Numbered from the stretch's first letter, positions 1-64,000 are shown. The stretch is 64,000 bases of DNA from Bacteroidales bacterium (GCA_038246075.1 JBBRRV010000001.1:20008-84007), one strand, 5' to 3'. The notes: generated by a model not told the origin, from the sequence alone. Made by a program: numbers and translations.

Positions 1-933
1 TAGATCTGATCGAGGAAATCCTTGTTTTTGAATTCCTTCGCCATTTTAACCAATCCTTTTTCAATGCTGCGCTTATCGCCTGCACGTATATCAAAGGAAT
101 TTGCCAGGTTGATTCTGGCATTGAAAGCCAGTTCGTATGATGGTGAGGATTTAATGACCTTTGAATAATATTCGGTAGCGTTGGACAGATTTTTCTCCTG
201 ATCGGCAATCTGACCAAGGATAAAATATAAACGTGCCTGTACTTTTTTGCTTTTGTTCTGTGTAATGCCTTGGATAAGGTATTCTTTGGCAGGAGCATAG
301 TTTTTTTGCAGGATAAAATAATCGGCATAAACAAGCGATATATCTCTTTTTACATTGAAGGGAACCTTTTCCGTTTCAATTTTACTTTGCAATAAATCAA
401 GCACCGACCCGGCGTCGCTGTATTTTTTCTGCTGCAGCAGGGTGCGTGCCTGCCAAAGCATGGCATCATACTGGATTGGATTGTAATTGTATTGCCGCAT
501 TACAAAATCAAATGTGCGTTTTGCAGCAGTATAGTCGTGCTTATAGAAATAGGCTTTGCCGATAAGCATATAGCTGTCGTCAATCCATTTAACGCGTTCC
601 CTTTTCCCGAAAACCATGGAATGCCGCTGGATAACAATGGAGGCTTTTGCAATGGCCCTTTCCATGGCTGCATTCAACCTAGCGGCGTCGGATTCAGTTC
701 CGTAATTGGCCACCGGCAGCACACGGGTGTAGTTATCCTGAACATTTTTTCCCAGATCAGCAATCCCATCCTTCAGGCTTTCATTACCATTCCAGTATGT
801 ATTGTAGTGTGCCGACAGGTTGTGATATGCCCGGCGAATGAAGGTGTTTTTTTTTGTAGAACATGCCACGGTTGTTGCTATCAAAAGCGCGACAGCAGCA
901 CCCTGTATGACCCTGATAGAAAGTTTACCCATC
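1..933 (-). CDS. sprE: TPR lipoprotein, SprE/PorW-like T9SS/gliding component (N-terminal part; the C-terminus runs off the left edge of the window)
   Basis: My own reverse-strand translation from ATG at 933-931 gives MGKLSIRVIQGAAVALLIATTVAC|STKKNTFIRRAYHNLSAHYNTYWNGNESLKDGIADLG... and stays open to position 1. It has a lipobox (TVAC), and the RAYHN..AHYN.YWNG opening followed by TPR-like helices matches my recollection of SprE/PorW. It is absent from the ORF track because it has no stop codon inside the window. Confidence 0.6.
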
Positions 934-1293
934 AACATTTTTGGAATTTGAAATTATACCGGGTCATGTACCCTCATTAACTCATTATATGCAAAAATAT
1001 TTTATTTTTCCCAATCTTCTCAGGACAAATGCAAAAAGAACCTTGTTAATCGCAACTGATTCACCGTTTCTTTCAAAAAGCATGAAAATAAATACGACGT
1101 TCGGCAGCTATCGGAGGATTTTCCGGAAGCAGCGGAATGCTTTTGTGGGCCGACAGCATATGCGGCCTTATATAATTAACATGCGCCATAACCAATCGCA
1201 GCAGGACTTGCGGCCTTGGTTTGAATAAACCTTTGGCTGGTCAGGCAAATAATTGCGATATTTGCACTTTCTGATCCCACCACCAAATGACAC

Positions 1294-2193
1294 ATGAGCG
1301 GATTTAAACAAGAAGGTAAAAAAATAAGGCAGCAGTTTCTGGAACGGCTCAGGGATAAATACAGGCTGGTCATTCTGAATGAAGACACCTTTGAAGAAAG
1401 ATTTTCACTCAGATTGTCGCGTTTGAATGTTTTTGTAGTTTTAGGTGTACTCTCCATCCTTATTGTTTTCATTACAACCTATATCATTGCCTTCACGCCT
1501 TTACGCGAATATATTCCCGGTTATACTGATGTGCACCTGCAACGCAATATCTATGAGCTTCAACTAAAGGCTGATTCAATCGAAAATGCCTTTGCCAGCA
1601 AGGACAAGTACATTAAAAACCTGCAAACCATTTTCGGGGGAAAAACAATAGCTGAAGCGCCTAAGACTGCGCAGGACACTGTCAAAAAGAAGAAGAATTA
1701 CCAGGCCATTACCGACAAACGCTCGGAAGCAGATTCCCTGCTGCGCTCTGATTACGAAAACCAGAACAAATACAATTTATTTGTAGACGACCGCGTTGAT
1801 AAAAAACCAAAGGCGGGTGCTGCAAACCTGTATTTTTTTACCCCTATCAAGGGTATCCTCACCAGCAAGTTTGATCCTGCTCAGGAGCACTATGGCATTG
1901 ATGTTGTTGCCAAACGCAATGAAGCCATCAAATCCGTGCAGGACGGCACCGTTATATTTAACGGGTGGACGGTGGAAACAGGCTATGTGATTGCCATTCA
2001 ACATGCCGGTGATATCATTTCGGTATATAAACACAATTCAGTATTGCTCAAAAAGGAAGGAAATTTTGTGAGAGCAGGCGAAGCCATAGCCATTATAGGT
2101 GAATCAGGCGAACTCTCCACCGGCCCGCATCTGCATCTCGAACTCTGGATCAATGGCAACCCGGTAAATCCCATTGATTATATGTCATTTTAA
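1294..2193 (+). CDS. M23 family metallopeptidase (LytM-type), membrane anchored
   Basis: HYGIDV (HxxxD) and GPHLHLELW (HxH) zinc motifs sit in the C-terminal half. There is one N-terminal TM helix. Confidence 0.85.
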   Translation: MSGFKQEGKKIRQQFLERLRDKYRLVILNEDTFEERFSLRLSRLNVFVVLGVLSILIVFITTYIIAFTPLREYIPGYTDVHLQRNIYELQLKADSIENAFASKDKYIKNLQTIFGGKTIAEAPKTAQDTVKKKKNYQAITDKRSEADSLLRSDYENQNKYNLFVDDRVDKKPKAGAANLYFFTPIKGILTSKFDPAQEHYGIDVVAKRNEAIKSVQDGTVIFNGWTVETGYVIAIQHAGDIISVYKHNSVLLKKEGNFVRAGEAIAIIGESGELSTGPHLHLELWINGNPVNPIDYMSF

Positions 2194-2214
2194 CAGTTTT
2201 AAACTACGCTTCAT

Positions 2215-3375
2215 TTGAAAAGACGCATTGCTATACTGGGATCAACGGGTTCCATCGGCACCCAGGCATTAGAAGTTATCAGGCAACAATCCGAACATTT
2301 TGAGGTAGAAGTTCTGACAGCTCAATCCAGCTCCGCTGCGCTGATCCGCCAGGCTATCGAGTTTCGGCCAAATTCAGTGGTAATCGGAGATGAAACCCTC
2401 TACCACGAAGTGAACGAGGCACTGGCCTCCTTCGATATTAAAGTTTATGCCGGCCGCGAAGCTTTGCTCCAGATCGTTGAGATGGAAACCATTGATATGG
2501 TGCTTGTAGCCCTGGTTGGCTTTGCGGCACTCCTGCCAACGCTGCGTGCCATCGAAGCCGGAAAACCCATTGCTATCGCGAACAAGGAAACTTTTGTTGT
2601 AGCCGGTGAAATTGTAACTGCGCTGGCCAGGAAAAGGGCAGTGAATATTTTCCCTGTCGATTCAGAACATTCAGCCATTTTTCAATGTCTGGCAGGTGAG
2701 TTTCATAACCCTATTGAGAAGATTCTGCTCACGGCATCCGGTGGCCCTTTTCATGGGAAAGACCGCGAATTCATGGCCCGGGTGACGAAGGAACAGGCAT
2801 TAAAGCATCCTAACTGGAACATGGGATGCAAAGTAACCATCGATTCGGCAACACTGATGAACAAAGGCCTTGAAGTTATTGAGGCCCGTTGGCTTTTTAA
2901 TGTTGCGCCGGCACAAATTGAAGTGGTTGTTCACCCTCAAAGCATTATTCACTCCATGGTACAGTTTGCCGATGGCTCCATCAAAGCACAGATGGGGCTG
3001 CCTGATATGCGGCTACCCATACAATATGCACTGGGCTACCCCGAGCGCCTGGCTTCCAATTTTCCACGACTCAACTTTGCCGATTTTCCTGAACTCACTT
3101 TCAGTAAGCCTGATAGTAAAATATTTCGTAATCTTGCACTCGCGTATGAAGCGCTTGATAAAGGTGGCAACATGCCTTGTATACTCAATGCCGCCGACGA
3201 AATTGCAGTGCATGCCTTTCTGAAGGACAAGGTTGGATTCATGCAGATGACAGATGTCATTGATCAGTGTATGCAGCATGTTAGTTTTATTGCTTCACCT
3301 GTATATGACGATTATGTGCAGACTGATATAGAAACCCGCAAAAGGGCAGAGGAAATCATCAATCGCTTGGCCTGA
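2215..3375 (+). CDS. dxr: 1-deoxy-D-xylulose-5-phosphate reductoisomerase
   Basis: N-terminus MKRRIAILGSTGSIGTQALEVI (NADPH-binding motif), plus NKE, DSEHSA and NKGLEVIEA motifs. TTG start. Confidence 0.95.
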   Translation: MKRRIAILGSTGSIGTQALEVIRQQSEHFEVEVLTAQSSSAALIRQAIEFRPNSVVIGDETLYHEVNEALASFDIKVYAGREALLQIVEMETIDMVLVALVGFAALLPTLRAIEAGKPIAIANKETFVVAGEIVTALARKRAVNIFPVDSEHSAIFQCLAGEFHNPIEKILLTASGGPFHGKDREFMARVTKEQALKHPNWNMGCKVTIDSATLMNKGLEVIEARWLFNVAPAQIEVVVHPQSIIHSMVQFADGSIKAQMGLPDMRLPIQYALGYPERLASNFPRLNFADFPELTFSKPDSKIFRNLALAYEALDKGGNMPCILNAADEIAVHAFLKDKVGFMQMTDVIDQCMQHVSFIASPVYDDYVQTDIETRKRAEEIINRLA

Positions 3376-3426
3376 TGCTTCAATCAGGTTTTAAATCAAT
3401 CATAAATTACCCCGATAAATATTTTT

Positions 3427-4755
3427 ATGGAAGTACTGATTAAAATAGCGCAACTTATTCTTAGTCTCTCGATACTCGTGATTTTCCACGAATTCGGTCA
3501 TTTTATTGCATCCAAGATTTTCGGTGCCCGTGTGGAGAAATTCTATCTCTTTTTCGATCCCTGGTTTTCACTGTTCAAATTTAAAAAAGGTGATACGGAA
3601 TATGGGGTTGGCTGGCTGCCGTTAGGAGGTTATGTCAAAATTTCGGGAATGATTGATGAATCAATGGATAAGGAGGCTATGAAACTGCCACCGCAACCAT
3701 GGGAGTTCCGATCAAAACCGGCGTGGCAACGGCTCATTATCATGCTGGGTGGTGTCACGGTTAATATCCTGCTGGCCATAGCCATTTATATCCTGATGCT
3801 CTTTACCTGGGGCGAACAATATCTTCCTACGGCATCATTGAAATACGGAATAACTGTCGATACCCTGGGAGCTGAAATGGGTCTGCGCAATGGAGATAAG
3901 ATTCTTTCCGTTGATGGCGATAAAGTTGAGGACTTTCTTAAAATTCCCGGTAAAATCATCCTGGACGATGCCAAAACCATACAGGTTGAACGTGAAGGTG
4001 TTCCTACTGAGGTTAAAATCCCGGAAGGCTTCATCAGCAAGATGCTGAAGCAAAAAACGCCTGACTTTATCAATATACGCGTTCCTTTTATTGTTGATGG
4101 GTTTACGAAAGATTCCCCAGCCAAGGCTGCAGGTATTCAGGACGGCGACCGCATCATAGGCCTTAACGGGCAGCCTACCTTGTACTTTGATCAGTTTAAG
4201 GCAGCGGTCACCCAAAAAAAAGGACAGAAAGTTGATGTAACCGTGCTCCGTAAAAACGACACATTAAATATGCCGGTGACACTCACTGCTGAAGGGATGA
4301 TCGGTGTCGCAGCAAAAGGTGACCTGGCTGCTTTTTTTAAGGTAAGCGAAAGACAATATACGCTTTTGGAAGCCATTCCTGCGGGAGCAGCAAAAGCCTA
4401 CACGGGTGTGGGCGATTACCTCAAATCACTTAAGCTATTGTTTTCGCCAAAGGTGAAGGCATACGAATCTGTTGGCGGATTCATCACGATTGCGAAGATT
4501 TTTCCCGGTGAATGGCATTGGGAAGCTTTTTGGAAATTAACAGCCTTTTTATCCATTATGCTGGCTATCCTGAATGTACTTCCGATACCGGCGCTCGACG
4601 GTGGACATGTGATGTTCCTGTTCTATGAGATCATAACACGCCGCAAACCCAGTGACAAGTTCCTTGAGTATGCACAGATTGTTGGAATGGTATTATTGTT
4701 ATCACTGCTCGTTTTTGCCAATGGGAATGATATCGTCAAGCTTTTCAGGCATTAA
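3427..4755 (+). CDS. rseP: RIP (site-2) zinc metalloprotease RseP, M50 family with PDZ domains
   Basis: HEFGHF motif in the first TM helix, central PDZ-like segments, and a C-terminal LNVLPIPALDGGH motif. Confidence 0.9.
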   Translation: MEVLIKIAQLILSLSILVIFHEFGHFIASKIFGARVEKFYLFFDPWFSLFKFKKGDTEYGVGWLPLGGYVKISGMIDESMDKEAMKLPPQPWEFRSKPAWQRLIIMLGGVTVNILLAIAIYILMLFTWGEQYLPTASLKYGITVDTLGAEMGLRNGDKILSVDGDKVEDFLKIPGKIILDDAKTIQVEREGVPTEVKIPEGFISKMLKQKTPDFINIRVPFIVDGFTKDSPAKAAGIQDGDRIIGLNGQPTLYFDQFKAAVTQKKGQKVDVTVLRKNDTLNMPVTLTAEGMIGVAAKGDLAAFFKVSERQYTLLEAIPAGAAKAYTGVGDYLKSLKLLFSPKVKAYESVGGFITIAKIFPGEWHWEAFWKLTAFLSIMLAILNVLPIPALDGGHVMFLFYEIITRRKPSDKFLEYAQIVGMVLLLSLLVFANGNDIVKLFRH

Positions 4756-4997
4756 GAAGAGGCAATAGGCAATAGGCAATAGGGGAAAGGAGAACGGCTG
4801 CTCGAATGTACGACTGCACGACTGTACGACTGCACGACTGTGCGAGGGAGCGAGGGGGCGATGAGATACACGACAGCACGAGGTGGCGGTGTGAAATTTA
4901 CGGAACGCAGAAATACCAGAGGCCCTATAATGAGGCCAACTCCAAGCACTCTAGCGCACTCCAGGCACTCTAGGCACTCTAGCGCACTCTAGGCACT
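4756..4997. repeat. Composite intergenic tandem-repeat block: (AGGCAAT)x3, seven 8-bp units (TGYACGAC degrading to GGRGCGAG), and a CTAG(G/C)GCACT array
   Basis: Read directly. AGGCAAT units lie at 4760-4780, 8-mers at 4807-4862, and CCAACTCCAAGCACTCTAGCGCACTCCAGGCACTCTAGGCACTCTAGCGCACTCTAGGCACT at 4937-4997. The block fills the whole spacer between convergent rseP and a YitT gene. Confidence 0.9.
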
Positions 4998-5893
4998 TAG
5001 TCTTCAATCTTTTCACTCAGCGATTTAAACCCTTTTCCAAGAATTTCATTCGCATCAAAGACGGTGAGGAATGCATGTGGATCTATCCGGTTGATCATTT
5101 CCTCCAGCATAACGACTTCCCTGCGGTTTACTACCGTGAAAATTATTTTCTTGTCGGTGCCATTATACATCCCAACACCCTCCAGGATTGTTCCTCCGCG
5201 GTGAATATCGTTCAGCACCATCGTGCGTATTTCCGCGGATTTGTCTGAGATAATGAAAAGGGTTTTATCGTAGGATACGCCCGTGAGGACGGCATCGATC
5301 ACTTTACCCATGACGAAGATGGTTATCCAGGAATAGAGCGGAATACGCCAATCGCCGAAAGCAATAAATCCGGTAAGCACGATCATGGAATCTACGAACA
5401 TTAAGGTATAGGCAACAGGCGTCCTGGTGTATTTAGCAATGATCATGGCAATCACGTCCGAACCTCCGCTGGTGGCTTTTGCTTTGAAGATCAAACCAAC
5501 CCCGGCCCCGATGATCACTCCGCCAAAAATGCTTGAAACAAGTGCATCATTTGGCACCAGGGGACTTTCGCCATGCATAAAGGTGAGTAACTCCACAAAA
5601 AAGGATGTCAGCACGAAGCTGACGATGGTCTTGATGCCGAACCTGGGCCCCAGAATTTTGGTTCCGATAATGGTGAGTGGTATGTTAAAGGCAAGTGCGG
5701 TAATCCCCACCGGCAGGCCAAGCATATAATGTAGCACTATGGCGAGGCCATATACGCCACCCGGAACAATTTTATAAGGTGTAATAAAAAATACATAACC
5801 GGCAGCAACGGCCAGTGTGCCAACAAGGATAAGGGCATATGACTTTAGCCATCGTGCCGAGAAAGGTTTTTCGTATTGCAGCAATGCCATCAA
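4997..5893 (-). CDS. YitT family membrane protein (DUF2179 C-terminal domain)
   Basis: Multi-TM N-terminal region with an ATSGGSDV motif and a soluble C-terminal domain. It is a close paralog of the next gene. Confidence 0.8.
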   Translation of the reverse strand: MMALLQYEKPFSARWLKSYALILVGTLAVAAGYVFFITPYKIVPGGVYGLAIVLHYMLGLPVGITALAFNIPLTIIGTKILGPRFGIKTIVSFVLTSFFVELLTFMHGESPLVPNDALVSSIFGGVIIGAGVGLIFKAKATSGGSDVIAMIIAKYTRTPVAYTLMFVDSMIVLTGFIAFGDWRIPLYSWITIFVMGKVIDAVLTGVSYDKTLFIISDKSAEIRTMVLNDIHRGGTILEGVGMYNGTDKKIIFTVVNRREVVMLEEMINRIDPHAFLTVFDANEILGKGFKSLSEKIED

Positions 5894-6006
5894 TGAGAAA
5901 TTAAGGTAATAACCCCGATAGTCCGGCAGCGAAAGGCTGGCCTTATGTTGATTATTTCTGAAAGTAACTTTCCGGTCAGTCCCAGGAAGGTATCAACAGC
6001 TAATTT

Positions 6007-6927
6007 TTATTCAGAAACTTTATCGTATAATGATTTGAACCCTTCGCCTAGGATTTCGTTGGCGTTAACTACGGTAACAAAAGCATCTGCATCGATCTGA
6101 TGAATGTATTCTTCCAGAATAGCCAGTTCACGGCGGCTCACGACCGTAAAAATAACTGTTTTATCTGAGCCGTTATACATGCCCTTGCCATGAATATATG
6201 TGCCCCCGCGGTGCAGGTCGTTGATGATCTTATCGCGTATCTCGGTATATTTATCGGAAATGATGAATAATGTTTTATCGTAGGTTATTCCCTCGAGCAC
6301 TACATCAATGACTTTCCCGGTTATAAAAATTACAATCCATGAATATAAAGGGATTTTCCAATCTGCAAACACAACAAGTCCCAGGAGGACAATTACTGAG
6401 TCCACATATATCATCAACTGGCCCAGTGGCAATCGCGTATATTTGGCAATGATCATAGCCACGATATCCGAGCCGCCGGAAGTAGCCTTGGATTTAAAAA
6501 TAAGCCCAAGCCCGAAACCTATCAAAACGCCGCCAAAGATAGAGGAAAGCAATGCATCATGCGCTACCAGAGGGGCTTCACCCCAGAAGTATGTAATGCC
6601 ATCCATGAATACAGAAGTGAGCACAAATCCGACGATCGTCTTTACGCCAAAACGTGGACCTAAGACCTTAATACCGATAATGGTAAGCGGAATATTCAGG
6701 ATAAGCCCCATTAATCCAATTGGAAATCCTTCGGGAGCAAAGGAAAACAGCCCTTTGGTCATGTAGTGAATAACAATTGAAATACCATAAACGCCTCCGG
6801 GCACTATTCGGTATGGTGTTATAAAAAAAACAAAACCGGCTGCAAGAATAAACGAACCGATGATGATGAGACTGTAATTAATGAACCACTTGCGTGAAAA
6901 TACTTTCTCTGTCTGAATAAATGCCAT
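6007..6927 (-). CDS. YitT family membrane protein (DUF2179 C-terminal domain), tandem paralog
   Basis: Collinear similarity to 4997..5893, e.g. FFITPYRIVPGGVYG, KATSGGSDIVAMIIAKYTR and NANEILGEGFKSL. Confidence 0.8.
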   Translation of the reverse strand: MAFIQTEKVFSRKWFINYSLIIIGSFILAAGFVFFITPYRIVPGGVYGISIVIHYMTKGLFSFAPEGFPIGLMGLILNIPLTIIGIKVLGPRFGVKTIVGFVLTSVFMDGITYFWGEAPLVAHDALLSSIFGGVLIGFGLGLIFKSKATSGGSDIVAMIIAKYTRLPLGQLMIYVDSVIVLLGLVVFADWKIPLYSWIVIFITGKVIDVVLEGITYDKTLFIISDKYTEIRDKIINDLHRGGTYIHGKGMYNGSDKTVIFTVVSRRELAILEEYIHQIDADAFVTVVNANEILGEGFKSLYDKVSE

Positions 6928-7049
6928 GTAAAAAACTGTTGAGGTGAATTGCTGGAAACAGGGGCAAAATTAGACAGAATATACCGATAGCCCATCACCC
7001 TGCTTTCAGAAAAGCAAAATTAATACAGATGATATTGATAGCCAATTGC

Positions 7050-7086
7050 TCAAAATAGAAAAGGATCGCCGTTTGGCAATCCTTTT
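7050..7086 (-). terminator. Rho-independent terminator candidate downstream of the 7134..7682 lipoprotein gene
   Basis: Stem AAGGATCGCC (7061-7070) / GGCAATCCTT (7075-7084) with loop GTTT. On the minus strand it is followed by TTTTCTATTTT. Confidence 0.5.
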
Positions 7087-7133
7087 TATATCATTCGTTA
7101 ATGGTTATTTACCCATTTTGACTTTAGTAGTGA

Positions 7134-7682
7134 TCAGACCTGGACAAGGAGGTCAGCATTAAATTTTATCCATGTTTTTGCAACAGGATCCCAGACCCAT
7201 TGAAGCGTATAGTACCATGACCCTTTCTGAAGGGTAACATCATCGGAAACATGAGAGAAATATTGAATTCCGTCGTCAAAAAATGTTTTCCAGGCGTGTG
7301 AAGATGCATCCCATTTTAATATCTTACGGCAGAACCAGCGACCACTGGTCTTCTCTTCTGAATTACCACCATAGATAAAGTAGGATATTTTTGAATTGTT
7401 ACATTCATTATAAGCGTAGGATCTTTCACTCGAACTTCCATACACCTCGTCAGTACTTTTGTACCTGATTCCACTGGCGGCTGAGGAAGGATTGAATTCG
7501 TTGAGTGTCTGTAATTGGGTTTTTTCGATAACAGGCACCATGGAAGGTTTTCCTGATGTTGGCACTTCTGCCACCTTGACGCTCTTGTCAGTTGCTTTAT
7601 CAAATTTGCTGCAGGAATAGCTCACTGACAATATGAAAGCCAGTAATGTCGCAAAGGCAAATGTGTAACGGGATAGTTTCAT
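7134..7682 (-). CDS. hypothetical lipoprotein
   Basis: Signal peptide with lipobox (ILSVSYSC|SK). The Trp-rich C-terminal half matches no family I recognise. Confidence 0.55.
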   Translation of the reverse strand: MKLSRYTFAFATLLAFILSVSYSCSKFDKATDKSVKVAEVPTSGKPSMVPVIEKTQLQTLNEFNPSSAASGIRYKSTDEVYGSSSERSYAYNECNNSKISYFIYGGNSEEKTSGRWFCRKILKWDASSHAWKTFFDDGIQYFSHVSDDVTLQKGSWYYTLQWVWDPVAKTWIKFNADLLVQV

Positions 7683-8102
7683 GAAGATGGGTTTAGACAG
7701 AGAAAAATAGCAAAAAGGAGTGGATCAAGCAGTATATTTGTAGTGGCACTGTTTAAATTCATTACCTAAATTTGAAAAAGTAATATGACTTTTTGATCTT
7801 TTATACATAAACAAGTAACTATAATTGCAGAATCAAGGCTTTTACAGGGGTGATAATTAAAAAAATGTGCAAAAAGCGCAGTGTCAAAATGTCTGAAAAA
7901 ACTGTATTTGAAGCTTTTCCGGATTTTAAGGATAAATTCGAAAAATAATTCAGAATAATTCAGACAGGCTACTTTTTAGGTAAGATCATCGTGCTGAATT
8001 CTTGTTCTGTAATATATAGAATGAGCCTTTCATCATAAATGTTTTATTACTATTTTAGCCATCGGAATTAGACATATCAATTGCGTTTACAACCACAAGG
8101 GT

Positions 8103-9059
8103 ATGAAGTCATTAATCAGGAGTGTTGCTTTATTGCAATTAATGATCTGCACGGGAACAATGGTTCTTGCTCAGCAGCAACCTCAGTTTACCCAGAATAT
8201 GTTCAACAGATCATATACCAATCCTGGATACATAGGTATTAATAATGCAATATGCGCCACTGGTTTAATTCGTCAGCAATGGGTAGGGTTTAAAGATGCA
8301 GAAGGAAATAAAGTTGCCCCGCAGACATACCTGGTTTCGGTTGAATCTCCGGTGAAAATACTTCATGGAGGATTAGGATTAAGTATAGTGCAGGATCAAT
8401 ACGGATTTTTTAAAGATGTTACCATACGTTTAGGTTATGCATATCATCGACCCGTGGGTGAAGGAATACTGGGTTTAGGGCTTAATATGGATTTACTAAA
8501 TAAGTCACTTGATTTCAGCAAATTTATTAAGGTAGATGAAAGTGACCCGGTTCTGACCGGACAGAGTTCAAAAGGAGTAATTATGACCGATCTTGGAGTT
8601 GGCGCCTTTCTGCAAATGCCAGGTTATTATGTTGGATTTTCGGCTTTACAGTTACTGCAAAGTAGCAGTGATCTGGGAGGTGCTGCCGGAGCAGGTAAAT
8701 TTACGCTCAAGCGACACTTTTACGGGACAGCAGGTTATGACCTTACTTTTCCATTCAATCCGGCTTATGTATTTACACCGTCGGTATTTATTAAGACGGA
8801 TGGGGTCAATGCACAGTATGATATAAATGGTTTGGTTAAATACAATAATAAAGTGTGGGGAGGCGTTACATATCGGTTCAGTGATGCAATTGGTATAATG
8901 CTGGGTATGACAATAAAAGATGTGAATGTAGGGTACGCATATGATGTGCCTACTTCAAGACTTGGTTCATCCGGAAGTCATGAAATAATGATTAAATATT
9001 GCTTCAAACTTGAACGTGAAAAATCCAGGTCCAGCTATCGAAATACCAGATTTTTATAA
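8103..9059 (+). CDS. porP: PorP/SprF family type IX secretion system membrane protein
   Basis: Signal peptide followed by QQQPQFTQNMFNRSYTNPGYIG, the typical PorP/SprF opening. It has a beta-barrel-like alternating pattern, ends ...RNTRFL, and sits directly upstream of gldK. Confidence 0.8.
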   Translation: MKSLIRSVALLQLMICTGTMVLAQQQPQFTQNMFNRSYTNPGYIGINNAICATGLIRQQWVGFKDAEGNKVAPQTYLVSVESPVKILHGGLGLSIVQDQYGFFKDVTIRLGYAYHRPVGEGILGLGLNMDLLNKSLDFSKFIKVDESDPVLTGQSSKGVIMTDLGVGAFLQMPGYYVGFSALQLLQSSSDLGGAAGAGKFTLKRHFYGTAGYDLTFPFNPAYVFTPSVFIKTDGVNAQYDINGLVKYNNKVWGGVTYRFSDAIGIMLGMTIKDVNVGYAYDVPTSRLGSSGSHEIMIKYCFKLEREKSRSSYRNTRFL

Positions 9060-9170
9060 AAAGCCTATGTATTTTCCACTATTTTATTATTTTTACCTGT
9101 AAAAGTTTATGATTTTATATTAAAATATTTTCAAAATCGTTATTTGCACTAATAATCAGGATTCATTATT

Positions 9171-10529
9171 ATGAAGAAACTGCTTTTTATTTTTTTACTG
9201 GCTATCATTCTGAGCAGCTGCAAGAATACCGGTAGTGGTGAACTTACGGGGGTTCAGGGGAGAAAAAAATTCTATCAGCCTGATCCTTACGGGATGGCTT
9301 ATGTGCCCCTGGGAAGTTATACGATGGGTGTGGGTGATCAGGATGTTCCTTATGCCCATATTAACGATCCTCGTACGGTTACACTCGCAGCATTCTATAT
9401 GGATGAAACTGAAATAACCAACAATGAGTACAGGCAGTTCGTCTATTGGGTCAGGGATTCTATTGCACGTCGTCTGTTAGGTGAGGTTACCCCGGAAGAT
9501 TTCCTTATCTCGGAAAATAAAAAAACGGGCGAGACATTTGATCCTCCTTTTTTGAACTGGCAATCCAAGCTTGACTGGAGAAAAGAAGAAAACCGCGATG
9601 CCCTGGAGGAGATGTACCTTCCTGAGAACGAACGCTTTTTCAGACGTAAAGAAATTGATACACGTAAACTTTTTTACGAATACTATACAGTAGATCTTCG
9701 GGCCGCAGCCGCAAAAGATTACACCACACCGGGCGACAGCAAAAACGCTGGTTTGGCCAACCGGCCTCAGGGTATGAAAGACAGATCAGTTTACATCCGC
9801 AAGGAAGTGATTAATGTGTATCCCGATACATTGAGCTGGCTTCATGATTATGCATACAGTTTCAATGATCCGATGACAGAGCGATACTTCTGGCACCCGG
9901 CTTACGACAATTATCCTGTTGTTGGTGTAAACTGGAAACAGGCTACTGCCTTCTGCATCTGGCGGTCACGTTTTCTGGAATCCCATCTGAGATCAAAAGG
10001 TGATGCCATCGCAAATGAATTCCGCTTGCCTACAGAAGCTGAATGGGAATGGGCAGCCAGAGGAGGAAATACCTTTAGCCCTTATCCATGGGGAGGTCCT
10101 TATACCCGCAACGATAAAGGCTGTTTCCTGGCCAACTTTAAACCCTTAAGAGGGAATTATATCGACGATGGTGGCGCTACAACAGTAATTGTTGGCCATT
10201 ACCCACCCAATGACTTTGGTTTATATGATATGGCGGGCAACGTTTCTGAGTGGACCAACGATGCCTTTGATGAATCTTCCTATAATTTTACCTGGGACAT
10301 GAATCCCAGTTATATATACAATGCCAAGGACACAGATGCACCGGCATTGAAACGTAAAGTGGTGAGAGGCGGATCATGGAAAGATGTTGCCTATTACCTG
10401 CAGGTGGCTTCACGTGCATATGAATTCCAGGACTCCAGCAAGTGCTATATTGGATTCAGGTGTGTTCAGAATTACCTTGGACGTCAGAAGGATGACAACC
10501 CGGCACGTGCATCTAAAATCTACAATTAG
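9171..10529 (+). CDS. gldK: gliding motility / T9SS lipoprotein GldK (PorK), FGE-sulfatase fold
   Basis: Lipobox ILSSC|KN, an FGE-like region (VNWKQATAFCIWRS, RLPTEAEWEWAARGG, RGGSWKD), and position ahead of gldLMN. Confidence 0.9.
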   Translation: MKKLLFIFLLAIILSSCKNTGSGELTGVQGRKKFYQPDPYGMAYVPLGSYTMGVGDQDVPYAHINDPRTVTLAAFYMDETEITNNEYRQFVYWVRDSIARRLLGEVTPEDFLISENKKTGETFDPPFLNWQSKLDWRKEENRDALEEMYLPENERFFRRKEIDTRKLFYEYYTVDLRAAAAKDYTTPGDSKNAGLANRPQGMKDRSVYIRKEVINVYPDTLSWLHDYAYSFNDPMTERYFWHPAYDNYPVVGVNWKQATAFCIWRSRFLESHLRSKGDAIANEFRLPTEAEWEWAARGGNTFSPYPWGGPYTRNDKGCFLANFKPLRGNYIDDGGATTVIVGHYPPNDFGLYDMAGNVSEWTNDAFDESSYNFTWDMNPSYIYNAKDTDAPALKRKVVRGGSWKDVAYYLQVASRAYEFQDSSKCYIGFRCVQNYLGRQKDDNPARASKIYN

Positions 10530-10632
10530 CAACTTACACAAATAATCATAAGAATCATTATTTTCTTGTGCTTTTTCGATCATTATTCATCACAACTTTT
10601 GCATTAAAGAACTTTAAAAAAATACATACATC

Positions 10633-11658
10633 ATGGCCCTATCAGATTTAGTAAGAAGTAAAGGTTATAAAAATTTCATGGCCAAGCTTTATGGCATTGG
10701 TGCCTCTGTGGTTATCATAGGAGCCTTGTTTAAAATTAACCATTACTGGGGTGCTAACGGATTTCTTATTGTAGGTCTGGCAACGGAAGCCGTCATATTT
10801 TTCTTTTCAGCTTTCGAGCCGCCTCATGTTGATCCTGACTGGAGTCTCGTATATCCTGTACTTGGAGGGCTGGATAAACCCGATCATCGCGCCAGACCTT
10901 CCGATTCAGCATCTGTTACACAACAACTGGATGATATGCTCTCCAGTGCAAAAATTGGTCCGGAACTGATCCAGAGCCTGGGGGATGGACTGCGGAAAAT
11001 GAGTGAAAATACTTCCAAGATGTCGGAAGTAACCAATGCTGCAGTGGCAAATGATGAGTTTGTAAAAAATGTGAAGGCTGCTTCAAAATCAGTGACGGAT
11101 CTTTCAGCATCCTATATCCGTACTGCTGAAACATTAGACCAGGATGTAAATGTAGCGAAGGAATTCTCCACCAATCTCAAAAGTGCTTCCGGATCAGTAA
11201 CAAACCTCGCCAATGTATATAACGAAGTTACAACGTCCATCCGCAGCGAAATGGCTTCTACCGAAGAACTTACCGGAAGCATGAGAACAGCAACTGAGTC
11301 GGCCAACAAGCTCGCACTCAATTATAACAAATCGGCTGAAATTCTGGCTAAATCGGCGGAGATGCTTAATTTTTCAACTGTTGATGTCAAATCATACAAC
11401 GAACATCTGCAGAAGATTTCGGCTAACCTTGCAGCACTCAATACAGTTTACGAACTGCAGCTAAAAGGTTCAAAGGAACAGATTGAATCCTCATCGAAGA
11501 TGCGCAGCACGGTGGATCAGTTTGTGAATAATCTGAATGATTCCTCAACAAACATGACAAAATACAAGGAAGAAATCGACAGCCTTACCAAACGCGTTGC
11601 CGCACTGAACAACGTTTATGGGAATATGCTCACTGCCATGAACGTCAACCTTAAATAA
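10633..11658 (+). CDS. gldL: gliding motility / T9SS protein GldL (PorL)
   Basis: Two N-terminal TM helices (KLYGIGASVVIIGALFKI..., GLATEAVIFFFSAFEPP) followed by a long helical cytoplasmic tail. Operon context supports the call. Confidence 0.9.
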   Translation: MALSDLVRSKGYKNFMAKLYGIGASVVIIGALFKINHYWGANGFLIVGLATEAVIFFFSAFEPPHVDPDWSLVYPVLGGLDKPDHRARPSDSASVTQQLDDMLSSAKIGPELIQSLGDGLRKMSENTSKMSEVTNAAVANDEFVKNVKAASKSVTDLSASYIRTAETLDQDVNVAKEFSTNLKSASGSVTNLANVYNEVTTSIRSEMASTEELTGSMRTATESANKLALNYNKSAEILAKSAEMLNFSTVDVKSYNEHLQKISANLAALNTVYELQLKGSKEQIESSSKMRSTVDQFVNNLNDSSTNMTKYKEEIDSLTKRVAALNNVYGNMLTAMNVNLK

Positions 11659-11698
11659 CCTTATTCTAATCCATTAACTTAAATAATTTAATACCATT

Positions 11699-13258
11699 AT
11701 GGCTGGATATAAGGAAACGCCTCGGCAGAAAATGATTGCAATGATGTACCTGGTGTTAACGGCTTTGCTGGCCCTTAATGTTTCTGTCGAAATTCTCCAG
11801 GCTTTCATTATTGTAAACGAAAGCATGGAATCGACAAATCAGACCTTTGCAAAAAAGATTGATGCCACATATTCAAAATTTGAAATGCAGTATAATCTCA
11901 ATAAGTCCAAGGTTGGGCCTTACTGGGAAAGCGCCAAGAAAGCCGCCACGCTGTCCGAGGATTTGAAAAAGTATATTAATAATGTAAAATACACCGTAAT
12001 CTCAAAATCTGATGGTATCAGTTATGAGCAGGCAAGTAAAATTCCCCTGCGGCTGGTAGAAACCAAGGATAAATATGATCAGCCAACCAATTATTTTATC
12101 GGGAATTCGCAGGATGGCTCGGCCGGAAAAGCCCGCGAACTAAAGGAAAAGATCAATGAGTATAAGGTTGGAATGCTGAAACTTATCGATCCGCAATCGC
12201 GCAACGTGATCAAACTGGGCCTCGATACAGACGGTCCTTTCTATGATGCCAGTGGCATGAAGCAAAACTGGGAAATGCATAACTTTTATGTAACCATTCT
12301 TGCCGCAGATGTCACGATCCTGAATAAACTCATTGCCGAAGTGCAAAGTGCCGAACTCGACGTGATCTCGCACCTGTATGCATCGGTTAGTGCCGAAGAC
12401 TTCAAGTTTGATAAAATCGCTGCCAAGGTCGTTCCTAAAAGTCAGTACGTTTTCTTAGGTGAAAATTATGAAGCCGAAATATTCGTTGCAGCATATGATA
12501 CCAAGCAAAACCCTGAAGTTATGATTGGCGGTCGTTCTATAGAAGGAAAGGAAGGGGTGGCGCAATACAAGGTGCCGGCAAGCTCGGAAGGCCCAAAAGT
12601 CTATGAAGGGACCATTAAGATAGCTGCACCAAACGGTGATATAATGTCATATCCTTTTAAGAGTGATTACATTGTTGCACCTCCGACACTAACCATCTCA
12701 GCTACCAAGATGAATGTATTCTACATTGGGGTTGATAATCCTGTCTCCATATCGGCCGGGGGAGTGGCTGATGCCAACCTCTTACCAAAGATTACATCAG
12801 GTTCAACTATCAGCAGAAGCGGGAAAGGATGGATGGTAAGGTCAAATCAGCCCGGAAAAAGCATCATATCTGTGGAAGCCAGGATGGGGGACCGTGTAAA
12901 ATCAATGGGAACCATGGAATTCAGGGTTAAACGTGTACCCGATCCCAAGCCTTATATCGCAAATACTGAAGGTGGAAACGTAGCTAAAAACTTATTGATT
13001 GCTTCAGGTGCCATTATCCCACGGATGCCCCAGGATTTTGAATTTGACCTGAGTCCTGTCATCACCTCTTATTCATTTGTTTCGATGCGCGGAAGTGATA
13101 TTATACAACTGGAGGGCAAAGGCAACAGGCTGAGCGAAGAAATGAAGAAGATTATTGGTAATGCCAAGCGTGGTGGTCGTATCTGGCTCGAAGATATCTA
13201 TTGCAAGATGCCTGACGGTTCACGAAAATTAGGTACCATCAGCCTAATCATTCAATAA
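11699..13258 (+). CDS. gldM: gliding motility / T9SS protein GldM (PorM)
   Basis: N-terminus MAGYKETPRQKMIAMMYLVLTALLALNVS is the conserved GldM opening, followed by a large periplasmic region. Operon context supports the call. Confidence 0.9.
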   Translation: MAGYKETPRQKMIAMMYLVLTALLALNVSVEILQAFIIVNESMESTNQTFAKKIDATYSKFEMQYNLNKSKVGPYWESAKKAATLSEDLKKYINNVKYTVISKSDGISYEQASKIPLRLVETKDKYDQPTNYFIGNSQDGSAGKARELKEKINEYKVGMLKLIDPQSRNVIKLGLDTDGPFYDASGMKQNWEMHNFYVTILAADVTILNKLIAEVQSAELDVISHLYASVSAEDFKFDKIAAKVVPKSQYVFLGENYEAEIFVAAYDTKQNPEVMIGGRSIEGKEGVAQYKVPASSEGPKVYEGTIKIAAPNGDIMSYPFKSDYIVAPPTLTISATKMNVFYIGVDNPVSISAGGVADANLLPKITSGSTISRSGKGWMVRSNQPGKSIISVEARMGDRVKSMGTMEFRVKRVPDPKPYIANTEGGNVAKNLLIASGAIIPRMPQDFEFDLSPVITSYSFVSMRGSDIIQLEGKGNRLSEEMKKIIGNAKRGGRIWLEDIYCKMPDGSRKLGTISLIIQ

Positions 13259-13386
13259 CTATAAATATATATTGCTGAACCTGAATATCATCAAATAATA
13301 AATAGCATAGTGTAATTGATTTCGAACCAGCCAAACATGATCAAATGGCTGTTCCTTGTGACCTGTGAAATAACAAATAAGTACTT

Positions 13387-14241
13387 ATGAAAAAAATTAT
13401 TTTCTTACTTCCTGTTTTTGTCCTCCTGGCCCTGATGGCCAATGCTCAGCAGGTGCTGGATAGCCCTCCGCTGGATGGCGTGTATGTTAAGAACAACATA
13501 TTGGAAAGAAAACCTATAACCTATCCTTATATCCGTGAAGCGGATATTATGTGGTCCAAACGCATCTGGCGTGTGATTGAGATGCGCGAAAAAATGAACC
13601 AGGCTTTCTACTATCCTGAAATTCCGCATAACAACTGGCGCAGCTTTATGACAGTTTTGATGGACGGCATTAAAGAAGGGACCATAACGGCCTATGATGC
13701 ATCTTCCAGTACAGATGAATTTATTATTCCCCTTACAAAGGATGAATTGATGAAACGCCTGGAGCGCACCGACACCGTTTCCCTCCAACGTTCCTATGCT
13801 CCCTATGATTATTACGATACGGTCATGGCAGTTAAGTTTGAACCTACAGATGTTAAGCGTTTGAGGATAAAGGAAGATATATTTTTTGACAAGCAGCGTT
13901 CAGTTACTGAAATTCGCATCATTGGCATCGGGCCCGTAAAGGATAACGTTGATCCCAAGACAGGTGAATTCAGAGGATATCAGCAATTGTTCTGGGTTAA
14001 CTTTGCGGAAGCCAGGCCATTACTTGCCAAAGCCGAAGTATTCAACCGTCAGAATACTGCACAAAAAATGACGTATGACGATCTTTTCTGGAAACGACTG
14101 TTTGACAGTTATATATACAAAGAAGAAAACGTGTATGACCGTAAAATTGATGAATACGCAACAGGTCTTGATGCCTTGCTGGAATCAGAACGCATAAAGA
14201 ACGAACTTTTCAATTTCGAACAGAATCTTTGGGAATATTAA
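13387..14241 (+). CDS. gldN: gliding motility / T9SS protein GldN (PorN)
   Basis: Signal peptide plus PLDGVYVK...YPYIREADIMWSKRIWRVIEMREKMN, typical of GldN. It is the last gene of the cluster. Confidence 0.9.
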   Translation: MKKIIFLLPVFVLLALMANAQQVLDSPPLDGVYVKNNILERKPITYPYIREADIMWSKRIWRVIEMREKMNQAFYYPEIPHNNWRSFMTVLMDGIKEGTITAYDASSSTDEFIIPLTKDELMKRLERTDTVSLQRSYAPYDYYDTVMAVKFEPTDVKRLRIKEDIFFDKQRSVTEIRIIGIGPVKDNVDPKTGEFRGYQQLFWVNFAEARPLLAKAEVFNRQNTAQKMTYDDLFWKRLFDSYIYKEENVYDRKIDEYATGLDALLESERIKNELFNFEQNLWEY

Positions 14242-14261
14242 ACTGAGAAAATGACTTAGAA

Positions 14262-14296
14262 AGCCCTGTCGCGTCATGCGGCCGGGCTTTTTTTTG
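14262..14296 (+). terminator. Rho-independent terminator closing the porP-gldKLMN operon
   Basis: AGCCCTGTCGC...GCGGCCGGGCT hairpin followed by TTTTTTTT, 20 nt after the gldN stop codon. Confidence 0.6.
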
Positions 14297-14398
14297 TGCA
14301 GCAAAATGCTGCTTTGCGTTTCCGCTGAGACTGAATTAAGGTAATCTCTTTGTAAACGTTGTTTTTATGTAAGTTTGTATCGGCCACCAAATCCAGCA

Positions 14399-16504
14399 AT
14401 GTCGCATCAATTTCTAGAAACCAAAGTCGAATTTCTGAAAGGAGTCGGGCCTAGAAAAGCCGAGTTACTATCGCGTGAGCTTAACATAAGCACTTTTGCC
14501 GACCTCATTACTTACTATCCTTTCCGTTATGTGGACCGCAGCCGTTTTTATACCGTAAGCCAGATAAATGATGAATCCGCCTGGGTGCAGTTGCGCGGAA
14601 AGATCACTGGTGTCCAGCTGCTTGGAACAGGTCATGCCACCCGCTTGTCAGCTACTTTCCGCGATGCAAGCGGAAGCATTGAACTGATCTGGTTCCAGGG
14701 GATAAAGTGGGTGAAAGATAAGTTTAATGCCGATGAGGAATATGTGGTTTTCGGTAAACCATCACTCTTTAACGGACGCTATAATATCTCGCATCCTGAA
14801 GTTGAAACCTGGGCTATGCATTCAACACAGGCTGCGGATACGCTTCAGCCATTTTACAACACTACCGAGAAGTTGAAGGCGCAGGGGCTCAACAGCCGTG
14901 CTATAGGAAAGCTGATACACATGCTTTTGACATCGGCAAAAGGCAGGTTATCCGAAACGCTGCCTGATGAAATTTTGCAGGCAAAAAACCTGGCAGGGAG
15001 CGAAGAAGCGCTTACCAACATACACTTTCCGCTTCATCCCGCGGCACTTGCAAAAGCTGTACAACGCATCAAATTTGAGGAACTGTTTTTTATCCAGTTG
15101 CGGCTGCTGAAGCTCAAGATAATACGCATGCAAAAGCTTCAGGGGCTCAGATTTCCTGTAATCGGCGAACTCTTCAATTCATTTTACCACAAATATTTAC
15201 CCTTTGAACTTACCGGTGCGCAGAAGAAAGTATTGCGTGAAATAAGGGCCGACCTTGGGTCGGGGCATCAGATGAACCGTTTGTTACAGGGTGATGTAGG
15301 CAGCGGAAAAACACTCGTGGCACTGATGAGTATGCTTATCGCACTGGATAACGGTTATCAGGCCTGCCTGATGGCTCCAACCGAGATACTGGCTAACCAG
15401 CATTTTGCTACGATCACCAGAATGCTCAGCGGCATGCCGGTAACGATAGATCTGCTCACCGGCAGTACCCGCAAGGTGCAGCGCAAGCTGCTTCACGAAA
15501 ACCTGTCAGCCGGTGACTTACACATTCTCATCGGAACACATGCCCTCATTGAGGATACCGTAATATTCAGTAAACTTGGAATGGTCATCATTGATGAACA
15601 GCATCGCTTCGGTGTCGAACAAAGAGCCAGGATGTGGTCCAAAAGCACTGTCCTGCCTCATATTCTCGTAATGACAGCCACACCCATTCCGCGCACACTT
15701 GCCATGACATTGTATGGCGACCTGGATTATTCCGTCATAGATGAATTGCCTCCGGGACGCAAGCCGGTAAAGACATACCACTTCTTCGACAAGGATATTC
15801 CGAAGGTTTTTGGGTTTATGAAAAGGCAGATAGCAGAAGGAAGGCAAATATTTGTGGTATATCCGTTGATCAAGGAATCAGAAAAACTCGATCTGAAGGA
15901 TCTGGAGGAAGGTTTCAGAACAATTGAAATCGAATTTCCTGCTCCCCGCTATGCAGTGAGCATGGTGCACGGGCAGATGAAAGCAAATGAAAAGGAAGCG
16001 GAGATGCAGCGTTTTGTTCGCGGAGAAACACATATTATGGTAGCTACCACAGTGATCGAAGTGGGCGTTGATGTTCCCAATGCTTCTGTCATGGTAATCG
16101 AGAATGCCGAGCGGTTTGGATTATCGCAGCTTCACCAGCTGCGCGGCAGGGTGGGAAGAGGAGCTGATGCTTCACATTGCCTGCTTATTACCAGTTACAA
16201 ACTAACCACCGATGGCCGCAAGCGTATTGAGACCATGGTGCGCACTTCCGACGGATTCGAAATAGCCGATACCGACCTGAGGCTCAGGGGACCTGGCGAC
16301 CTGGAAGGAACGCAGCAGAGCGGTATTGTCGACCTGAAACTGGCCGATATCATTCATGATGAAAGAATTATCCGTGAAGCACGCGAACTGGCTACAGCTG
16401 TCCTGGATGATGACCCGATGCTCGAAAAACCCGGGAATTATCGCCTGGCTTCTCATCTTAATTATTTGAACAGGATCAAAACCAATATGGGGATGATCAG
16501 TTGA
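14399..16504 (+). CDS. recG: ATP-dependent DNA helicase RecG
   Basis: Wedge-domain N-terminus, Walker A GDVGSGKT, DEQHRFG, TATPIPRT and QLRGRVGRG motifs. I prefer ATG 14399 (MSHQFLETKVEFLKGVGP) over the TTG at 14375 given in the ORF track. Confidence 0.95.
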   Translation: MSHQFLETKVEFLKGVGPRKAELLSRELNISTFADLITYYPFRYVDRSRFYTVSQINDESAWVQLRGKITGVQLLGTGHATRLSATFRDASGSIELIWFQGIKWVKDKFNADEEYVVFGKPSLFNGRYNISHPEVETWAMHSTQAADTLQPFYNTTEKLKAQGLNSRAIGKLIHMLLTSAKGRLSETLPDEILQAKNLAGSEEALTNIHFPLHPAALAKAVQRIKFEELFFIQLRLLKLKIIRMQKLQGLRFPVIGELFNSFYHKYLPFELTGAQKKVLREIRADLGSGHQMNRLLQGDVGSGKTLVALMSMLIALDNGYQACLMAPTEILANQHFATITRMLSGMPVTIDLLTGSTRKVQRKLLHENLSAGDLHILIGTHALIEDTVIFSKLGMVIIDEQHRFGVEQRARMWSKSTVLPHILVMTATPIPRTLAMTLYGDLDYSVIDELPPGRKPVKTYHFFDKDIPKVFGFMKRQIAEGRQIFVVYPLIKESEKLDLKDLEEGFRTIEIEFPAPRYAVSMVHGQMKANEKEAEMQRFVRGETHIMVATTVIEVGVDVPNASVMVIENAERFGLSQLHQLRGRVGRGADASHCLLITSYKLTTDGRKRIETMVRTSDGFEIADTDLRLRGPGDLEGTQQSGIVDLKLADIIHDERIIREARELATAVLDDDPMLEKPGNYRLASHLNYLNRIKTNMGMIS

Positions 16505-16595
16505 GTAATCCGCCATTATAGGCGTTTTTCACTTCGACCTGTTCCATTCGCCTTTTTATCCTTATTTTTGCGCTTCCTTTTAATATTGGCGTATA

Positions 16596-19064
16596 ATGAA
16601 GATTTCATACAATTGGCTTAAAAAATACCTGGATATTGATCTTCCGGCAGAGGAAGTATCTGTTTTGCTGACCGGCTGTGGCCTTGAAGTAGAGGCTGTG
16701 GATCTTTACGAACAGGCAAAAGGCGGGCTTGCCGGAGTGGTTGTTGGTGAGGTGATGAATTGCATCCGCCACCCGAATGCTGATAAGCTGAGTCTAACCA
16801 AGGTAAATACAGGCGGCGGCGAACTGCTCAGCATTGTATGTGGTGCACCAAACGTAGCTGCCGGCCAGAAAGTTGCTGTTGCAACAATCGGTGCGACACT
16901 CTATGCTGGAGCAGAAGCTTTTCAGATTAAACTATCAAAGATCAGGGGCGAAGTATCGGAAGGAATGATATGTGCAGAAGATGAACTTGGCCTTGGTGAT
17001 TCCCATTCAGGCATCATGGTGCTCCCTGCTGATGCACCAATTGGAATGACGGTAAAAGACTATCTTGAACTGGCCGAAGATGTTGTTTTCGAGATCGGGC
17101 TGACTGCAAACCGCTCTGATGCTACTTCGCATATGGGCGTGGCGCGCGATCTGGCTACGGTATTGAATAACCTGCCGGGAAGTTTGCATCGCTTAAGTCT
17201 CAATATCCCTTCAGTTGACAAATTCAAAGTTGATAACGAGGAGCTATCGATTGACGTAATCGTGGAAGATAATATTGCCTGTCCGCGTTATTCCGGGATT
17301 ACATTAAAAGGAATAGCAGTTAGGGAATCGCCCTCCTGGCTCAAGGAATTACTCAAAGCAATCGGCATCAGACCGATAAATAATATTGTGGACATTACCA
17401 ATTTTATCCTCTTCGAAACCGGACAACCCTTGCATGCTTTTGATGCTAAACAGATAACAGGAGGGAAAGTCATTGTGAAAAAGCTGGCCGAAGGAACTCC
17501 TTTTGTAACACTCGATGAAGTGGAACGAAAACTGGCTGCCAATGACCTCATGATTTGCAACAGCGATGCGGGCATGTGTATTGCCGGTGTTTTTGGCGGC
17601 GCAGGATCGGGGATAAAAACTACTACAACAGATATCTTCCTGGAAAGTGCCTATTTTGATCCGACATCGGTACGCAAAACAGCAAAATATCATGGCCTGA
17701 AAACGGATGCTTCATTCCGCTTCGAGCGCGGAGCCGACCCGAATATTACCATTTATGCTCTCAAACGTGCTGCCCTGCTGATTAAGGAAATTGCCGGCGG
17801 CAAAATTTCTTCGCAGATTGTTGATGTGTATGCATCACCTATTCAAAATAAGCCCGTTGAAGTATCCTTCAGAAGCATTGATGCACTCATTGGGAAACAG
17901 ATAGACCATGTGGTGATCAAAAGCATACTGATCGACCTGGGGATTGAAATTACGGAAAGCCGTCCCGACGGACTATCCTTATCAGTCCCGCCATTTAAAG
18001 CAGATGTATACCGTGAAGTGGATGTGGTGGAAGAGATACTGCGTATCTATGGCTATAACAATATCGAATTTACCGGCAACCTTCACGCGTCGATTTCATA
18101 CAGCCCAAAACCCGATCGCGAAAGGCTCACCGAGCTGGCATCCAATTATCTCAGCGATAATGGGTTCAGCGAAATAGTGACCAATTCACTCACGACCTCA
18201 GCTTATTATGCTCATTCAGAAGTTTTCAGGCCCGAACACAGTGTCAGAATTCTCAACCCGCTCTCCAAGGAGCTGGATGTCATGCGGCAAACACTTCTGT
18301 TCAGCGGGCTGGAGTCCATCGTATACAATATCAACCACCGCCAGACCGATCTGCGGTTCTATGAGATAGGAACTACCTATAAGCTGAATCCTGCACATAG
18401 CGAAAGCCAGGATGTGACATTACGCTTCATCGAGAACAAACGGCTGGTTATTTACATTACCGGGCGGATGGAGCCCGAAAACTGGAATACCGGAAAGGGT
18501 AAAACTGATTATTATGCGCTGAAATCTTACGTGCTTTCGTTGCTGCGTAAAATGGGCATTTCCATTGATAAGTTTACGATCGCTGATTCGGAACTACAGG
18601 TATTCGCTTACGGTGAATCCTATTCCAATCACGGGAGGACGCTGATGTCGATTGGCGAAGTGGCACCTGCATTATTGCAGCAGTTCGGTATTCGTCAGCA
18701 GGTTTTCTATGCTGATATGGATTGGGATATGATGGCAGGCCTAACTGTGGGTGGCTCAGTGAAGTATCACGATGTTTCCAAATTACCGGAAGTCCGGCGC
18801 GACCTTGCCCTGGTCATCGAAAAACATGTCCGCTTTGCCGATATTGAAAAACTGGCGTATGCAAATGGCCGTCAATTGCTCAGGAAGGTAAACCTGTTTG
18901 ATGTTTATGAAGGGGAGAATATCGGGAAAGATAAAAAATCGTATGCTGTAAGTTTCATCCTGCAGGATGAACATAAGACACTTACCGATAAAGAGATCGA
19001 TAAATTCATGAACCGGTTGATTGAGGCGTTTGAACATGAACTCAATGCTGTAATCCGGCGCTGA
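16596..19064 (+). CDS. pheT: phenylalanine--tRNA ligase beta subunit
   Basis: MKISYNWLKKYLD opening, tRNA-binding (OB) domain, B3/4 and B5 regions, and a C-terminal FDX-ACB-like domain. Length 822 aa. Confidence 0.95.
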   Translation: MKISYNWLKKYLDIDLPAEEVSVLLTGCGLEVEAVDLYEQAKGGLAGVVVGEVMNCIRHPNADKLSLTKVNTGGGELLSIVCGAPNVAAGQKVAVATIGATLYAGAEAFQIKLSKIRGEVSEGMICAEDELGLGDSHSGIMVLPADAPIGMTVKDYLELAEDVVFEIGLTANRSDATSHMGVARDLATVLNNLPGSLHRLSLNIPSVDKFKVDNEELSIDVIVEDNIACPRYSGITLKGIAVRESPSWLKELLKAIGIRPINNIVDITNFILFETGQPLHAFDAKQITGGKVIVKKLAEGTPFVTLDEVERKLAANDLMICNSDAGMCIAGVFGGAGSGIKTTTTDIFLESAYFDPTSVRKTAKYHGLKTDASFRFERGADPNITIYALKRAALLIKEIAGGKISSQIVDVYASPIQNKPVEVSFRSIDALIGKQIDHVVIKSILIDLGIEITESRPDGLSLSVPPFKADVYREVDVVEEILRIYGYNNIEFTGNLHASISYSPKPDRERLTELASNYLSDNGFSEIVTNSLTTSAYYAHSEVFRPEHSVRILNPLSKELDVMRQTLLFSGLESIVYNINHRQTDLRFYEIGTTYKLNPAHSESQDVTLRFIENKRLVIYITGRMEPENWNTGKGKTDYYALKSYVLSLLRKMGISIDKFTIADSELQVFAYGESYSNHGRTLMSIGEVAPALLQQFGIRQQVFYADMDWDMMAGLTVGGSVKYHDVSKLPEVRRDLALVIEKHVRFADIEKLAYANGRQLLRKVNLFDVYEGENIGKDKKSYAVSFILQDEHKTLTDKEIDKFMNRLIEAFEHELNAVIRR

Positions 19065-19070
19065 TATTTT

Positions 19071-19097
19071 CGCCCCTCGCCCTCTCGCCCCTTCTCT
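19071..19097. repeat. C-rich degenerate tandem repeat CGCCCCT/CGCCCTCT/CGCCCCTTCT (complement carries GGGGCGAG)
   Basis: Read directly. It begins 7 nt after the pheT stop codon. Confidence 0.8.
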
Positions 19098-19265
19098 ATA
19101 TTAATGTGTACCTGTTCGTACCATCATTTTATGCGGGTCGTCTTTTTGCTGGATATTTATTGCGTTTGGTAAGCCGGTTTATCTGGCAAGTGTTAAGAAT
19201 TGCCAAAATGGCAGAAATCAGACAAAAATTCACCCTCAGTATTTCCCGGATTCCCGATTAAGAAT

Positions 19266-19273
19266 TAACTTTG
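19266..19273 (+). promoter_or_regulatory. Bacteroidota -7 promoter box candidate (TAACTTTG) for the sigma-54 activator gene
   Basis: Matches the TAnnTTTG consensus, 30 nt upstream of ATG 19304. No clear -33 TTTG element was seen. Confidence 0.3.
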
Positions 19274-19303
19274 CAATATTGCAGCCTGCTTTAAGGGCTG
19301 CCA

Positions 19304-20542
19304 ATGACAATTATGGACGTACAATCGATAAAACAACGGTTTGGCATTATAGGAACTTCAGGACTGCTCGACAGGGCCATTGATATAGCCCGGCAAGTTG
19401 CACCCACCGATATTACAGTGCTTATTACGGGCGAAAGCGGAGTAGGTAAAGAATCATTTCCACAAATCATTCACCAGCTCAGTGCCCGCAAGCACGGGCC
19501 ATACATCGCTGTTAACTGTGGCGCTATTCCGGAAGGGACCATTGACTCCGAGCTTTTTGGCCACGAAAAAGGATCATTTACCGGTGCACATGAAGCCCGG
19601 AAAGGGTATTTTGAAGTGGCTAACGGCGGAACAATATTTCTCGACGAAGTGGCAGAGCTACCCCTGAGCACACAGGTGCGGCTATTGCGTGTGCTCGAAA
19701 GCGGCGAATTCTTCAAGGTTGGTTCATCCAAATCGCTTAAAACAGATGTCAGGGTAGTAGCCGCAAGCAATGTCGACCTGCAGGATGCTATCAACCGTGG
19801 CAAATTTCGCCAGGATCTTTATTACAGGCTCAATACTGTTCCGATTTCCGTTCCTTCCCTGCGCGACAGGAAAGAAGATATCGTATTGCTTTTTCGCAAA
19901 TTCGCTTCTGACTTTGCAGAGAAATACCGCATGCCGGTGCTGGAACTCGAGGACGACGCCAAAAATGTTCTGATGAATTTTCGCTGGAGTGGTAATATCC
20001 GCCAATTGAAAAATGTGACAGAACAGATTTCTATCATTGAGGTGAACCGCATGCTAACTGGCCAGCGACTGCTTACTTACATACCCTATAGCCATGATCG
20101 TGATCTGCCCATCCTCTATAAGCGAGATGCAGGCAGCAGCGAGTTCCCTGAAAGGGAGTTGCTCTATAAGGTTTTGTTCGATATGAAAAAGGACATCAAC
20201 GACCTGAAAAAACTTGTGGGTGATATTCTGCAGAATGAAGATTTACCACCGCAATTGCATAAGGATAACGCCCATATTATCGACAAGCTATATGACAGTT
20301 ATTCCCAGTCGCCTCCGCCCAATGCGCAGATGACTGTGCGCGATAAACCGGATTCCCCGCCTGATGAGCCTTTTTATCCAAGTGAAGTGATGGATGAATC
20401 GCTCTCATTGCAAAAGAAGGAAATGGACCTGATTCGCCGTGCACTCGAAAAGCATGCCGGCAAAAGAAAAAATGCTGCACAGGAACTTGGCATATCAGAA
20501 CGGACTTTATACCGTAAAATCAAGGAATACAATGCCAAATAG
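19304..20542 (+). CDS. sigma-54-dependent transcriptional activator (bEBP) lacking any N-terminal sensory/receiver domain
   Basis: The AAA+ core starts at about residue 10. It has Walker A GESGVGKE, Walker B FLDEV, a GSFTGA loop (GAFTGA variant) and a C-terminal Fis-type HTH (AAQELGISERTLYRKIKEY). Confidence 0.85.
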   Translation: MTIMDVQSIKQRFGIIGTSGLLDRAIDIARQVAPTDITVLITGESGVGKESFPQIIHQLSARKHGPYIAVNCGAIPEGTIDSELFGHEKGSFTGAHEARKGYFEVANGGTIFLDEVAELPLSTQVRLLRVLESGEFFKVGSSKSLKTDVRVVAASNVDLQDAINRGKFRQDLYYRLNTVPISVPSLRDRKEDIVLLFRKFASDFAEKYRMPVLELEDDAKNVLMNFRWSGNIRQLKNVTEQISIIEVNRMLTGQRLLTYIPYSHDRDLPILYKRDAGSSEFPERELLYKVLFDMKKDINDLKKLVGDILQNEDLPPQLHKDNAHIIDKLYDSYSQSPPPNAQMTVRDKPDSPPDEPFYPSEVMDESLSLQKKEMDLIRRALEKHAGKRKNAAQELGISERTLYRKIKEYNAK

Positions 20543-20596
20543 GACTGATTGACAACAATTCAATGGGGTCCATCAACCATAGATTAAAGCGAGAGA

Positions 20597-21139
20597 ATGA
20601 AAAGTATCAAAAGATTTAATATCCTAAAAATCAGCATAGTGCTGGTTGTTTTTACATCAGCGCTTTTGCTGCTGAATAGCTGCGGGATATACTCATTTAC
20701 AGGAGCATCAATTTCCCCGAGTGTGAAAACAGTATCAATCAACTATTTTCCTAACAATGCCACATTTGTTTCGCCTACTTTTAGTCAGAAGTTTTCGGAT
20801 GCGCTTCGTGATAAATTTACGACCCAGACCAACCTGATGATCGTGAACAAAGGTGGCGATCTGAATATTGAAGGCGAAATCACAGGTTTCGATCCTAATC
20901 AGCCTGTTGCCATTCAAGGAGGGGCCGATCAGACAGCATCTTTATACCGGCTTACCGTTACAGTTAATGTGCGGTTTACCAATAATAAGGACGAAAAGCA
21001 GAACTTTGAGACCAAATTCAGTACCTACGAAGATTATGGCCGCGATAAACGTTTCTCTGACGTAGAGGATAACCTGATTGGTCTTATTAACGAAAAACTG
21101 GTGCAGGATATATTTAATAAGGCTGTTGTAAACTGGTAA
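20597..21139 (+). CDS. lptE: LptE family LPS-assembly lipoprotein
   Basis: Lipobox LLLNSC|G followed by YSFTGASI...VSINYFPN, typical of Bacteroidota LptE-family proteins. The conserved position between the bEBP and secG supports the call. Confidence 0.6.
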   Translation: MKSIKRFNILKISIVLVVFTSALLLLNSCGIYSFTGASISPSVKTVSINYFPNNATFVSPTFSQKFSDALRDKFTTQTNLMIVNKGGDLNIEGEITGFDPNQPVAIQGGADQTASLYRLTVTVNVRFTNNKDEKQNFETKFSTYEDYGRDKRFSDVEDNLIGLINEKLVQDIFNKAVVNW

Positions 21140-21158
21140 TGCCAGGCATAATTGTACA

Positions 21159-21968
21159 ATGGAAAGAAGTCAGATCATAGCATACATGAGTCATCCGGAG
21201 CAAACAGGCGCGGCGGATCCTGGCATACTCGAACAATTGACGCATACCTATCCATATTGCCAGACATTTCAGCTGCTATATGCAAAATGCCTTCATAACC
21301 AGGATAATCCGCGCTTTGGAACCCAGGTCAAACTGGCCGCAGCCTATGCCGGTAACCGCGGACTTCTGAAGCAGCTGATCGAAAAAACAATTTCAACAGC
21401 AACACCTGTTGGTGATGCCGAAACGGAACCGGCAGCAGCACCGCCAAAGACAATCCCTATTGCAGAAGCTGCGGAAAATAAATCAGCAGTCGGGGCGGAT
21501 AACGCTGAGCAGATTCGCAAATCACCGGTTTATCTGTCGCCTGAGGGGGTGCAGCGCACGCGGCTTATTGATATGATCCGCTCGCGCATGGCCGGAATCC
21601 CTGGCGAACCTGAGCAGGTTGAACCCCGGATGGCAAAAAGTGATATCCGTGAGCTTTCATCTTCCACAGGCGCAGGTTTAGCCCCAAGAAGGCCTTCAGA
21701 GAGTAAAGCAGCACTTATCGATCGCTTCATCAGAGAGGAACCCCGGCTGAGCCCTCCCAAACGCGAATTCTTTAACCCTGTGGACATGGCCAAGCTGAGT
21801 TCTGTGGATAAGGATGACATGGTAAGTGAGACATTGGCGCGGATTTTCGTTCAACAAGGTGATATACCGAAAGCTATAAAAATATATGAACGCTTATGTT
21901 TGAATTTACCGGAAAAAAGTAGTTACTTTGCAGCCCAAATTGAAAATCTGAGAAGAGGTCTCAAATAA
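21159..21968 (+). CDS. conserved hypothetical protein (low-complexity middle, TPR-like C-terminal helices)
   Basis: Long open frame tightly packed between lptE and secG. The C-terminus is ...SETLARIFVQQGDIPKAIKIYERLCLNLPEKSSYFAAQIENL. I recognised no catalytic motif. Confidence 0.6.
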   Translation: MERSQIIAYMSHPEQTGAADPGILEQLTHTYPYCQTFQLLYAKCLHNQDNPRFGTQVKLAAAYAGNRGLLKQLIEKTISTATPVGDAETEPAAAPPKTIPIAEAAENKSAVGADNAEQIRKSPVYLSPEGVQRTRLIDMIRSRMAGIPGEPEQVEPRMAKSDIRELSSSTGAGLAPRRPSESKAALIDRFIREEPRLSPPKREFFNPVDMAKLSSVDKDDMVSETLARIFVQQGDIPKAIKIYERLCLNLPEKSSYFAAQIENLRRGLK

Positions 21969-21995
21969 AGAATTAAAAATTAAATAGTTGATCTA

Positions 21996-22331
21996 ATGGG
22001 AGCATATGTTTTGATTTCAGTGCTGATCCTGATAACCTGCATTTTATTGGCGCTCGTTGTTTTGGTTCAAAATTCTAAGGGTGGTGGATTAGCATCGAAC
22101 TTCAGTTCGTCCAACCAATACATGGGCGTGCGTAAAACCGCCGATTTTCTTGAAAAAATGACCTGGACGCTTGCTATTGTCCTGATGTCGTTAAGCCTTG
22201 TTTCTATTTTTGCCATTCCACGGGGGACAAGCACGAAGACTGCTAAAGATACGGAACTCCGGCAGCAGATCAACGATAACAAAACACAACCGGTGCAGGA
22301 TTATCAGGCACCTCCCCAAAAAGGCAAATAG
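21996..22331 (+). CDS. secG: preprotein translocase subunit SecG
   Basis: Two TM helices flank the VQNSKGGGLASNF motif. Size is about 110 aa. Confidence 0.8.
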   Translation: MGAYVLISVLILITCILLALVVLVQNSKGGGLASNFSSSNQYMGVRKTADFLEKMTWTLAIVLMSLSLVSIFAIPRGTSTKTAKDTELRQQINDNKTQPVQDYQAPPQKGK

Positions 22332-22352
22332 AATTCTTAAAACCTTCCTTTT

Positions 22353-22388
22353 AATGTCAGAATGTCATCGCATTCTGACATTTTTTTT
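22353..22388 (+). terminator. Rho-independent terminator after secG
   Basis: Perfect 12-bp stem AATGTCAGAATG / CATTCTGACATT with loop TCATCG, followed by a T-run. Confidence 0.8.
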
Positions 22389-22516
22389 GCAATAACCTTG
22401 CTTTGCTGCTAATTTGTCCCCGAATCAAGCCGATTCTTCGTTTGGCATAAAATATGACAGATCAAAGATTGAAAAAAAACTGTAATCGATAATGTTAAAC
22501 ATAAATTTCACAAAAA

Positions 22517-22795
22517 ATGACAAAAGTAAACATTAAACCATTAGCTGACAGGGTGTTAGTTGAGGCTGCTGCCGCCGAACAAAAAACGGCTGGCGGAATC
22601 ATTATTCCTGATACCGCAAAAGAAAAACCCCAGAAGGGAACCGTTATTGCTGTTGGCAATGGCAAGAAAGATGAGCCTATGACAGTCAAAGTGGGTGATC
22701 TTGTTTTATATGGCAAATATTCCGGAAGCGAAATTACCGTAGATGGTAAAGATTATCTCATTATGCGCGAATCGGATATACTGGCAGTTATCTAA
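22517..22795 (+). CDS. groES: co-chaperonin GroES
   Basis: [11 protein letters not shown]...[22 protein letters not shown]; 92 aa. Confidence 0.97.
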
Positions 22796-22823
22796 TTTCT
22801 TCAGCAAAACAATTAAATACTAA

Positions 22824-24476
<1,653 letters not shown>

Positions 24477-24498
24477 TCTTCTGCAAATGCAAATGAAT

Positions 24499-24531
24499 AA
24501 AGCCCCGGAGCAATCCGGGGCTTTTTGCTTT
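24499..24531 (+). terminator. Rho-independent terminator after groEL
   Basis: AAAGCCCCGGA / TCCGGGGCTTT stem with loop GCAA, followed by TTTTT. Confidence 0.75.
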
Positions 24532-24678
24532 TACATTCCACCGCCATCAGGTTTATTTGAGCATCGGAGTTAATCATTACCTTTGTTCCCTGGGAACTTC
24601 CCACATAAATTGATTCATTCAAGATGATCATCTGAATCAGGGATGTTTTACCTGACCTTTACATAATTTTATATTGCT

Positions 24679-25458
24679 ATGAATACACTGGAACAAAAAA
24701 CAGAAGCTTTTAAGCGGTTACTCACCATCATGGATGAGCTGCGCGCCCAATGTCCCTGGGACAAAAGTCAGACCCTTGAAACCTTGCGCTACCTAACCAT
24801 CGAGGAGATGTACGAACTTTCCGACTCCATATTGGATAAGGATATGGATGGTATAGGAAAAGAATTGGGTGATCTCATGCTGCATATCGTGTTTTATGCA
24901 AAAATAGGTTCGGAAAGCGGATCATTTGATATGGGCGATGTGCTCAACGGGATTTGTGAGAAACTTATCCGCAGGCATCCACATATTTATAGTGATGTGG
25001 TGGTGCAGAACTCGGAGGATGTAAAGAATAACTGGGAAGCGATTAAGATGACGGAAGGCCATGCTTCTGTATTATCAGGTGTTCCGCTCTCATTGCCGGC
25101 CATGGTAAAAGCTTACAGGATACAGGAAAAAGTTCGGGGTGTGGGTTTCGATTGGGAAAACCAGAACCAGGTATGGGAGAAAGTGGAGGAGGAGATTCAC
25201 GAATTCCGCCATGAAGCAACTACCGGTGGCACGCCCGAGAAGCTGGAAGATGAGTTTGGTGATGTACTGTTTTCGCTTATTAATTATGCCCGGTTTATTG
25301 ATGTTAATCCCGAAGATGCCCTCGAACGCACCAACAAGAAGTTTATTAAAAGATTTAAATACCTCGAACAGGAAGCCCTGCGCATCGGCAAAACACTTCG
25401 CGAAATGACGCTTGCCGAGATGGATGTTTTCTGGAACGAGGCTAAATCGTCAGACTAG
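24679..25458 (+). CDS. mazG: nucleoside triphosphate pyrophosphohydrolase MazG
   Basis: Tandem MazG domains with EExYE (IEEMYELSD) and EEIHEF...DEFGDVLFSL motifs. RLLTIMDELRAQCPWDK opening. Confidence 0.9.
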   Translation: MNTLEQKTEAFKRLLTIMDELRAQCPWDKSQTLETLRYLTIEEMYELSDSILDKDMDGIGKELGDLMLHIVFYAKIGSESGSFDMGDVLNGICEKLIRRHPHIYSDVVVQNSEDVKNNWEAIKMTEGHASVLSGVPLSLPAMVKAYRIQEKVRGVGFDWENQNQVWEKVEEEIHEFRHEATTGGTPEKLEDEFGDVLFSLINYARFIDVNPEDALERTNKKFIKRFKYLEQEALRIGKTLREMTLAEMDVFWNEAKSSD

Positions 25459-25463
25459 TCTAA

Positions 25464-25483
25464 CCCCCGACTTCAGTCGGGGG
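25464..25483 (+). terminator. GC-rich stem-loop 6 nt after the mazG stop codon (no U-tract)
   Basis: CCCCCGAC-TTCA-GTCGGGGG, an 8-bp stem with a tetraloop. It is followed by GGGGCGAG rather than a T-run. Confidence 0.4.
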
Positions 25484-25552
25484 GGGGCGAGCTAATATGC
25501 TATGATCCGCGGGCTTTAGCCCAAGCATATCAACGCGCTTATATATATAATA

Positions 25553-25592
25553 GCAACAAAAAAAATCCGGAAATCAACTGATCTCCGGATTT
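25553..25592 (-). terminator. Rho-independent terminator after glyA
   Basis: AATCCGGA...TCCGGATT stem. On the minus strand it is followed by a run of Ts (the A-run at 25555-25565 on the plus strand). Confidence 0.6.
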
Positions 25593-25629
25593 GTGATGAA
25601 TATTCAGGCTTTAATGAAGCCCAACTGCA

Positions 25630-26910
25630 TTAATAGGCGAACAAGGGAAACTCCATCATCATTTCGTTTACCTGGTCTTTTACCTTTGCAATAACGACTT
25701 CGTTATCAATGTTGGAGATAACTTCGTCCATCATATCTACGATAATAGCCATGTGTTCCTCTTTTAATCCGCGGGTGGTAATAGCCGGCGTTCCTACACG
25801 AATTCCTGAAGTGGTGAAAGGTGAACGGCTGTCGAAAGGCACCATGTTCTTATTTATTGTGATGTCGGCCTTTACAAGGGTATTCTCAACAACTTTACCT
25901 GTAATGTCAGGGAATTTGGAGCGCAGGTCGATCAGCATCAGGTGGTTATCGGTGCCGCCTGAAATCACATGATATCCGCGATCAATAAAGGCCTGTGAAA
26001 GCACGCTGGCATTTTTCTTTACCTGGATGATGTAATCCATATACTCGTCTGAGAGTGCTTCGCCGAAAGCGACAGCCTTGCTGGCAATTACATGTTCAAG
26101 CGGCCCGCCCTGTGTACCGGGGAAAACGGCTGAATCTAGCAAAGCCGACATCATTTTTGTTTCACCCTTGTTTGTTTTCAATCCCCATGGGTTTTCGAAA
26201 TCCTTGCCCATGAATATCATGCCTCCGCGCGGTCCGCGCAGGGTTTTATGCGTAGTTGTGGTAATAATATGACAATAGGGCACAGGATCATTCAGCAAAC
26301 CCCGGGCGATAAGACCAGCCGGATGCGCTATATCTGCAAACAGCAGGGCACCAATTTTATCTGCAATTTCACGCATGCGTTTATAATCCCAGTCGCGCGA
26401 ATAAGCCGAAGCACCGGCAATAATCAGTTTGGGGCGCTCAAGCAAAGCTGTTTCTTCCATCTTATCATAGTTGATGGTTCCGGTTGCTTCTTCAACACCA
26501 TAGGCAACGGGCCGGTAGAGTATGCCCGATGAGTTGACTGGCGAACCATGTGAAAGGTGTCCGCCATGCGCCAGATTGAGTCCCATGAAGGTATCACCGG
26601 GTTTCAGTACTGCCATCAGCACGGCCATGTTGGCCTGCGCTCCCGAATGTGGCTGAACATTTACCCATTCAGCGCCAAACAATGCCTTGGCCCTGTCAAT
26701 GGCCAACTGTTCGGTTTGATCCACAATCTGACAACCACCGTAATAACGTTTGCCGGGATATCCTTCGGCATATTTATTCGTAAGGCAGGAGCCCATGGCA
26801 GCAAGCACCTGGTCGCTCACGAAATTTTCCGAGGCGATAAGTTCAATTCCATGCGTCTGCCGCATTTGTTCTTCTTTAATGAGATCAAATACCTGTTTGT
26901 CTTTCTTCAT
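25630..26910 (-). CDS. glyA: serine hydroxymethyltransferase
   Basis: [19 protein letters not shown], and a PLP-lysine region [14 protein letters not shown]. Length 426 aa. Confidence 0.97.
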
Positions 26911-27185
26911 TTTATATCAATTGTTTATGTTAATTTCAAAGTCAACCTGGTTAAAAGTCATCATCCGTTGTAACTGAGATATTTCTTAAGCCTTGTTCAG
27001 CATGATTAAAATATTGGTGAATGCAGTTATTATCCGATATTTAGCATGCTAAGGGGAGCAGCAAATGTAAAAATTTATTCTGAACCCTGCCGGCAAAATA
27101 AAAATGCAAAAATCAAGTTTTGATAGTAGATTTGACATAGCATTTGTTTAATACCTTTATATCGCGCTTTCAGATGCCCCAAATG

Positions 27186-27222
27186 TATCAAACGCTTCAA
27201 ACGCCACAAACACTTCAACAGA
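27186..27222. repeat. 9-bp periodic degenerate repeat (ATCAAACGC TTCAAACGC CACAAACAC TTCAACAGA)
   Basis: Read directly. It ends 8 nt before the start codon of the first M16 peptidase gene. Confidence 0.7.
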
Positions 27223-27229
27223 TATACCA

Positions 27230-28474
27230 ATGATAGCTTACGACCGGTTTACGCTTTCCAATGGGTTAAGGGTACTTGTTCATCATGACAATTCAACACC
27301 TATAGTTGCCATGAACATCCTCTTCGATGTTGGCTCCCGCGATGAGCAGCCTGACCGTACCGGGTTTGCCCATCTATTCGAACACCTGATGTTCGGTGGT
27401 TCTGAAAATATTCCTAAATACGATGAACCCCTTGAACGCGTTGGTGGCGAGAATAATGCCTTTACGAATAACGATATAACCAATTTTTATCTGACGCTTC
27501 CCGTTCAGAATCTCGAAACAGGATTCTGGCTGGAATCTGACCGTATGGCCGCTCTTGCATTTTCGCCAAAGAGCCTTGATGTTCAGCGCAGTGTGGTGGT
27601 TGAAGAATTCAAACAGAATTATCTCAATCAGCCTTACGGCGATGCCTGGTTATTGCTCCGGCCGCTGGCCTATAAAGTACACCCGTATCAATGGGCAACC
27701 ATAGGCAAGGACATTTCGCATATCGAACAGGCGGGAATGGACGAAGTAAAAGCATTTTATGCTAAATATTATAATCCGGGCAATGCGATCCTTACCATTG
27801 CCGGCGATGTGGAAACGGAAAATATTAGGGTGCTTGCCGAAACCTGGTTTGGTTCAATCGGGAAAGCGCACAATTTCAAAAGGTCTATTCCTGTTGAGCC
27901 ACTTCAGACGGAGGCCCGGAAACTTTCTGTGGAACGGGATGTTCCTTCGGATGCCATTTACAAGGTATTTCATATGTGCGACCGCTGCCATCCGGCCTAT
28001 TATGCCAGTGACCTTGTCTCCGATATCCTTTCGGGAGGGCAATCGGCCAGGCTGTTCAGCGAACTCATCAAGAAACGCCAATTGTTCAGCGATTTGCAAG
28101 CCTATATTACAGGGGATATTGACAACGGTTTGTTCGTGATTGCCGGAAGACTCATTAAAGGCGTCGCCATGGAAGAAGCAGAAAAGGCCATCAATGAGCA
28201 ACTCGAAAAGATATGTACAACGCTGGTGGAAGAAAAGGAATTACAGAAAGTTAAGAACCGGGTGGAGAGCAGTCTGTTGTTTTCAGAACAATCCGTACTT
28301 GATAAAGCCATGAACCTGGCCTATTATGAATGGCTGGGGGATGCTGAACTGGCAAATACCACCATCGAACACTATAACGCAGTTACTGCCGAAGATTTGC
28401 GCAAACAAGCCGGCGAAATTCTCAGAACAGAAAACAGCTCTACGCTTTATTATTATTCAACCCAAAAAGGATGA
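27230..28474 (+). CDS. M16 (pitrilysin) family zinc peptidase, catalytic subunit
   Basis: Inverted zinc motif HLFEH (HxxEH) near the N-terminus, with a downstream glutamate region. Confidence 0.85.
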   Translation: MIAYDRFTLSNGLRVLVHHDNSTPIVAMNILFDVGSRDEQPDRTGFAHLFEHLMFGGSENIPKYDEPLERVGGENNAFTNNDITNFYLTLPVQNLETGFWLESDRMAALAFSPKSLDVQRSVVVEEFKQNYLNQPYGDAWLLLRPLAYKVHPYQWATIGKDISHIEQAGMDEVKAFYAKYYNPGNAILTIAGDVETENIRVLAETWFGSIGKAHNFKRSIPVEPLQTEARKLSVERDVPSDAIYKVFHMCDRCHPAYYASDLVSDILSGGQSARLFSELIKKRQLFSDLQAYITGDIDNGLFVIAGRLIKGVAMEEAEKAINEQLEKICTTLVEEKELQKVKNRVESSLLFSEQSVLDKAMNLAYYEWLGDAELANTTIEHYNAVTAEDLRKQAGEILRTENSSTLYYYSTQKG

Positions 28475-29751
28475 CCAGAATCGATCGCACCAAGGCCCCG
28501 GCTATGCAGGCTATGGATGGTTTTAAAATAAATGAACCGGGCAAGATCATGCTCGATAATGGAATTCCGTTATATGTGATTAACAAAGGCACGCAGGAAC
28601 TCGTGCGCATCAGCCTTGTCTTTGGCGCCGGTGCATGGTATGAGGATTTGCCATTTACAGCGCAGGCCTGTAACCTCATGTTGCGCGAAGGAACCAGCCT
28701 TATGGCTTCGGCAGAAATCGAGGAAAAGCTCGATTTTTACGGCGCTTTCCTCGAAACTGCAGTGGAACAGGACAACAGCTATGTCTCTCTTTATTCGCTT
28801 AACAAACACGTGCATGAACTACTTCCGCTTATAGGTGATATCATCAGGCAGGCAAGTTTTCCTGAAAAGGAATTCGAAATCATGATCGGCCGGCAAAAAC
28901 AATTCCTGGCAGTGAATGAACAGAAAGTAAATTACCTTGCCCGTACCCGTTTCTCAGCACTGATATTCGGGCCTGAGCATCCATATGGCACCTACCGCCA
29001 GTCATCACATCTTAAAAACATCAATATAGCGGCACTTAAGGCATTCCATCATCAGCACTATACGCCGGGAAACTGCCGCATAGTTGTTGCAGGAAAAGTC
29101 AGCGATGAGCTTATCAGCATGATCAATCACACTTTTGGAAACAAGGGATGGGAAAATGAGTTGTTGCCTTCAAGAGATTTTGATAGTTCTGGTAATGCAA
29201 AGTTCAAGCATTACCTGGTCAAAAAGGATGCACTCCAGGCTGCCATCCGTATCGGTAAACAATTATTCAACCGTACGCATCCCGATTTCCTGGGTATGCA
29301 GGTCCTTAACACCGTATTGGGTGGTTATTTCGGCTCGCGCCTGATGACTAACCTACGCGAGGATAAAGGATATACTTATGGTGTCGGGTCTGCACTCATA
29401 TCACTGCAACATTCGGGTAGCTTTTTCATTACCAGCGAAGTGGATGCTGATGCAGCACATCAGGCTGCCGAGGAAGTTTACAGGGAAATCGATCGCTTAT
29501 GCACCGACCTGGTGCCTGATGGCGAGCTGCAACTGGTTAAAAATTACTTGCTTGGCAGATTTATGCGCAGCATCGACGGGCCTTTCGCTTTAGCCGATAT
29601 GCTGATGAGCGTTCTGGAGTCGGGTCTTGATATGTCCTACTTTAACCGCTATACCGAAGTCGTCCGTTCCATTACGGCCACCGAACTCCGTGACCTTGCC
29701 CGCAAACACCTTGATCCGTCAACCTTCCACGAGATCATCGTCGGGAAATAG
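28471..29751 (+). CDS. M16 family peptidase-like protein, non-catalytic partner
   Basis: M16 fold-length similarity but no HxxEH motif. Its ATG overlaps the upstream stop codon (ATGA at 28471-28474). Confidence 0.75.
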   Translation: MTRIDRTKAPAMQAMDGFKINEPGKIMLDNGIPLYVINKGTQELVRISLVFGAGAWYEDLPFTAQACNLMLREGTSLMASAEIEEKLDFYGAFLETAVEQDNSYVSLYSLNKHVHELLPLIGDIIRQASFPEKEFEIMIGRQKQFLAVNEQKVNYLARTRFSALIFGPEHPYGTYRQSSHLKNINIAALKAFHHQHYTPGNCRIVVAGKVSDELISMINHTFGNKGWENELLPSRDFDSSGNAKFKHYLVKKDALQAAIRIGKQLFNRTHPDFLGMQVLNTVLGGYFGSRLMTNLREDKGYTYGVGSALISLQHSGSFFITSEVDADAAHQAAEEVYREIDRLCTDLVPDGELQLVKNYLLGRFMRSIDGPFALADMLMSVLESGLDMSYFNRYTEVVRSITATELRDLARKHLDPSTFHEIIVGK

Positions 29752-29783
29752 GCAATTCTCTCATATCAGTTTAAGCTATCAAA

Positions 29784-31850
29784 ATGGTTAGTAAGGAAGC
29801 ATCGGAAAAAAAAAGTGGCATGATGTTCCGGATGCTCATCATATGCTTAATTCAACTTGCGTTGCCATTTCTTTCGTCCGCAAAGGTTCCTGCAATTCCC
29901 CGGATTAATTGTGCCAGCACCAATGCAGCCGGGGCAATTACATTGCAGTGGGAGGCGGACCCGGGAAATGCTGATCATTATACTATTTATTGGTCGGCTG
30001 TGGCAACTGGTCCATATAGTCCGGAAACTCCACCGGGTGGCGGCGCCACTGCCAGCTGGCAACTCACAGGGGTAAACGGGAATAAGGTGCAGTATTATTT
30101 CTTTGTACGTGCTTATGATGCAGCCGGGAATTCATCCGGGGCATCGGATACAGTTTCGAACATACTCCTGAAAATGCCGCTGATCGCGAAATCTAAAGGC
30201 ATTGCCAACCTGGAGTGGAATGCATTTGATACTTCGAAACCCGGGATAAATCATGTAGTGCGAACAGATCCTGACGGGAAATCCAAGACTTTTAATTTAA
30301 TGGCAGGCTTATCCTTCAGGGATACGATCACTTCTCCATATTGTGACTCGATCTATCTGACCTACAGAGTTGAAAATACAGGTAGCTGTATTTCCGGTTC
30401 CAATGCCATGACAAATTTATTTCTGGATATCATTCAGCCTGTTGATGCGTTCATGGATAGTATATCCATCGATCCCAACGGGCATCCTGTGATATCCTGG
30501 ATTCCCAGCATTTCCAATGATGTGGGTGGTTACAGAATAGAACAAAGTCTGAAAGGTGGATTTTGGTCCCTCATTGGCATTTCACGCGGAAATCTTATAA
30601 CTTCCTATGCTTCTGATTCAATGAATGCCTGTAAGGTTATCAAAACATTTGCCGTCATAACGCTTGATCAGTGCAAAAACAGGAGCACCGGCGAGCATTC
30701 TTATCCTCATGCCCTGAGCACCTTGAGAATGGATCAGCCATCAGTTAATGAATGCAAAGGGACAGCCCTGCTCAACTGGAATACTTACAAAAATATGAAT
30801 CCTGCCCTGGGCGGGTACAGGATTTACCGGAAGGAGGGATCAAAACCGTTGGCTTTGATCGGGAGTACCACTCCCTCAGTCACAACTTTTACCGATGAAA
30901 AGGGCTTTACTTTAGGCACCAGCTATCATTATTTCGTTCGCGCTTTTAGCCTGGACGGGCAGCGGTCATCGAGTTCATGCCCTGTTGGCTTCACCTTTAC
31001 CAGCCTGCCCAGGCCAGACACACTTTCGCTTACTTATGCCAGCGTAACTGATCATCAAACCATAAGAATGGGTATTCACTTTAACCCATTGGAAACAGTA
31101 ACAAGCATAAGGGTGCTAAGGTCGGACACGGTAACCGGTCCATTTGATACAATCGCTTCCATTGCCCCACGAAGCTTTTATGACGATACCACTGCTGCCA
31201 TTAACCGGCGGAGCTATTATTATAAGATTGATGCCCTTGATAAATGTGGTTCCCTTACCCGCAGTTCAGGCCTGACCCGAACGATTTTCCTCACTTGCCA
31301 TACCAACGGTGATGAATCTCACGCACTCAGCTGGAATGCTTACGAAGGCTGGCGTGGCGGAATCGACCATTACGAAATATACCGCTTTGTGAATAATATT
31401 CCTGATCAGGCTAATCCCATCTCAACATTAACAGGGATTACGACATATACCGATCCTCCCGCCGCCTCGCTGTCGGGAAGCGATGTTGTTTCATATTATG
31501 TTAAAGCCATTGAGGCCAAAGTTAATGTGCTTACCGAAAGTATCTCTAATACTGTCATGGCCAGACAACAACCCCTCGTATTGCTTCCCAATGCATTTAT
31601 TCCCCGGGGAATAAAAAACAACAGGTTCAGACCTGTGATGGATTATTTCGTGGATGAGGGCAATTACCAGTTAATGGTTTACAATAAATGGTGGCAACAG
31701 GTCTTTATTTCCAGGGATAAAAGTATTGGCTGGGATGGTAAGTTTAATGGGGATTATGCGCCTGGCGGCATTTATTACTACCGTTTAAATTATAAGTCTC
31801 TCACCGGCAATTCCTATACGAAAACAGGGGTGCTCCTATTGGTTGAATAA
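29784..31850 (+). CDS. T9SS type-B sorting-domain (gliding motility-associated C-terminal domain) protein with Fn3-like repeats
   Basis: C-terminus LLPNAFIPRG...NNRFRPV...WDGKFNGDYAPGGIYYYRLNYKS...GVLLLVE is typical of the type-B CTD. Upstream are repeated Fn3-like W..W..YRIYR modules. A start at ATG 29820 (MMFRMLIICL...) is more likely than 29784. Confidence 0.8.
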   Translation: MVSKEASEKKSGMMFRMLIICLIQLALPFLSSAKVPAIPRINCASTNAAGAITLQWEADPGNADHYTIYWSAVATGPYSPETPPGGGATASWQLTGVNGNKVQYYFFVRAYDAAGNSSGASDTVSNILLKMPLIAKSKGIANLEWNAFDTSKPGINHVVRTDPDGKSKTFNLMAGLSFRDTITSPYCDSIYLTYRVENTGSCISGSNAMTNLFLDIIQPVDAFMDSISIDPNGHPVISWIPSISNDVGGYRIEQSLKGGFWSLIGISRGNLITSYASDSMNACKVIKTFAVITLDQCKNRSTGEHSYPHALSTLRMDQPSVNECKGTALLNWNTYKNMNPALGGYRIYRKEGSKPLALIGSTTPSVTTFTDEKGFTLGTSYHYFVRAFSLDGQRSSSSCPVGFTFTSLPRPDTLSLTYASVTDHQTIRMGIHFNPLETVTSIRVLRSDTVTGPFDTIASIAPRSFYDDTTAAINRRSYYYKIDALDKCGSLTRSSGLTRTIFLTCHTNGDESHALSWNAYEGWRGGIDHYEIYRFVNNIPDQANPISTLTGITTYTDPPAASLSGSDVVSYYVKAIEAKVNVLTESISNTVMARQQPLVLLPNAFIPRGIKNNRFRPVMDYFVDEGNYQLMVYNKWWQQVFISRDKSIGWDGKFNGDYAPGGIYYYRLNYKSLTGNSYTKTGVLLLVE

Positions 31851-31966
31851 TTTTAAGGGCTATAAGCTGGTAATGATTTATCAGCTGGTATACCCGGGGC
31901 AATTATCAGATTTTAATAAAAGCCTTATCATTTTTGTATAACTTTGTGCGACCCAAAACCATTAGT

Positions 31967-33436
31967 ATGTTGTCAGATAGCGAAAAATTTGTTGGCGAGG
32001 GTCTAACCTATGATGATGTGTTGCTTGTCCCGGCATATTCAGAGGTTTTACCCCGTCAGGTCAATATAACATCCCGTTTTACACGCAATATCAAACTAAA
32101 TGTTCCGATTGTATCGGCAGCCATGGATACGGTGACAGAATCCGTCATGGCCATTGCCATCGCACAGGAAGGCGGTATCGGCGTGCTTCATAAGAACATG
32201 AGCATCGAAGCCCAGGCTGCAGAAGTTAAGCGCGTGAAACGTGCCGAAAACGGAATGATCCTTGATCCGATCACCCTGCGGGAGGATGCTCTTGTGGAGG
32301 ATGCATTCAAAATTATGGGTGAGTTCAAGATCGGCGGCATTCCCATCATTAATGCTGATGGCAGGCTGGTTGGCATTGTAACCAACCGCGATCTGCGTTT
32401 TGAGCGGAACGGTGCGATACCGATCGCCGATATCATGACCAAGGAAAACCTGATCACAACCACTGAATTTACAGATTTTGAGCAGGCAGGTAATATTCTG
32501 CAGGAATTCAAAATTGAGAAATTGCCTGTGGTTGATAAGGATTATAAGCTTGTTGGACTGATCACCTACCGTGATATCATCAAGATAAAAGCCCGCCCCA
32601 ACGCCTGCAAGGATGAGCAGGGCAGGCTGCGTGTTGCTGCTGCCGTCGGTGTTACTGCCGATATGCTGATGCGGGTTGATGCCCTGGTCAAAAATGCAGT
32701 TGATGCCATCATCATTGATACAGCGCACGGTCATTCCAAAGGTGTCATCGAAGCTGCCCGTCTCGTAAAAAGGCATTATCCCAACCTTGAACTCGTTGTA
32801 GGCAATATTGCCACCGCCGAAGCCGCCTTTGACCTCCTGAAGGCCGGAGTTGATGGTATTAAGGTTGGCATTGGTCCAGGCTCTATCTGCACTACCCGGG
32901 TTATAGCCGGCATAGGAATACCACAGTTATCCGCAATTCTTGAAGTGGCACGTGTGCTTAAAGGCAGTGGAATACCTGTAATAGCCGATGGCGGAATCCG
33001 TTATACCGGTGACATCGTTAAGGCTTTGGCAGCAGGGGCTCATTCCATTATGGCTGGTTCCCTTTTTGCCGGTGTGGATGAATCACCCGGTGAGGCCATT
33101 ATTTACGAAGGGCGCAAATACAAGACATACCGGGGAATGGGATCAATTGACGCCATGCAGGGTGGATCAAAGGACAGGTATTTTCAGGATACAGAAGATG
33201 ATATTAAGAAACTGGTCCCCGAAGGTATTGTAGGACGTGTTCCGTATAAGGGATCCTTATCGGAAGTTATACACCAGATGGTGGGCGGACTGCGGGCTGG
33301 GATGGGTTATACCGGTTCACCCGACATAGAGACACTGCAAAAGGCTAAATTTATTAAAATCACCGCGGCTGGTTTTACCGAAAGTCATCCGCATGATATC
33401 ACCATTACGCGCGAGGCTCCAAATTACAGCCGATAA
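31967..33436 (+). CDS. guaB: IMP dehydrogenase
   Basis: [14 protein letters not shown] opening, a CBS pair, catalytic [11 protein letters not shown] loop and GGIRYTGD. I prefer ATG 31967 over the TTG at 31934. Confidence 0.95.
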
Positions 33437-33597
33437 ATAAATGTTTCATTTATAATACAATCCCAAAAGGAGCGTTATCCGGGAGAAATTAGCAACCGCA
33501 GGAAATGCCAATAATCGCTTTCCGGAAGTAAGCTATTTGCCGGCCGGAATAAACCTGAGCAATTGTATCAAAACATCAAGTTCTTCAATTCTATTCT

Positions 33598-35601
33598 ATG
33601 AAAAATAATTTGACAAAGGGAATAGTTACTGCCACATTCCTGCTGCTTGGCTTACATTTATGGTCACAGAGCACCGACCAGGTTTTGATGAATATTGCAG
33701 GCGAAAACATTACCAAATCCGAGTTCCTGGATGTATACCAGAAAAATAATATCAGGGGTGAAGCCATTGACCAGAAATCTCTTGATGAGTATCTTGATCT
33801 TTACATCAATTTCAAACTTAAAGTAAAGGAAGCCGAATTCCTGGGTCTCGATACCATAAAATCATTCCGTGACGAATTAGGTGGCTACCGGAATCAATTG
33901 GCCCAACCTTATCTTATCGACGAAAATGCAAACATGGCGTTGCTCAAAGAGGCCTATGATCGCAAAGGCAAAGACATCCGTGCAAGCCATATCCTGATTC
34001 GCGTGGATAAGAATGCGCTTCCCGCCGATACCCTGGCTGCCTATAATACAGCGATGCAAATCAGGAAAAGGATCCTGAAAGGAGAGAATTTTGGCAAGCT
34101 GGCGGCTGAAACTTCCGATGATCAATCTGCAAAAGACAGGCTCCAGGAAGGGCGAAGCGTTCGTGGCAATAAAGGTGACCTGGGATATTTTACTGTGTTT
34201 GATATGGTTTATCCCTTCGAATCAGGGGCCTATAAAACGCAGATAGGTGAAGTTTCGATGCCGGTCAGGTCTGAATTCGGATACCACCTGATAAAAGTAA
34301 CTGATCGTAAACCTGCAATGGGCAAGGTGCAGATCGCCCATATTCTTTTCCTTTTTCCTCAGAATGCCACGGCTGCTGATTCCATATCGGTTAAGGCCAA
34401 AGCCGTCGGAGCTTATAAAAAACTACGTGCTGGCAGTGATTTTGCTGATCTGGCAAAGGAGTTGTCAGAAGACAAAGGAACTTCTGATAAAGGAGGCGTA
34501 TTGCCCTGGTTTGGCGTTAACCGCATGGTTCCTGAGTTTATCGAAAATATTGCCAGGCTTAAAGAGCCCGGGGATTATGCTGCTCCTTTCCAGACCATTT
34601 TCGGTTGGCATATTATTAAATTTATTGAACAGAAACCCATTGGCACATTCGAAGACAATAAGGCTGACCTGAAACAGAAACTGACCAAGAATGATCGCTC
34701 GGTGAAAAGCGAAGAATCATTTGTAGCCAAATTAAAGAAAGCTTATGCATTTACCCAGGACCTTACGGCAAGAGACGAATTTTACGCGGTTGTGACTGAT
34801 TCCGTATTCAGGAATAAATGGAGGGCAACGGCAGCGGCTGGTCTAACGAAAGACCTTTTCACCATTGGGAAGAAAACCTACACACAACAAAATTTTGCCA
34901 AGTACCTGGAAAACAGACAAAAAAGAATAACAGGCCAAAACATTCCTGCTTTTGTAAATGCTTCATATGATGCTTTTGTAACTGAAAAGTGCATGGCATA
35001 TGAGGACAACCAGTTAGAGGGGAAATACCCTGAATTTAAAGCATTGATGAGCGAATACCACGACGGCATCCTGCTTTTCGACCTCACCGATCAGAAAGTA
35101 TGGTCCAGAGCCATTAAGGACACTACAGGGCTGAAAGTATTTTATGAAAAAAACAAGAACAATTATATGTGGCCTGAGCGCCTTGACGCATCAATCTTCA
35201 GTTTCGCCAATGCCAATGCCAATGCCAATGCCAAAGCTGAAAAAGCAGCCCGGAAATTTGTAAAAAAGGGACTTAGGGATGAGCAGATACTTAAGCGTTT
35301 GAATCCCGACTCTGCCATTGTGGTAACAATTGAGCACGGGAAATTTGTGAAGGGTGATAAATCGCTGATTGATGGGATAGCCTGGAAAAAAGGTACAACA
35401 ACTGATATGGCAGTGGATTCCACACATACTGGTTTCGTAGTGATTCATCAGGTCATTACACCGGAGCCAAAACTGCTGAATGAAGCCAAAGGCCTGATTA
35501 CAGCAGATTATCAAAACTATCTCGAAAAGCAGTGGATTGCCGAACTTCGCGCCAAATACCCGGTAAAGCTGAACCGCGATGTGCTTAGCTCGATAAAGTA
35601 G
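33598..35601 (+). CDS. periplasmic peptidylprolyl isomerase (parvulin/PpiC-type, two PPIase domains)
   Basis: Signal peptide and two parvulin-like segments (ASHILIRV...GDLGYF..., IAHILF...GGVLPWF...FGWHIIK). Confidence 0.8.
   Translation: MKNNLTKGIVTATFLLLGLHLWSQSTDQVLMNIAGENITKSEFLDVYQKNNIRGEAIDQKSLDEYLDLYINFKLKVKEAEFLGLDTIKSFRDELGGYRNQLAQPYLIDENANMALLKEAYDRKGKDIRASHILIRVDKNALPADTLAAYNTAMQIRKRILKGENFGKLAAETSDDQSAKDRLQEGRSVRGNKGDLGYFTVFDMVYPFESGAYKTQIGEVSMPVRSEFGYHLIKVTDRKPAMGKVQIAHILFLFPQNATAADSISVKAKAVGAYKKLRAGSDFADLAKELSEDKGTSDKGGVLPWFGVNRMVPEFIENIARLKEPGDYAAPFQTIFGWHIIKFIEQKPIGTFEDNKADLKQKLTKNDRSVKSEESFVAKLKKAYAFTQDLTARDEFYAVVTDSVFRNKWRATAAAGLTKDLFTIGKKTYTQQNFAKYLENRQKRITGQNIPAFVNASYDAFVTEKCMAYEDNQLEGKYPEFKALMSEYHDGILLFDLTDQKVWSRAIKDTTGLKVFYEKNKNNYMWPERLDASIFSFANANANANAKAEKAARKFVKKGLRDEQILKRLNPDSAIVVTIEHGKFVKGDKSLIDGIAWKKGTTTDMAVDSTHTGFVVIHQVITPEPKLLNEAKGLITADYQNYLEKQWIAELRAKYPVKLNRDVLSSIK
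35206..35235 (+). repeat. In-frame hexanucleotide microsatellite (GCCAAT)x4 + GCCAAA encoding ANANANANAK
   Basis: Read directly, inside the 33598..35601 CDS. Confidence 0.9.
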
Positions 35602-35694
35602 TTCCGGTATCCGAGGTTTTGAAAATTAGGCACGGCCATTCCTCTGGCGAATTGAATAAAAATTACTTATCGTTAAAAACAAAGTTGATTATAC

Positions 35695-36540
35695 ATGAAT
35701 AAATTTGTTCTTTTTGCTTTACTTATTCCATTGCTTGGGGCATGCAGCTATTTCAGGCATGAAAGTAGCAAGGATGCTGTGGCTAAAGTGTATGATCATT
35801 ATCTTTACAAAGGCGATCTTCAAGGAATTGTTCCCAGAGGAACTAAAACAAAAGACAGCATAAATATTACAAAATCGTTTATCAATAACTGGATCAGGCA
35901 GGCATTGGTGCTGCATCAGGCTGAATCAAACCTGAGCGCAGAAAAGCAGGATTTTACACGCCAGCTTGAGCTCTACCGCAATTCACTGGTTATTTATGAA
36001 TATGAATCGGAACTTATCAGACAGAAACTCGACACAGTGGTCCCGATGAAGGAAATAGAGGATTATTATGCGGCGAATCAGGCCAATTTTCAGCTTCATC
36101 AGAATATTGTGCAGGTGAACTATGTTATGCTTAGCAAGAATTCACCGGTTGTGGGTAAATTCCGAACACTGCTTAAATCTGATGCAGCAGCCGACAGGGA
36201 AAAGCTTGAAGATCTCTGCCAGGCTTCCGCAGCAAGCGCTTCGCTGGATAACGAAAACTGGATTCCTTTCACCGATCTTGTGAAGCGGGTTCCACTTTCT
36301 GTTTCCGATCAGGTGGATTTTCTGGGTAATAACAAATTCGTGGAATTGGAAGATTCGCTATACCTTTACCTGCTGCGCATTAAAGCATACAAAACAAAGG
36401 AAAGTGTTTCGCCATTGAGTTTTGAAGTCCGCAATATCCGGTCGATCCTTGTGAATAAACGTAAACTGGAACTGGTGAGCAGGATGGAGGAGGATGCATT
36501 TCAGAAAGGGATGAAGAAAAAAGCATTTGAAATTTATTAA
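35695..36540 (+). CDS. hypothetical lipoprotein (possible SurA-N-like chaperone module) between two PPIase genes
   Basis: Lipobox LLGAC|S and a helical composition. I saw no PPIase motif. Synteny is conserved between the parvulin genes. Confidence 0.5.
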   Translation: MNKFVLFALLIPLLGACSYFRHESSKDAVAKVYDHYLYKGDLQGIVPRGTKTKDSINITKSFINNWIRQALVLHQAESNLSAEKQDFTRQLELYRNSLVIYEYESELIRQKLDTVVPMKEIEDYYAANQANFQLHQNIVQVNYVMLSKNSPVVGKFRTLLKSDAAADREKLEDLCQASAASASLDNENWIPFTDLVKRVPLSVSDQVDFLGNNKFVELEDSLYLYLLRIKAYKTKESVSPLSFEVRNIRSILVNKRKLELVSRMEEDAFQKGMKKKAFEIY

Positions 36541-36603
36541 ACACCAGGTAGCACTGGCGCATTTTTTAAAGCACTTAAAACGTATTAAATTTTATACTGA
36601 AGG

Positions 36604-37947
36604 ATGATGAATAGAAGATTGATATTGGCCCTGATGCTGATTTGCACAATGACACTAACGGTTCATGCGCAGGAAAAGGTCATCGATGAGGTGGTGGCAG
36701 TTGTAGGCAGTCACATGGTTATGCACAGCGAGATCGAGCAGCAATACCTGCAGATGAAGGCACAAGGTAATATTGGCGGAATAGAAAAAGTTCGTTGCCA
36801 GATTATTGAATCCGCGCTTTTCCGGAAACTGCTGCTCAACCAGGCAGAGTTTGACAGTATTAAAATATCGGATGAAGAAGTAGAAAGCACGCTCGATTCA
36901 AAAATGCGGTATTATGTTCAGCAATTTGGATCACGCGAAAAACTGGAGGATTTTTACAAGAAATCAGTTGACGATATTAAGATAGAATTTCGGGAGCCCG
37001 TTCGCGAGCAATTGCTGGAAGAGCAGATGCAGCAAAAAATCACCACGGATATCAAGGTTACACCTTCGGAAGTCAAAGCCTATTTTACCAGTCTGCCGTC
37101 CGATAGCATCCCGGTTATTGCGACACAATACGAAATCGGGGAAATTGTAAAAGATGCACCCCTCAGTCCTGAAGAACTTAATGCTGCCAAGGAAAAGATT
37201 TCGGCACTTCGCCAGCGCATTGTCAAGGGTGAGAAATTCGCTCCGCTTGCTGTGCTTTATTCAGAGGATCCCGGTTCAGCGCCCAAAGGCGGCGAACTCG
37301 GGCTTTTTGGCAGGGGAGATATGTATCCGGAATTTGAAGCGGCCGCATTCAGTCTTAAAAAGGGCGAAGTATCGGATGTTATTAAAACGAAGGCAGGATA
37401 CCATATTATTCAGCTTATTGAACGCAGGGGCGAATATGTGAATGCACGCCATATCCTTATTATTCCAAAGACCTCTCCCTCGGATATCGTTAAAGCAAAA
37501 CTCAAGCTGGATAGTATAGCCGACCTTATCCGCAAGGATTCCATAAAATTTGAAAGAGCTGCCATCAGATTTTCTGACGATCCAAATCGCATCAACGGCG
37601 GATTGCTGATAAATCCTTCCAGCGGGAATACACGTTTTGAAGCAAACCAGCTTGATCGTGAAGTTTTCTTTGTGATCGACAAGATGAAAGTGGGTGAGGT
37701 TTCTAAACCTGTACCGATGGCCAATGAGGAGGGAAAAGAAGCTTACCGCCTGCTTTATCTCAAAATGCGCACTGTTCCCCATCGCGCCAGCCTCAACGAG
37801 GATTATTCCCAGATCCAGGAATGGGCGCTGCAAAAGAAACGTGCCGAAAGCATCGATAGCTGGATCAACACCAAATTAAAAAATTCCTTCGTACACGTTA
37901 GCGACAATTATAAATCCTGCACGTTCACGCATAAATGGTTCAAATAG
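36604..37947 (+). CDS. SurA-like peptidylprolyl isomerase
   Basis: Signal peptide, a SurA-N-like chaperone region, and parvulin domains ([17 protein letters not shown]...GYHIIQL; ARHILII). Confidence 0.8.
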
Positions 37948-38040
37948 AATTGCCGGCAGCGCAATAAAAAGCAACAGGGATCTGTCGTAATTTCTTTGTT
38001 GCAAATTGAGATCACAGCTATCCATTTAATAAAAGTTTGC

Positions 38041-39006
38041 ATGAGGTACAAAACTGATGTTGAAGCCATGGATGCCTTTGTGGAAAAGTACACCCTGCTG
38101 CAAGCCGAGATAGGAAAAGTGATCGTTGGTCAGGATGAAGTCGTAAAGCGTCTGCTGATAGCCATTTTCAGTAAAGGGCATTGCCTGCTTGTTGGCGTGC
38201 CGGGGCTTGCTAAAACGCTGATGGTGAATACCATTTCAAAAGTGCTTAACCTTAGCTACAGCCGTATCCAGTTCACACCCGACCTCATGCCCAGCGATAT
38301 TATCGGCACTGAAATACTTGATGAAAACCGGAAGTTTAAATTCCTGCGGGGTCCTATATTTGCCAATATAATACTGGCCGACGAGATAAACCGTACACCA
38401 CCCAAAACACAGTCAGCACTTCTCGAAGCCATGCAGGAGAAGTCGGTAACAGTAGCCGGTATAAGCCATAAACTTGAAGAACCGTTCTTTGTGCTGGCTA
38501 CACAGAATCCGATAGAACAGGAGGGGACCTATCCGTTACCCGAAGCGCAACTCGACAGGTTCATGTTCAATATCTGGCTTGATTATCCCTCTTTTGAAGA
38601 AGAAATTGATGTTGTGAAGAACACGACGGCCCAGGCAGGTGAAGAGCCTCACATTGTCATGGAGGCAGATGAGATTCTGTTTTTTCAAAACCTGATCCGC
38701 AAAATACCTGTTGCAGATAATGTTTATCAATATGCTGTCAGACTGGCTTCCAGAACCCGTCCGCATACGCCTATGGCACATCAGTGGGCAAACGATTACA
38801 TCACATGGGGTGCCGGCCCGCGTGCATCACAATACCTTATTATCGGCGCTAAATGCCATGCGGCCGTCAACGGGAAATATTCTCCCGATATTGAAGATGT
38901 GCAGGCGGTGGCAACTTCTATCCTGCGGCATCGTATCGTGCGGAATTACAAATCTGAAGCGGAAGGCATCCGCATAGAAGATATCGTAAATGAACTTCTG
39001 AAATAA
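38041..39006 (+). CDS. MoxR family AAA+ ATPase
   Basis: VIVGQDEVVKRLLIAIF..GHCLLVGVPGLAKT (Walker A), ILADEINR (Walker B) and ATQNPIEQEGTYPLPEAQLDRF. I prefer ATG 38041 over the TTG at 37996. Confidence 0.9.
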   Translation: MRYKTDVEAMDAFVEKYTLLQAEIGKVIVGQDEVVKRLLIAIFSKGHCLLVGVPGLAKTLMVNTISKVLNLSYSRIQFTPDLMPSDIIGTEILDENRKFKFLRGPIFANIILADEINRTPPKTQSALLEAMQEKSVTVAGISHKLEEPFFVLATQNPIEQEGTYPLPEAQLDRFMFNIWLDYPSFEEEIDVVKNTTAQAGEEPHIVMEADEILFFQNLIRKIPVADNVYQYAVRLASRTRPHTPMAHQWANDYITWGAGPRASQYLIIGAKCHAAVNGKYSPDIEDVQAVATSILRHRIVRNYKSEAEGIRIEDIVNELLK

Positions 39007-39007
39007 A

Positions 39008-39035
39008 CTTTCTCCTTTCTCTTTTCTCCTTATCT
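39008..39035. repeat. Polypyrimidine heptamer repeat CTTTCTC CTTTCTC TTTTCTC CTTATCT
   Basis: Read directly. It starts 2 nt after the MoxR stop codon, and the pyrimidine-rich tract continues to about 39060. Confidence 0.8.
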
Positions 39036-39200
39036 TTTTATACCTCTTGCTCCTTAGTCATTTTTGTCTGTTTTTTTCTTCATGCCTGAAACCTTCAGTC
39101 CTTTTAGCTGTTTAGATACTATAGCGTGATTAATTGCTTCAAAGCAAATAAAATTACCTATGTGCTATTTGTATAAACCTTAAAAACAAACAAAAAAATT

Positions 39201-39836
39201 ATGTCAGTATTAGTTGGGAAAAAAGCGCCTCAGTTTGAGGCCGACGCTGTAATCAATGGCAGCGATTTTGTGGAAAAATTTTCACTTGCACAGTATATAG
39301 GCAAGAAACATGTCGTGTTTTTCTTTTACCCTTTGGATTTCACATTTGTTTGCCCCACGGAGATCCTGGCTTTCCAGGATAAATTTAAGGAATTTGAAAA
39401 ACGCAATGTTGCCGTTGTTGGATGTTCTGTTGATTCGAAACATACGCATTGGGCATGGCTGAACACTGAGAAAAATAAGGGCGGAATTAAGGGGGTTACT
39501 TTTCCTTTGGTAGCAGATCTCTCCAAAACAATCGCTGAGAATTACGATGTGCTTGCAGGAGCGTATGAATACAATGAAGAAACCGACGAAATAGAATTTA
39601 GCGGAGATGCAATTGCATACCGGGGTTTGTTCCTGATCGACAAGCAAGGTATAGTGCGTCACCAGGTAGTGAATGACCTTCCGCTGGGGCGCAGCGTGGA
39701 TGAAGCATTACGTATGGTGGATGCGCTGCAGTTCTTTGAGGAAAACGGTGAGGTTTGTCCGGCCGACTGGCACAAAGGCGACGATGGTATGAAGGAATCG
39801 CATGCCGGTGTTGCTGATTATTTAAGCAAACACTAA
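39201..39836 (+). CDS. typical 2-Cys peroxiredoxin (AhpC/Tsa family)
   Basis: Peroxidatic Cys in FYPLDFTFVCPTE and resolving Cys in GEVCPADW. Confidence 0.9.
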   Translation: MSVLVGKKAPQFEADAVINGSDFVEKFSLAQYIGKKHVVFFFYPLDFTFVCPTEILAFQDKFKEFEKRNVAVVGCSVDSKHTHWAWLNTEKNKGGIKGVTFPLVADLSKTIAENYDVLAGAYEYNEETDEIEFSGDAIAYRGLFLIDKQGIVRHQVVNDLPLGRSVDEALRMVDALQFFEENGEVCPADWHKGDDGMKESHAGVADYLSKH

Positions 39837-39877
39837 TCACAAATCCGGTCTATAACAAACATTGAGCTATCTTCAAA

Positions 39878-39915
39878 TAAAAAGGAGCCGGGATAAACCT
39901 GGCTCCTTTGTTTTG
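39878..39915. terminator. Bidirectional terminator between convergent peroxiredoxin and mutB genes
   Basis: AGGAGCC(GG)...(CC)TGGCTCCT hairpin, flanked by AAATAAAA upstream and TTGTTTT downstream. Confidence 0.65.
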
Positions 39916-39944
39916 GGATACGATTGCCCTGTTTATGAAAGCAA

Positions 39945-42095
39945 CTATTTCCGCATATCGAGCATGATCCGGAGCATTTTAACGGCTGCATCCGGAATGA
40001 CGGTGCCAGGGCCGAAAATGGCCAGTGCACCTGCTTTATAAAGGAAATCGTAATCCTGGTGAGGGATAACACCTCCCACAATGACCATGATATCCTCCCG
40101 TCCGAGAGCTTTGAGCTCAGCGATTACCTGGGGAACAAGTGTTTTGTGTCCTGCGGCAAGGCTGGACACGCCCAGTACATGCACATCGTTTTCCACAGCT
40201 TGTTTTGCTGCTTCGGCAGGCGTCTGAAACAGGGGACCTATATCTACATCAAATCCTATATCGGCATAACCGGTAGCTACTACTTTGGCACCACGGTCGT
40301 GGCCATCCTGCCCCATTTTGGCGATCATAATACGTGGACGACGCCCTTCCAGACGTGCAAATTCATCAGCCATTTCACAGGCTTTCTTAAACAGGCTGTC
40401 ATCTTTGGATTCAGATGAATAGACGCCTGAAATGGATCTTATCACAGCTTTATATCTCCCATAGGTTACTTCTAATGCAGATGAAATTTCACCCAGTGAT
40501 GCACGTTTGCGTGCTGCGTCGATGGCTAGTTCCAGCAGATTGCCTTCGCCGCTTTCGGCAGCATGCGTGAGGGCGTAAAGTGCATGTTCAACTTCCATAG
40601 GATTGCGCTCAGCTTTAAGCTTGGCAAGCCGGAGGAGCTGTGATTCACGAACGGCGGTGTTATCGACTTCAAGCGTATCGATGGGGTCTTCCTTTACCAT
40701 GCGGTATTTGTTCACGCCAACGATGGTGTCGCGACCGGCGTCGATGCGTGCCTGTTTGCGGGCTGCAGCTTCCTCAATGCGCATCTTGGGAATACCCGTT
40801 TCAATTGCTTTGGCCATGCCACCAAGGGCTTCAACCTCTTCGATGAGCTTCCACGCCTTGTGTGCAATTTCATGCGTGAGCGTTTCTATATAATATGAAC
40901 CTGCCCATGGATCAACGGCTTTACAGATATTTGTCTCCTCCTGCAGGTAAATCTGGGTATTGCGGGCTATGCGGGCCGAGAAATCGGTTGGCAGGGCTAT
41001 GGCTTCATCCAGGGCGTTGGTGTGCAGACTCTGCGTATGACCAAGTGTAGCAGCAAGTGCTTCCACGCAGGTACGGGTTACGTTATTATAGGGGTCCTGT
41101 TCCGTAAGGCTCCATCCCGATGTCTGGGAGTGTGTGCGAAGAGCTAGGGATTTGGGATCTTTCGGATTGAACTGCTTCACGATCTTGGCCCATAACATGC
41201 GGGCGGCGCGTAGTTTGGCAATTTCCATGAAGTGATTCATGCCAATACCCCAGAAGAAGGAGAGGCGGGGGGCAAATGCATCTACGGCTATGCCGGCTTT
41301 TATCCCGGTACGCAGGTATTCAAGCCCGTCGGCAAGGGTATAGGCCAGTTCGATATCAGCAGTGGCACCTGCTTCCTGCATGTGGTAGCCACTAATGCTG
41401 ATAGAATTAAACTTTTTCATGTGCCGTGAAGTGAACTCGAAAATATCGGCGATGATTTTCATGGATGGCAACGGTGGATAGATGTATGTGTTGCGCACCA
41501 TAAATTCCTTCAGGATATCATTCTGGATGGTTCCACTGAGTTGGTCGAGCGGCACGCCCTGTTCCTCGGCAGCAACAATGTAAAAAGCCAGGATAGGCAA
41601 TACGGCACCATTCATGGTCATGGAAACCGACATTTTATCCAGCGGAATCTGGTCGAAGAGAATCTTCATATCCAGGATAGAATCAATGGCTACACCAGCC
41701 TTGCCAACATCGCCCACAACACGGGGGTGATCAGAATCGTAACCGCGGTGTGTTGCCAGGTCAAAAGCGACCGAAAGTCCCATTTGCCCTGCGGCTAGGT
41801 TGCGCCGGTAGAAAGCGTTTGATTCCTCTGCCGTTGAAAATCCGGCATATTGCCTGATGGTCCATGGTTTCATCACGTACATGGTGGAATATGGACCGCG
41901 AAGAAACGGCTGGATTCCGGCAGCATAGTGCAGATGTTCCAGCGGGCGGAGATCGCTTTTGTAATAAACAGGTTTTACGGTAATCTGTTCCGTGGTGAGC
42001 CAGCTTTCTTCACTCCCTGCTTCATCTTCCTGTTCTTCTGGGGAAACGGATTTGGCCAGGACTTTGAAATCGTTATCCTTGAAAATTGGTCGCAT
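39945..42095 (-). CDS. mutB: methylmalonyl-CoA mutase large (catalytic, B12-binding) subunit
   Basis: 716 aa. Mutase TIM-barrel motifs ([18 protein letters not shown]) and a C-terminal cobalamin-binding DxHxxG ([10 protein letters not shown]). Confidence 0.95.
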
Positions 42096-42169
42096 AGGTA
42101 TAATTTTCAGTTGTTTTAATCAGTGTTTTATTTTCCGGATTCCCCGGGTATTCAAGGTCATGCTTTGGA

Positions 42170-44068
42170 TTAAGAAGTAACCCCAAGTTTTACGTTCATT
42201 TTCTGAAGGAATTCGAGGAGGTTGGAGCGCAGGTGAATAAAATCATCCACACCCGATGCTTTCAATTGGTCCATGATATCCTTTGGGGACCCGGCAACAA
42301 GCAGATTGATTTCAGGTTCTGCGCCCTTTAGCCCAATGGCTAAAACCGGAACTATCACCGCATATTCTTCGTCCGAACTGCAAATAACGATGATTTCAGC
42401 TTTTGAAGCCAGTGCGGCTTTGATGGCTTCATCGGTTGTTGCAAAACCGGTATTGTCGATAATCTGATATCCGGCACAGCCAAAGAAATTGCTGCTGAAT
42501 GCCGCTCTTGCTTTGCGCATAGCCAGATTGCCCATGGTAAGCATAAAGACTGAGGGCCGTTTATTTCCGGCATCCACATGAATTTCTGTAGCCAGGCGAA
42601 GGTCTTCGAAGGCATCCGACAGCCTGTGCAGAATCAGCTTTTTGATCGGGGTGGGTGCCTCTTCTTTAGCATCGGCTACCAGGGTCTCGGACTGAATTTT
42701 ATCTAGCATGAACTCTCCCGGATTTGGATGATGGTTGGTCCCCAGTACAACAGTGCGGCGAGTGGCAACATCGGCTTGTTTACGGGCAGCCGCCTGCTCA
42801 ACTTCATCCTGCACATACCCGCTATGAATGGCTTCAATCATTCCGCCCTTATCTTCAATATTCAGGAATAATGCCCATGCAGCATTTGCAATAGAGGCGG
42901 TTATGTTTTCGATATAATATGAACCTGCAGAAGGATCAATAACCTTGTCGAGGTAGCTTTCTTCTTTGAGGATAATTTGCTGGTTTCGGGCGATGCGTTT
43001 CGAAAACTCGTCCGATTCCTTATAGAAGGTGTCAAATGGATTTATACTCAGGGAGTCGGTACCGCCAATAGCGGCCGACATAGCTTCGGTGGTGCTGCGC
43101 AACAGGTTAACATAAGGATCATAGATCGTCTTATTCCATCCCGACGCAGAACTGTGGATATGCATCTTTGCAGCATTGTCGCTTTCAGCGTTGTAGTGTT
43201 TTACGATATGTGCCCATAACAGGCGTGCTGCCCTTAAGCGCGCTATCTCAATAAAATAGGATGAACCAATTGAAAAAGAAAACTGAATATGCGGTGCGGT
43301 CACAGCGGCATTAAGACCCTTGTCGTTGAGGGCTGCGAGGTATTCGTTTCCCGAGGCAAGGCTGAATGCCAGTTCCTGTACCGCAGTACTGCCTGCGTTA
43401 CGGAAATAACTGCCATTAACCGATAAAACACGTAATCCCGGAAATTCCTGGTTGGCACGCTCAATAAGTGCCGAAGCTTCGGTCATGTTCTTCTCGGGAG
43501 TCATATAGAAATGCCCGTGCAGCAATGCAAAACTGATGGGGTCAAAATCGAGAGAGCCTTTTAGCTGTTTGGCGTCGAATGCTGATGTATGCAAATATTC
43601 GCTCAGATAATCGAGCAATTTAGGATAGGAAGCAGCAGAATGCAGGTGAATACTGGTCTTGGAAAGATCAATATTTTTGAATAACAAAGCAAAATCAGCT
43701 GCCGCACGAATATTGCCCGCATCGAAACCGATGGCAGTGGCCCCACGCGAAATGGCGTCAACGGCCTCTGTATTGGCTGAATTCAGGCCGGTAGTATCAA
43801 TATCCTGGCGAATGAGCCATGCATTACCCTTGGCATGCGTGCCACCGGTGAATGGCCAACTGCCCGGCTTTCCCTCCAGCCATTTCAATTGGTCAAGGTC
43901 TTCGCTACGGTAGTAAGGCTTTAACATAAATCCTTCCTCTGTTCTCCAAATGAGTTTTTTATCATAATCGGCGCCTTTCAGGTCCTGGAAAATCTTGGCT
44001 TCCCACTCCTGCGTAGTTACCGGTGGAAACTCTGAAAAAAGGCTCTTCTCTTTGCTTGTCTGATCCAT
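42170..44068 (-). CDS. mutA: methylmalonyl-CoA mutase small subunit
   Basis: Mutase-fold similarity (WAHIVKHY, IARNQQIILKEES). The C-terminal Rossmann-like domain lacks the DxHxxG histidine. It lies immediately upstream of mutB. I prefer start ATG 44068 (MDQTSKEKSLFSEF...). Confidence 0.85.
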   Translation of the reverse strand: MDQTSKEKSLFSEFPPVTTQEWEAKIFQDLKGADYDKKLIWRTEEGFMLKPYYRSEDLDQLKWLEGKPGSWPFTGGTHAKGNAWLIRQDIDTTGLNSANTEAVDAISRGATAIGFDAGNIRAAADFALLFKNIDLSKTSIHLHSAASYPKLLDYLSEYLHTSAFDAKQLKGSLDFDPISFALLHGHFYMTPEKNMTEASALIERANQEFPGLRVLSVNGSYFRNAGSTAVQELAFSLASGNEYLAALNDKGLNAAVTAPHIQFSFSIGSSYFIEIARLRAARLLWAHIVKHYNAESDNAAKMHIHSSASGWNKTIYDPYVNLLRSTTEAMSAAIGGTDSLSINPFDTFYKESDEFSKRIARNQQIILKEESYLDKVIDPSAGSYYIENITASIANAAWALFLNIEDKGGMIEAIHSGYVQDEVEQAAARKQADVATRRTVVLGTNHHPNPGEFMLDKIQSETLVADAKEEAPTPIKKLILHRLSDAFEDLRLATEIHVDAGNKRPSVFMLTMGNLAMRKARAAFSSNFFGCAGYQIIDNTGFATTDEAIKAALASKAEIIVICSSDEEYAVIVPVLAIGLKGAEPEINLLVAGSPKDIMDQLKASGVDDFIHLRSNLLEFLQKMNVKLGVTS

Positions 44069-44465
44069 ACTGTAAATCTTTGAGATTGCCCGATGCTCTG
44101 GAAGTAATCTTCTACGGGAGCATATCGGGGTCATATTATCCTGCAAAGGTAAAATAATACTGGATATACTGTTTTGTGACAGATATGTTTATAATCTGCA
44201 GATGAATAAAAAGTTACTATGCAGCATTTCAGGAATATAGTCAGGAATACATGAAGTACTTAACTGATATATCTCAAGGATAATGATTTTAAACAATAAA
44301 ATAACTTAATTTAGGTACCCGAAAATGCCGCTGACACAGGGTATATTATGTAAAGACATATTCCTGGAAAGGAAGGTGGCGTTTGTCAGATTTTAGATTC
44401 AGTAAACCAGAGATAAAAAACAAATTACGTCAAATAGGGTTTTAGTATAGTTAAGAGATTTAAAT

Positions 44466-45326
44466 ATGCGAATAGTTATCTGCGGGGCAAATGGTTTTAT
44501 TGGCCGCAAACTTAGAGTTGCTATGCAGCGCAGAAAATGGGAGATAATTCCGCTCGGACGTGCTGATTTTGAAAAAGGAACTGGTCACCTGGCGCGTAAA
44601 ATAAGTGGTGCAGATGTATTGGTGAATCTTGCCGGAGCACCTATTGTGCAGCGCTGGACGGAGAGTTATAAGCAGGAACTGCGCAACAGCCGCATCATTA
44701 CGACCCAAAGACTCGTTGATGCTTTGCGGATGACTGTTCAAATCCCTAAACTCTTTATCTCAACTTCGGCCATTGGGATTTATAGTTTAGCAGGAAGGCA
44801 TACTGAGCTCGTGTATACGCCGGCCGGCGATTTTATGGGCAAGCTATGTCAGGATTGGGAAGCTGAAGCAAAAGTTGCTGAAGCCTATACCCGTACAGTC
44901 ATTTTTAGGTTGGGGATCGTTCTGGCTGCTGAAGGTGGCGCATTACCGAAAATGTTACTGCCATTCAGACTCGGGATAGGGGGGAGAATTGGGAGTGGGA
45001 GACAGGGTTTTTCATGGATACACATCCGGGATCTGATTGCAGCTTATTTTTTCGTGATAGAAAACAGCCAGTTGAGTGGCACATTTAACCTCACTTCTCC
45101 TGAGCCTATTGACAATCTTACATTCACCAGGACCATTGCTCGCATCCTGCACCGTCCGGCATGGTTTGCTGTGCCTGTTTTTGTTTTGAAAATTATCTAT
45201 GGCGAAGGTTCAGCTGCTATTACCGGTGGACCGACTGTGTTGCCCGAAAGACTCATGAATTCAGGGTTTCAGTATAGTTTCCTAACGCTTGATGGTGCTT
45301 TGACGGACATTCTTAGCCAGAATTAA
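44466..45326 (+). CDS. TIGR01777-type NAD-dependent epimerase/dehydratase family protein (YfcH-like, DUF1731 C-terminus)
   Basis: MRIVICGANGFIGRKL Rossmann motif, about 286 aa, and a C-terminal PERLMNSGFQYSF segment. Confidence 0.75.
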   Translation: MRIVICGANGFIGRKLRVAMQRRKWEIIPLGRADFEKGTGHLARKISGADVLVNLAGAPIVQRWTESYKQELRNSRIITTQRLVDALRMTVQIPKLFISTSAIGIYSLAGRHTELVYTPAGDFMGKLCQDWEAEAKVAEAYTRTVIFRLGIVLAAEGGALPKMLLPFRLGIGGRIGSGRQGFSWIHIRDLIAAYFFVIENSQLSGTFNLTSPEPIDNLTFTRTIARILHRPAWFAVPVFVLKIIYGEGSAAITGGPTVLPERLMNSGFQYSFLTLDGALTDILSQN

Positions 45327-45452
45327 ATTGTCGGATTCATGCAACTTCCTGTCGGAAATTTTGAGTTATTCTTTCTGGATTCATTAATTTAACTTATTTG
45401 CAGGATAAACCCTTTTACAGGATACTACAGTTTAATTTGTAAACAGTGACAG

Positions 45453-46361
45453 ATGCAAAACGATAAAAACCTCAGCCTGACGCGCATCGGAATATTTTTT
45501 GATGGCAATTATTTCCTTCATGTAAGCAATTATTATAATTACTTTCACCCCAGGAGGAGCCGCCTAAGCGTTTCAGGCCTGAGCCAGTTTATACGCAAAC
45601 AGGTGGCCAGGGAAGAAGGGAAATCGGAAAGCCTCATTCAGATCGTGGATGCGCATTTCTTCAGGGGAAGGCTCTATGCCTCCGAAGCAAGCCAGAAAGG
45701 CAAACAACTGTTTTACGACCGTGTTTTCGACGATATCCTTATGTCCGAAGGTGTTACTACGCACTATCTGCCGGTGAAAACCGTTTCGGGGGTTAAGCAG
45801 GAAAAAGGCATTGATGTATGGCTGGCGCTTGAAGCCTTTGAGCTGGCTTTCTACAAACATTTTGATGTGCTGGTGCTCATCGCGGCCGATGGTGACTATG
45901 TTCCCCTCGTGCGTAAGCTCAACACGCTGGGCACACGTGTGATGATCCTGGGCTGGCAGTTTGAATATACCAACAATGAAGGTCAGGAAATGTCGACCGG
46001 TACTTCACAGGATCTGTTTGATGAAGCTACCTATCCGCTGGCGATGCACGAACTCGTTGAAAACGGCCTGAAACAGAACCTTCCGATCTTCAACAACCTT
46101 TTCGTAAAATCGGTTGGCCGGCGTGAGGCTGCTAAACCTGTCAAAGGCGGAGACCAGAAAACAAAAAAGAGTACCATCCAAAATCTGAAAAAAGGATATG
46201 GATTTATAAAACATAGTCCTCAAAACCTGTTCTTCTATTATCAGAGCCTTGTGGGTACTGACTTTAACGATCTGCGTGAAGGTGATAAAGTAGCTTTTGA
46301 CATCGACAAGAATGACAAGGGCGAACCTATTGCCATTAATGTTCGGTTATTGGAAAGTTAA
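45453..46361 (+). CDS. NYN (LabA-like PIN-fold) domain protein fused to a C-terminal cold-shock (OB) domain
   Basis: The N-terminal 180 aa carry IGIFFDGNY...EKGIDVWLALEAFE...VLIAADGDYVPLVRKL..GTRV, the acidic residues characteristic of NYN. The C-terminus KKGYGFIKHSPQNLFFYYQSL...EGDKVAFDI..NDKGEPIAINV is CSD-like. Confidence 0.75.
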   Translation: MQNDKNLSLTRIGIFFDGNYFLHVSNYYNYFHPRRSRLSVSGLSQFIRKQVAREEGKSESLIQIVDAHFFRGRLYASEASQKGKQLFYDRVFDDILMSEGVTTHYLPVKTVSGVKQEKGIDVWLALEAFELAFYKHFDVLVLIAADGDYVPLVRKLNTLGTRVMILGWQFEYTNNEGQEMSTGTSQDLFDEATYPLAMHELVENGLKQNLPIFNNLFVKSVGRREAAKPVKGGDQKTKKSTIQNLKKGYGFIKHSPQNLFFYYQSLVGTDFNDLREGDKVAFDIDKNDKGEPIAINVRLLES

Positions 46362-46574
46362 TCAGTATAAGGCATTAGGCAAAAGGCATTAGGCAAAAGG
46401 CAATAGGCATTAACTAATATGCAGCAAGCCCGGTATTAAAAAACGGGCACACTTTCATAAACAACGCGATATTAGAAAACCAACTCCAGGCACTCTAGGC
46501 ACTCCCAACTCTAGGCACTCCATTTAGGCACTTTAGGCACTCCCAACTCTAGGCACTCCATTTAGGCACTTCTT
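46362..46574. repeat. Composite intergenic tandem-repeat block: AGGCAWW heptamers, then a (T)AGGCACT array with an internal 33-bp duplication
   Basis: AAGGCATTAGGCAAAAGGCATTAGGCAAAAGGCAATAGGCAT lies at 46369-46411, and CCAACTCCAGGCACTCTAGGCACTCCCAACTCTAGGCACTCCATTTAGGCACTTTAGGCACTCCCAACTCTAGGCACTCCATTTAGGCACT at 46480-46570. The layout is the same as 4756-4997. Confidence 0.9.
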
Positions 46575-48737
46575 TTACTCCACCAGCGTCATTTCATCCA
46601 CCAGTCGCCTGGCTCCTGCAAATTTATCGATGATAAAGAGGCAATAGCGGATATCGAGTGTAATGTTCCGGCATTGATCAGGGTCATACATCAGGTCGCT
46701 CATGGTTCCTTCCCAGTTGCGGTCAAAGTTGAGGCCGATCAGTTCACCGTCGGCATTCAGCACCGGGCTCCCTGAGTTTCCACCGGTTGTGTGGTTACTG
46801 GCTATAAATGCCACATGCATGCTGCCATCCTTATCGCCGTAAGCACCCCAGTCACGGGTTTTGTATAGTTCCTTTAATTTAGGTTCCACGACATAATCAT
46901 AGATATCCGGATTTTCTTTCTGCATGATGCCCTCGAGGGTTGTGAAGTAATTGTAATGCACTGCATCTGCCGGGGTATAGTCGGCAACTTTGCCATAGGC
47001 TACACGCAAGGTTGAATTGGCATCAGGGTAGAATTGTCTGCCAGGCTGAAATTCCATGAGGCCCAGCATATAAATTCGCTGCACGCTGTCGATATGGGTT
47101 TCCAAAGCAGCCACCTGATTTTTTAGATGATCCTTGTATAGGTTGTAGATGCTTTCGGCCAGTTGAAAAGCAGGATCTTTTTCAATGGATTTGTACTTTG
47201 ACGCTTTATAACCTGCGAGGAAAGCCGTTAGTTTATCCGCTGATGCGAAGATGGATTTTCCATAAACATCATCAGCATAGGCCTCGAAATTGCCCTTGTA
47301 CTTTTGATCTGCCAGGTTCAGGATAGCAGGCTGCAATGCAGGATCCAGACCCTTGTGGTACAACCCGAGCAGTGCGGCGAAAACCTTACGGTCAACGGTG
47401 GCATTGTAGTTTTTGAAGAATCCGGCAGATGAATTCTTCAATTGCTCCAGTGTTTTAGCAATGTCCTCGGGTTTGGAATCCTTATTTTTACTTTGCACAA
47501 GCAGGCCGTTGAAACTATAGGCAAACCGGACAATTTCCACACCAAGTCCGGCTTCTGTAACATAATTTGCAGCAATATTCAGTGGTGTTAACCTGGCATA
47601 ATCCTGTTGAAAAGCAGCAATAAGGCCACCATATTTTTGTTTACGGACTTCATCGGCATTTGCCCATGTATTGAAACCGGCTTCGAGTTGCTGCTTTTTG
47701 TGGATGGCATCCAGGCGTTTGATGCCGCGGCTTTCGCCGATCATCTTTTTCCAGTAATTAGCCACACCGGCATATTTAGCTGAATATTGTATCCTTACGA
47801 GGGGAGATGCATTCATGGCCTGTTCCATGATCTCAAGGCGGGTTTGCCTTAAGAGCACAGATCTGGGATTCTCATCCTCCGAGATCATTTTCACTGCAAA
47901 GGATGGCAGATATTCCTGTGTAGTGCCGGGGTAACCAAAAACAAATGTAAAATCGTCCTTCACAACACCTTTGAGTGAAACCTTCAGATGCGATTTTGGG
48001 GTATAGGGGACATTATCTTTTGAATACTCAGCAGGTTCATTGTTTTTGTTGGCATAGATGCGAAACACCGAAAAATCGCCGGTATGCCGCGGCCACATCC
48101 AGTTGTCGGTATCGCCGCCGAATTTGCCGATATTCGATGGTGGGGCACCCACCAGGCGCACATCGGAAAAGGTTTCATTGATGAAAAGATAATAAGCGTT
48201 ACCATAATAGAAGGGCTTAACCTTTGCTGTGTAATGTGTACCTGCTGTTGCTTTCTTAACAATGGCCTGAATATTTAAATCAATCATTGATTCGCGGTCG
48301 CTCTGGCGCATGGTAGGCGTAACACCCTGAAGTGCCTGAACCGTAACATCAGCCATGCTGATGAGCAGTGTAACCGACAAACCTGCATTTGGAAGTTCTT
48401 CACCCAGGTTGTTGGCCCAAAAACCATTCGTAAGATAATCCTGTTCCAGTGAACTGTGTTTTTGGATGGCACTGTATCCACAATGGTGATTGGTGAGCAC
48501 CAGTCCTTTATCCGAAACGATTTCAGCAGTACAGCCTCCTCCAAAGAGCAGTATGGCATCTTTCAGACTTGAATGGTTAATGCTGTATATGTCTTCAGCT
48601 GATATGCGCATGCCCATGCTCTTCATGTCACTTTCATTCATTTGCTGCAACAACATGGGCAACCATATGCCTTCTTTAGCGGAAGCCCTGAAAATGGTAA
48701 AACTGGCAAGCAGGATCAGGAAATAAGTTCTCTTCAT
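46575..48737 (-). CDS. S46 family serine dipeptidyl-peptidase (DPP7/DPP11-like)
   Basis: Signal peptide followed by EGIWLP, catalytic-His region GLVLTNHHCGY, and catalytic-Ser region TTGGNSGSPV. Length 720 aa. Confidence 0.9.
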   Translation of the reverse strand: MKRTYFLILLASFTIFRASAKEGIWLPMLLQQMNESDMKSMGMRISAEDIYSINHSSLKDAILLFGGGCTAEIVSDKGLVLTNHHCGYSAIQKHSSLEQDYLTNGFWANNLGEELPNAGLSVTLLISMADVTVQALQGVTPTMRQSDRESMIDLNIQAIVKKATAGTHYTAKVKPFYYGNAYYLFINETFSDVRLVGAPPSNIGKFGGDTDNWMWPRHTGDFSVFRIYANKNNEPAEYSKDNVPYTPKSHLKVSLKGVVKDDFTFVFGYPGTTQEYLPSFAVKMISEDENPRSVLLRQTRLEIMEQAMNASPLVRIQYSAKYAGVANYWKKMIGESRGIKRLDAIHKKQQLEAGFNTWANADEVRKQKYGGLIAAFQQDYARLTPLNIAANYVTEAGLGVEIVRFAYSFNGLLVQSKNKDSKPEDIAKTLEQLKNSSAGFFKNYNATVDRKVFAALLGLYHKGLDPALQPAILNLADQKYKGNFEAYADDVYGKSIFASADKLTAFLAGYKASKYKSIEKDPAFQLAESIYNLYKDHLKNQVAALETHIDSVQRIYMLGLMEFQPGRQFYPDANSTLRVAYGKVADYTPADAVHYNYFTTLEGIMQKENPDIYDYVVEPKLKELYKTRDWGAYGDKDGSMHVAFIASNHTTGGNSGSPVLNADGELIGLNFDRNWEGTMSDLMYDPDQCRNITLDIRYCLFIIDKFAGARRLVDEMTLVE

Positions 48738-48863
48738 GGAATTAGGTTTGGAAAGTATGTAATTTCAGGATGTTGTGTTGTAGTTGTTTATTAGATTAAT
48801 AACAAGATAGCAATTTTTAATAATGGTACCGTGTTGCGGATGCCGGGCCGTTTATTAGGAAAA

Positions 48864-48933
48864 CACGTCCCTCGCCCCACGTCCCTCGACCCACGGCCCT
48901 CGCCCCACGTCCCCCGACCCACGTCCCTCGACC
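48864..48933. repeat. Five tandem 14-bp units CACG(T/G)CCC(T/C)CG(C/A)CC; minus strand is G-tract rich
   Basis: Read directly, unit by unit (48864-77, 78-91, 92-905, 906-19, 920-33). The array lies between the ridA stop codon and the start of the S46 peptidase gene. Confidence 0.95.
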
Positions 48934-48953
48934 CTTCTATGGTGGTCATCTTT

Positions 48954-49331
48954 TTACTTTACAGCAATCGTCTCAATTTCAATCAGTGCTCCAAGGGGAA
49001 GCCTCACAACACCAAAAGCAGCACGGGCGGGATTGTCATGTGTATAATAACTCCCGAACACCTCATTCATGGCAGCAAAGTTGTCCATGTCGCTGAGCAG
49101 GCAAACCGATTTCACAACATCCCCGTAGGTATAGCCGGCAGCTTCAAGAATGGCGCCGATATTTTTCATCACTTGCCCGGTTTGTTCCTTAATGCCACCT
49201 TCAACCAGTTTCCCCGTGGCAGGATCAATGGGTATCTGTCCTGATACATAGAGTGTTCCGTTAGCTTCTACTGCCTGGCTGTAGGGGCCAATCGCTTTGG
49301 GTGCATTTGCTGTGTAAATGATCTTCTTCAT
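48954..49331 (-). CDS. ridA: RidA family reactive-intermediate (enamine/imine) deaminase
   Basis: MKKIIYTANAPKAIGPYSQAV...GTLYVSGQIP...RAAFGVVRLPLGALIEIE. I prefer ATG 49331 over the start at 49370 given in the ORF track. Confidence 0.9.
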   Translation of the reverse strand: MKKIIYTANAPKAIGPYSQAVEANGTLYVSGQIPIDPATGKLVEGGIKEQTGQVMKNIGAILEAAGYTYGDVVKSVCLLSDMDNFAAMNEVFGSYYTHDNPARAAFGVVRLPLGALIEIETIAVK

Positions 49332-49886
49332 GATGATGTCGTTTTTATAAGGTTCATTATGTCCGGTCAAAAGTACAAAAGTAAACGCTCACGGGTGTTT
49401 ATTTTGCGGCCGGATGTTTATTTTCAGGAATACTTCGCATTCTGATTAATAATTGTAAGTTTACAGTTTTTAACTCCTTTTTGCAACAGGAAGGATGTAA
49501 AATAATCAATACAATTTTCTCTGCCCGTATACTATTAAAGCTCGTCTTGCCCGTACTTTTAAATAGATTGATCATCAGTGGGAACAGCGCGAAGATAGCG
49601 TATGATTTCATTTAAGATCAATTATTTAGAGAATGAGTTTGCTCTCCGCCCGAAAATGATTTCTGGATTTCGCTGCTTGACCATAAATTAAAAAGTGAAT
49701 TCTTTCAATGCCTTGGTTCGCCTTGTGATTGGGCATTGAATCATTTTCAGCATAAATTTTCTGTCAATGGCGCTGCGATCAGGTCTCAATGCTTAACTTG
49801 CCTGCTTCAAATAATTGACAGTCAGACAAATAAAAATAATTGTATACAAAATTACATTTTCACTCTTTTGACCATTAATATATATC

Positions 49887-51884
49887 ATGCTGAGGATTAG
49901 ATTTACGCTTTTACTTCTTGTAGTCATTTGTTTATGTGCACCAGCCCGGGTCATTGCTTCTCATGTCAGCGATAGTCTCAGGCAAGTCATTGCACATTCG
50001 CCTCACAATAACATTAAGGCTGAAGCGCTCGGCGCCCTGTCGCGCGAGTACAGGTATTCACATCCTGACTCCGCATTTTTGTATGCCCGTCAGAGCAAGG
50101 AACTTTCATCCAGCATTGGCTACCAGCCCGGCGTATCACGCGCTGTGAATATGTTAGGTGTTCTTTTTCTGGATATTGGCAACGAAACCAAGGCCATGAA
50201 TTATTTTCTGCAATCATTGCGGTTATGTGAACAATCAAATGATAAGCGTGGCCAGGCACGATGTTACAACAATATAGGTTTCGTTTTTAACAATCAGAAA
50301 ATGAACCAGAAGGCATTGGCTTATTACTTAAAGTCTCTGCACATGGAAGAGTTGCTGAAAAGCAAGGCGGGCATTGCATCATGTCTGAATAATATTGGTT
50401 CACTCTATAATGATATGGGTGATTATCAGCAGGCCATAAATTTTTCTTTGCGTTCACTTGATCTCTATAAGGAATTAAACCTTCCTGCTGGTATGGCGAA
50501 TATTTTACATACCCTGGGGCTCACCTATACGAATCAGAAAAAATACTTAAAGGGACTGGATTTTTATCAACAATCCTTAAAGATTTATGAGCAGGTTAAT
50601 GATGAATCGGGCATCGTTGTGGCTACATACAGTATAGCCATCAATTATCAGGCCCTGGGAAATATTGCTGCAAGCAACAAGTTGAACGACCGTGCCTTAA
50701 AAATAGCACACGCATTAAATAATAGCGCCCAGGTGAGTAAGTGTGTTGTCCTTAAATCGCAAAACCTGGCAAAGGCCGGCGATTACAAAGCAGCGCTCAG
50801 GTATCTGGAGATATCACGTTCAATCAATGACAGCCTTGCAAGTGTTGGAATGGATCGGAAGATACAGGCAATGGAGCAGGCATATGAACTGGAAAAGCAA
50901 CAGACACAGATCTCACTTTTAGAGAAAGATAACATCATACAGCAGAAGCTCACTGAGCGGCAGACCTTACAGCGCAACCTGGTGATAGGTGGATTCGTGA
51001 TGCTGGCATTGTTTGCATTTTTTGTCTATCAATCACGCAGGCGCAACCAAAAAATAAATACATTACTTGCCCAGCGAAATATTGAAATATTGAAGCATCA
51101 GGAAGATCTCGCTGTAAGCCATGCGGAAATTAGCCGTCAGCGTGATGAGCTAAAACAGAATAATGCCGACAAGGACAAGTTTTTCTCTATTGTGGCACAT
51201 GATTTAAAAAGTCCCTTTACAAGCATGCTGGGATTCTCCGAGATTTTAGCTGAAGATTTTGCAGATTTAAGTGAGAAGGAACGACATGAAATTGCAACTG
51301 ACATTCATGGAGCCGTTAAGGTTGGATTTGACCTGCTGGAGAACCTGCTGGCCTGGGGAAGCCTCCAGATAGGAAGGATTGAGTTTATTCCCAAGCAGCT
51401 TAATTTGCGCAGGGAAGTTGACGCAGTACTGAAATTATTGCAGAGAATGGCTATGCACAAAAGAATTGGCATTTACAACGAAGTGGAGCCATACTTTGCC
51501 GTGGAAGCTGATGCGAATATGCTGCACGCTGTAGTGAGAAACCTTGTTTCCAATGCACTTAAATACACCAATCCGGGGGGCCAGATACGGATATCGGCAA
51601 CTGTTTCTGAAATAAGCGGAATGGTCCGGATTGCAGTTATTGATTCGGGTGTTGGAATGAGTAAAGCTGATATCGGGAAATTATTTTCACCTGCCATTAA
51701 TTTCACCACCAAGGGAACGGCTAACGAGACCGGCACCGGGCTTGGTTTATTACTCTGCAGCGAAATGGTAGCCAAACATGGAGGTTCACTCAACGCCGAA
51801 AGCGAACAGGGCAAAGGGAGCACTTTCTTCTTTACCTTACCGGAAGCTTTAAAACATGAAGTAGATATCCAATGCATGCAGTGA
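49887..51884 (+). CDS. sensor histidine kinase with periplasmic/extracytoplasmic TPR array
   Basis: Signal peptide, about 7 TPR-like repeats (NNIGFVF, NNIGSLY...), a TM helix (LVIGGFVMLALFAFFVY), a coiled coil, an H-box FFSIVAHDLKSPF, and N/G boxes (NALKYT, DSGVGM, GTGLGL). Confidence 0.85.
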   Translation: MLRIRFTLLLLVVICLCAPARVIASHVSDSLRQVIAHSPHNNIKAEALGALSREYRYSHPDSAFLYARQSKELSSSIGYQPGVSRAVNMLGVLFLDIGNETKAMNYFLQSLRLCEQSNDKRGQARCYNNIGFVFNNQKMNQKALAYYLKSLHMEELLKSKAGIASCLNNIGSLYNDMGDYQQAINFSLRSLDLYKELNLPAGMANILHTLGLTYTNQKKYLKGLDFYQQSLKIYEQVNDESGIVVATYSIAINYQALGNIAASNKLNDRALKIAHALNNSAQVSKCVVLKSQNLAKAGDYKAALRYLEISRSINDSLASVGMDRKIQAMEQAYELEKQQTQISLLEKDNIIQQKLTERQTLQRNLVIGGFVMLALFAFFVYQSRRRNQKINTLLAQRNIEILKHQEDLAVSHAEISRQRDELKQNNADKDKFFSIVAHDLKSPFTSMLGFSEILAEDFADLSEKERHEIATDIHGAVKVGFDLLENLLAWGSLQIGRIEFIPKQLNLRREVDAVLKLLQRMAMHKRIGIYNEVEPYFAVEADANMLHAVVRNLVSNALKYTNPGGQIRISATVSEISGMVRIAVIDSGVGMSKADIGKLFSPAINFTTKGTANETGTGLGLLLCSEMVAKHGGSLNAESEQGKGSTFFFTLPEALKHEVDIQCMQ

Positions 51885-51885
51885 G

Positions 51886-53529
51886 ATGAATGACGAATCG
51901 AAGCCTAAAAGCCAACTCATAGCAGAACTTAAACAAATCCGCTTGCAGTACGACAGATTGCAGCGCTTTGAAATGGCATTAAATGAAGTCGAAAGTCGCT
52001 ATAAGTCGCTCTATACATTGACCCGCCTGTTGAGTGATAATATGTCGGATATGCTTTGGGCGAAAGACCTTGAAAATCGCTATATGTTTGCCAATAAAGC
52101 CATGTGCAATAAGCTGCTTATTGCTTCGGATGTGCAGGAGCCTATCGGAAAAACAGACATCTTCTTTGCCGGGCGCGAGCGTAGGAAACATCCGGAACGC
52201 AGCGACTGGCATACGTTTGGGGAAATATGCGTCGATTCTGATGATGAGATACGCAAGCATCAGAAGCCCTCACGCTATGAAGAATATGGGAATATAAAAG
52301 GTGAATTCCTCTTTCTGGATGTTCTGAAAGCTCCGCTTATTGATGAGAATGGCCAGATGATTGGAGTTGTGGGCAGCGCCCGCGATGTTACAAAGGAGAA
52401 ACTCATTGAGTACGAACTTAACGCCAGTGAAGAACGCTATAAAACCCTTTTATCCAACCTGCCCAATTATGTAATCGTTCAGGTAAACGGAAAGATTGTA
52501 TTCATCAATAATCTGAGTGTTACCTCACTTGGTTATCCACTTGAAGAAATCATCAATTCATCCCTCCTCGACTATGTGGATGAACCCTATCGTAAACCTG
52601 TTGCTGCTGATCTGAAAAGGCGTATACAAGGGGAGATTGTTCCGGATTATGAGCTTAAAATCTGCACCCGTTCCGGCCGCAAGATCGATATGCTCCTCAG
52701 GGGAGCTTCCACTACTTATCAACATGAACAGGCATTAATTATCGTGCTTTCGGATATTACCGAACGTAAAAACATGGAAGAGCAGTTGAAAGCCAATGCC
52801 GGTGAACTCAAAGAGCTCAATGCCACAAAAGATAAATTCTTTTCTATCATAGCTCATGATCTCAAATCACCATTTAATGCTATTTTGGGATTTTCACAAT
52901 TACTTGTCGATTACTACGACGATTTTAACGATGTGGAAAAAAAGAATTTTATTCAAAATATAAAAATAGCTTCTGACAGCACCTATAAGTTGCTAGAGAA
53001 TCTGCTCGACTGGTCGAGGTTACAATCAGGTAAAATTAATCCCGCACCTGAGATGATTAACCTGAGTCTGATTGCACTCGAAAACATTTCGGTGCTCAAA
53101 TCAATGGCCGACAAAAAACAGATCAATTTAAATACATCTATACCAAACAACACAATGGTATTTGCCGATGCAAACATGGTACGGACCATATTGCGCAATC
53201 TGATATCGAATGCCATCAAATTCACACACAGTGGCGGTGAAGTTACGATCAGTGCTACTGACGGCAACACCATGGCCAGCATATGTGTAGGGGACAATGG
53301 AGTCGGTATTTCGGCTGAAAGTCAACAACTGTTATTCCGGATCGACGAAAAACTTTCGACAAAAGGAACCGCCAACGAAACCGGGACAGGCCTTGGATTA
53401 TTGCTCTGCAAGGAAATGATCGAAAGGCAGGGAGGGCAGTTGTCAGTAAAAAGCAAACCGGATCAGGGAAGCAGGTTTTTCTTTACACTCCCGATGGAAC
53501 CAGCAAAGGAAGAAATCATCCTGGTATAG
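51886..53529 (+). CDS. cytoplasmic PAS-domain histidine kinase
   Basis: N-terminal coiled coil, two PAS-like segments, an H-box FFSIIAHDLKSPF, and a HATPase_c region (NAIKFT, DNGVGI, GTGLGL). It starts 1 nt after the upstream stop codon. Confidence 0.85.
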   Translation: MNDESKPKSQLIAELKQIRLQYDRLQRFEMALNEVESRYKSLYTLTRLLSDNMSDMLWAKDLENRYMFANKAMCNKLLIASDVQEPIGKTDIFFAGRERRKHPERSDWHTFGEICVDSDDEIRKHQKPSRYEEYGNIKGEFLFLDVLKAPLIDENGQMIGVVGSARDVTKEKLIEYELNASEERYKTLLSNLPNYVIVQVNGKIVFINNLSVTSLGYPLEEIINSSLLDYVDEPYRKPVAADLKRRIQGEIVPDYELKICTRSGRKIDMLLRGASTTYQHEQALIIVLSDITERKNMEEQLKANAGELKELNATKDKFFSIIAHDLKSPFNAILGFSQLLVDYYDDFNDVEKKNFIQNIKIASDSTYKLLENLLDWSRLQSGKINPAPEMINLSLIALENISVLKSMADKKQINLNTSIPNNTMVFADANMVRTILRNLISNAIKFTHSGGEVTISATDGNTMASICVGDNGVGISAESQQLLFRIDEKLSTKGTANETGTGLGLLLCKEMIERQGGQLSVKSKPDQGSRFFFTLPMEPAKEEIILV

Positions 53530-53581
53530 CCTTTCTGAGGGTGAAGAGCCTAATCATTCTGAACGCAGGGAGATTTCACAG

Positions 53582-56230
53582 CTAATAAACCGCATTATCC
53601 CTGAAGTCCTTCTTTTTCTTTAGTTTCAGATCCTGCAGCAAAGTCGATTTAATGTTAAGCTGGAAGTTCCAGCTTTTGAGATAGCCATCAGGTATCCAGT
53701 TGAAGCGCATTTCCCAGCAATGCAGGTCGCGGTAAACATTCAGCGAAGTGATTGATCTTTTATGGTTCACGAAGTCATATCCGGAACTCACTGAAATTTT
53801 CCACTTTGGTGTTATGCTCAGATCCCCGCTTATTCCGAGGGTCTGCACTACTTTTTTATCACGCTTTTGGAGCAGGTAATTGTAATTGCTGTTATAGTTA
53901 AATGAGTATGAGAAGTTAATATTCCACGGATTATTCCAGTCAATAAAGCTATTGGGATTGTTCAGCACATCATTTACTTCCCCCGGTGTTCCCTTGGAAG
54001 GGTCAACAGTTTTTGGCTGCACTTTGTTCTTCTGTGTCAGATTATAGTTAAAGCCCAGATTCCAGCTTGTGTTTTCAAGACGGAACAGCCTGTGGTTAAC
54101 ATCCCATTCCAAGCGGTTCATGCTTCTTCCCGTGGTATCTTTTACATAAGGGTCGAGGCTGCTGGAGTATTGAATCCTAAAGTTTTTAAACAGGGTTGTA
54201 TTTCCCGACATGGTAAGTTGCGACCATTTAAGTGAATCGGCAGCCATATTGTAGGACATATTAAAGTTGAAACCTTCGATCAGTTTGATCTTGCGTGTTC
54301 CGGTGATGGTGTCCTTGAGTGACCGTACCTTCATTTCCAGGTTGTTGTTCAGTCCAAAATTGATACTGCCCGATTTACCCGCAGGAGGGGAGCCAAAAAG
54401 GGAAGTGACAGGGCCAAAATCGAATATCGAGTATCTGATGGTATTGCCATTATTATCGCTCTGCACTGTTTTATAGTAACCCAATTGCGGGGCGCTGAAA
54501 TCCGGCCTGAGGGAGAAGCCGATGCTCGGGTTCATCACGTGCCTGATGGCCCTGATGGGGCCTTTTTTGAATTGAACCATACCATAAAGCGTTGTTGTTA
54601 TGCTCGAACTGAAGCTGTAGTCGCGTGCAGTTTTAAATCCGCTTAAAGTATCCGTTTTGATGTGCGGAGCGATCTTTTCCCCGTTAACTATTGTTGTATC
54701 AGCTATCCAGGTATTATTTGCATATTTCGAGTACCAGCGTTCCGTATAATTGACAGAATTAGTCATGGTGAAATACTTGAGCAATTTTATCGAGCTGCTG
54801 ATCGGGATAGTATGTTGAACTCCGGTCTTGATCTGGCTTAACGATTGTTTTCTAAAAATCAGGGAATCGTATGTGTCGAGCACATTACGGGCATTCATGT
54901 TGTATTTTACGCTGATATCTTCATACCATTTGCGCCGTCCCAGGGTGGTTTTGCTTCTGAAAGGGTAAAACTGGTTTACCGAAAAGGCAACCTGGGGGAG
55001 TGTAATACTAATCGATTTGTTGCTTGTGTTCTGGCTGTGACTTGCTGATGCCGATAAGCGGTAGTTTGGTCCCAAAGTAACATCATACGAAATCTGGGAA
55101 CTCAACTGGTTGGATAAATGATCTGACATGGTGGCAGGGTTGTACCGGTCGAATTTACTGGACCCGGCATTAACGCTTGCCGAGAAAACACTGTTTGGCC
55201 TGGCTTTCGGATCCTGACGGTGCGACCAGGTAATTCTGAAGTCGCGGTTCTTGGCGTACAGAGGTGTCTCCTTTTCTCCGTCTATGTTAATAGCATAGCT
55301 GAAATTGAAAGATCCATTGTACCTGTAGCGCTTCACGTAGTTAAAAGTTGGCTTCACGGCCCAGCTTCCGCGCGAATAGATGTCACCCACAAGTTTAAGG
55401 TCCATATAATCACTTATACCCCAGTAATAACCACCGTTTTCCAGGTAAAAACCCCTGGTAGACGATTCACCATAAGATGGGATGATGAGCCCTGAACTCT
55501 GGCCTTTTTTATTCGGAAACATGCCAAACGGAAGCCCGATGGGTAACGGAACGCCTTCTATGGAAAAGTATGCCGGACCTGTTATAATCTTGTTGCCGGG
55601 TATAACCTTGGCCTTGGTGAATTTAATCTCGAAATGGGGCTCGTCGAGGCTGCAGGTGGTATAGGATCCGTTTTTGATATCCATTTCACCGTTGGAAAGC
55701 TTTTTTACCTTGGCACCATGCAGGTAGCCTTCCCCTTCTTTAGTGATAACGCTATAGATGAGTCCCTTACGTGATTTGTAGTTGTAGTTGATTGTTTTGG
55801 AGCGGAAGGTTTCAGAGGCCTGTTTGAATTCAGGGGTGCCGATTTCCTTGCCCGTAGAGTCACTCACCCCTTTAGCGGAGATAATGTTCTTCTTAAAATC
55901 AATTTCTATCCGGTCAGCCTTCAGCCCGATGTCCTCATACCCGATCTCAGCTTTCTCATACAGGTAAACTTTTTGTTCACGCATATTGAATGCAATGGAA
56001 TCGACAGCTTTATAGTCGACCTTTGCATCTATGGCAGATTTACTTTTACCTTTTTTGATAGTTTTTGCTGTGCTGTCGGCAATTTTGATGACTGTATCAG
56101 GCGTAGAGGGGGTAATGATATTCTGGCCGGTGGAAATCCGTATTCCGGCAAGTAAAGCAAGCAGAATAAGCAGAGTTTTTAACGCCCGGCCTGTTCGTAA
56201 CTTAGTAGGTAGTGCAATGTATAGGTTCAA
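53582..56230 (-). CDS. LptD-like outer-membrane LPS-assembly protein (Bacteroidota long form)
   Basis: 882 aa with a signal/anchor and an OstA-like N-terminal segment. The long beta-strand-rich region is full of aromatic-x-aromatic patterns. The neighbourhood (amidase and MlaD) is as in other Bacteroidota. Confidence 0.6.
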   Translation of the reverse strand: MNLYIALPTKLRTGRALKTLLILLALLAGIRISTGQNIITPSTPDTVIKIADSTAKTIKKGKSKSAIDAKVDYKAVDSIAFNMREQKVYLYEKAEIGYEDIGLKADRIEIDFKKNIISAKGVSDSTGKEIGTPEFKQASETFRSKTINYNYKSRKGLIYSVITKEGEGYLHGAKVKKLSNGEMDIKNGSYTTCSLDEPHFEIKFTKAKVIPGNKIITGPAYFSIEGVPLPIGLPFGMFPNKKGQSSGLIIPSYGESSTRGFYLENGGYYWGISDYMDLKLVGDIYSRGSWAVKPTFNYVKRYRYNGSFNFSYAINIDGEKETPLYAKNRDFRITWSHRQDPKARPNSVFSASVNAGSSKFDRYNPATMSDHLSNQLSSQISYDVTLGPNYRLSASASHSQNTSNKSISITLPQVAFSVNQFYPFRSKTTLGRRKWYEDISVKYNMNARNVLDTYDSLIFRKQSLSQIKTGVQHTIPISSSIKLLKYFTMTNSVNYTERWYSKYANNTWIADTTIVNGEKIAPHIKTDTLSGFKTARDYSFSSSITTTLYGMVQFKKGPIRAIRHVMNPSIGFSLRPDFSAPQLGYYKTVQSDNNGNTIRYSIFDFGPVTSLFGSPPAGKSGSINFGLNNNLEMKVRSLKDTITGTRKIKLIEGFNFNMSYNMAADSLKWSQLTMSGNTTLFKNFRIQYSSSLDPYVKDTTGRSMNRLEWDVNHRLFRLENTSWNLGFNYNLTQKNKVQPKTVDPSKGTPGEVNDVLNNPNSFIDWNNPWNINFSYSFNYNSNYNYLLQKRDKKVVQTLGISGDLSITPKWKISVSSGYDFVNHKRSITSLNVYRDLHCWEMRFNWIPDGYLKSWNFQLNIKSTLLQDLKLKKKKDFRDNAVY

Positions 56231-56440
56231 TTAAGCGTTATATTTGTAAGGGAAAAGTTTTTAAATACCAACAAAACCTAAACCTGTTTCAGTTGATCTT
56301 GTTGAAGCCGAGTATTAACGGTGTTTTTAAGCGAAACAAAGAGATCATCATATGAGTCTGGTTGGTTTACAAAAAAAACGGTCTTAAGGTCTGCGGTAAG
56401 GCTCGCCCAACGGCGCCCCAAAACTAATCAAAAAAAACGG

Positions 56441-57571
56441 ATGTTGGTGAAACGAAAAGTACTGCGGTTTGTTATAATGTCTTTGCTTGTTCTTAGTGTT
56501 TTCGGGCTTTACGGACAAAAGGTCAATACCGTGGTCATCGATGCAGGGCATGGCGGGCACGATACGGGTGCCTGTGGCAGGAATTCGCACGAAAAGGACA
56601 TTACCCTGGCGATCGCACTCAAGCTGGGCAGGTACATCAAGGATAACCTTAAAGATGTTAAAGTAATTTATACCCGCAAAACGGATGAATTCATCGAACT
56701 CTTCCGCAGGGCGCACATTGCTAACGAGAACCACGCCGACCTTTTCATTTCTATACATTGCAATGCAAATCCTTCACCAACGCCATTCGGCACTGAAACC
56801 TATGTAATGGGATTACACCGCAGCAATGCGAACCTATCCGTTGCCAAAGCGGAAAATGCAGCCATACTCCTTGAAGATGATTATATAGCCAACTATGATG
56901 GTTTCGACCCGAAATCACCGGAAGGGAACATCTTTTTCAGCATGATGCAGAACACTTTCCTGGATAACAGCCTCGACTTTGCGTCATCCGTTGAAAACCA
57001 ATTCAGCAGCCGGCTCAATTTATTATCACGTGGAGTGAAGCAGGCCGGCTTCCTGGTGCTATACAAAACTGCAATGCCTGGTGTATTGGTTGAAACCGGG
57101 TTCCTGAGTAACGCAAAAGATGAAAAATTTCTGCTTTCCGACAAAGGCCAGGAGAGCATAGCATACTCCATATTCAAGGCATTCAGGGATTATAAGCACA
57201 TGCAGGAATTTGGGGTTCATGCCCCCATGGATACCTCAAAAATAATAGTCTCAAACGAAACCAAACCCGACCTGCCGGAAGACGTGAAACCGCAAGCCAA
57301 CGTCAATGAAGTTGTTTTCAAAGTCCAATTTGCCACCTCCCCGGCCAAAAAACCACTCGCTCCGGATAGTTTTAAAGGGCTGGAAGATGTGAGCATGTAT
57401 ATACACGAGGGACTCTGCAAATATACCGTCGGTAATATAGCAACACTAGAGGAGGCATCGCTCCTGAGAACGGAGTTGATGAAGAAGGGGTACAAGGATG
57501 CATTTATTGTGGTTTTCCAGGATGGGAAACGAATTACACTCAAGGATGCTGCACAACTTATGGGTAAATAG
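56441..57571 (+). CDS. N-acetylmuramoyl-L-alanine amidase (Amidase_3) with C-terminal SPOR domain
   Basis: VVIDAGHGGHDTGA, FISIHCNA and GVLVETGFLSN motifs. The SPOR-like C-terminus is VVFKVQFATS...YKDAFIVVF. I prefer ATG 56441 (MLVKRKVLRFVIMSLLVL...). Confidence 0.85.
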   Translation: MLVKRKVLRFVIMSLLVLSVFGLYGQKVNTVVIDAGHGGHDTGACGRNSHEKDITLAIALKLGRYIKDNLKDVKVIYTRKTDEFIELFRRAHIANENHADLFISIHCNANPSPTPFGTETYVMGLHRSNANLSVAKAENAAILLEDDYIANYDGFDPKSPEGNIFFSMMQNTFLDNSLDFASSVENQFSSRLNLLSRGVKQAGFLVLYKTAMPGVLVETGFLSNAKDEKFLLSDKGQESIAYSIFKAFRDYKHMQEFGVHAPMDTSKIIVSNETKPDLPEDVKPQANVNEVVFKVQFATSPAKKPLAPDSFKGLEDVSMYIHEGLCKYTVGNIATLEEASLLRTELMKKGYKDAFIVVFQDGKRITLKDAAQLMGK

Positions 57572-57877
57572 TAGTACTTTTGTCTGACAAAACTATTTAG
57601 ATTAAATAATGATTTTTGTGGTTTCCAACAAAATAATCGACAACATTTATTCCTTATTAAGTGATTACTTTTTAAATTAAACCTTTTACAGCTTTTGTGC
57701 AGCGATAGTTAATTGCAGATACCAGCATCTGGCATGAATATAACGTGATGCGGTCTCATGAAAGCCTTCCTAAAAAGGACGGATGTGAGCAACCTGACCT
57801 GGGGCTTCACGAATATACATAACCATTAACAAAACATGGGTAATTAAATGTGACCCGAATAAGATAAATTATTTTAA

Positions 57878-58879
57878 ATGAAAATAGCCCGCGAAGTCAA
57901 ATTAGGACTTGTCTTTATTGTCACAATACTCCTGTTTATCTGGGGATTGAACTTTTTAAAAGGAAAGAAATTTTTTATCAAGCAGCGTACTTATTATGCC
58001 GTATATAACCAGGTGCGCGGCCTGACAGCAAATGCGCCGGTTTCAATCAACGGGCTGCAGGTAGGGCGGGTAGCCGCATTGCATTTCGAAAACAAGGGAT
58101 CGGCAAAAGTTTTAGTTGAAATATCGATAAGTAATCCTATTGAGATACCCATCAATTCGACGGTTAAAATTTTCAATGCCGATCTGCTGTCAGGGAAATC
58201 GATCGAAATTGGGCTTGGCAACAGCCTGGTGATGGCCGTAAGCGGTGATACACTCGTGTCGGAAGTCCAGGCAAGTTTTTCTGAAGAAGTTAACCGGCAG
58301 ATACAACCCGTGATGAAAAAAGCCGAAAATCTTATGTTCACTGTCGATTCGGTGGTGTCAGAACTTGGCCAGATTTTTAATCCGGAAACCCGCGACAACC
58401 TTTCAAAAAGTTTTTTACACATCAGGGTTACCCTGCAGCATCTCGAAAATGTAACTTATAATATCGACACACTGGTTTATGGCCAGCGCGGCCGCATGGA
58501 ACGCATCCTGTTTAATGTTGAATCTATTTCAAAAAACCTTAAAGACAACAACAATAACCTGACCAGGTCACTTCAAAATTTTGCCAATATCAGCGATACC
58601 ATTGCAAAGGCTAATATATCAAAGACCATCGACAATCTTAACCGTTCGCTCAGTGACATGTCTGCCATTACCAGCAAAATAAACAAGGGGCAGGGATCAC
58701 TTGGGATGCTGATTAACAATGATAAGCTATACAATAATCTGGAAGGGGCGAGTAAGCAACTTGATCAATTGCTGCTTGATATGAAACTTCATCCTAAACG
58801 GTATGTGCATTTCTCCTTATTCGGGAAGAGTTCCAAAAGGAATGGCTATAAAGAACCGGTATCTGATTCAGCCCGCTAA
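57878..58879 (+). CDS. MlaD/MCE family protein
   Basis: N-terminal TM helix followed by an MCE domain (YYAVYNQVRGLTANAPVSINGLQVGRVAAL) and a long helical C-terminal region. Confidence 0.8.
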   Translation: MKIAREVKLGLVFIVTILLFIWGLNFLKGKKFFIKQRTYYAVYNQVRGLTANAPVSINGLQVGRVAALHFENKGSAKVLVEISISNPIEIPINSTVKIFNADLLSGKSIEIGLGNSLVMAVSGDTLVSEVQASFSEEVNRQIQPVMKKAENLMFTVDSVVSELGQIFNPETRDNLSKSFLHIRVTLQHLENVTYNIDTLVYGQRGRMERILFNVESISKNLKDNNNNLTRSLQNFANISDTIAKANISKTIDNLNRSLSDMSAITSKINKGQGSLGMLINNDKLYNNLEGASKQLDQLLLDMKLHPKRYVHFSLFGKSSKRNGYKEPVSDSAR

Positions 58880-58911
58880 TCTTACGGGCGGACTGTATCA
58901 GTTGCAACATT

Positions 58912-60435
58912 TTATTTCCAGTTGAAAATCTCGGTTTTATTCCTCGGGCGTTGATCAACATGCCACATGAAATCCTTTAACAACACATCCGATTCTTTAA
59001 CGTCTTTTTGAGGATACAAAGTCGCTGTGGGATTCTCGATATAAGTAATTCCATTGATCTTTCGATCCTTTAGGTAGATGTGCATATTTCCTGCAAGGGC
59101 CCTGTTGACGCCAATTAATGTTTTATCATCCTCACGCACAAAGTACAGGGTTTCCGCATTGCCTGTTACATTGATCTGACTCAGGTTATTGTTCCTGAAA
59201 TACCCGATCATGTTTTTCCCTTTTATCTGGTTAAAACTTAGCAGACTATCTTTAGAAACAATAAAGGCCGCGCTATACAACATCATTTTCTTAACTTCTT
59301 TATGTGAAGTTATGATATAAATGGAATCGGCGGTCAGTTGGTTGTTATCGGCCCAAAGAATCGGTGTTTTATACATCAGGATGGTAGAATCGCTGAAACG
59401 GTATAGTATTGAATCTGAAGCTCCCTGGAGGTCGTGGCGGTAAAACTTGGCATGGTGATAGGCAAACAGATCCCTTGTCTTCTGCTCATTATCCAGTGTG
59501 GTGTAAAGCGTGTCGGAATGCAGAAACAGCGAATCTTTGGCATCAATAAGGATGGCTTGTGTCTGGCCTGTAACCATCGAATATCCTTTTCCTTTGCTAT
59601 ACTCCGCATAATCTCCCTTGATGATCATTTTATTCACCGTGTCGGTGATCACCACGTGCCTGAAAGCTCTCCCGAAATCGTTTTTCTTATCATAATATAA
59701 GCTATCGCCTGTAAGCCGCTGATTACCATTCACCACAAGCGTATTTTTGCTGAAACGTGACACATCGGTTTTTGTATTGTACCAGCCGTTTTCGCAATAC
59801 ATGTAATTTTTGTCATTCGTCCCCTTGATGATGGTTGGCCCAAGGAAATAGGCAATTTTAGTCATTGTATTATACATGAGTGTATCTGATTCCATTGTGT
59901 TTTTCGGACTGTTGACCACAACGCTTTCCTTAAAAAAGAATTGCTTAACGTCGGTATGGTAATAACCTTTTTTACTGCTAAGCCTGGTATCCCCACTAAC
60001 GATATGTCCGCCCGTGACATAACTGGCTATTGACGTGTTTCTGTCGAACAGGAGCCGGTCGGTCGTAAGGGTCGTCTGTTTGTCGATAAGCCTGACATTC
60101 TCAATAACTTCGGCAGTGCGCGTATCCCCGTAATAATTAAGTGTTTTACCATAAAGGCTCAGGGTGTCGCTTATTTTGATGTGAATATTTCCGAAAGCCT
60201 GCACACTATTGGTCAGGTCGTTTATCAGGGCGCTGTCGCAATACATCAGGGCGCCATCGTGTTCGAAGATTACATTGCCGATCAGGCGGTGCACATTTTC
60301 GCCCAGCGCTTTCGAATATTTTAGCGCATCAGCTTGCTGAACAGTAATTTTTGTAGGCTTTTGAGCATAGGTCGTCCATGAAGTTAACACAAGGAAGGAA
60401 AATGCGAAAATTTTCGCTGAAAGGCTGCGATTCAT
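58912..60435 (-). CDS. OstA-like (LptA/LptC-fold repeat) periplasmic protein
   Basis: Signal peptide and repeated beta-jellyroll-like segments (L.GNV.F.H.GA.MYCDSA; A.GN..I...). Typical of the roughly 500-aa OstA-like proteins of Bacteroidota. Confidence 0.55.
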   Translation of the reverse strand: MNRSLSAKIFAFSFLVLTSWTTYAQKPTKITVQQADALKYSKALGENVHRLIGNVIFEHDGALMYCDSALINDLTNSVQAFGNIHIKISDTLSLYGKTLNYYGDTRTAEVIENVRLIDKQTTLTTDRLLFDRNTSIASYVTGGHIVSGDTRLSSKKGYYHTDVKQFFFKESVVVNSPKNTMESDTLMYNTMTKIAYFLGPTIIKGTNDKNYMYCENGWYNTKTDVSRFSKNTLVVNGNQRLTGDSLYYDKKNDFGRAFRHVVITDTVNKMIIKGDYAEYSKGKGYSMVTGQTQAILIDAKDSLFLHSDTLYTTLDNEQKTRDLFAYHHAKFYRHDLQGASDSILYRFSDSTILMYKTPILWADNNQLTADSIYIITSHKEVKKMMLYSAAFIVSKDSLLSFNQIKGKNMIGYFRNNNLSQINVTGNAETLYFVREDDKTLIGVNRALAGNMHIYLKDRKINGITYIENPTATLYPQKDVKESDVLLKDFMWHVDQRPRNKTEIFNWK

Positions 60436-60562
60436 TGGTTCAAAGTTTATTTGTCAAAGGTAAGCGATAATTTGCCTTCCGTGCGTGTGCTGACCCATTT
60501 CGTGGTCAGACTAACCGGATGTGGCCTTTAACAGGGAAAATCGGTGAAAATGTGCAATGTAT

Positions 60563-60598
60563 TTTGTTTTTGATATCCCGGGATATTCTCTACTTTTG
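60563..60598 (+). promoter_or_regulatory. Bacteroidota-type promoter candidate for gatE (TTTG ... TACTTTTG) enclosing a perfect 14-bp palindrome
   Basis: The -7 box TACTTTTG at 60591-60598 lies 26 nt upstream of ATG 60624. TTTG elements lie at 60563-60566 and 60569-60572. The palindrome ATATCCCGGGATAT at 60573-60586 sits in the spacer. Confidence 0.4.
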
Positions 60599-60623
60599 GT
60601 CCTACGCTAAAAGGTCATCCAGC

Positions 60624-62597
60624 ATGAAAGAACCATTTGATTCGCTACAGAATTACGAGGATACAAAAAAAGCCGCCGGCTACGTCACACGCAAAGAGGC
60701 AACACAGGCAACCTATGATGCTATTGGCTTTATGTCGGGGCTGGAAGTTCACCAGCAACTGAAAACCACCGAAAAATTATTCTGCCGTTGTCCGGCAGGC
60801 GTTTTCCAGAAACCCGACCAATACGATGCTGAGGTAGTCCGGCATATGCGTCCCACCTTGAGCGAACTCGGCGAATATGACGGAACAGCACTCATGGAGT
60901 TTAAAACACGTAAAAATATTGTTTACCGGCTCCGCAACGTCACCACATGCACTTACGAAGTGGATGATACACCGCCATTCCCGCTTAACCGTGAAGCGCT
61001 GCAGATTTCCATTGAGATAGCACATCTCTCCAAATTGAACATTGTGGGTGAAGTGCATATCACCCGCAAACAATATCTCGATGGCAGCATCCCGACAGGC
61101 TTTCAGCGCACTGCCATTATCGGTGTGGAAGGCGAAATCCCACTCAAAAATAAAAAAATCCGCCTCATTCAACTTAGCCTGGAAGAGGATTCCTGTCGCG
61201 AAGTTTCAGACATTGGTCATACCCGCATTTACCGCACCGACAGGCTTGGCATGCCGCTTATTGAAACGGTGACTTACCCCGACATGGTAAATCCCGACGA
61301 GGTGAAGGAAGCCTGCGATTACATCCGCTTCCTCAACCGCAGCACTGGCAAGGTACGCACAGGCATGGGAGCCGGCCGCGAAGATGTAAATGTGAGCTGC
61401 AGGGGAGGATCACGCGTGGAGATTAAAGGGGTGGCACATACAAAATGGATCCCGGAGCTAACACATATCGAATGTTTCAGGCAATGGTCTTTACTGCAGA
61501 TGCGCGATCTGTTGCGCATACGTATCGCTGATGGTAAAAAATGGAAAATCCAATCTGAAGTACTCGATTACCATTCATTCAGGTTTGAATATGAGCCGCT
61601 TAAATTATCTAAAAACAACAAACATAAGATCATCGCTATCAACCTGCCTGGCTTCAAAGGGATGCTGTCGCATTTTACGCAGCCCGGAAAAATGTTTGCC
61701 AACGAGATATCTGAAAGGCTGAAGGTTATTGCCTGCCTCGAAGCCCCAAACCTCATCCATTCTGAACAGTTCGAGCAGCCGGTAAGTGCTGAAGATTTCG
61801 ATCGTATCCGGACCCTATTGAAGGCCGGCGGCGACGACGCCCAGCTCATTATCTGGGGGCCGGAAGAGGATATGGCTACAGCGCTCGAAAGTATTGAAGA
61901 GCGCTGCAAAATGGCCTTCGAAGGTGTTCCCAATGAAACCAGAAAATCATTTCCCGACGGAACAACCATATTCGAACGCGTACTTCCCGGAGCCGACCGC
62001 ATGTACCCTGATACTGATTCTGCTCCTATCCCGCTTGAAAACAGTTATATTGAGGAACTCAGCCATAATATACCCGATGAGGTGATTGGCCGGTATAACC
62101 AGATGAAAGCCTGGGGCATCCCCGAGGATACCTACACTTACATTTTCAAGAAAAACCTTTATCCGTTAATACTGCGTATTGTTGAAGAGTTGCAGGTAAA
62201 ACCTGTTTTTGCAGGAGTGCTTTTCGGACATACACTCAAATTTGTGGAGGGTCACTATACGCCATCAGCAGAATTCAATTTCCGCATTATCCACGCACTG
62301 ATCAAATATTTGAAAGAACAGGGACTGGCACTTGAAATGGCGCGCAAGATGCTGCCTGTCCTTTATCAGAACCCCAAAATGGATTTCGAATCGGTACTCA
62401 CAAGCATCAGGTTCAAACGCATCAGTCATCAGGAGATATTTTCGCACATTCCTTTCCTGAAGAAGAAATTTGCTGAAATCAGCGCCAACGGCAATGCGAA
62501 GAAGGAATCGGACTGGATCATGGGGCAATTGCGCAAAATGGCGCTGGGGAATATCAGCATGAAGGATCTCGTTGAAAAGATTAGCGGCGAAAAATAA
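60624..62597 (+). CDS. gatE: Glu-tRNA(Gln) amidotransferase subunit E (GatE, archaeal-type)
   Basis: GLEVHQQLKT.EKLFCRCP, RHMRPTLSELGEYDGTALME, CTYEVDDTPPFPLN and ITRKQYLDGSIPTGFQRTAIIG match my memory of GatE and differ from GatB, which has CPVC.G.PG. At 657 aa it is much longer than GatB. It is followed by gatD. I prefer ATG 60624 over the start at 60519 given in the ORF track. Confidence 0.85.
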   Translation: MKEPFDSLQNYEDTKKAAGYVTRKEATQATYDAIGFMSGLEVHQQLKTTEKLFCRCPAGVFQKPDQYDAEVVRHMRPTLSELGEYDGTALMEFKTRKNIVYRLRNVTTCTYEVDDTPPFPLNREALQISIEIAHLSKLNIVGEVHITRKQYLDGSIPTGFQRTAIIGVEGEIPLKNKKIRLIQLSLEEDSCREVSDIGHTRIYRTDRLGMPLIETVTYPDMVNPDEVKEACDYIRFLNRSTGKVRTGMGAGREDVNVSCRGGSRVEIKGVAHTKWIPELTHIECFRQWSLLQMRDLLRIRIADGKKWKIQSEVLDYHSFRFEYEPLKLSKNNKHKIIAINLPGFKGMLSHFTQPGKMFANEISERLKVIACLEAPNLIHSEQFEQPVSAEDFDRIRTLLKAGGDDAQLIIWGPEEDMATALESIEERCKMAFEGVPNETRKSFPDGTTIFERVLPGADRMYPDTDSAPIPLENSYIEELSHNIPDEVIGRYNQMKAWGIPEDTYTYIFKKNLYPLILRIVEELQVKPVFAGVLFGHTLKFVEGHYTPSAEFNFRIIHALIKYLKEQGLALEMARKMLPVLYQNPKMDFESVLTSIRFKRISHQEIFSHIPFLKKKFAEISANGNAKKESDWIMGQLRKMALGNISMKDLVEKISGEK

Positions 62598-62600
62598 GAA

Positions 62601-62737
62601 GGGGCGAGTGGGAGATGGGGAGATGGGGAGATGGGGCGAAATCTGTGAGGGGCGAGTGGTCAAGTAGGACAATTTTGATAATTTGAACTTGGAATTTGGA
62701 CCTTGGATCTTGGAATTTGGAATTTGGAATTTGGAAC
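62601..62737 (+). repeat. Intercistronic repeats: G-tract array (GGGGCGAGT, GGGAGAT, (GGGGAGAT)x2, GGGGCGA, ..., GGGGCGAG) followed by eight 7-bp TTGGAAT-type units
   Basis: Read directly. G-tracts lie at 62601-62652, and heptamers TTTGAAC/TTGGAAT/TTGGACC/TTGGATC/TTGGAAT x3/TTGGAAC at 62682-62737. Confidence 0.9.
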
Positions 62738-62762
62738 TTTTTAGGGCATTAAATAACAGAAA

Positions 62763-64000
62763 ATGAGCGAAGATTTTTTCCAGGGATATAAAGGAGCGGC
62801 ACTCGAAGTGCTGAAGAAATTTAATGTCAGGGTTTGGGGGCAGGCAACTGTTGCCACCTCGCGTGGTGCATTTATCGGCACTGTCCTGCCACGGTCGGAA
62901 AATGATGATGATCAGCATATTGTAATGAAAATACCTACAGGCTATAATGTGGGTTTGGATATCACAACGATCACCTCGATGAAGGAAACCGGATATAAGA
63001 AAGCCAATTATAAAATCCCGGAAAAGGAATTTCCAACAACGGTAGGTTTGCCAAAAGTGAAACTCATTGGTACGGGGGGTACCATCGCTTCCCGGCTCGA
63101 TTACCGCACTGGTGCGGTGATTCCTGCTTTTTCACCCGGAGAATTGTATGGGGCCGTTCCTGAGCTGGCACAAATATGTAACCTCACCACCGAAAAGATC
63201 TTTGCCGTTTTCAGCGAAAACATGGCTCCGGAGAATTATAAGAAGCTGGCTATAGCCATTGGAAAGGAAATTGAAAGCGGCGTGGATGGCATCGTAATAG
63301 GTCATGGCACCGATACACTTCACCATACCGCCGCAGCACTGACTTTTATGGTCCAGAATTCGCCCGTTCCCATCGTATTGGTGGGCTCGCAGCGATCCTC
63401 GGACCGTCCGAGTTCCGATGCTGCCCTTAACCTTATGCATGCCTGCACTGCCGCCGGACATGGCGATATCGCCGAGGTGATGGTTTGTATGTTTGGACCA
63501 ACATCGGATGAATATGGCTTCCTGCACCGTGGCACGCGTGTAAGGAAGATGCACTCATCCTACCGTTCTACCTTTCGAACCATCGGTGATACACCCCTGG
63601 CAACGGTTACCCGGGCAGGGGTAAAACCAATCAAACAGGACTACAAACCCCGCCGCAAGGACCGCAACGTTTCCATTTTACCTTATTTCGAAGAGAAGGT
63701 AGCTATCGTTTACTATTACCCAAATATGCAGCCTGACATCATCGATGCATTGGTGGCAAATGGTTACAAAGGAATTGTGATTGCCGGCACCGGGCTGGGA
63801 CATGTGAACAAGCCCATTTATCCTGCTATCGAGCGTGCCCATGCGGCTGGTGTTGCCATCTACATGACAGTGCAAACCCTCTGGGGTTATGTAGGCATGT
63901 TCGTTTACGATACAGGGCGTGATCTCATGGCAAAAGGCATCATTCCAACAGGAAACATGCTCCCCGAAGTTGCGTATATTAAATTAGGCTGGGCGCTGGG
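62763..64000 (+). CDS. gatD: Glu-tRNA(Gln) amidotransferase subunit D (GatD, archaeal-type), 5' partial (runs off the window)
   Basis: My own translation from ATG 62763 gives MSEDFFQGYKGAALEVLKKFNV...GQATVATSRGAFIGTVLPRSE... (small N-terminal domain). It is followed by asparaginase-type motifs LIGTGGTIASRLDYRTGAV and IGHGTDTLHHTAAAL, then VLVGSQRSSDRPSSDA. The frame is open to position 64000. It is absent from the ORF track because it has no stop codon inside the window. Confidence 0.85.
   Translation, partial: MSEDFFQGYKGAALEVLKKFNVRVWGQATVATSRGAFIGTVLPRSENDDDQHIVMKIPTGYNVGLDITTITSMKETGYKKANYKIPEKEFPTTVGLPKVKLIGTGGTIASRLDYRTGAVIPAFSPGELYGAVPELAQICNLTTEKIFAVFSENMAPENYKKLAIAIGKEIESGVDGIVIGHGTDTLHHTAAALTFMVQNSPVPIVLVGSQRSSDRPSSDAALNLMHACTAAGHGDIAEVMVCMFGPTSDEYGFLHRGTRVRKMHSSYRSTFRTIGDTPLATVTRAGVKPIKQDYKPRRKDRNVSILPYFEEKVAIVYYYPNMQPDIIDALVANGYKGIVIAGTGLGHVNKPIYPAIERAHAAGVAIYMTVQTLWGYVGMFVYDTGRDLMAKGIIPTGNMLPEVAYIKLGWAL

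Follow-up and report, generated by a model that had tools for sequence, protein, structure and literature searches.

A GatDE-type amidotransferase gene pair in Bacteroidales: subunit identity, distribution and probable role in Gln-tRNA(Gln) synthesis

Is a gatE–gatD pair carried by a Bacteroidota chromosome a true counterpart of the archaeal Glu-tRNA(Gln) amidotransferase GatDE, and what would such an enzyme do in its host? Reviews from 2021 and 2022 restrict GatDE to archaea. This restriction serves as an argument in models of the evolution of Gln-tRNA synthesis and of tRNA(Gln) identity, according to which GatDE co-evolved with the A1–U72 pair of tRNA(Gln) in archaea devoid of GlnRS. Bacterial GatDE is already labelled in databases, yet no paper on it was found in the literature searched; automated annotation is here ahead of the reviews. 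The pair considered below lies at the end of the window, i.e. the whole 64,000-nt stretch of Bacteroidales DNA that was analysed. From the comparisons presented here, it is likely that this gatE→gatD operon encodes a functioning heterodimeric GatDE that was acquired long ago and became adapted to bacterial tRNA(Gln).

Identity of the two subunits

The genes and the domains of their products are as follows (residues are numbered within each protein).

60624..62597, + strand: gatE, putative Glu-tRNA(Gln) amidotransferase subunit E, 657 aa, predicted tRNA-binding kinase/amidase subunit
GatE, about 30–300 and about 421–500: catalytic cradle
GatE, about 301–420: AspRS-like insertion
GatE, about 501–657: helical region plus putative YqeY-like tail
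62763..64000, + strand: gatD, putative Glu-tRNA(Gln) amidotransferase subunit D, predicted asparaginase-type glutaminase subunit
GatD, 35–70: GatD_N domain
GatD, 98–288: asparaginase N domain
GatD, 312–412 (to the window end): asparaginase C domain

Both open frames, together with the motifs that a sequence-only reading of the window had quoted from them, were located in the translations where that reading had placed them: GLEVHQQL…KLFCRCP, RHMRPTLSELGEYDG, YEVDDTPPFPLN and ITRKQYLDGSIPTGFQRTAIIG in GatE, TGGTIAS…DYRTGAV and HGTDT in GatD. The ORF called mechanically for gatE opens upstream, at 60519. Residues 1–657 counted from the 60624 start are all covered by homologues, and the identical 657-aa product was chosen by independent gene calls in two other assemblies. 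The window ends before gatD does, after 412 codons out of roughly 461; full-length orthologues of GatD have 461 aa.

Profile searches identify the two proteins as GatE and GatD orthologues, as the sequence-only reading had proposed, rather than as GatB and a free-standing asparaginase. GatE exceeds the cut-offs of the NCBIfam models NF003107 (469.7 bits, cut-off 456) and TIGR00134 (414.1 bits, cut-off 319.6), whereas it fails the top GatB model by about 200 bits (117 bits, cut-off 314.8). GatD exceeds those of TIGR02153 (474.6 bits, cut-off 324) and NF003217 (470.5 bits, cut-off 310) and carries the Pfam domain GatD_N (PF18195, 36.6 bits, cut-off 25.7). The subfamily model for type I asparaginases is passed as well, but with a lower score (349.9 bits) than either GatD equivalog model, and GatD remains below cut-off on the free asparaginase equivalog models. 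Structural comparisons agree with these scores. GatE aligns with the archaeal chains 2D6F_C (residues 31–610) and 1ZQ1_C (residues 29–623), GatD aligns with 2D6F_A over residues 8–412 (361 bits), and Foldseek ranks GatE structures (top matches 2e-19) ahead of GatB (1.6e-5).

The AlphaFold model of GatE, which is poor in the cradle core (pLDDT <50), was used for the insertion, the tail and the ranking of fold matches only. The AspRS-like insertion corresponds to about 120 extra residues (301–420) that align with GatE structures, whereas GatB has no such domain. It is modelled at pLDDT 85–94 and matches bacterial AspRS in Foldseek (probability about 0.9); PF02938 is present in a close homologue (P0104). 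Residues 490–657 form an all-helical, confidently modelled region, and the HMM alignment reaches residue 653. A Pfam scan did not detect GatB_Yqey in the window GatE, although it did in relatives (P0089 and, weakly, P0299).

The catalytic residues are conserved as well. In GatE from Methanothermobacter thermautotrophicus, mutation of His15, Glu157 or Glu184 abolishes both kinase and transamidase activities (PMC2330236). Their counterparts H43, E187/E188 and E214 are invariant among 42 bacterial and 79 archaeal GatE representatives, and the core residues as a whole, among them the contacts of the CCA-aminoacyl end, do not vary either. Archaeal GatD uses an asparaginase-type mechanism with a threonine nucleophile and a Thr-Asp-Lys triad (PMC2330236), and all 65 bacterial GatD sequences compared keep T104, T107, T183, D184, T185 and K262 unchanged.

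Archaeal GatDE, as known from M. thermautotrophicus (2D6F) and Pyrococcus abyssi (1ZQ1), thus comprises the same two subunits, both of which align over their full length. The domain order is also the same (GatD_N followed by a type I asparaginase fold; GatE cradle, AspRS-like insertion and helical region, with a putative YqeY-like tail), the catalytic residues are identical (H/E/E in GatE, T plus T-D-K in GatD) and HMM scores reach the equivalog level. The bacterial pair differs by its host, by its tight gatE→gatD operon and by sequence, identity with the archaeal proteins being 30–38% for GatE and 46–48% for GatD. Bacterial GatD is also longer, with 461–465 aa instead of 435–438 aa in the two solved archaeal chains. 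Bacterial GatCAB (Staphylococcus aureus, 2DF4/3IP4) catalyses the same overall reaction, and its GatB shares the cradle chemistry of GatE, to which it is paralogous, and has a YqeY-like tail. However, GatB has about 480 aa and no AspRS-like insertion (657 aa for the window GatE), and the glutaminase of GatCAB is the amidase-family protein GatA, accompanied by GatC, and not an asparaginase-type GatD. The literature defines GatDE as an enzyme of archaea that have no GlnRS, a non-discriminating GluRS and a tRNA(Gln) with A1–U72, a definition from which this Bacteroidota host departs. As these traits belong to the known distribution and not to the protein family, the assignment of both subunits stands.

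Distribution and clade structure of bacterial GatDE

The pair is flanked in the window by Bacteroidota core genes (porP, gldK/L/M/N, recG, pheT, groEL and genes for OstA-like and LptD_2-family proteins), which places it on a genuine Bacteroidota chromosome. At least 225 species-level genomes, nearly all of them Bacteroidales MAGs, were found to have the gatE→gatD arrangement, and Bacteroidales proteins are already named GatE and GatD by NCBI and JGI. The sequence-only reading, which had implied that such a pair is rare and had made its novelty depend on orthologues not being both common and already described, was therefore mistaken as to rarity: they are common, and are described as far as database annotation goes. 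The best 80 of these genome matches all belong to uncultured MAG lineages and, within this set, the spread of GatDE in the order is patchy. Among these 80 loci, gatD follows gatE at 62; in about a dozen genomes, no gatD lies within 10 kb of gatE.

The neighbours of the cassette are lineage-specific. OstA-like, MlaD-like, amidase and LptD-like genes adjoin it in at least 10 independent MAG species and on complete chromosomes of 3.5 and 4.6 Mb; the complete chromosomes that bear GatDE are OY759717.1 and OY762280.1. Across genome pairs, identity is 69–82% for GatE and 81–93% for GatD, well above that of four syntenic envelope-gene neighbours in the same pairs (44–72%). These identities indicate that both gatE and gatD are under strong purifying selection. 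Together with the recurrence of the cassette and its neighbours in many independent MAGs, this supports the earlier proposal of an old, domesticated acquisition. An artefact, whether archaeal contamination, a chimeric assembly or the misannotation of a common GatB lying next to a free type I asparaginase, is exceedingly improbable. The GC content of the pair (0.48) is slightly over the window mean (range within the window, 0.39–0.51), and GatD does pass the asparaginase subfamily model. Nevertheless, contamination is rejected by the recurrent Bacteroidota context in independent MAGs and on complete chromosomes, and the GatB plus asparaginase identity by the HMM scores and the GatD_N domain; the linkage of the two genes at most loci also argues against an artefact.

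In an unrooted distance tree, bacterial GatE sequences form a single clade (100% bootstrap) apart from archaeal GatE. Besides Bacteroidales, this clade takes in MAGs of Deltaproteobacteria and CSSED10-310 and spans several phyla, its members being assigned to bacteria by their Deltaproteobacteria or CSSED10-310 labels or by bacterial neighbour genes. These neighbours include murC/murD/mraZ/lnt, σ54 regulators, RND efflux genes and HPr kinase. In 5 of the 5 contexts checked from other bacterial lineages, gatD comes after gatE, often overlapping it. GatD gives a congruent pattern, with 60–73% identity to other bacterial GatD against the lower values with archaeal GatD given above. Heimdallarchaeota appear as sister to bacterial GatE with 54% bootstrap, a position that is not established, and the direction of transfer is not given by this tree, as it is a distance tree devoid of an outgroup. 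No GatB that could root it was found in the locus DNA searched. The single weak match, at locus L146, proved to be KsgA and then GluRS. Most likely, the bacterial GatDE lineage would derive from an archaeon long ago, would have spread among several phyla and would since have been inherited within Bacteroidales.

Predicted reaction, tRNA substrate and relation to GlnRS

If the archaeal enzyme is taken as a model, the two subunits would probably assemble as α2β2 and the reaction can be envisaged in the following way. The acceptor end of Glu-tRNA(Gln) would be bound by the cradle domain of GatE, in which H43, E187/E188 and E214 would hold ATP and Mg2+ for the phosphorylation of the γ-carboxyl of the tRNA-attached glutamate. 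GatD would hydrolyse glutamine or asparagine by means of its threonine nucleophile T107 and its triad T183, D184 and K262. The ammonia released would then pass through an internal tunnel from GatD to GatE and convert the activated intermediate into Gln-tRNA(Gln). Such a pathway would need a GluRS that mischarges tRNA(Gln).

The tRNA itself is where the bacterial enzyme would depart most from its archaeal relatives. Archaeal GatDE requires the A1–U72 pair of tRNA(Gln), whereas GatB recognises the U1–A72 pair of bacterial tRNA(Gln) (PMC2330236). One tRNA-Gln gene was seen beside a gatE, at locus L045: a bacterial-type tRNA-Gln(UUG) with U1–A72, 1.1 kb from gatE. The likely substrate in these hosts thus has U1–A72 and, as bacterial tRNA(Gln) does not have A1–U72, substrate recognition must have changed. 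The tRNA-reading tail of GatE is far diverged from the archaeal tail (12–14% identity), which would fit adaptation to U1–A72, and 29 positions of the tail region are at least 95% conserved within Bacteroidales.

The same divergence of the D-loop-reading helical and tail region might instead reflect recruitment to a different substrate (another aminoacyl-tRNA or a non-tRNA carboxylate) with retention of the kinase/amidase chemistry. The lack of the archaeal A1–U72 determinant and an order that, in the available part of a 2014 survey, normally has no need of an amidotransferase would be in keeping with this. It is nonetheless very improbable. The core residues, including the CCA-aminoacyl end binders, are invariant, the AspRS-like insertion and the confidently modelled helical tail are kept, the tail is constrained within Bacteroidales and both proteins exceed equivalog cut-offs. 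No conserved biosynthetic cluster or new partner gene adjoins the pair at the GatE loci. Since the catalytic residues are all kept, recruitment to another amidation receives no positive support.

If GatDE is a working Glu-tRNA(Gln) amidotransferase, as we favour, it has to be reconciled with GlnRS, an unrelated class I synthetase that gives the same end product from free glutamine, shares no homology with GatD or GatE and is the normal route in Bacteroidales. In the part of the 2014 survey that is available, all cultured Bacteroidales have GlnRS and lack GatCAB, glnS being present in 9 of the 9 Bacteroidales rows. A host with GlnRS and a discriminating GluRS would provide no Glu-tRNA(Gln) for GatDE, a point against a working enzyme. 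By tblastn of 1.38 Mb with E. coli GlnRS as probe, GlnRS was found neither in the window nor at any GatE locus. Searching metagenomes for the HIGH motif of GlnRS yielded at least 120 loci, and one of them, L134, used as a seed, retrieved at least 120 Bacteroidales homologues; GlnRS is therefore abundant in environmental Bacteroidales MAGs. The prefixes of the GlnRS records JAPLDJ01, JAPLDI01, JBAXVX01, SESA/SESC/SESG01 and CAYSBZ01 match none of the 80 GatE MAGs. Another candidate seed, L186, whose tetranucleotide composition resembled that of OY762280.1, was discarded: it belongs to Ignavibacteria/Melioribacteraceae, composition having been misleading.

GatDE might be a parallel or conditional route beside GlnRS, rescuing, as quality control, the Glu-tRNA(Gln) that a relaxed GluRS makes or supplying Gln-tRNA at low glutamine, possibly with asparagine as donor, a proposal that we regard as nearly evenly balanced between likely and not. 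It agrees with the universal presence of GlnRS and absence of GatCAB in that part of the survey and with the patchy occurrence of GatDE, the best 80 matches all being MAG lineages. Moreover, archaeal GatDE uses asparagine about as well as glutamine (PMC2330236), and bacteria of 68 genera combine GlnRS and AsnRS with an amidotransferase (PMC4206432). However, so strong a purifying selection would be unusual for a redundant enzyme, no genome with both GlnRS and GatDE was found among the GlnRS records compared with the 80 GatE MAGs, and no linked regulatory RNA or obvious regulator of the cassette was seen at the GatE loci. Their neighbourhoods also contain no conserved GluRS, tRNA gene or third subunit beside the cassette.

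GatDE could also be the sole route to Gln-tRNA(Gln), in hosts that would lack GlnRS and GatCAB and possess a non-discriminating GluRS as in archaea. Such a role would be one form of the working amidotransferase, marked by essentiality of GatDE. Housekeeping-level conservation (81–93% for GatD against about 50% for the envelope genes) points in this direction. So does the composition of the best 80 genome matches, all uncultured MAG lineages and, judging from the available part of the 2014 survey, outside its cultured strains. The label Lentimicrobium is given to none of the 120 listed GlnRS matches nearest to the compositionally similar Bacteroidales seed but to six GatE matches, a weak contrast as the two lists are centred on different lineages. 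We nevertheless regard a sole route as unlikely, given glnS in every surveyed row and the abundance of GlnRS in environmental MAGs.

A large bacterial clade under strong selection suggests that GatDE works, or was made to work, in bacterial translation. This raises the questions of how U1–A72 tRNA(Gln) is recognised, whether GatDE coexists with GlnRS or replaces it, and whether the bacterial genes reflect archaeal transfer or inheritance from LUCA. It is possible, although on the doubtful side, that a bacterial GatDE branch (Bacteroidales, Deltaproteobacteria, CSSED10-310 and others) with a tail re-tuned to U1–A72 supplies Gln-tRNA(Gln) by a route that its hosts need, either always or under certain conditions. 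GatDE would then be no archaeal signature, and would operate in an order thought to be reliant solely on GlnRS. The history of Gln-tRNA synthesis would have to be redrawn, between inheritance from LUCA and transfer to bacteria from archaea, perhaps from an Asgard-like donor.

Upstream region and spacer

The non-coding features around the pair are the following.

60591..60598, + strand: TACTTTTG, candidate promoter element matching the Bacteroidota -7 consensus TAnnTTTG, 26 nt before the gatE ATG
62598..62762, + strand: gatE–gatD spacer, 165 nt, with two short tandem-repeat tracts
62610–62636: repeat tract 1, GGGAGATG x3.4
62685–62739: repeat tract 2, 7–8-nt unit x7.9

The TAnnTTTG box that had been reported before gatE is indeed present, but the window contains no more copies of the motif than chance would give (62 observed, 56 ± 8 expected). 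The box by itself is therefore weak promoter evidence, and only its position argues for a role. Promoter and terminator scans gave chance-level results only. No Rfam match was found within the window or around the pair, and the spacer contains no terminator-like site. At related loci, the gatE–gatD spacer is usually 12–190 nt long. Two short-read contigs with this exact gatE both stop within the spacer.

Identity and chromosomal setting of the gatE-gatD pair

The two open frames at the right end of the window contain all the peptide blocks on which the sequence-only reading had based its call of an archaeal-type amidotransferase pair. These frames, their spacer and the main landmark of the flanks are as follows.

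Features of the window (window coordinates)
8103-14241: complete T9SS core cluster (porP/sprF, gldK/porK, gldL, gldM, gldN), directly upstream of recG and pheT
60519/60624..62597, + strand: gatE open frame, from the window translation
62610-62636: tandem repeat in the gatE-gatD spacer, GGGAGATG x3.4
62685-62739: tandem repeat in the gatE-gatD spacer, 7-8-nt unit GAACTTG/TTGGAATT x7.9
62763 to past the window end, + strand: gatD open frame, from the window translation

The ATG at 60624 is the likely start of gatE, since the resulting 657-aa product is matched end to end by homologues and since gene callers picked the same start in two independent assemblies. In NCBIfam profile searches, GatE exceeds the cut-offs of both GatE equivalogs (NF003107, 469.7 bits for a cut-off of 456; TIGR00134, 414.1 bits for 319.6) and falls below all GatB equivalogs (at most 117 bits for cut-offs of at least 315). 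In the same way, GatD exceeds those of TIGR02153 (474.6 bits, cut-off 324) and NF003217 (470.5 bits, cut-off 310), the type I asparaginase subfamily model giving a lower score than either. GatD also carries the GatD-specific N-terminal domain (Pfam); it is cut by the window edge at residue 412, its orthologues having 461 aa. Both proteins align over nearly their full length with the archaeal GatDE structures 2D6F and 1ZQ1. By every criterion that can be applied to a sequence, they are therefore GatE and GatD, as first proposed.

The 165-nt spacer harbours two short tandem-repeat tracts, and neither a terminator-like site nor an Rfam match was found in it. Two short-read contigs (SRR19962012 and SRR19962014) carry an identical gatE and both stop within this spacer, indicating that its repeats break short-read assemblies. 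The TAnnTTTG box described as a promoter is indeed present, 26 nt upstream of the gatE ATG, but as the motif occurs at chance frequency in the window, the box is a weak pointer to a promoter.

The other 60 kb of the window are Bacteroidota core chromosome, in agreement with the initial description of the flanks. Besides the T9SS genes, they include recG, pheT, groEL, mazG, glyA, guaB, dpp7 and genes for methylmalonyl-CoA mutase and SurA-like isomerases; the immediate upstream neighbours of gatE encode an LptD_2-family protein, an amidase, an MlaD-like protein and an OstA-like protein. The GC content of the pair (0.48) lies within the range of the window (0.39-0.51). The cassette lies beside the same envelope genes in ten species, which rules out contamination or a chimeric assembly and bears out the earlier argument on this point.

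Elsewhere in the window, ORFs of 688, 180, 269, 298, 182 and 281 aa in five regions (29784-31850, 20597-21968, 4997-5893, 7134-7682 and 35695-36540) have no NCBIfam match at E <= 1e-5. In an unusual domain combination, a 302-aa protein (45453-46361) joins a weak NYN-domain similarity (residues 119-168) to a C-terminal cold-shock domain (244-298); the latter also gives a sub-threshold match to the retron Se72 effector model.

Distribution and origin of bacterial GatDE

GatDE is very common. A protein search returned at least 8000 hits, the best 120 of which share 69-97% identity with the window protein; many of these 120 already bear the NCBI/JGI name 'Glu-tRNA(Gln) amidotransferase subunit GatE' and belong to Lentimicrobium, Bacteroidales or Bacteroidetes MAGs. 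With one genome scanned per species, at least 225 genomes proved to contain a relative. All of the best 80 (67-83% identity) are MAGs, and almost all carry a Bacteroidales or Bacteroidota label; two complete chromosomes (OY759717.1 and OY762280.1) are among them. Bacteroidales-type GatE proteins (67-74% identity to that of the window) also turn up under the labels Thiohalospira sp., Chlorobiota, Chloroflexota and Omnitrophica WOR_2 (L065, L068, P0041 and P0082); these records are probably mis-binned or mislabelled MAG contigs rather than true occurrences.

In 62 of the 80 loci, gatE is directly followed by gatD. Only these two genes are conserved together, the flanking genes varying by lineage, and no GluRS, tRNA or third-subunit gene is co-conserved with them across the loci. 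In about a dozen Bacteroidales genomes, no gatD was found within the 2-10 kb covered downstream of gatE (about 6-10 kb in L005, L020, L022, L035, L039, L040, L044, L045 and L061; only 2-4 kb in L034, L042, L043 and L047); there, the subunit genes are unlinked or gatD is missing. One Bacteroidales MAG carries a tmRNA gene (tag GTDYNYALAA; L003, 14087-14456) about 0.8 kb downstream of gatD.

An exhaustive search over 50%-identity representatives gave GatE sequences along an identity gradient from 61% to about 30%. Of the phylogenies called for by the first reading, that of GatE was built by neighbour-joining from 121 full-length sequences over 621 columns, with 100 bootstraps. It groups the window protein, Bacteroidales and all representatives at 42-61% identity in one clade of 42 sequences with 100% support, whose named members include MAGs of Deltaproteobacteria and candidate division CSSED10-310. 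The five members whose context was examined have clearly bacterial neighbours (σ54 regulators, RND efflux genes, HPr kinase and PTS genes, a ribosome hibernation factor, murC/murD/mraZ/rsmH/lnt and hybrid histidine kinases), and all five display the gatE-gatD order with a GatD of 461-465 aa. All named sequences outside the clade are archaeal (Heimdallarchaeota, Thermoprotei, Acidilobaceae, Desulfurococcaceae), the closest neighbour being a Heimdallarchaeota cluster with a support of only 54%. GatD agrees with GatE, as the window protein is closer to other bacterial GatD (60-73% identity) than to the archaeal structures (46-48%). The bacterial clade may be nested within archaea, implying a transfer, or may be their sister, implying inheritance from LUCA; the tree, unrooted for want of a GatB outgroup, is compatible with both.

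Reviews of 2021 and 2022 state that GatDE is found only in archaea, and the literature searched, from which subscription journals were largely absent, does not mention bacterial GatDE, so that a prior description is possible. The annotation itself is not new, as databases already label both genes correctly. The novelty initially suggested thus gives way as regards rarity (at least 225 genomes) and database labels, and holds as regards published descriptions found. Bacterial GatDE is surprising against the textbook statement, and apparent to any reader of current annotations.

Predicted activity and tRNA recognition

In Methanothermobacter thermautotrophicus GatE, mutation of His15, Glu157 or Glu184 abolishes kinase and transamidase activity (PMC2330236). 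Their counterparts H43, E187/E188 and E214, together with a dozen more core residues, do not vary among 42 bacterial and 79 archaeal representatives, and all 65 of 65 bacterial GatD sequences keep the nucleophile T107 and the triad T183, D184 and K262. In nine genome pairs sharing synteny with the window, GatE (69-82% identity) and GatD (81-93%) exceed the four neighbouring envelope genes (44-72%), which shows purifying selection at a housekeeping level. AlphaFold models the insertion and the C-terminal helical region of GatE with confidence, but the cradle core poorly. In Foldseek, archaeal GatE comes first (2e-19) and GatB next (1.6e-5), and the AspRS matches correspond to the GatE-specific insertion. 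The sequence evidence says that the GatDE of the window would be functional, most likely with the mechanism of archaeal GatDE.

In bacteria, the first pair of tRNA(Gln) is U1-A72. Archaeal GatDE requires Glu-tRNA(Gln) made by a non-discriminating GluRS and reads A1-U72 and the D-loop through a YqeY-like tail (PMC2330236, PMC9499178). The presumed substrate tRNA of the window enzyme would therefore have the opposite first base pair. Between bacterial and archaeal GatE, the helical and tail region shares only 12-14% identity, yet it reaches 51-55% within Bacteroidales, where 29 positions are conserved at >=95%. A tail that diverges from archaea while being constrained in Bacteroidales suggests a retuned tRNA recognition. 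The bacterial system further differs from the archaeal one by its host domain, its separate clade, its tight operon and a slightly longer GatD. One locus (L045) carries a tRNA-Gln(UUG) with U1-A72 (3193-3264, - strand), 1.1 kb downstream of gatE on the opposite strand; as it is the sole tRNA-Gln among 60 loci scanned, this adjacency is probably a coincidence.

Relationship to GlnRS

No glnS, gltX, gatCAB or tRNA gene lies within the 64-kb window. In the PMC4206432 survey, the nine Bacteroidales strains listed are all scored 1 for glnS, 1 for asnS and 0 for gatCAB, and the order is accordingly regarded as relying on GlnRS alone. The choice between a parallel or conditional route and a sole one would depend on the retention of GlnRS in genomes that carry GatDE. 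The universality of GlnRS among these surveyed members of the order tips the balance slightly towards GatDE acting as a parallel or conditional route beside GlnRS. The very strong conservation of GatDE points the other way, and GatDE may be the sole route to Gln-tRNA(Gln) in the genomes that carry it.

The Ignavibacteria GlnRS locus L186 shows a tetranucleotide correlation of 0.97-0.98 with Bacteroidales GatE loci. Such values are thus reached between short low-GC loci without relatedness, and composition alone is unreliable for placing low-GC fragments of 10-20 kb. In environmental Bacteroidales MAGs (L205, L208, L209, L211-L215), folB flanks glnS upstream on the opposite strand. All of these but L215 also carry a convergent gltX (GluRS of 509-512 aa) 1-2 kb downstream of glnS, so that these paralogous synthetases are encoded side by side.
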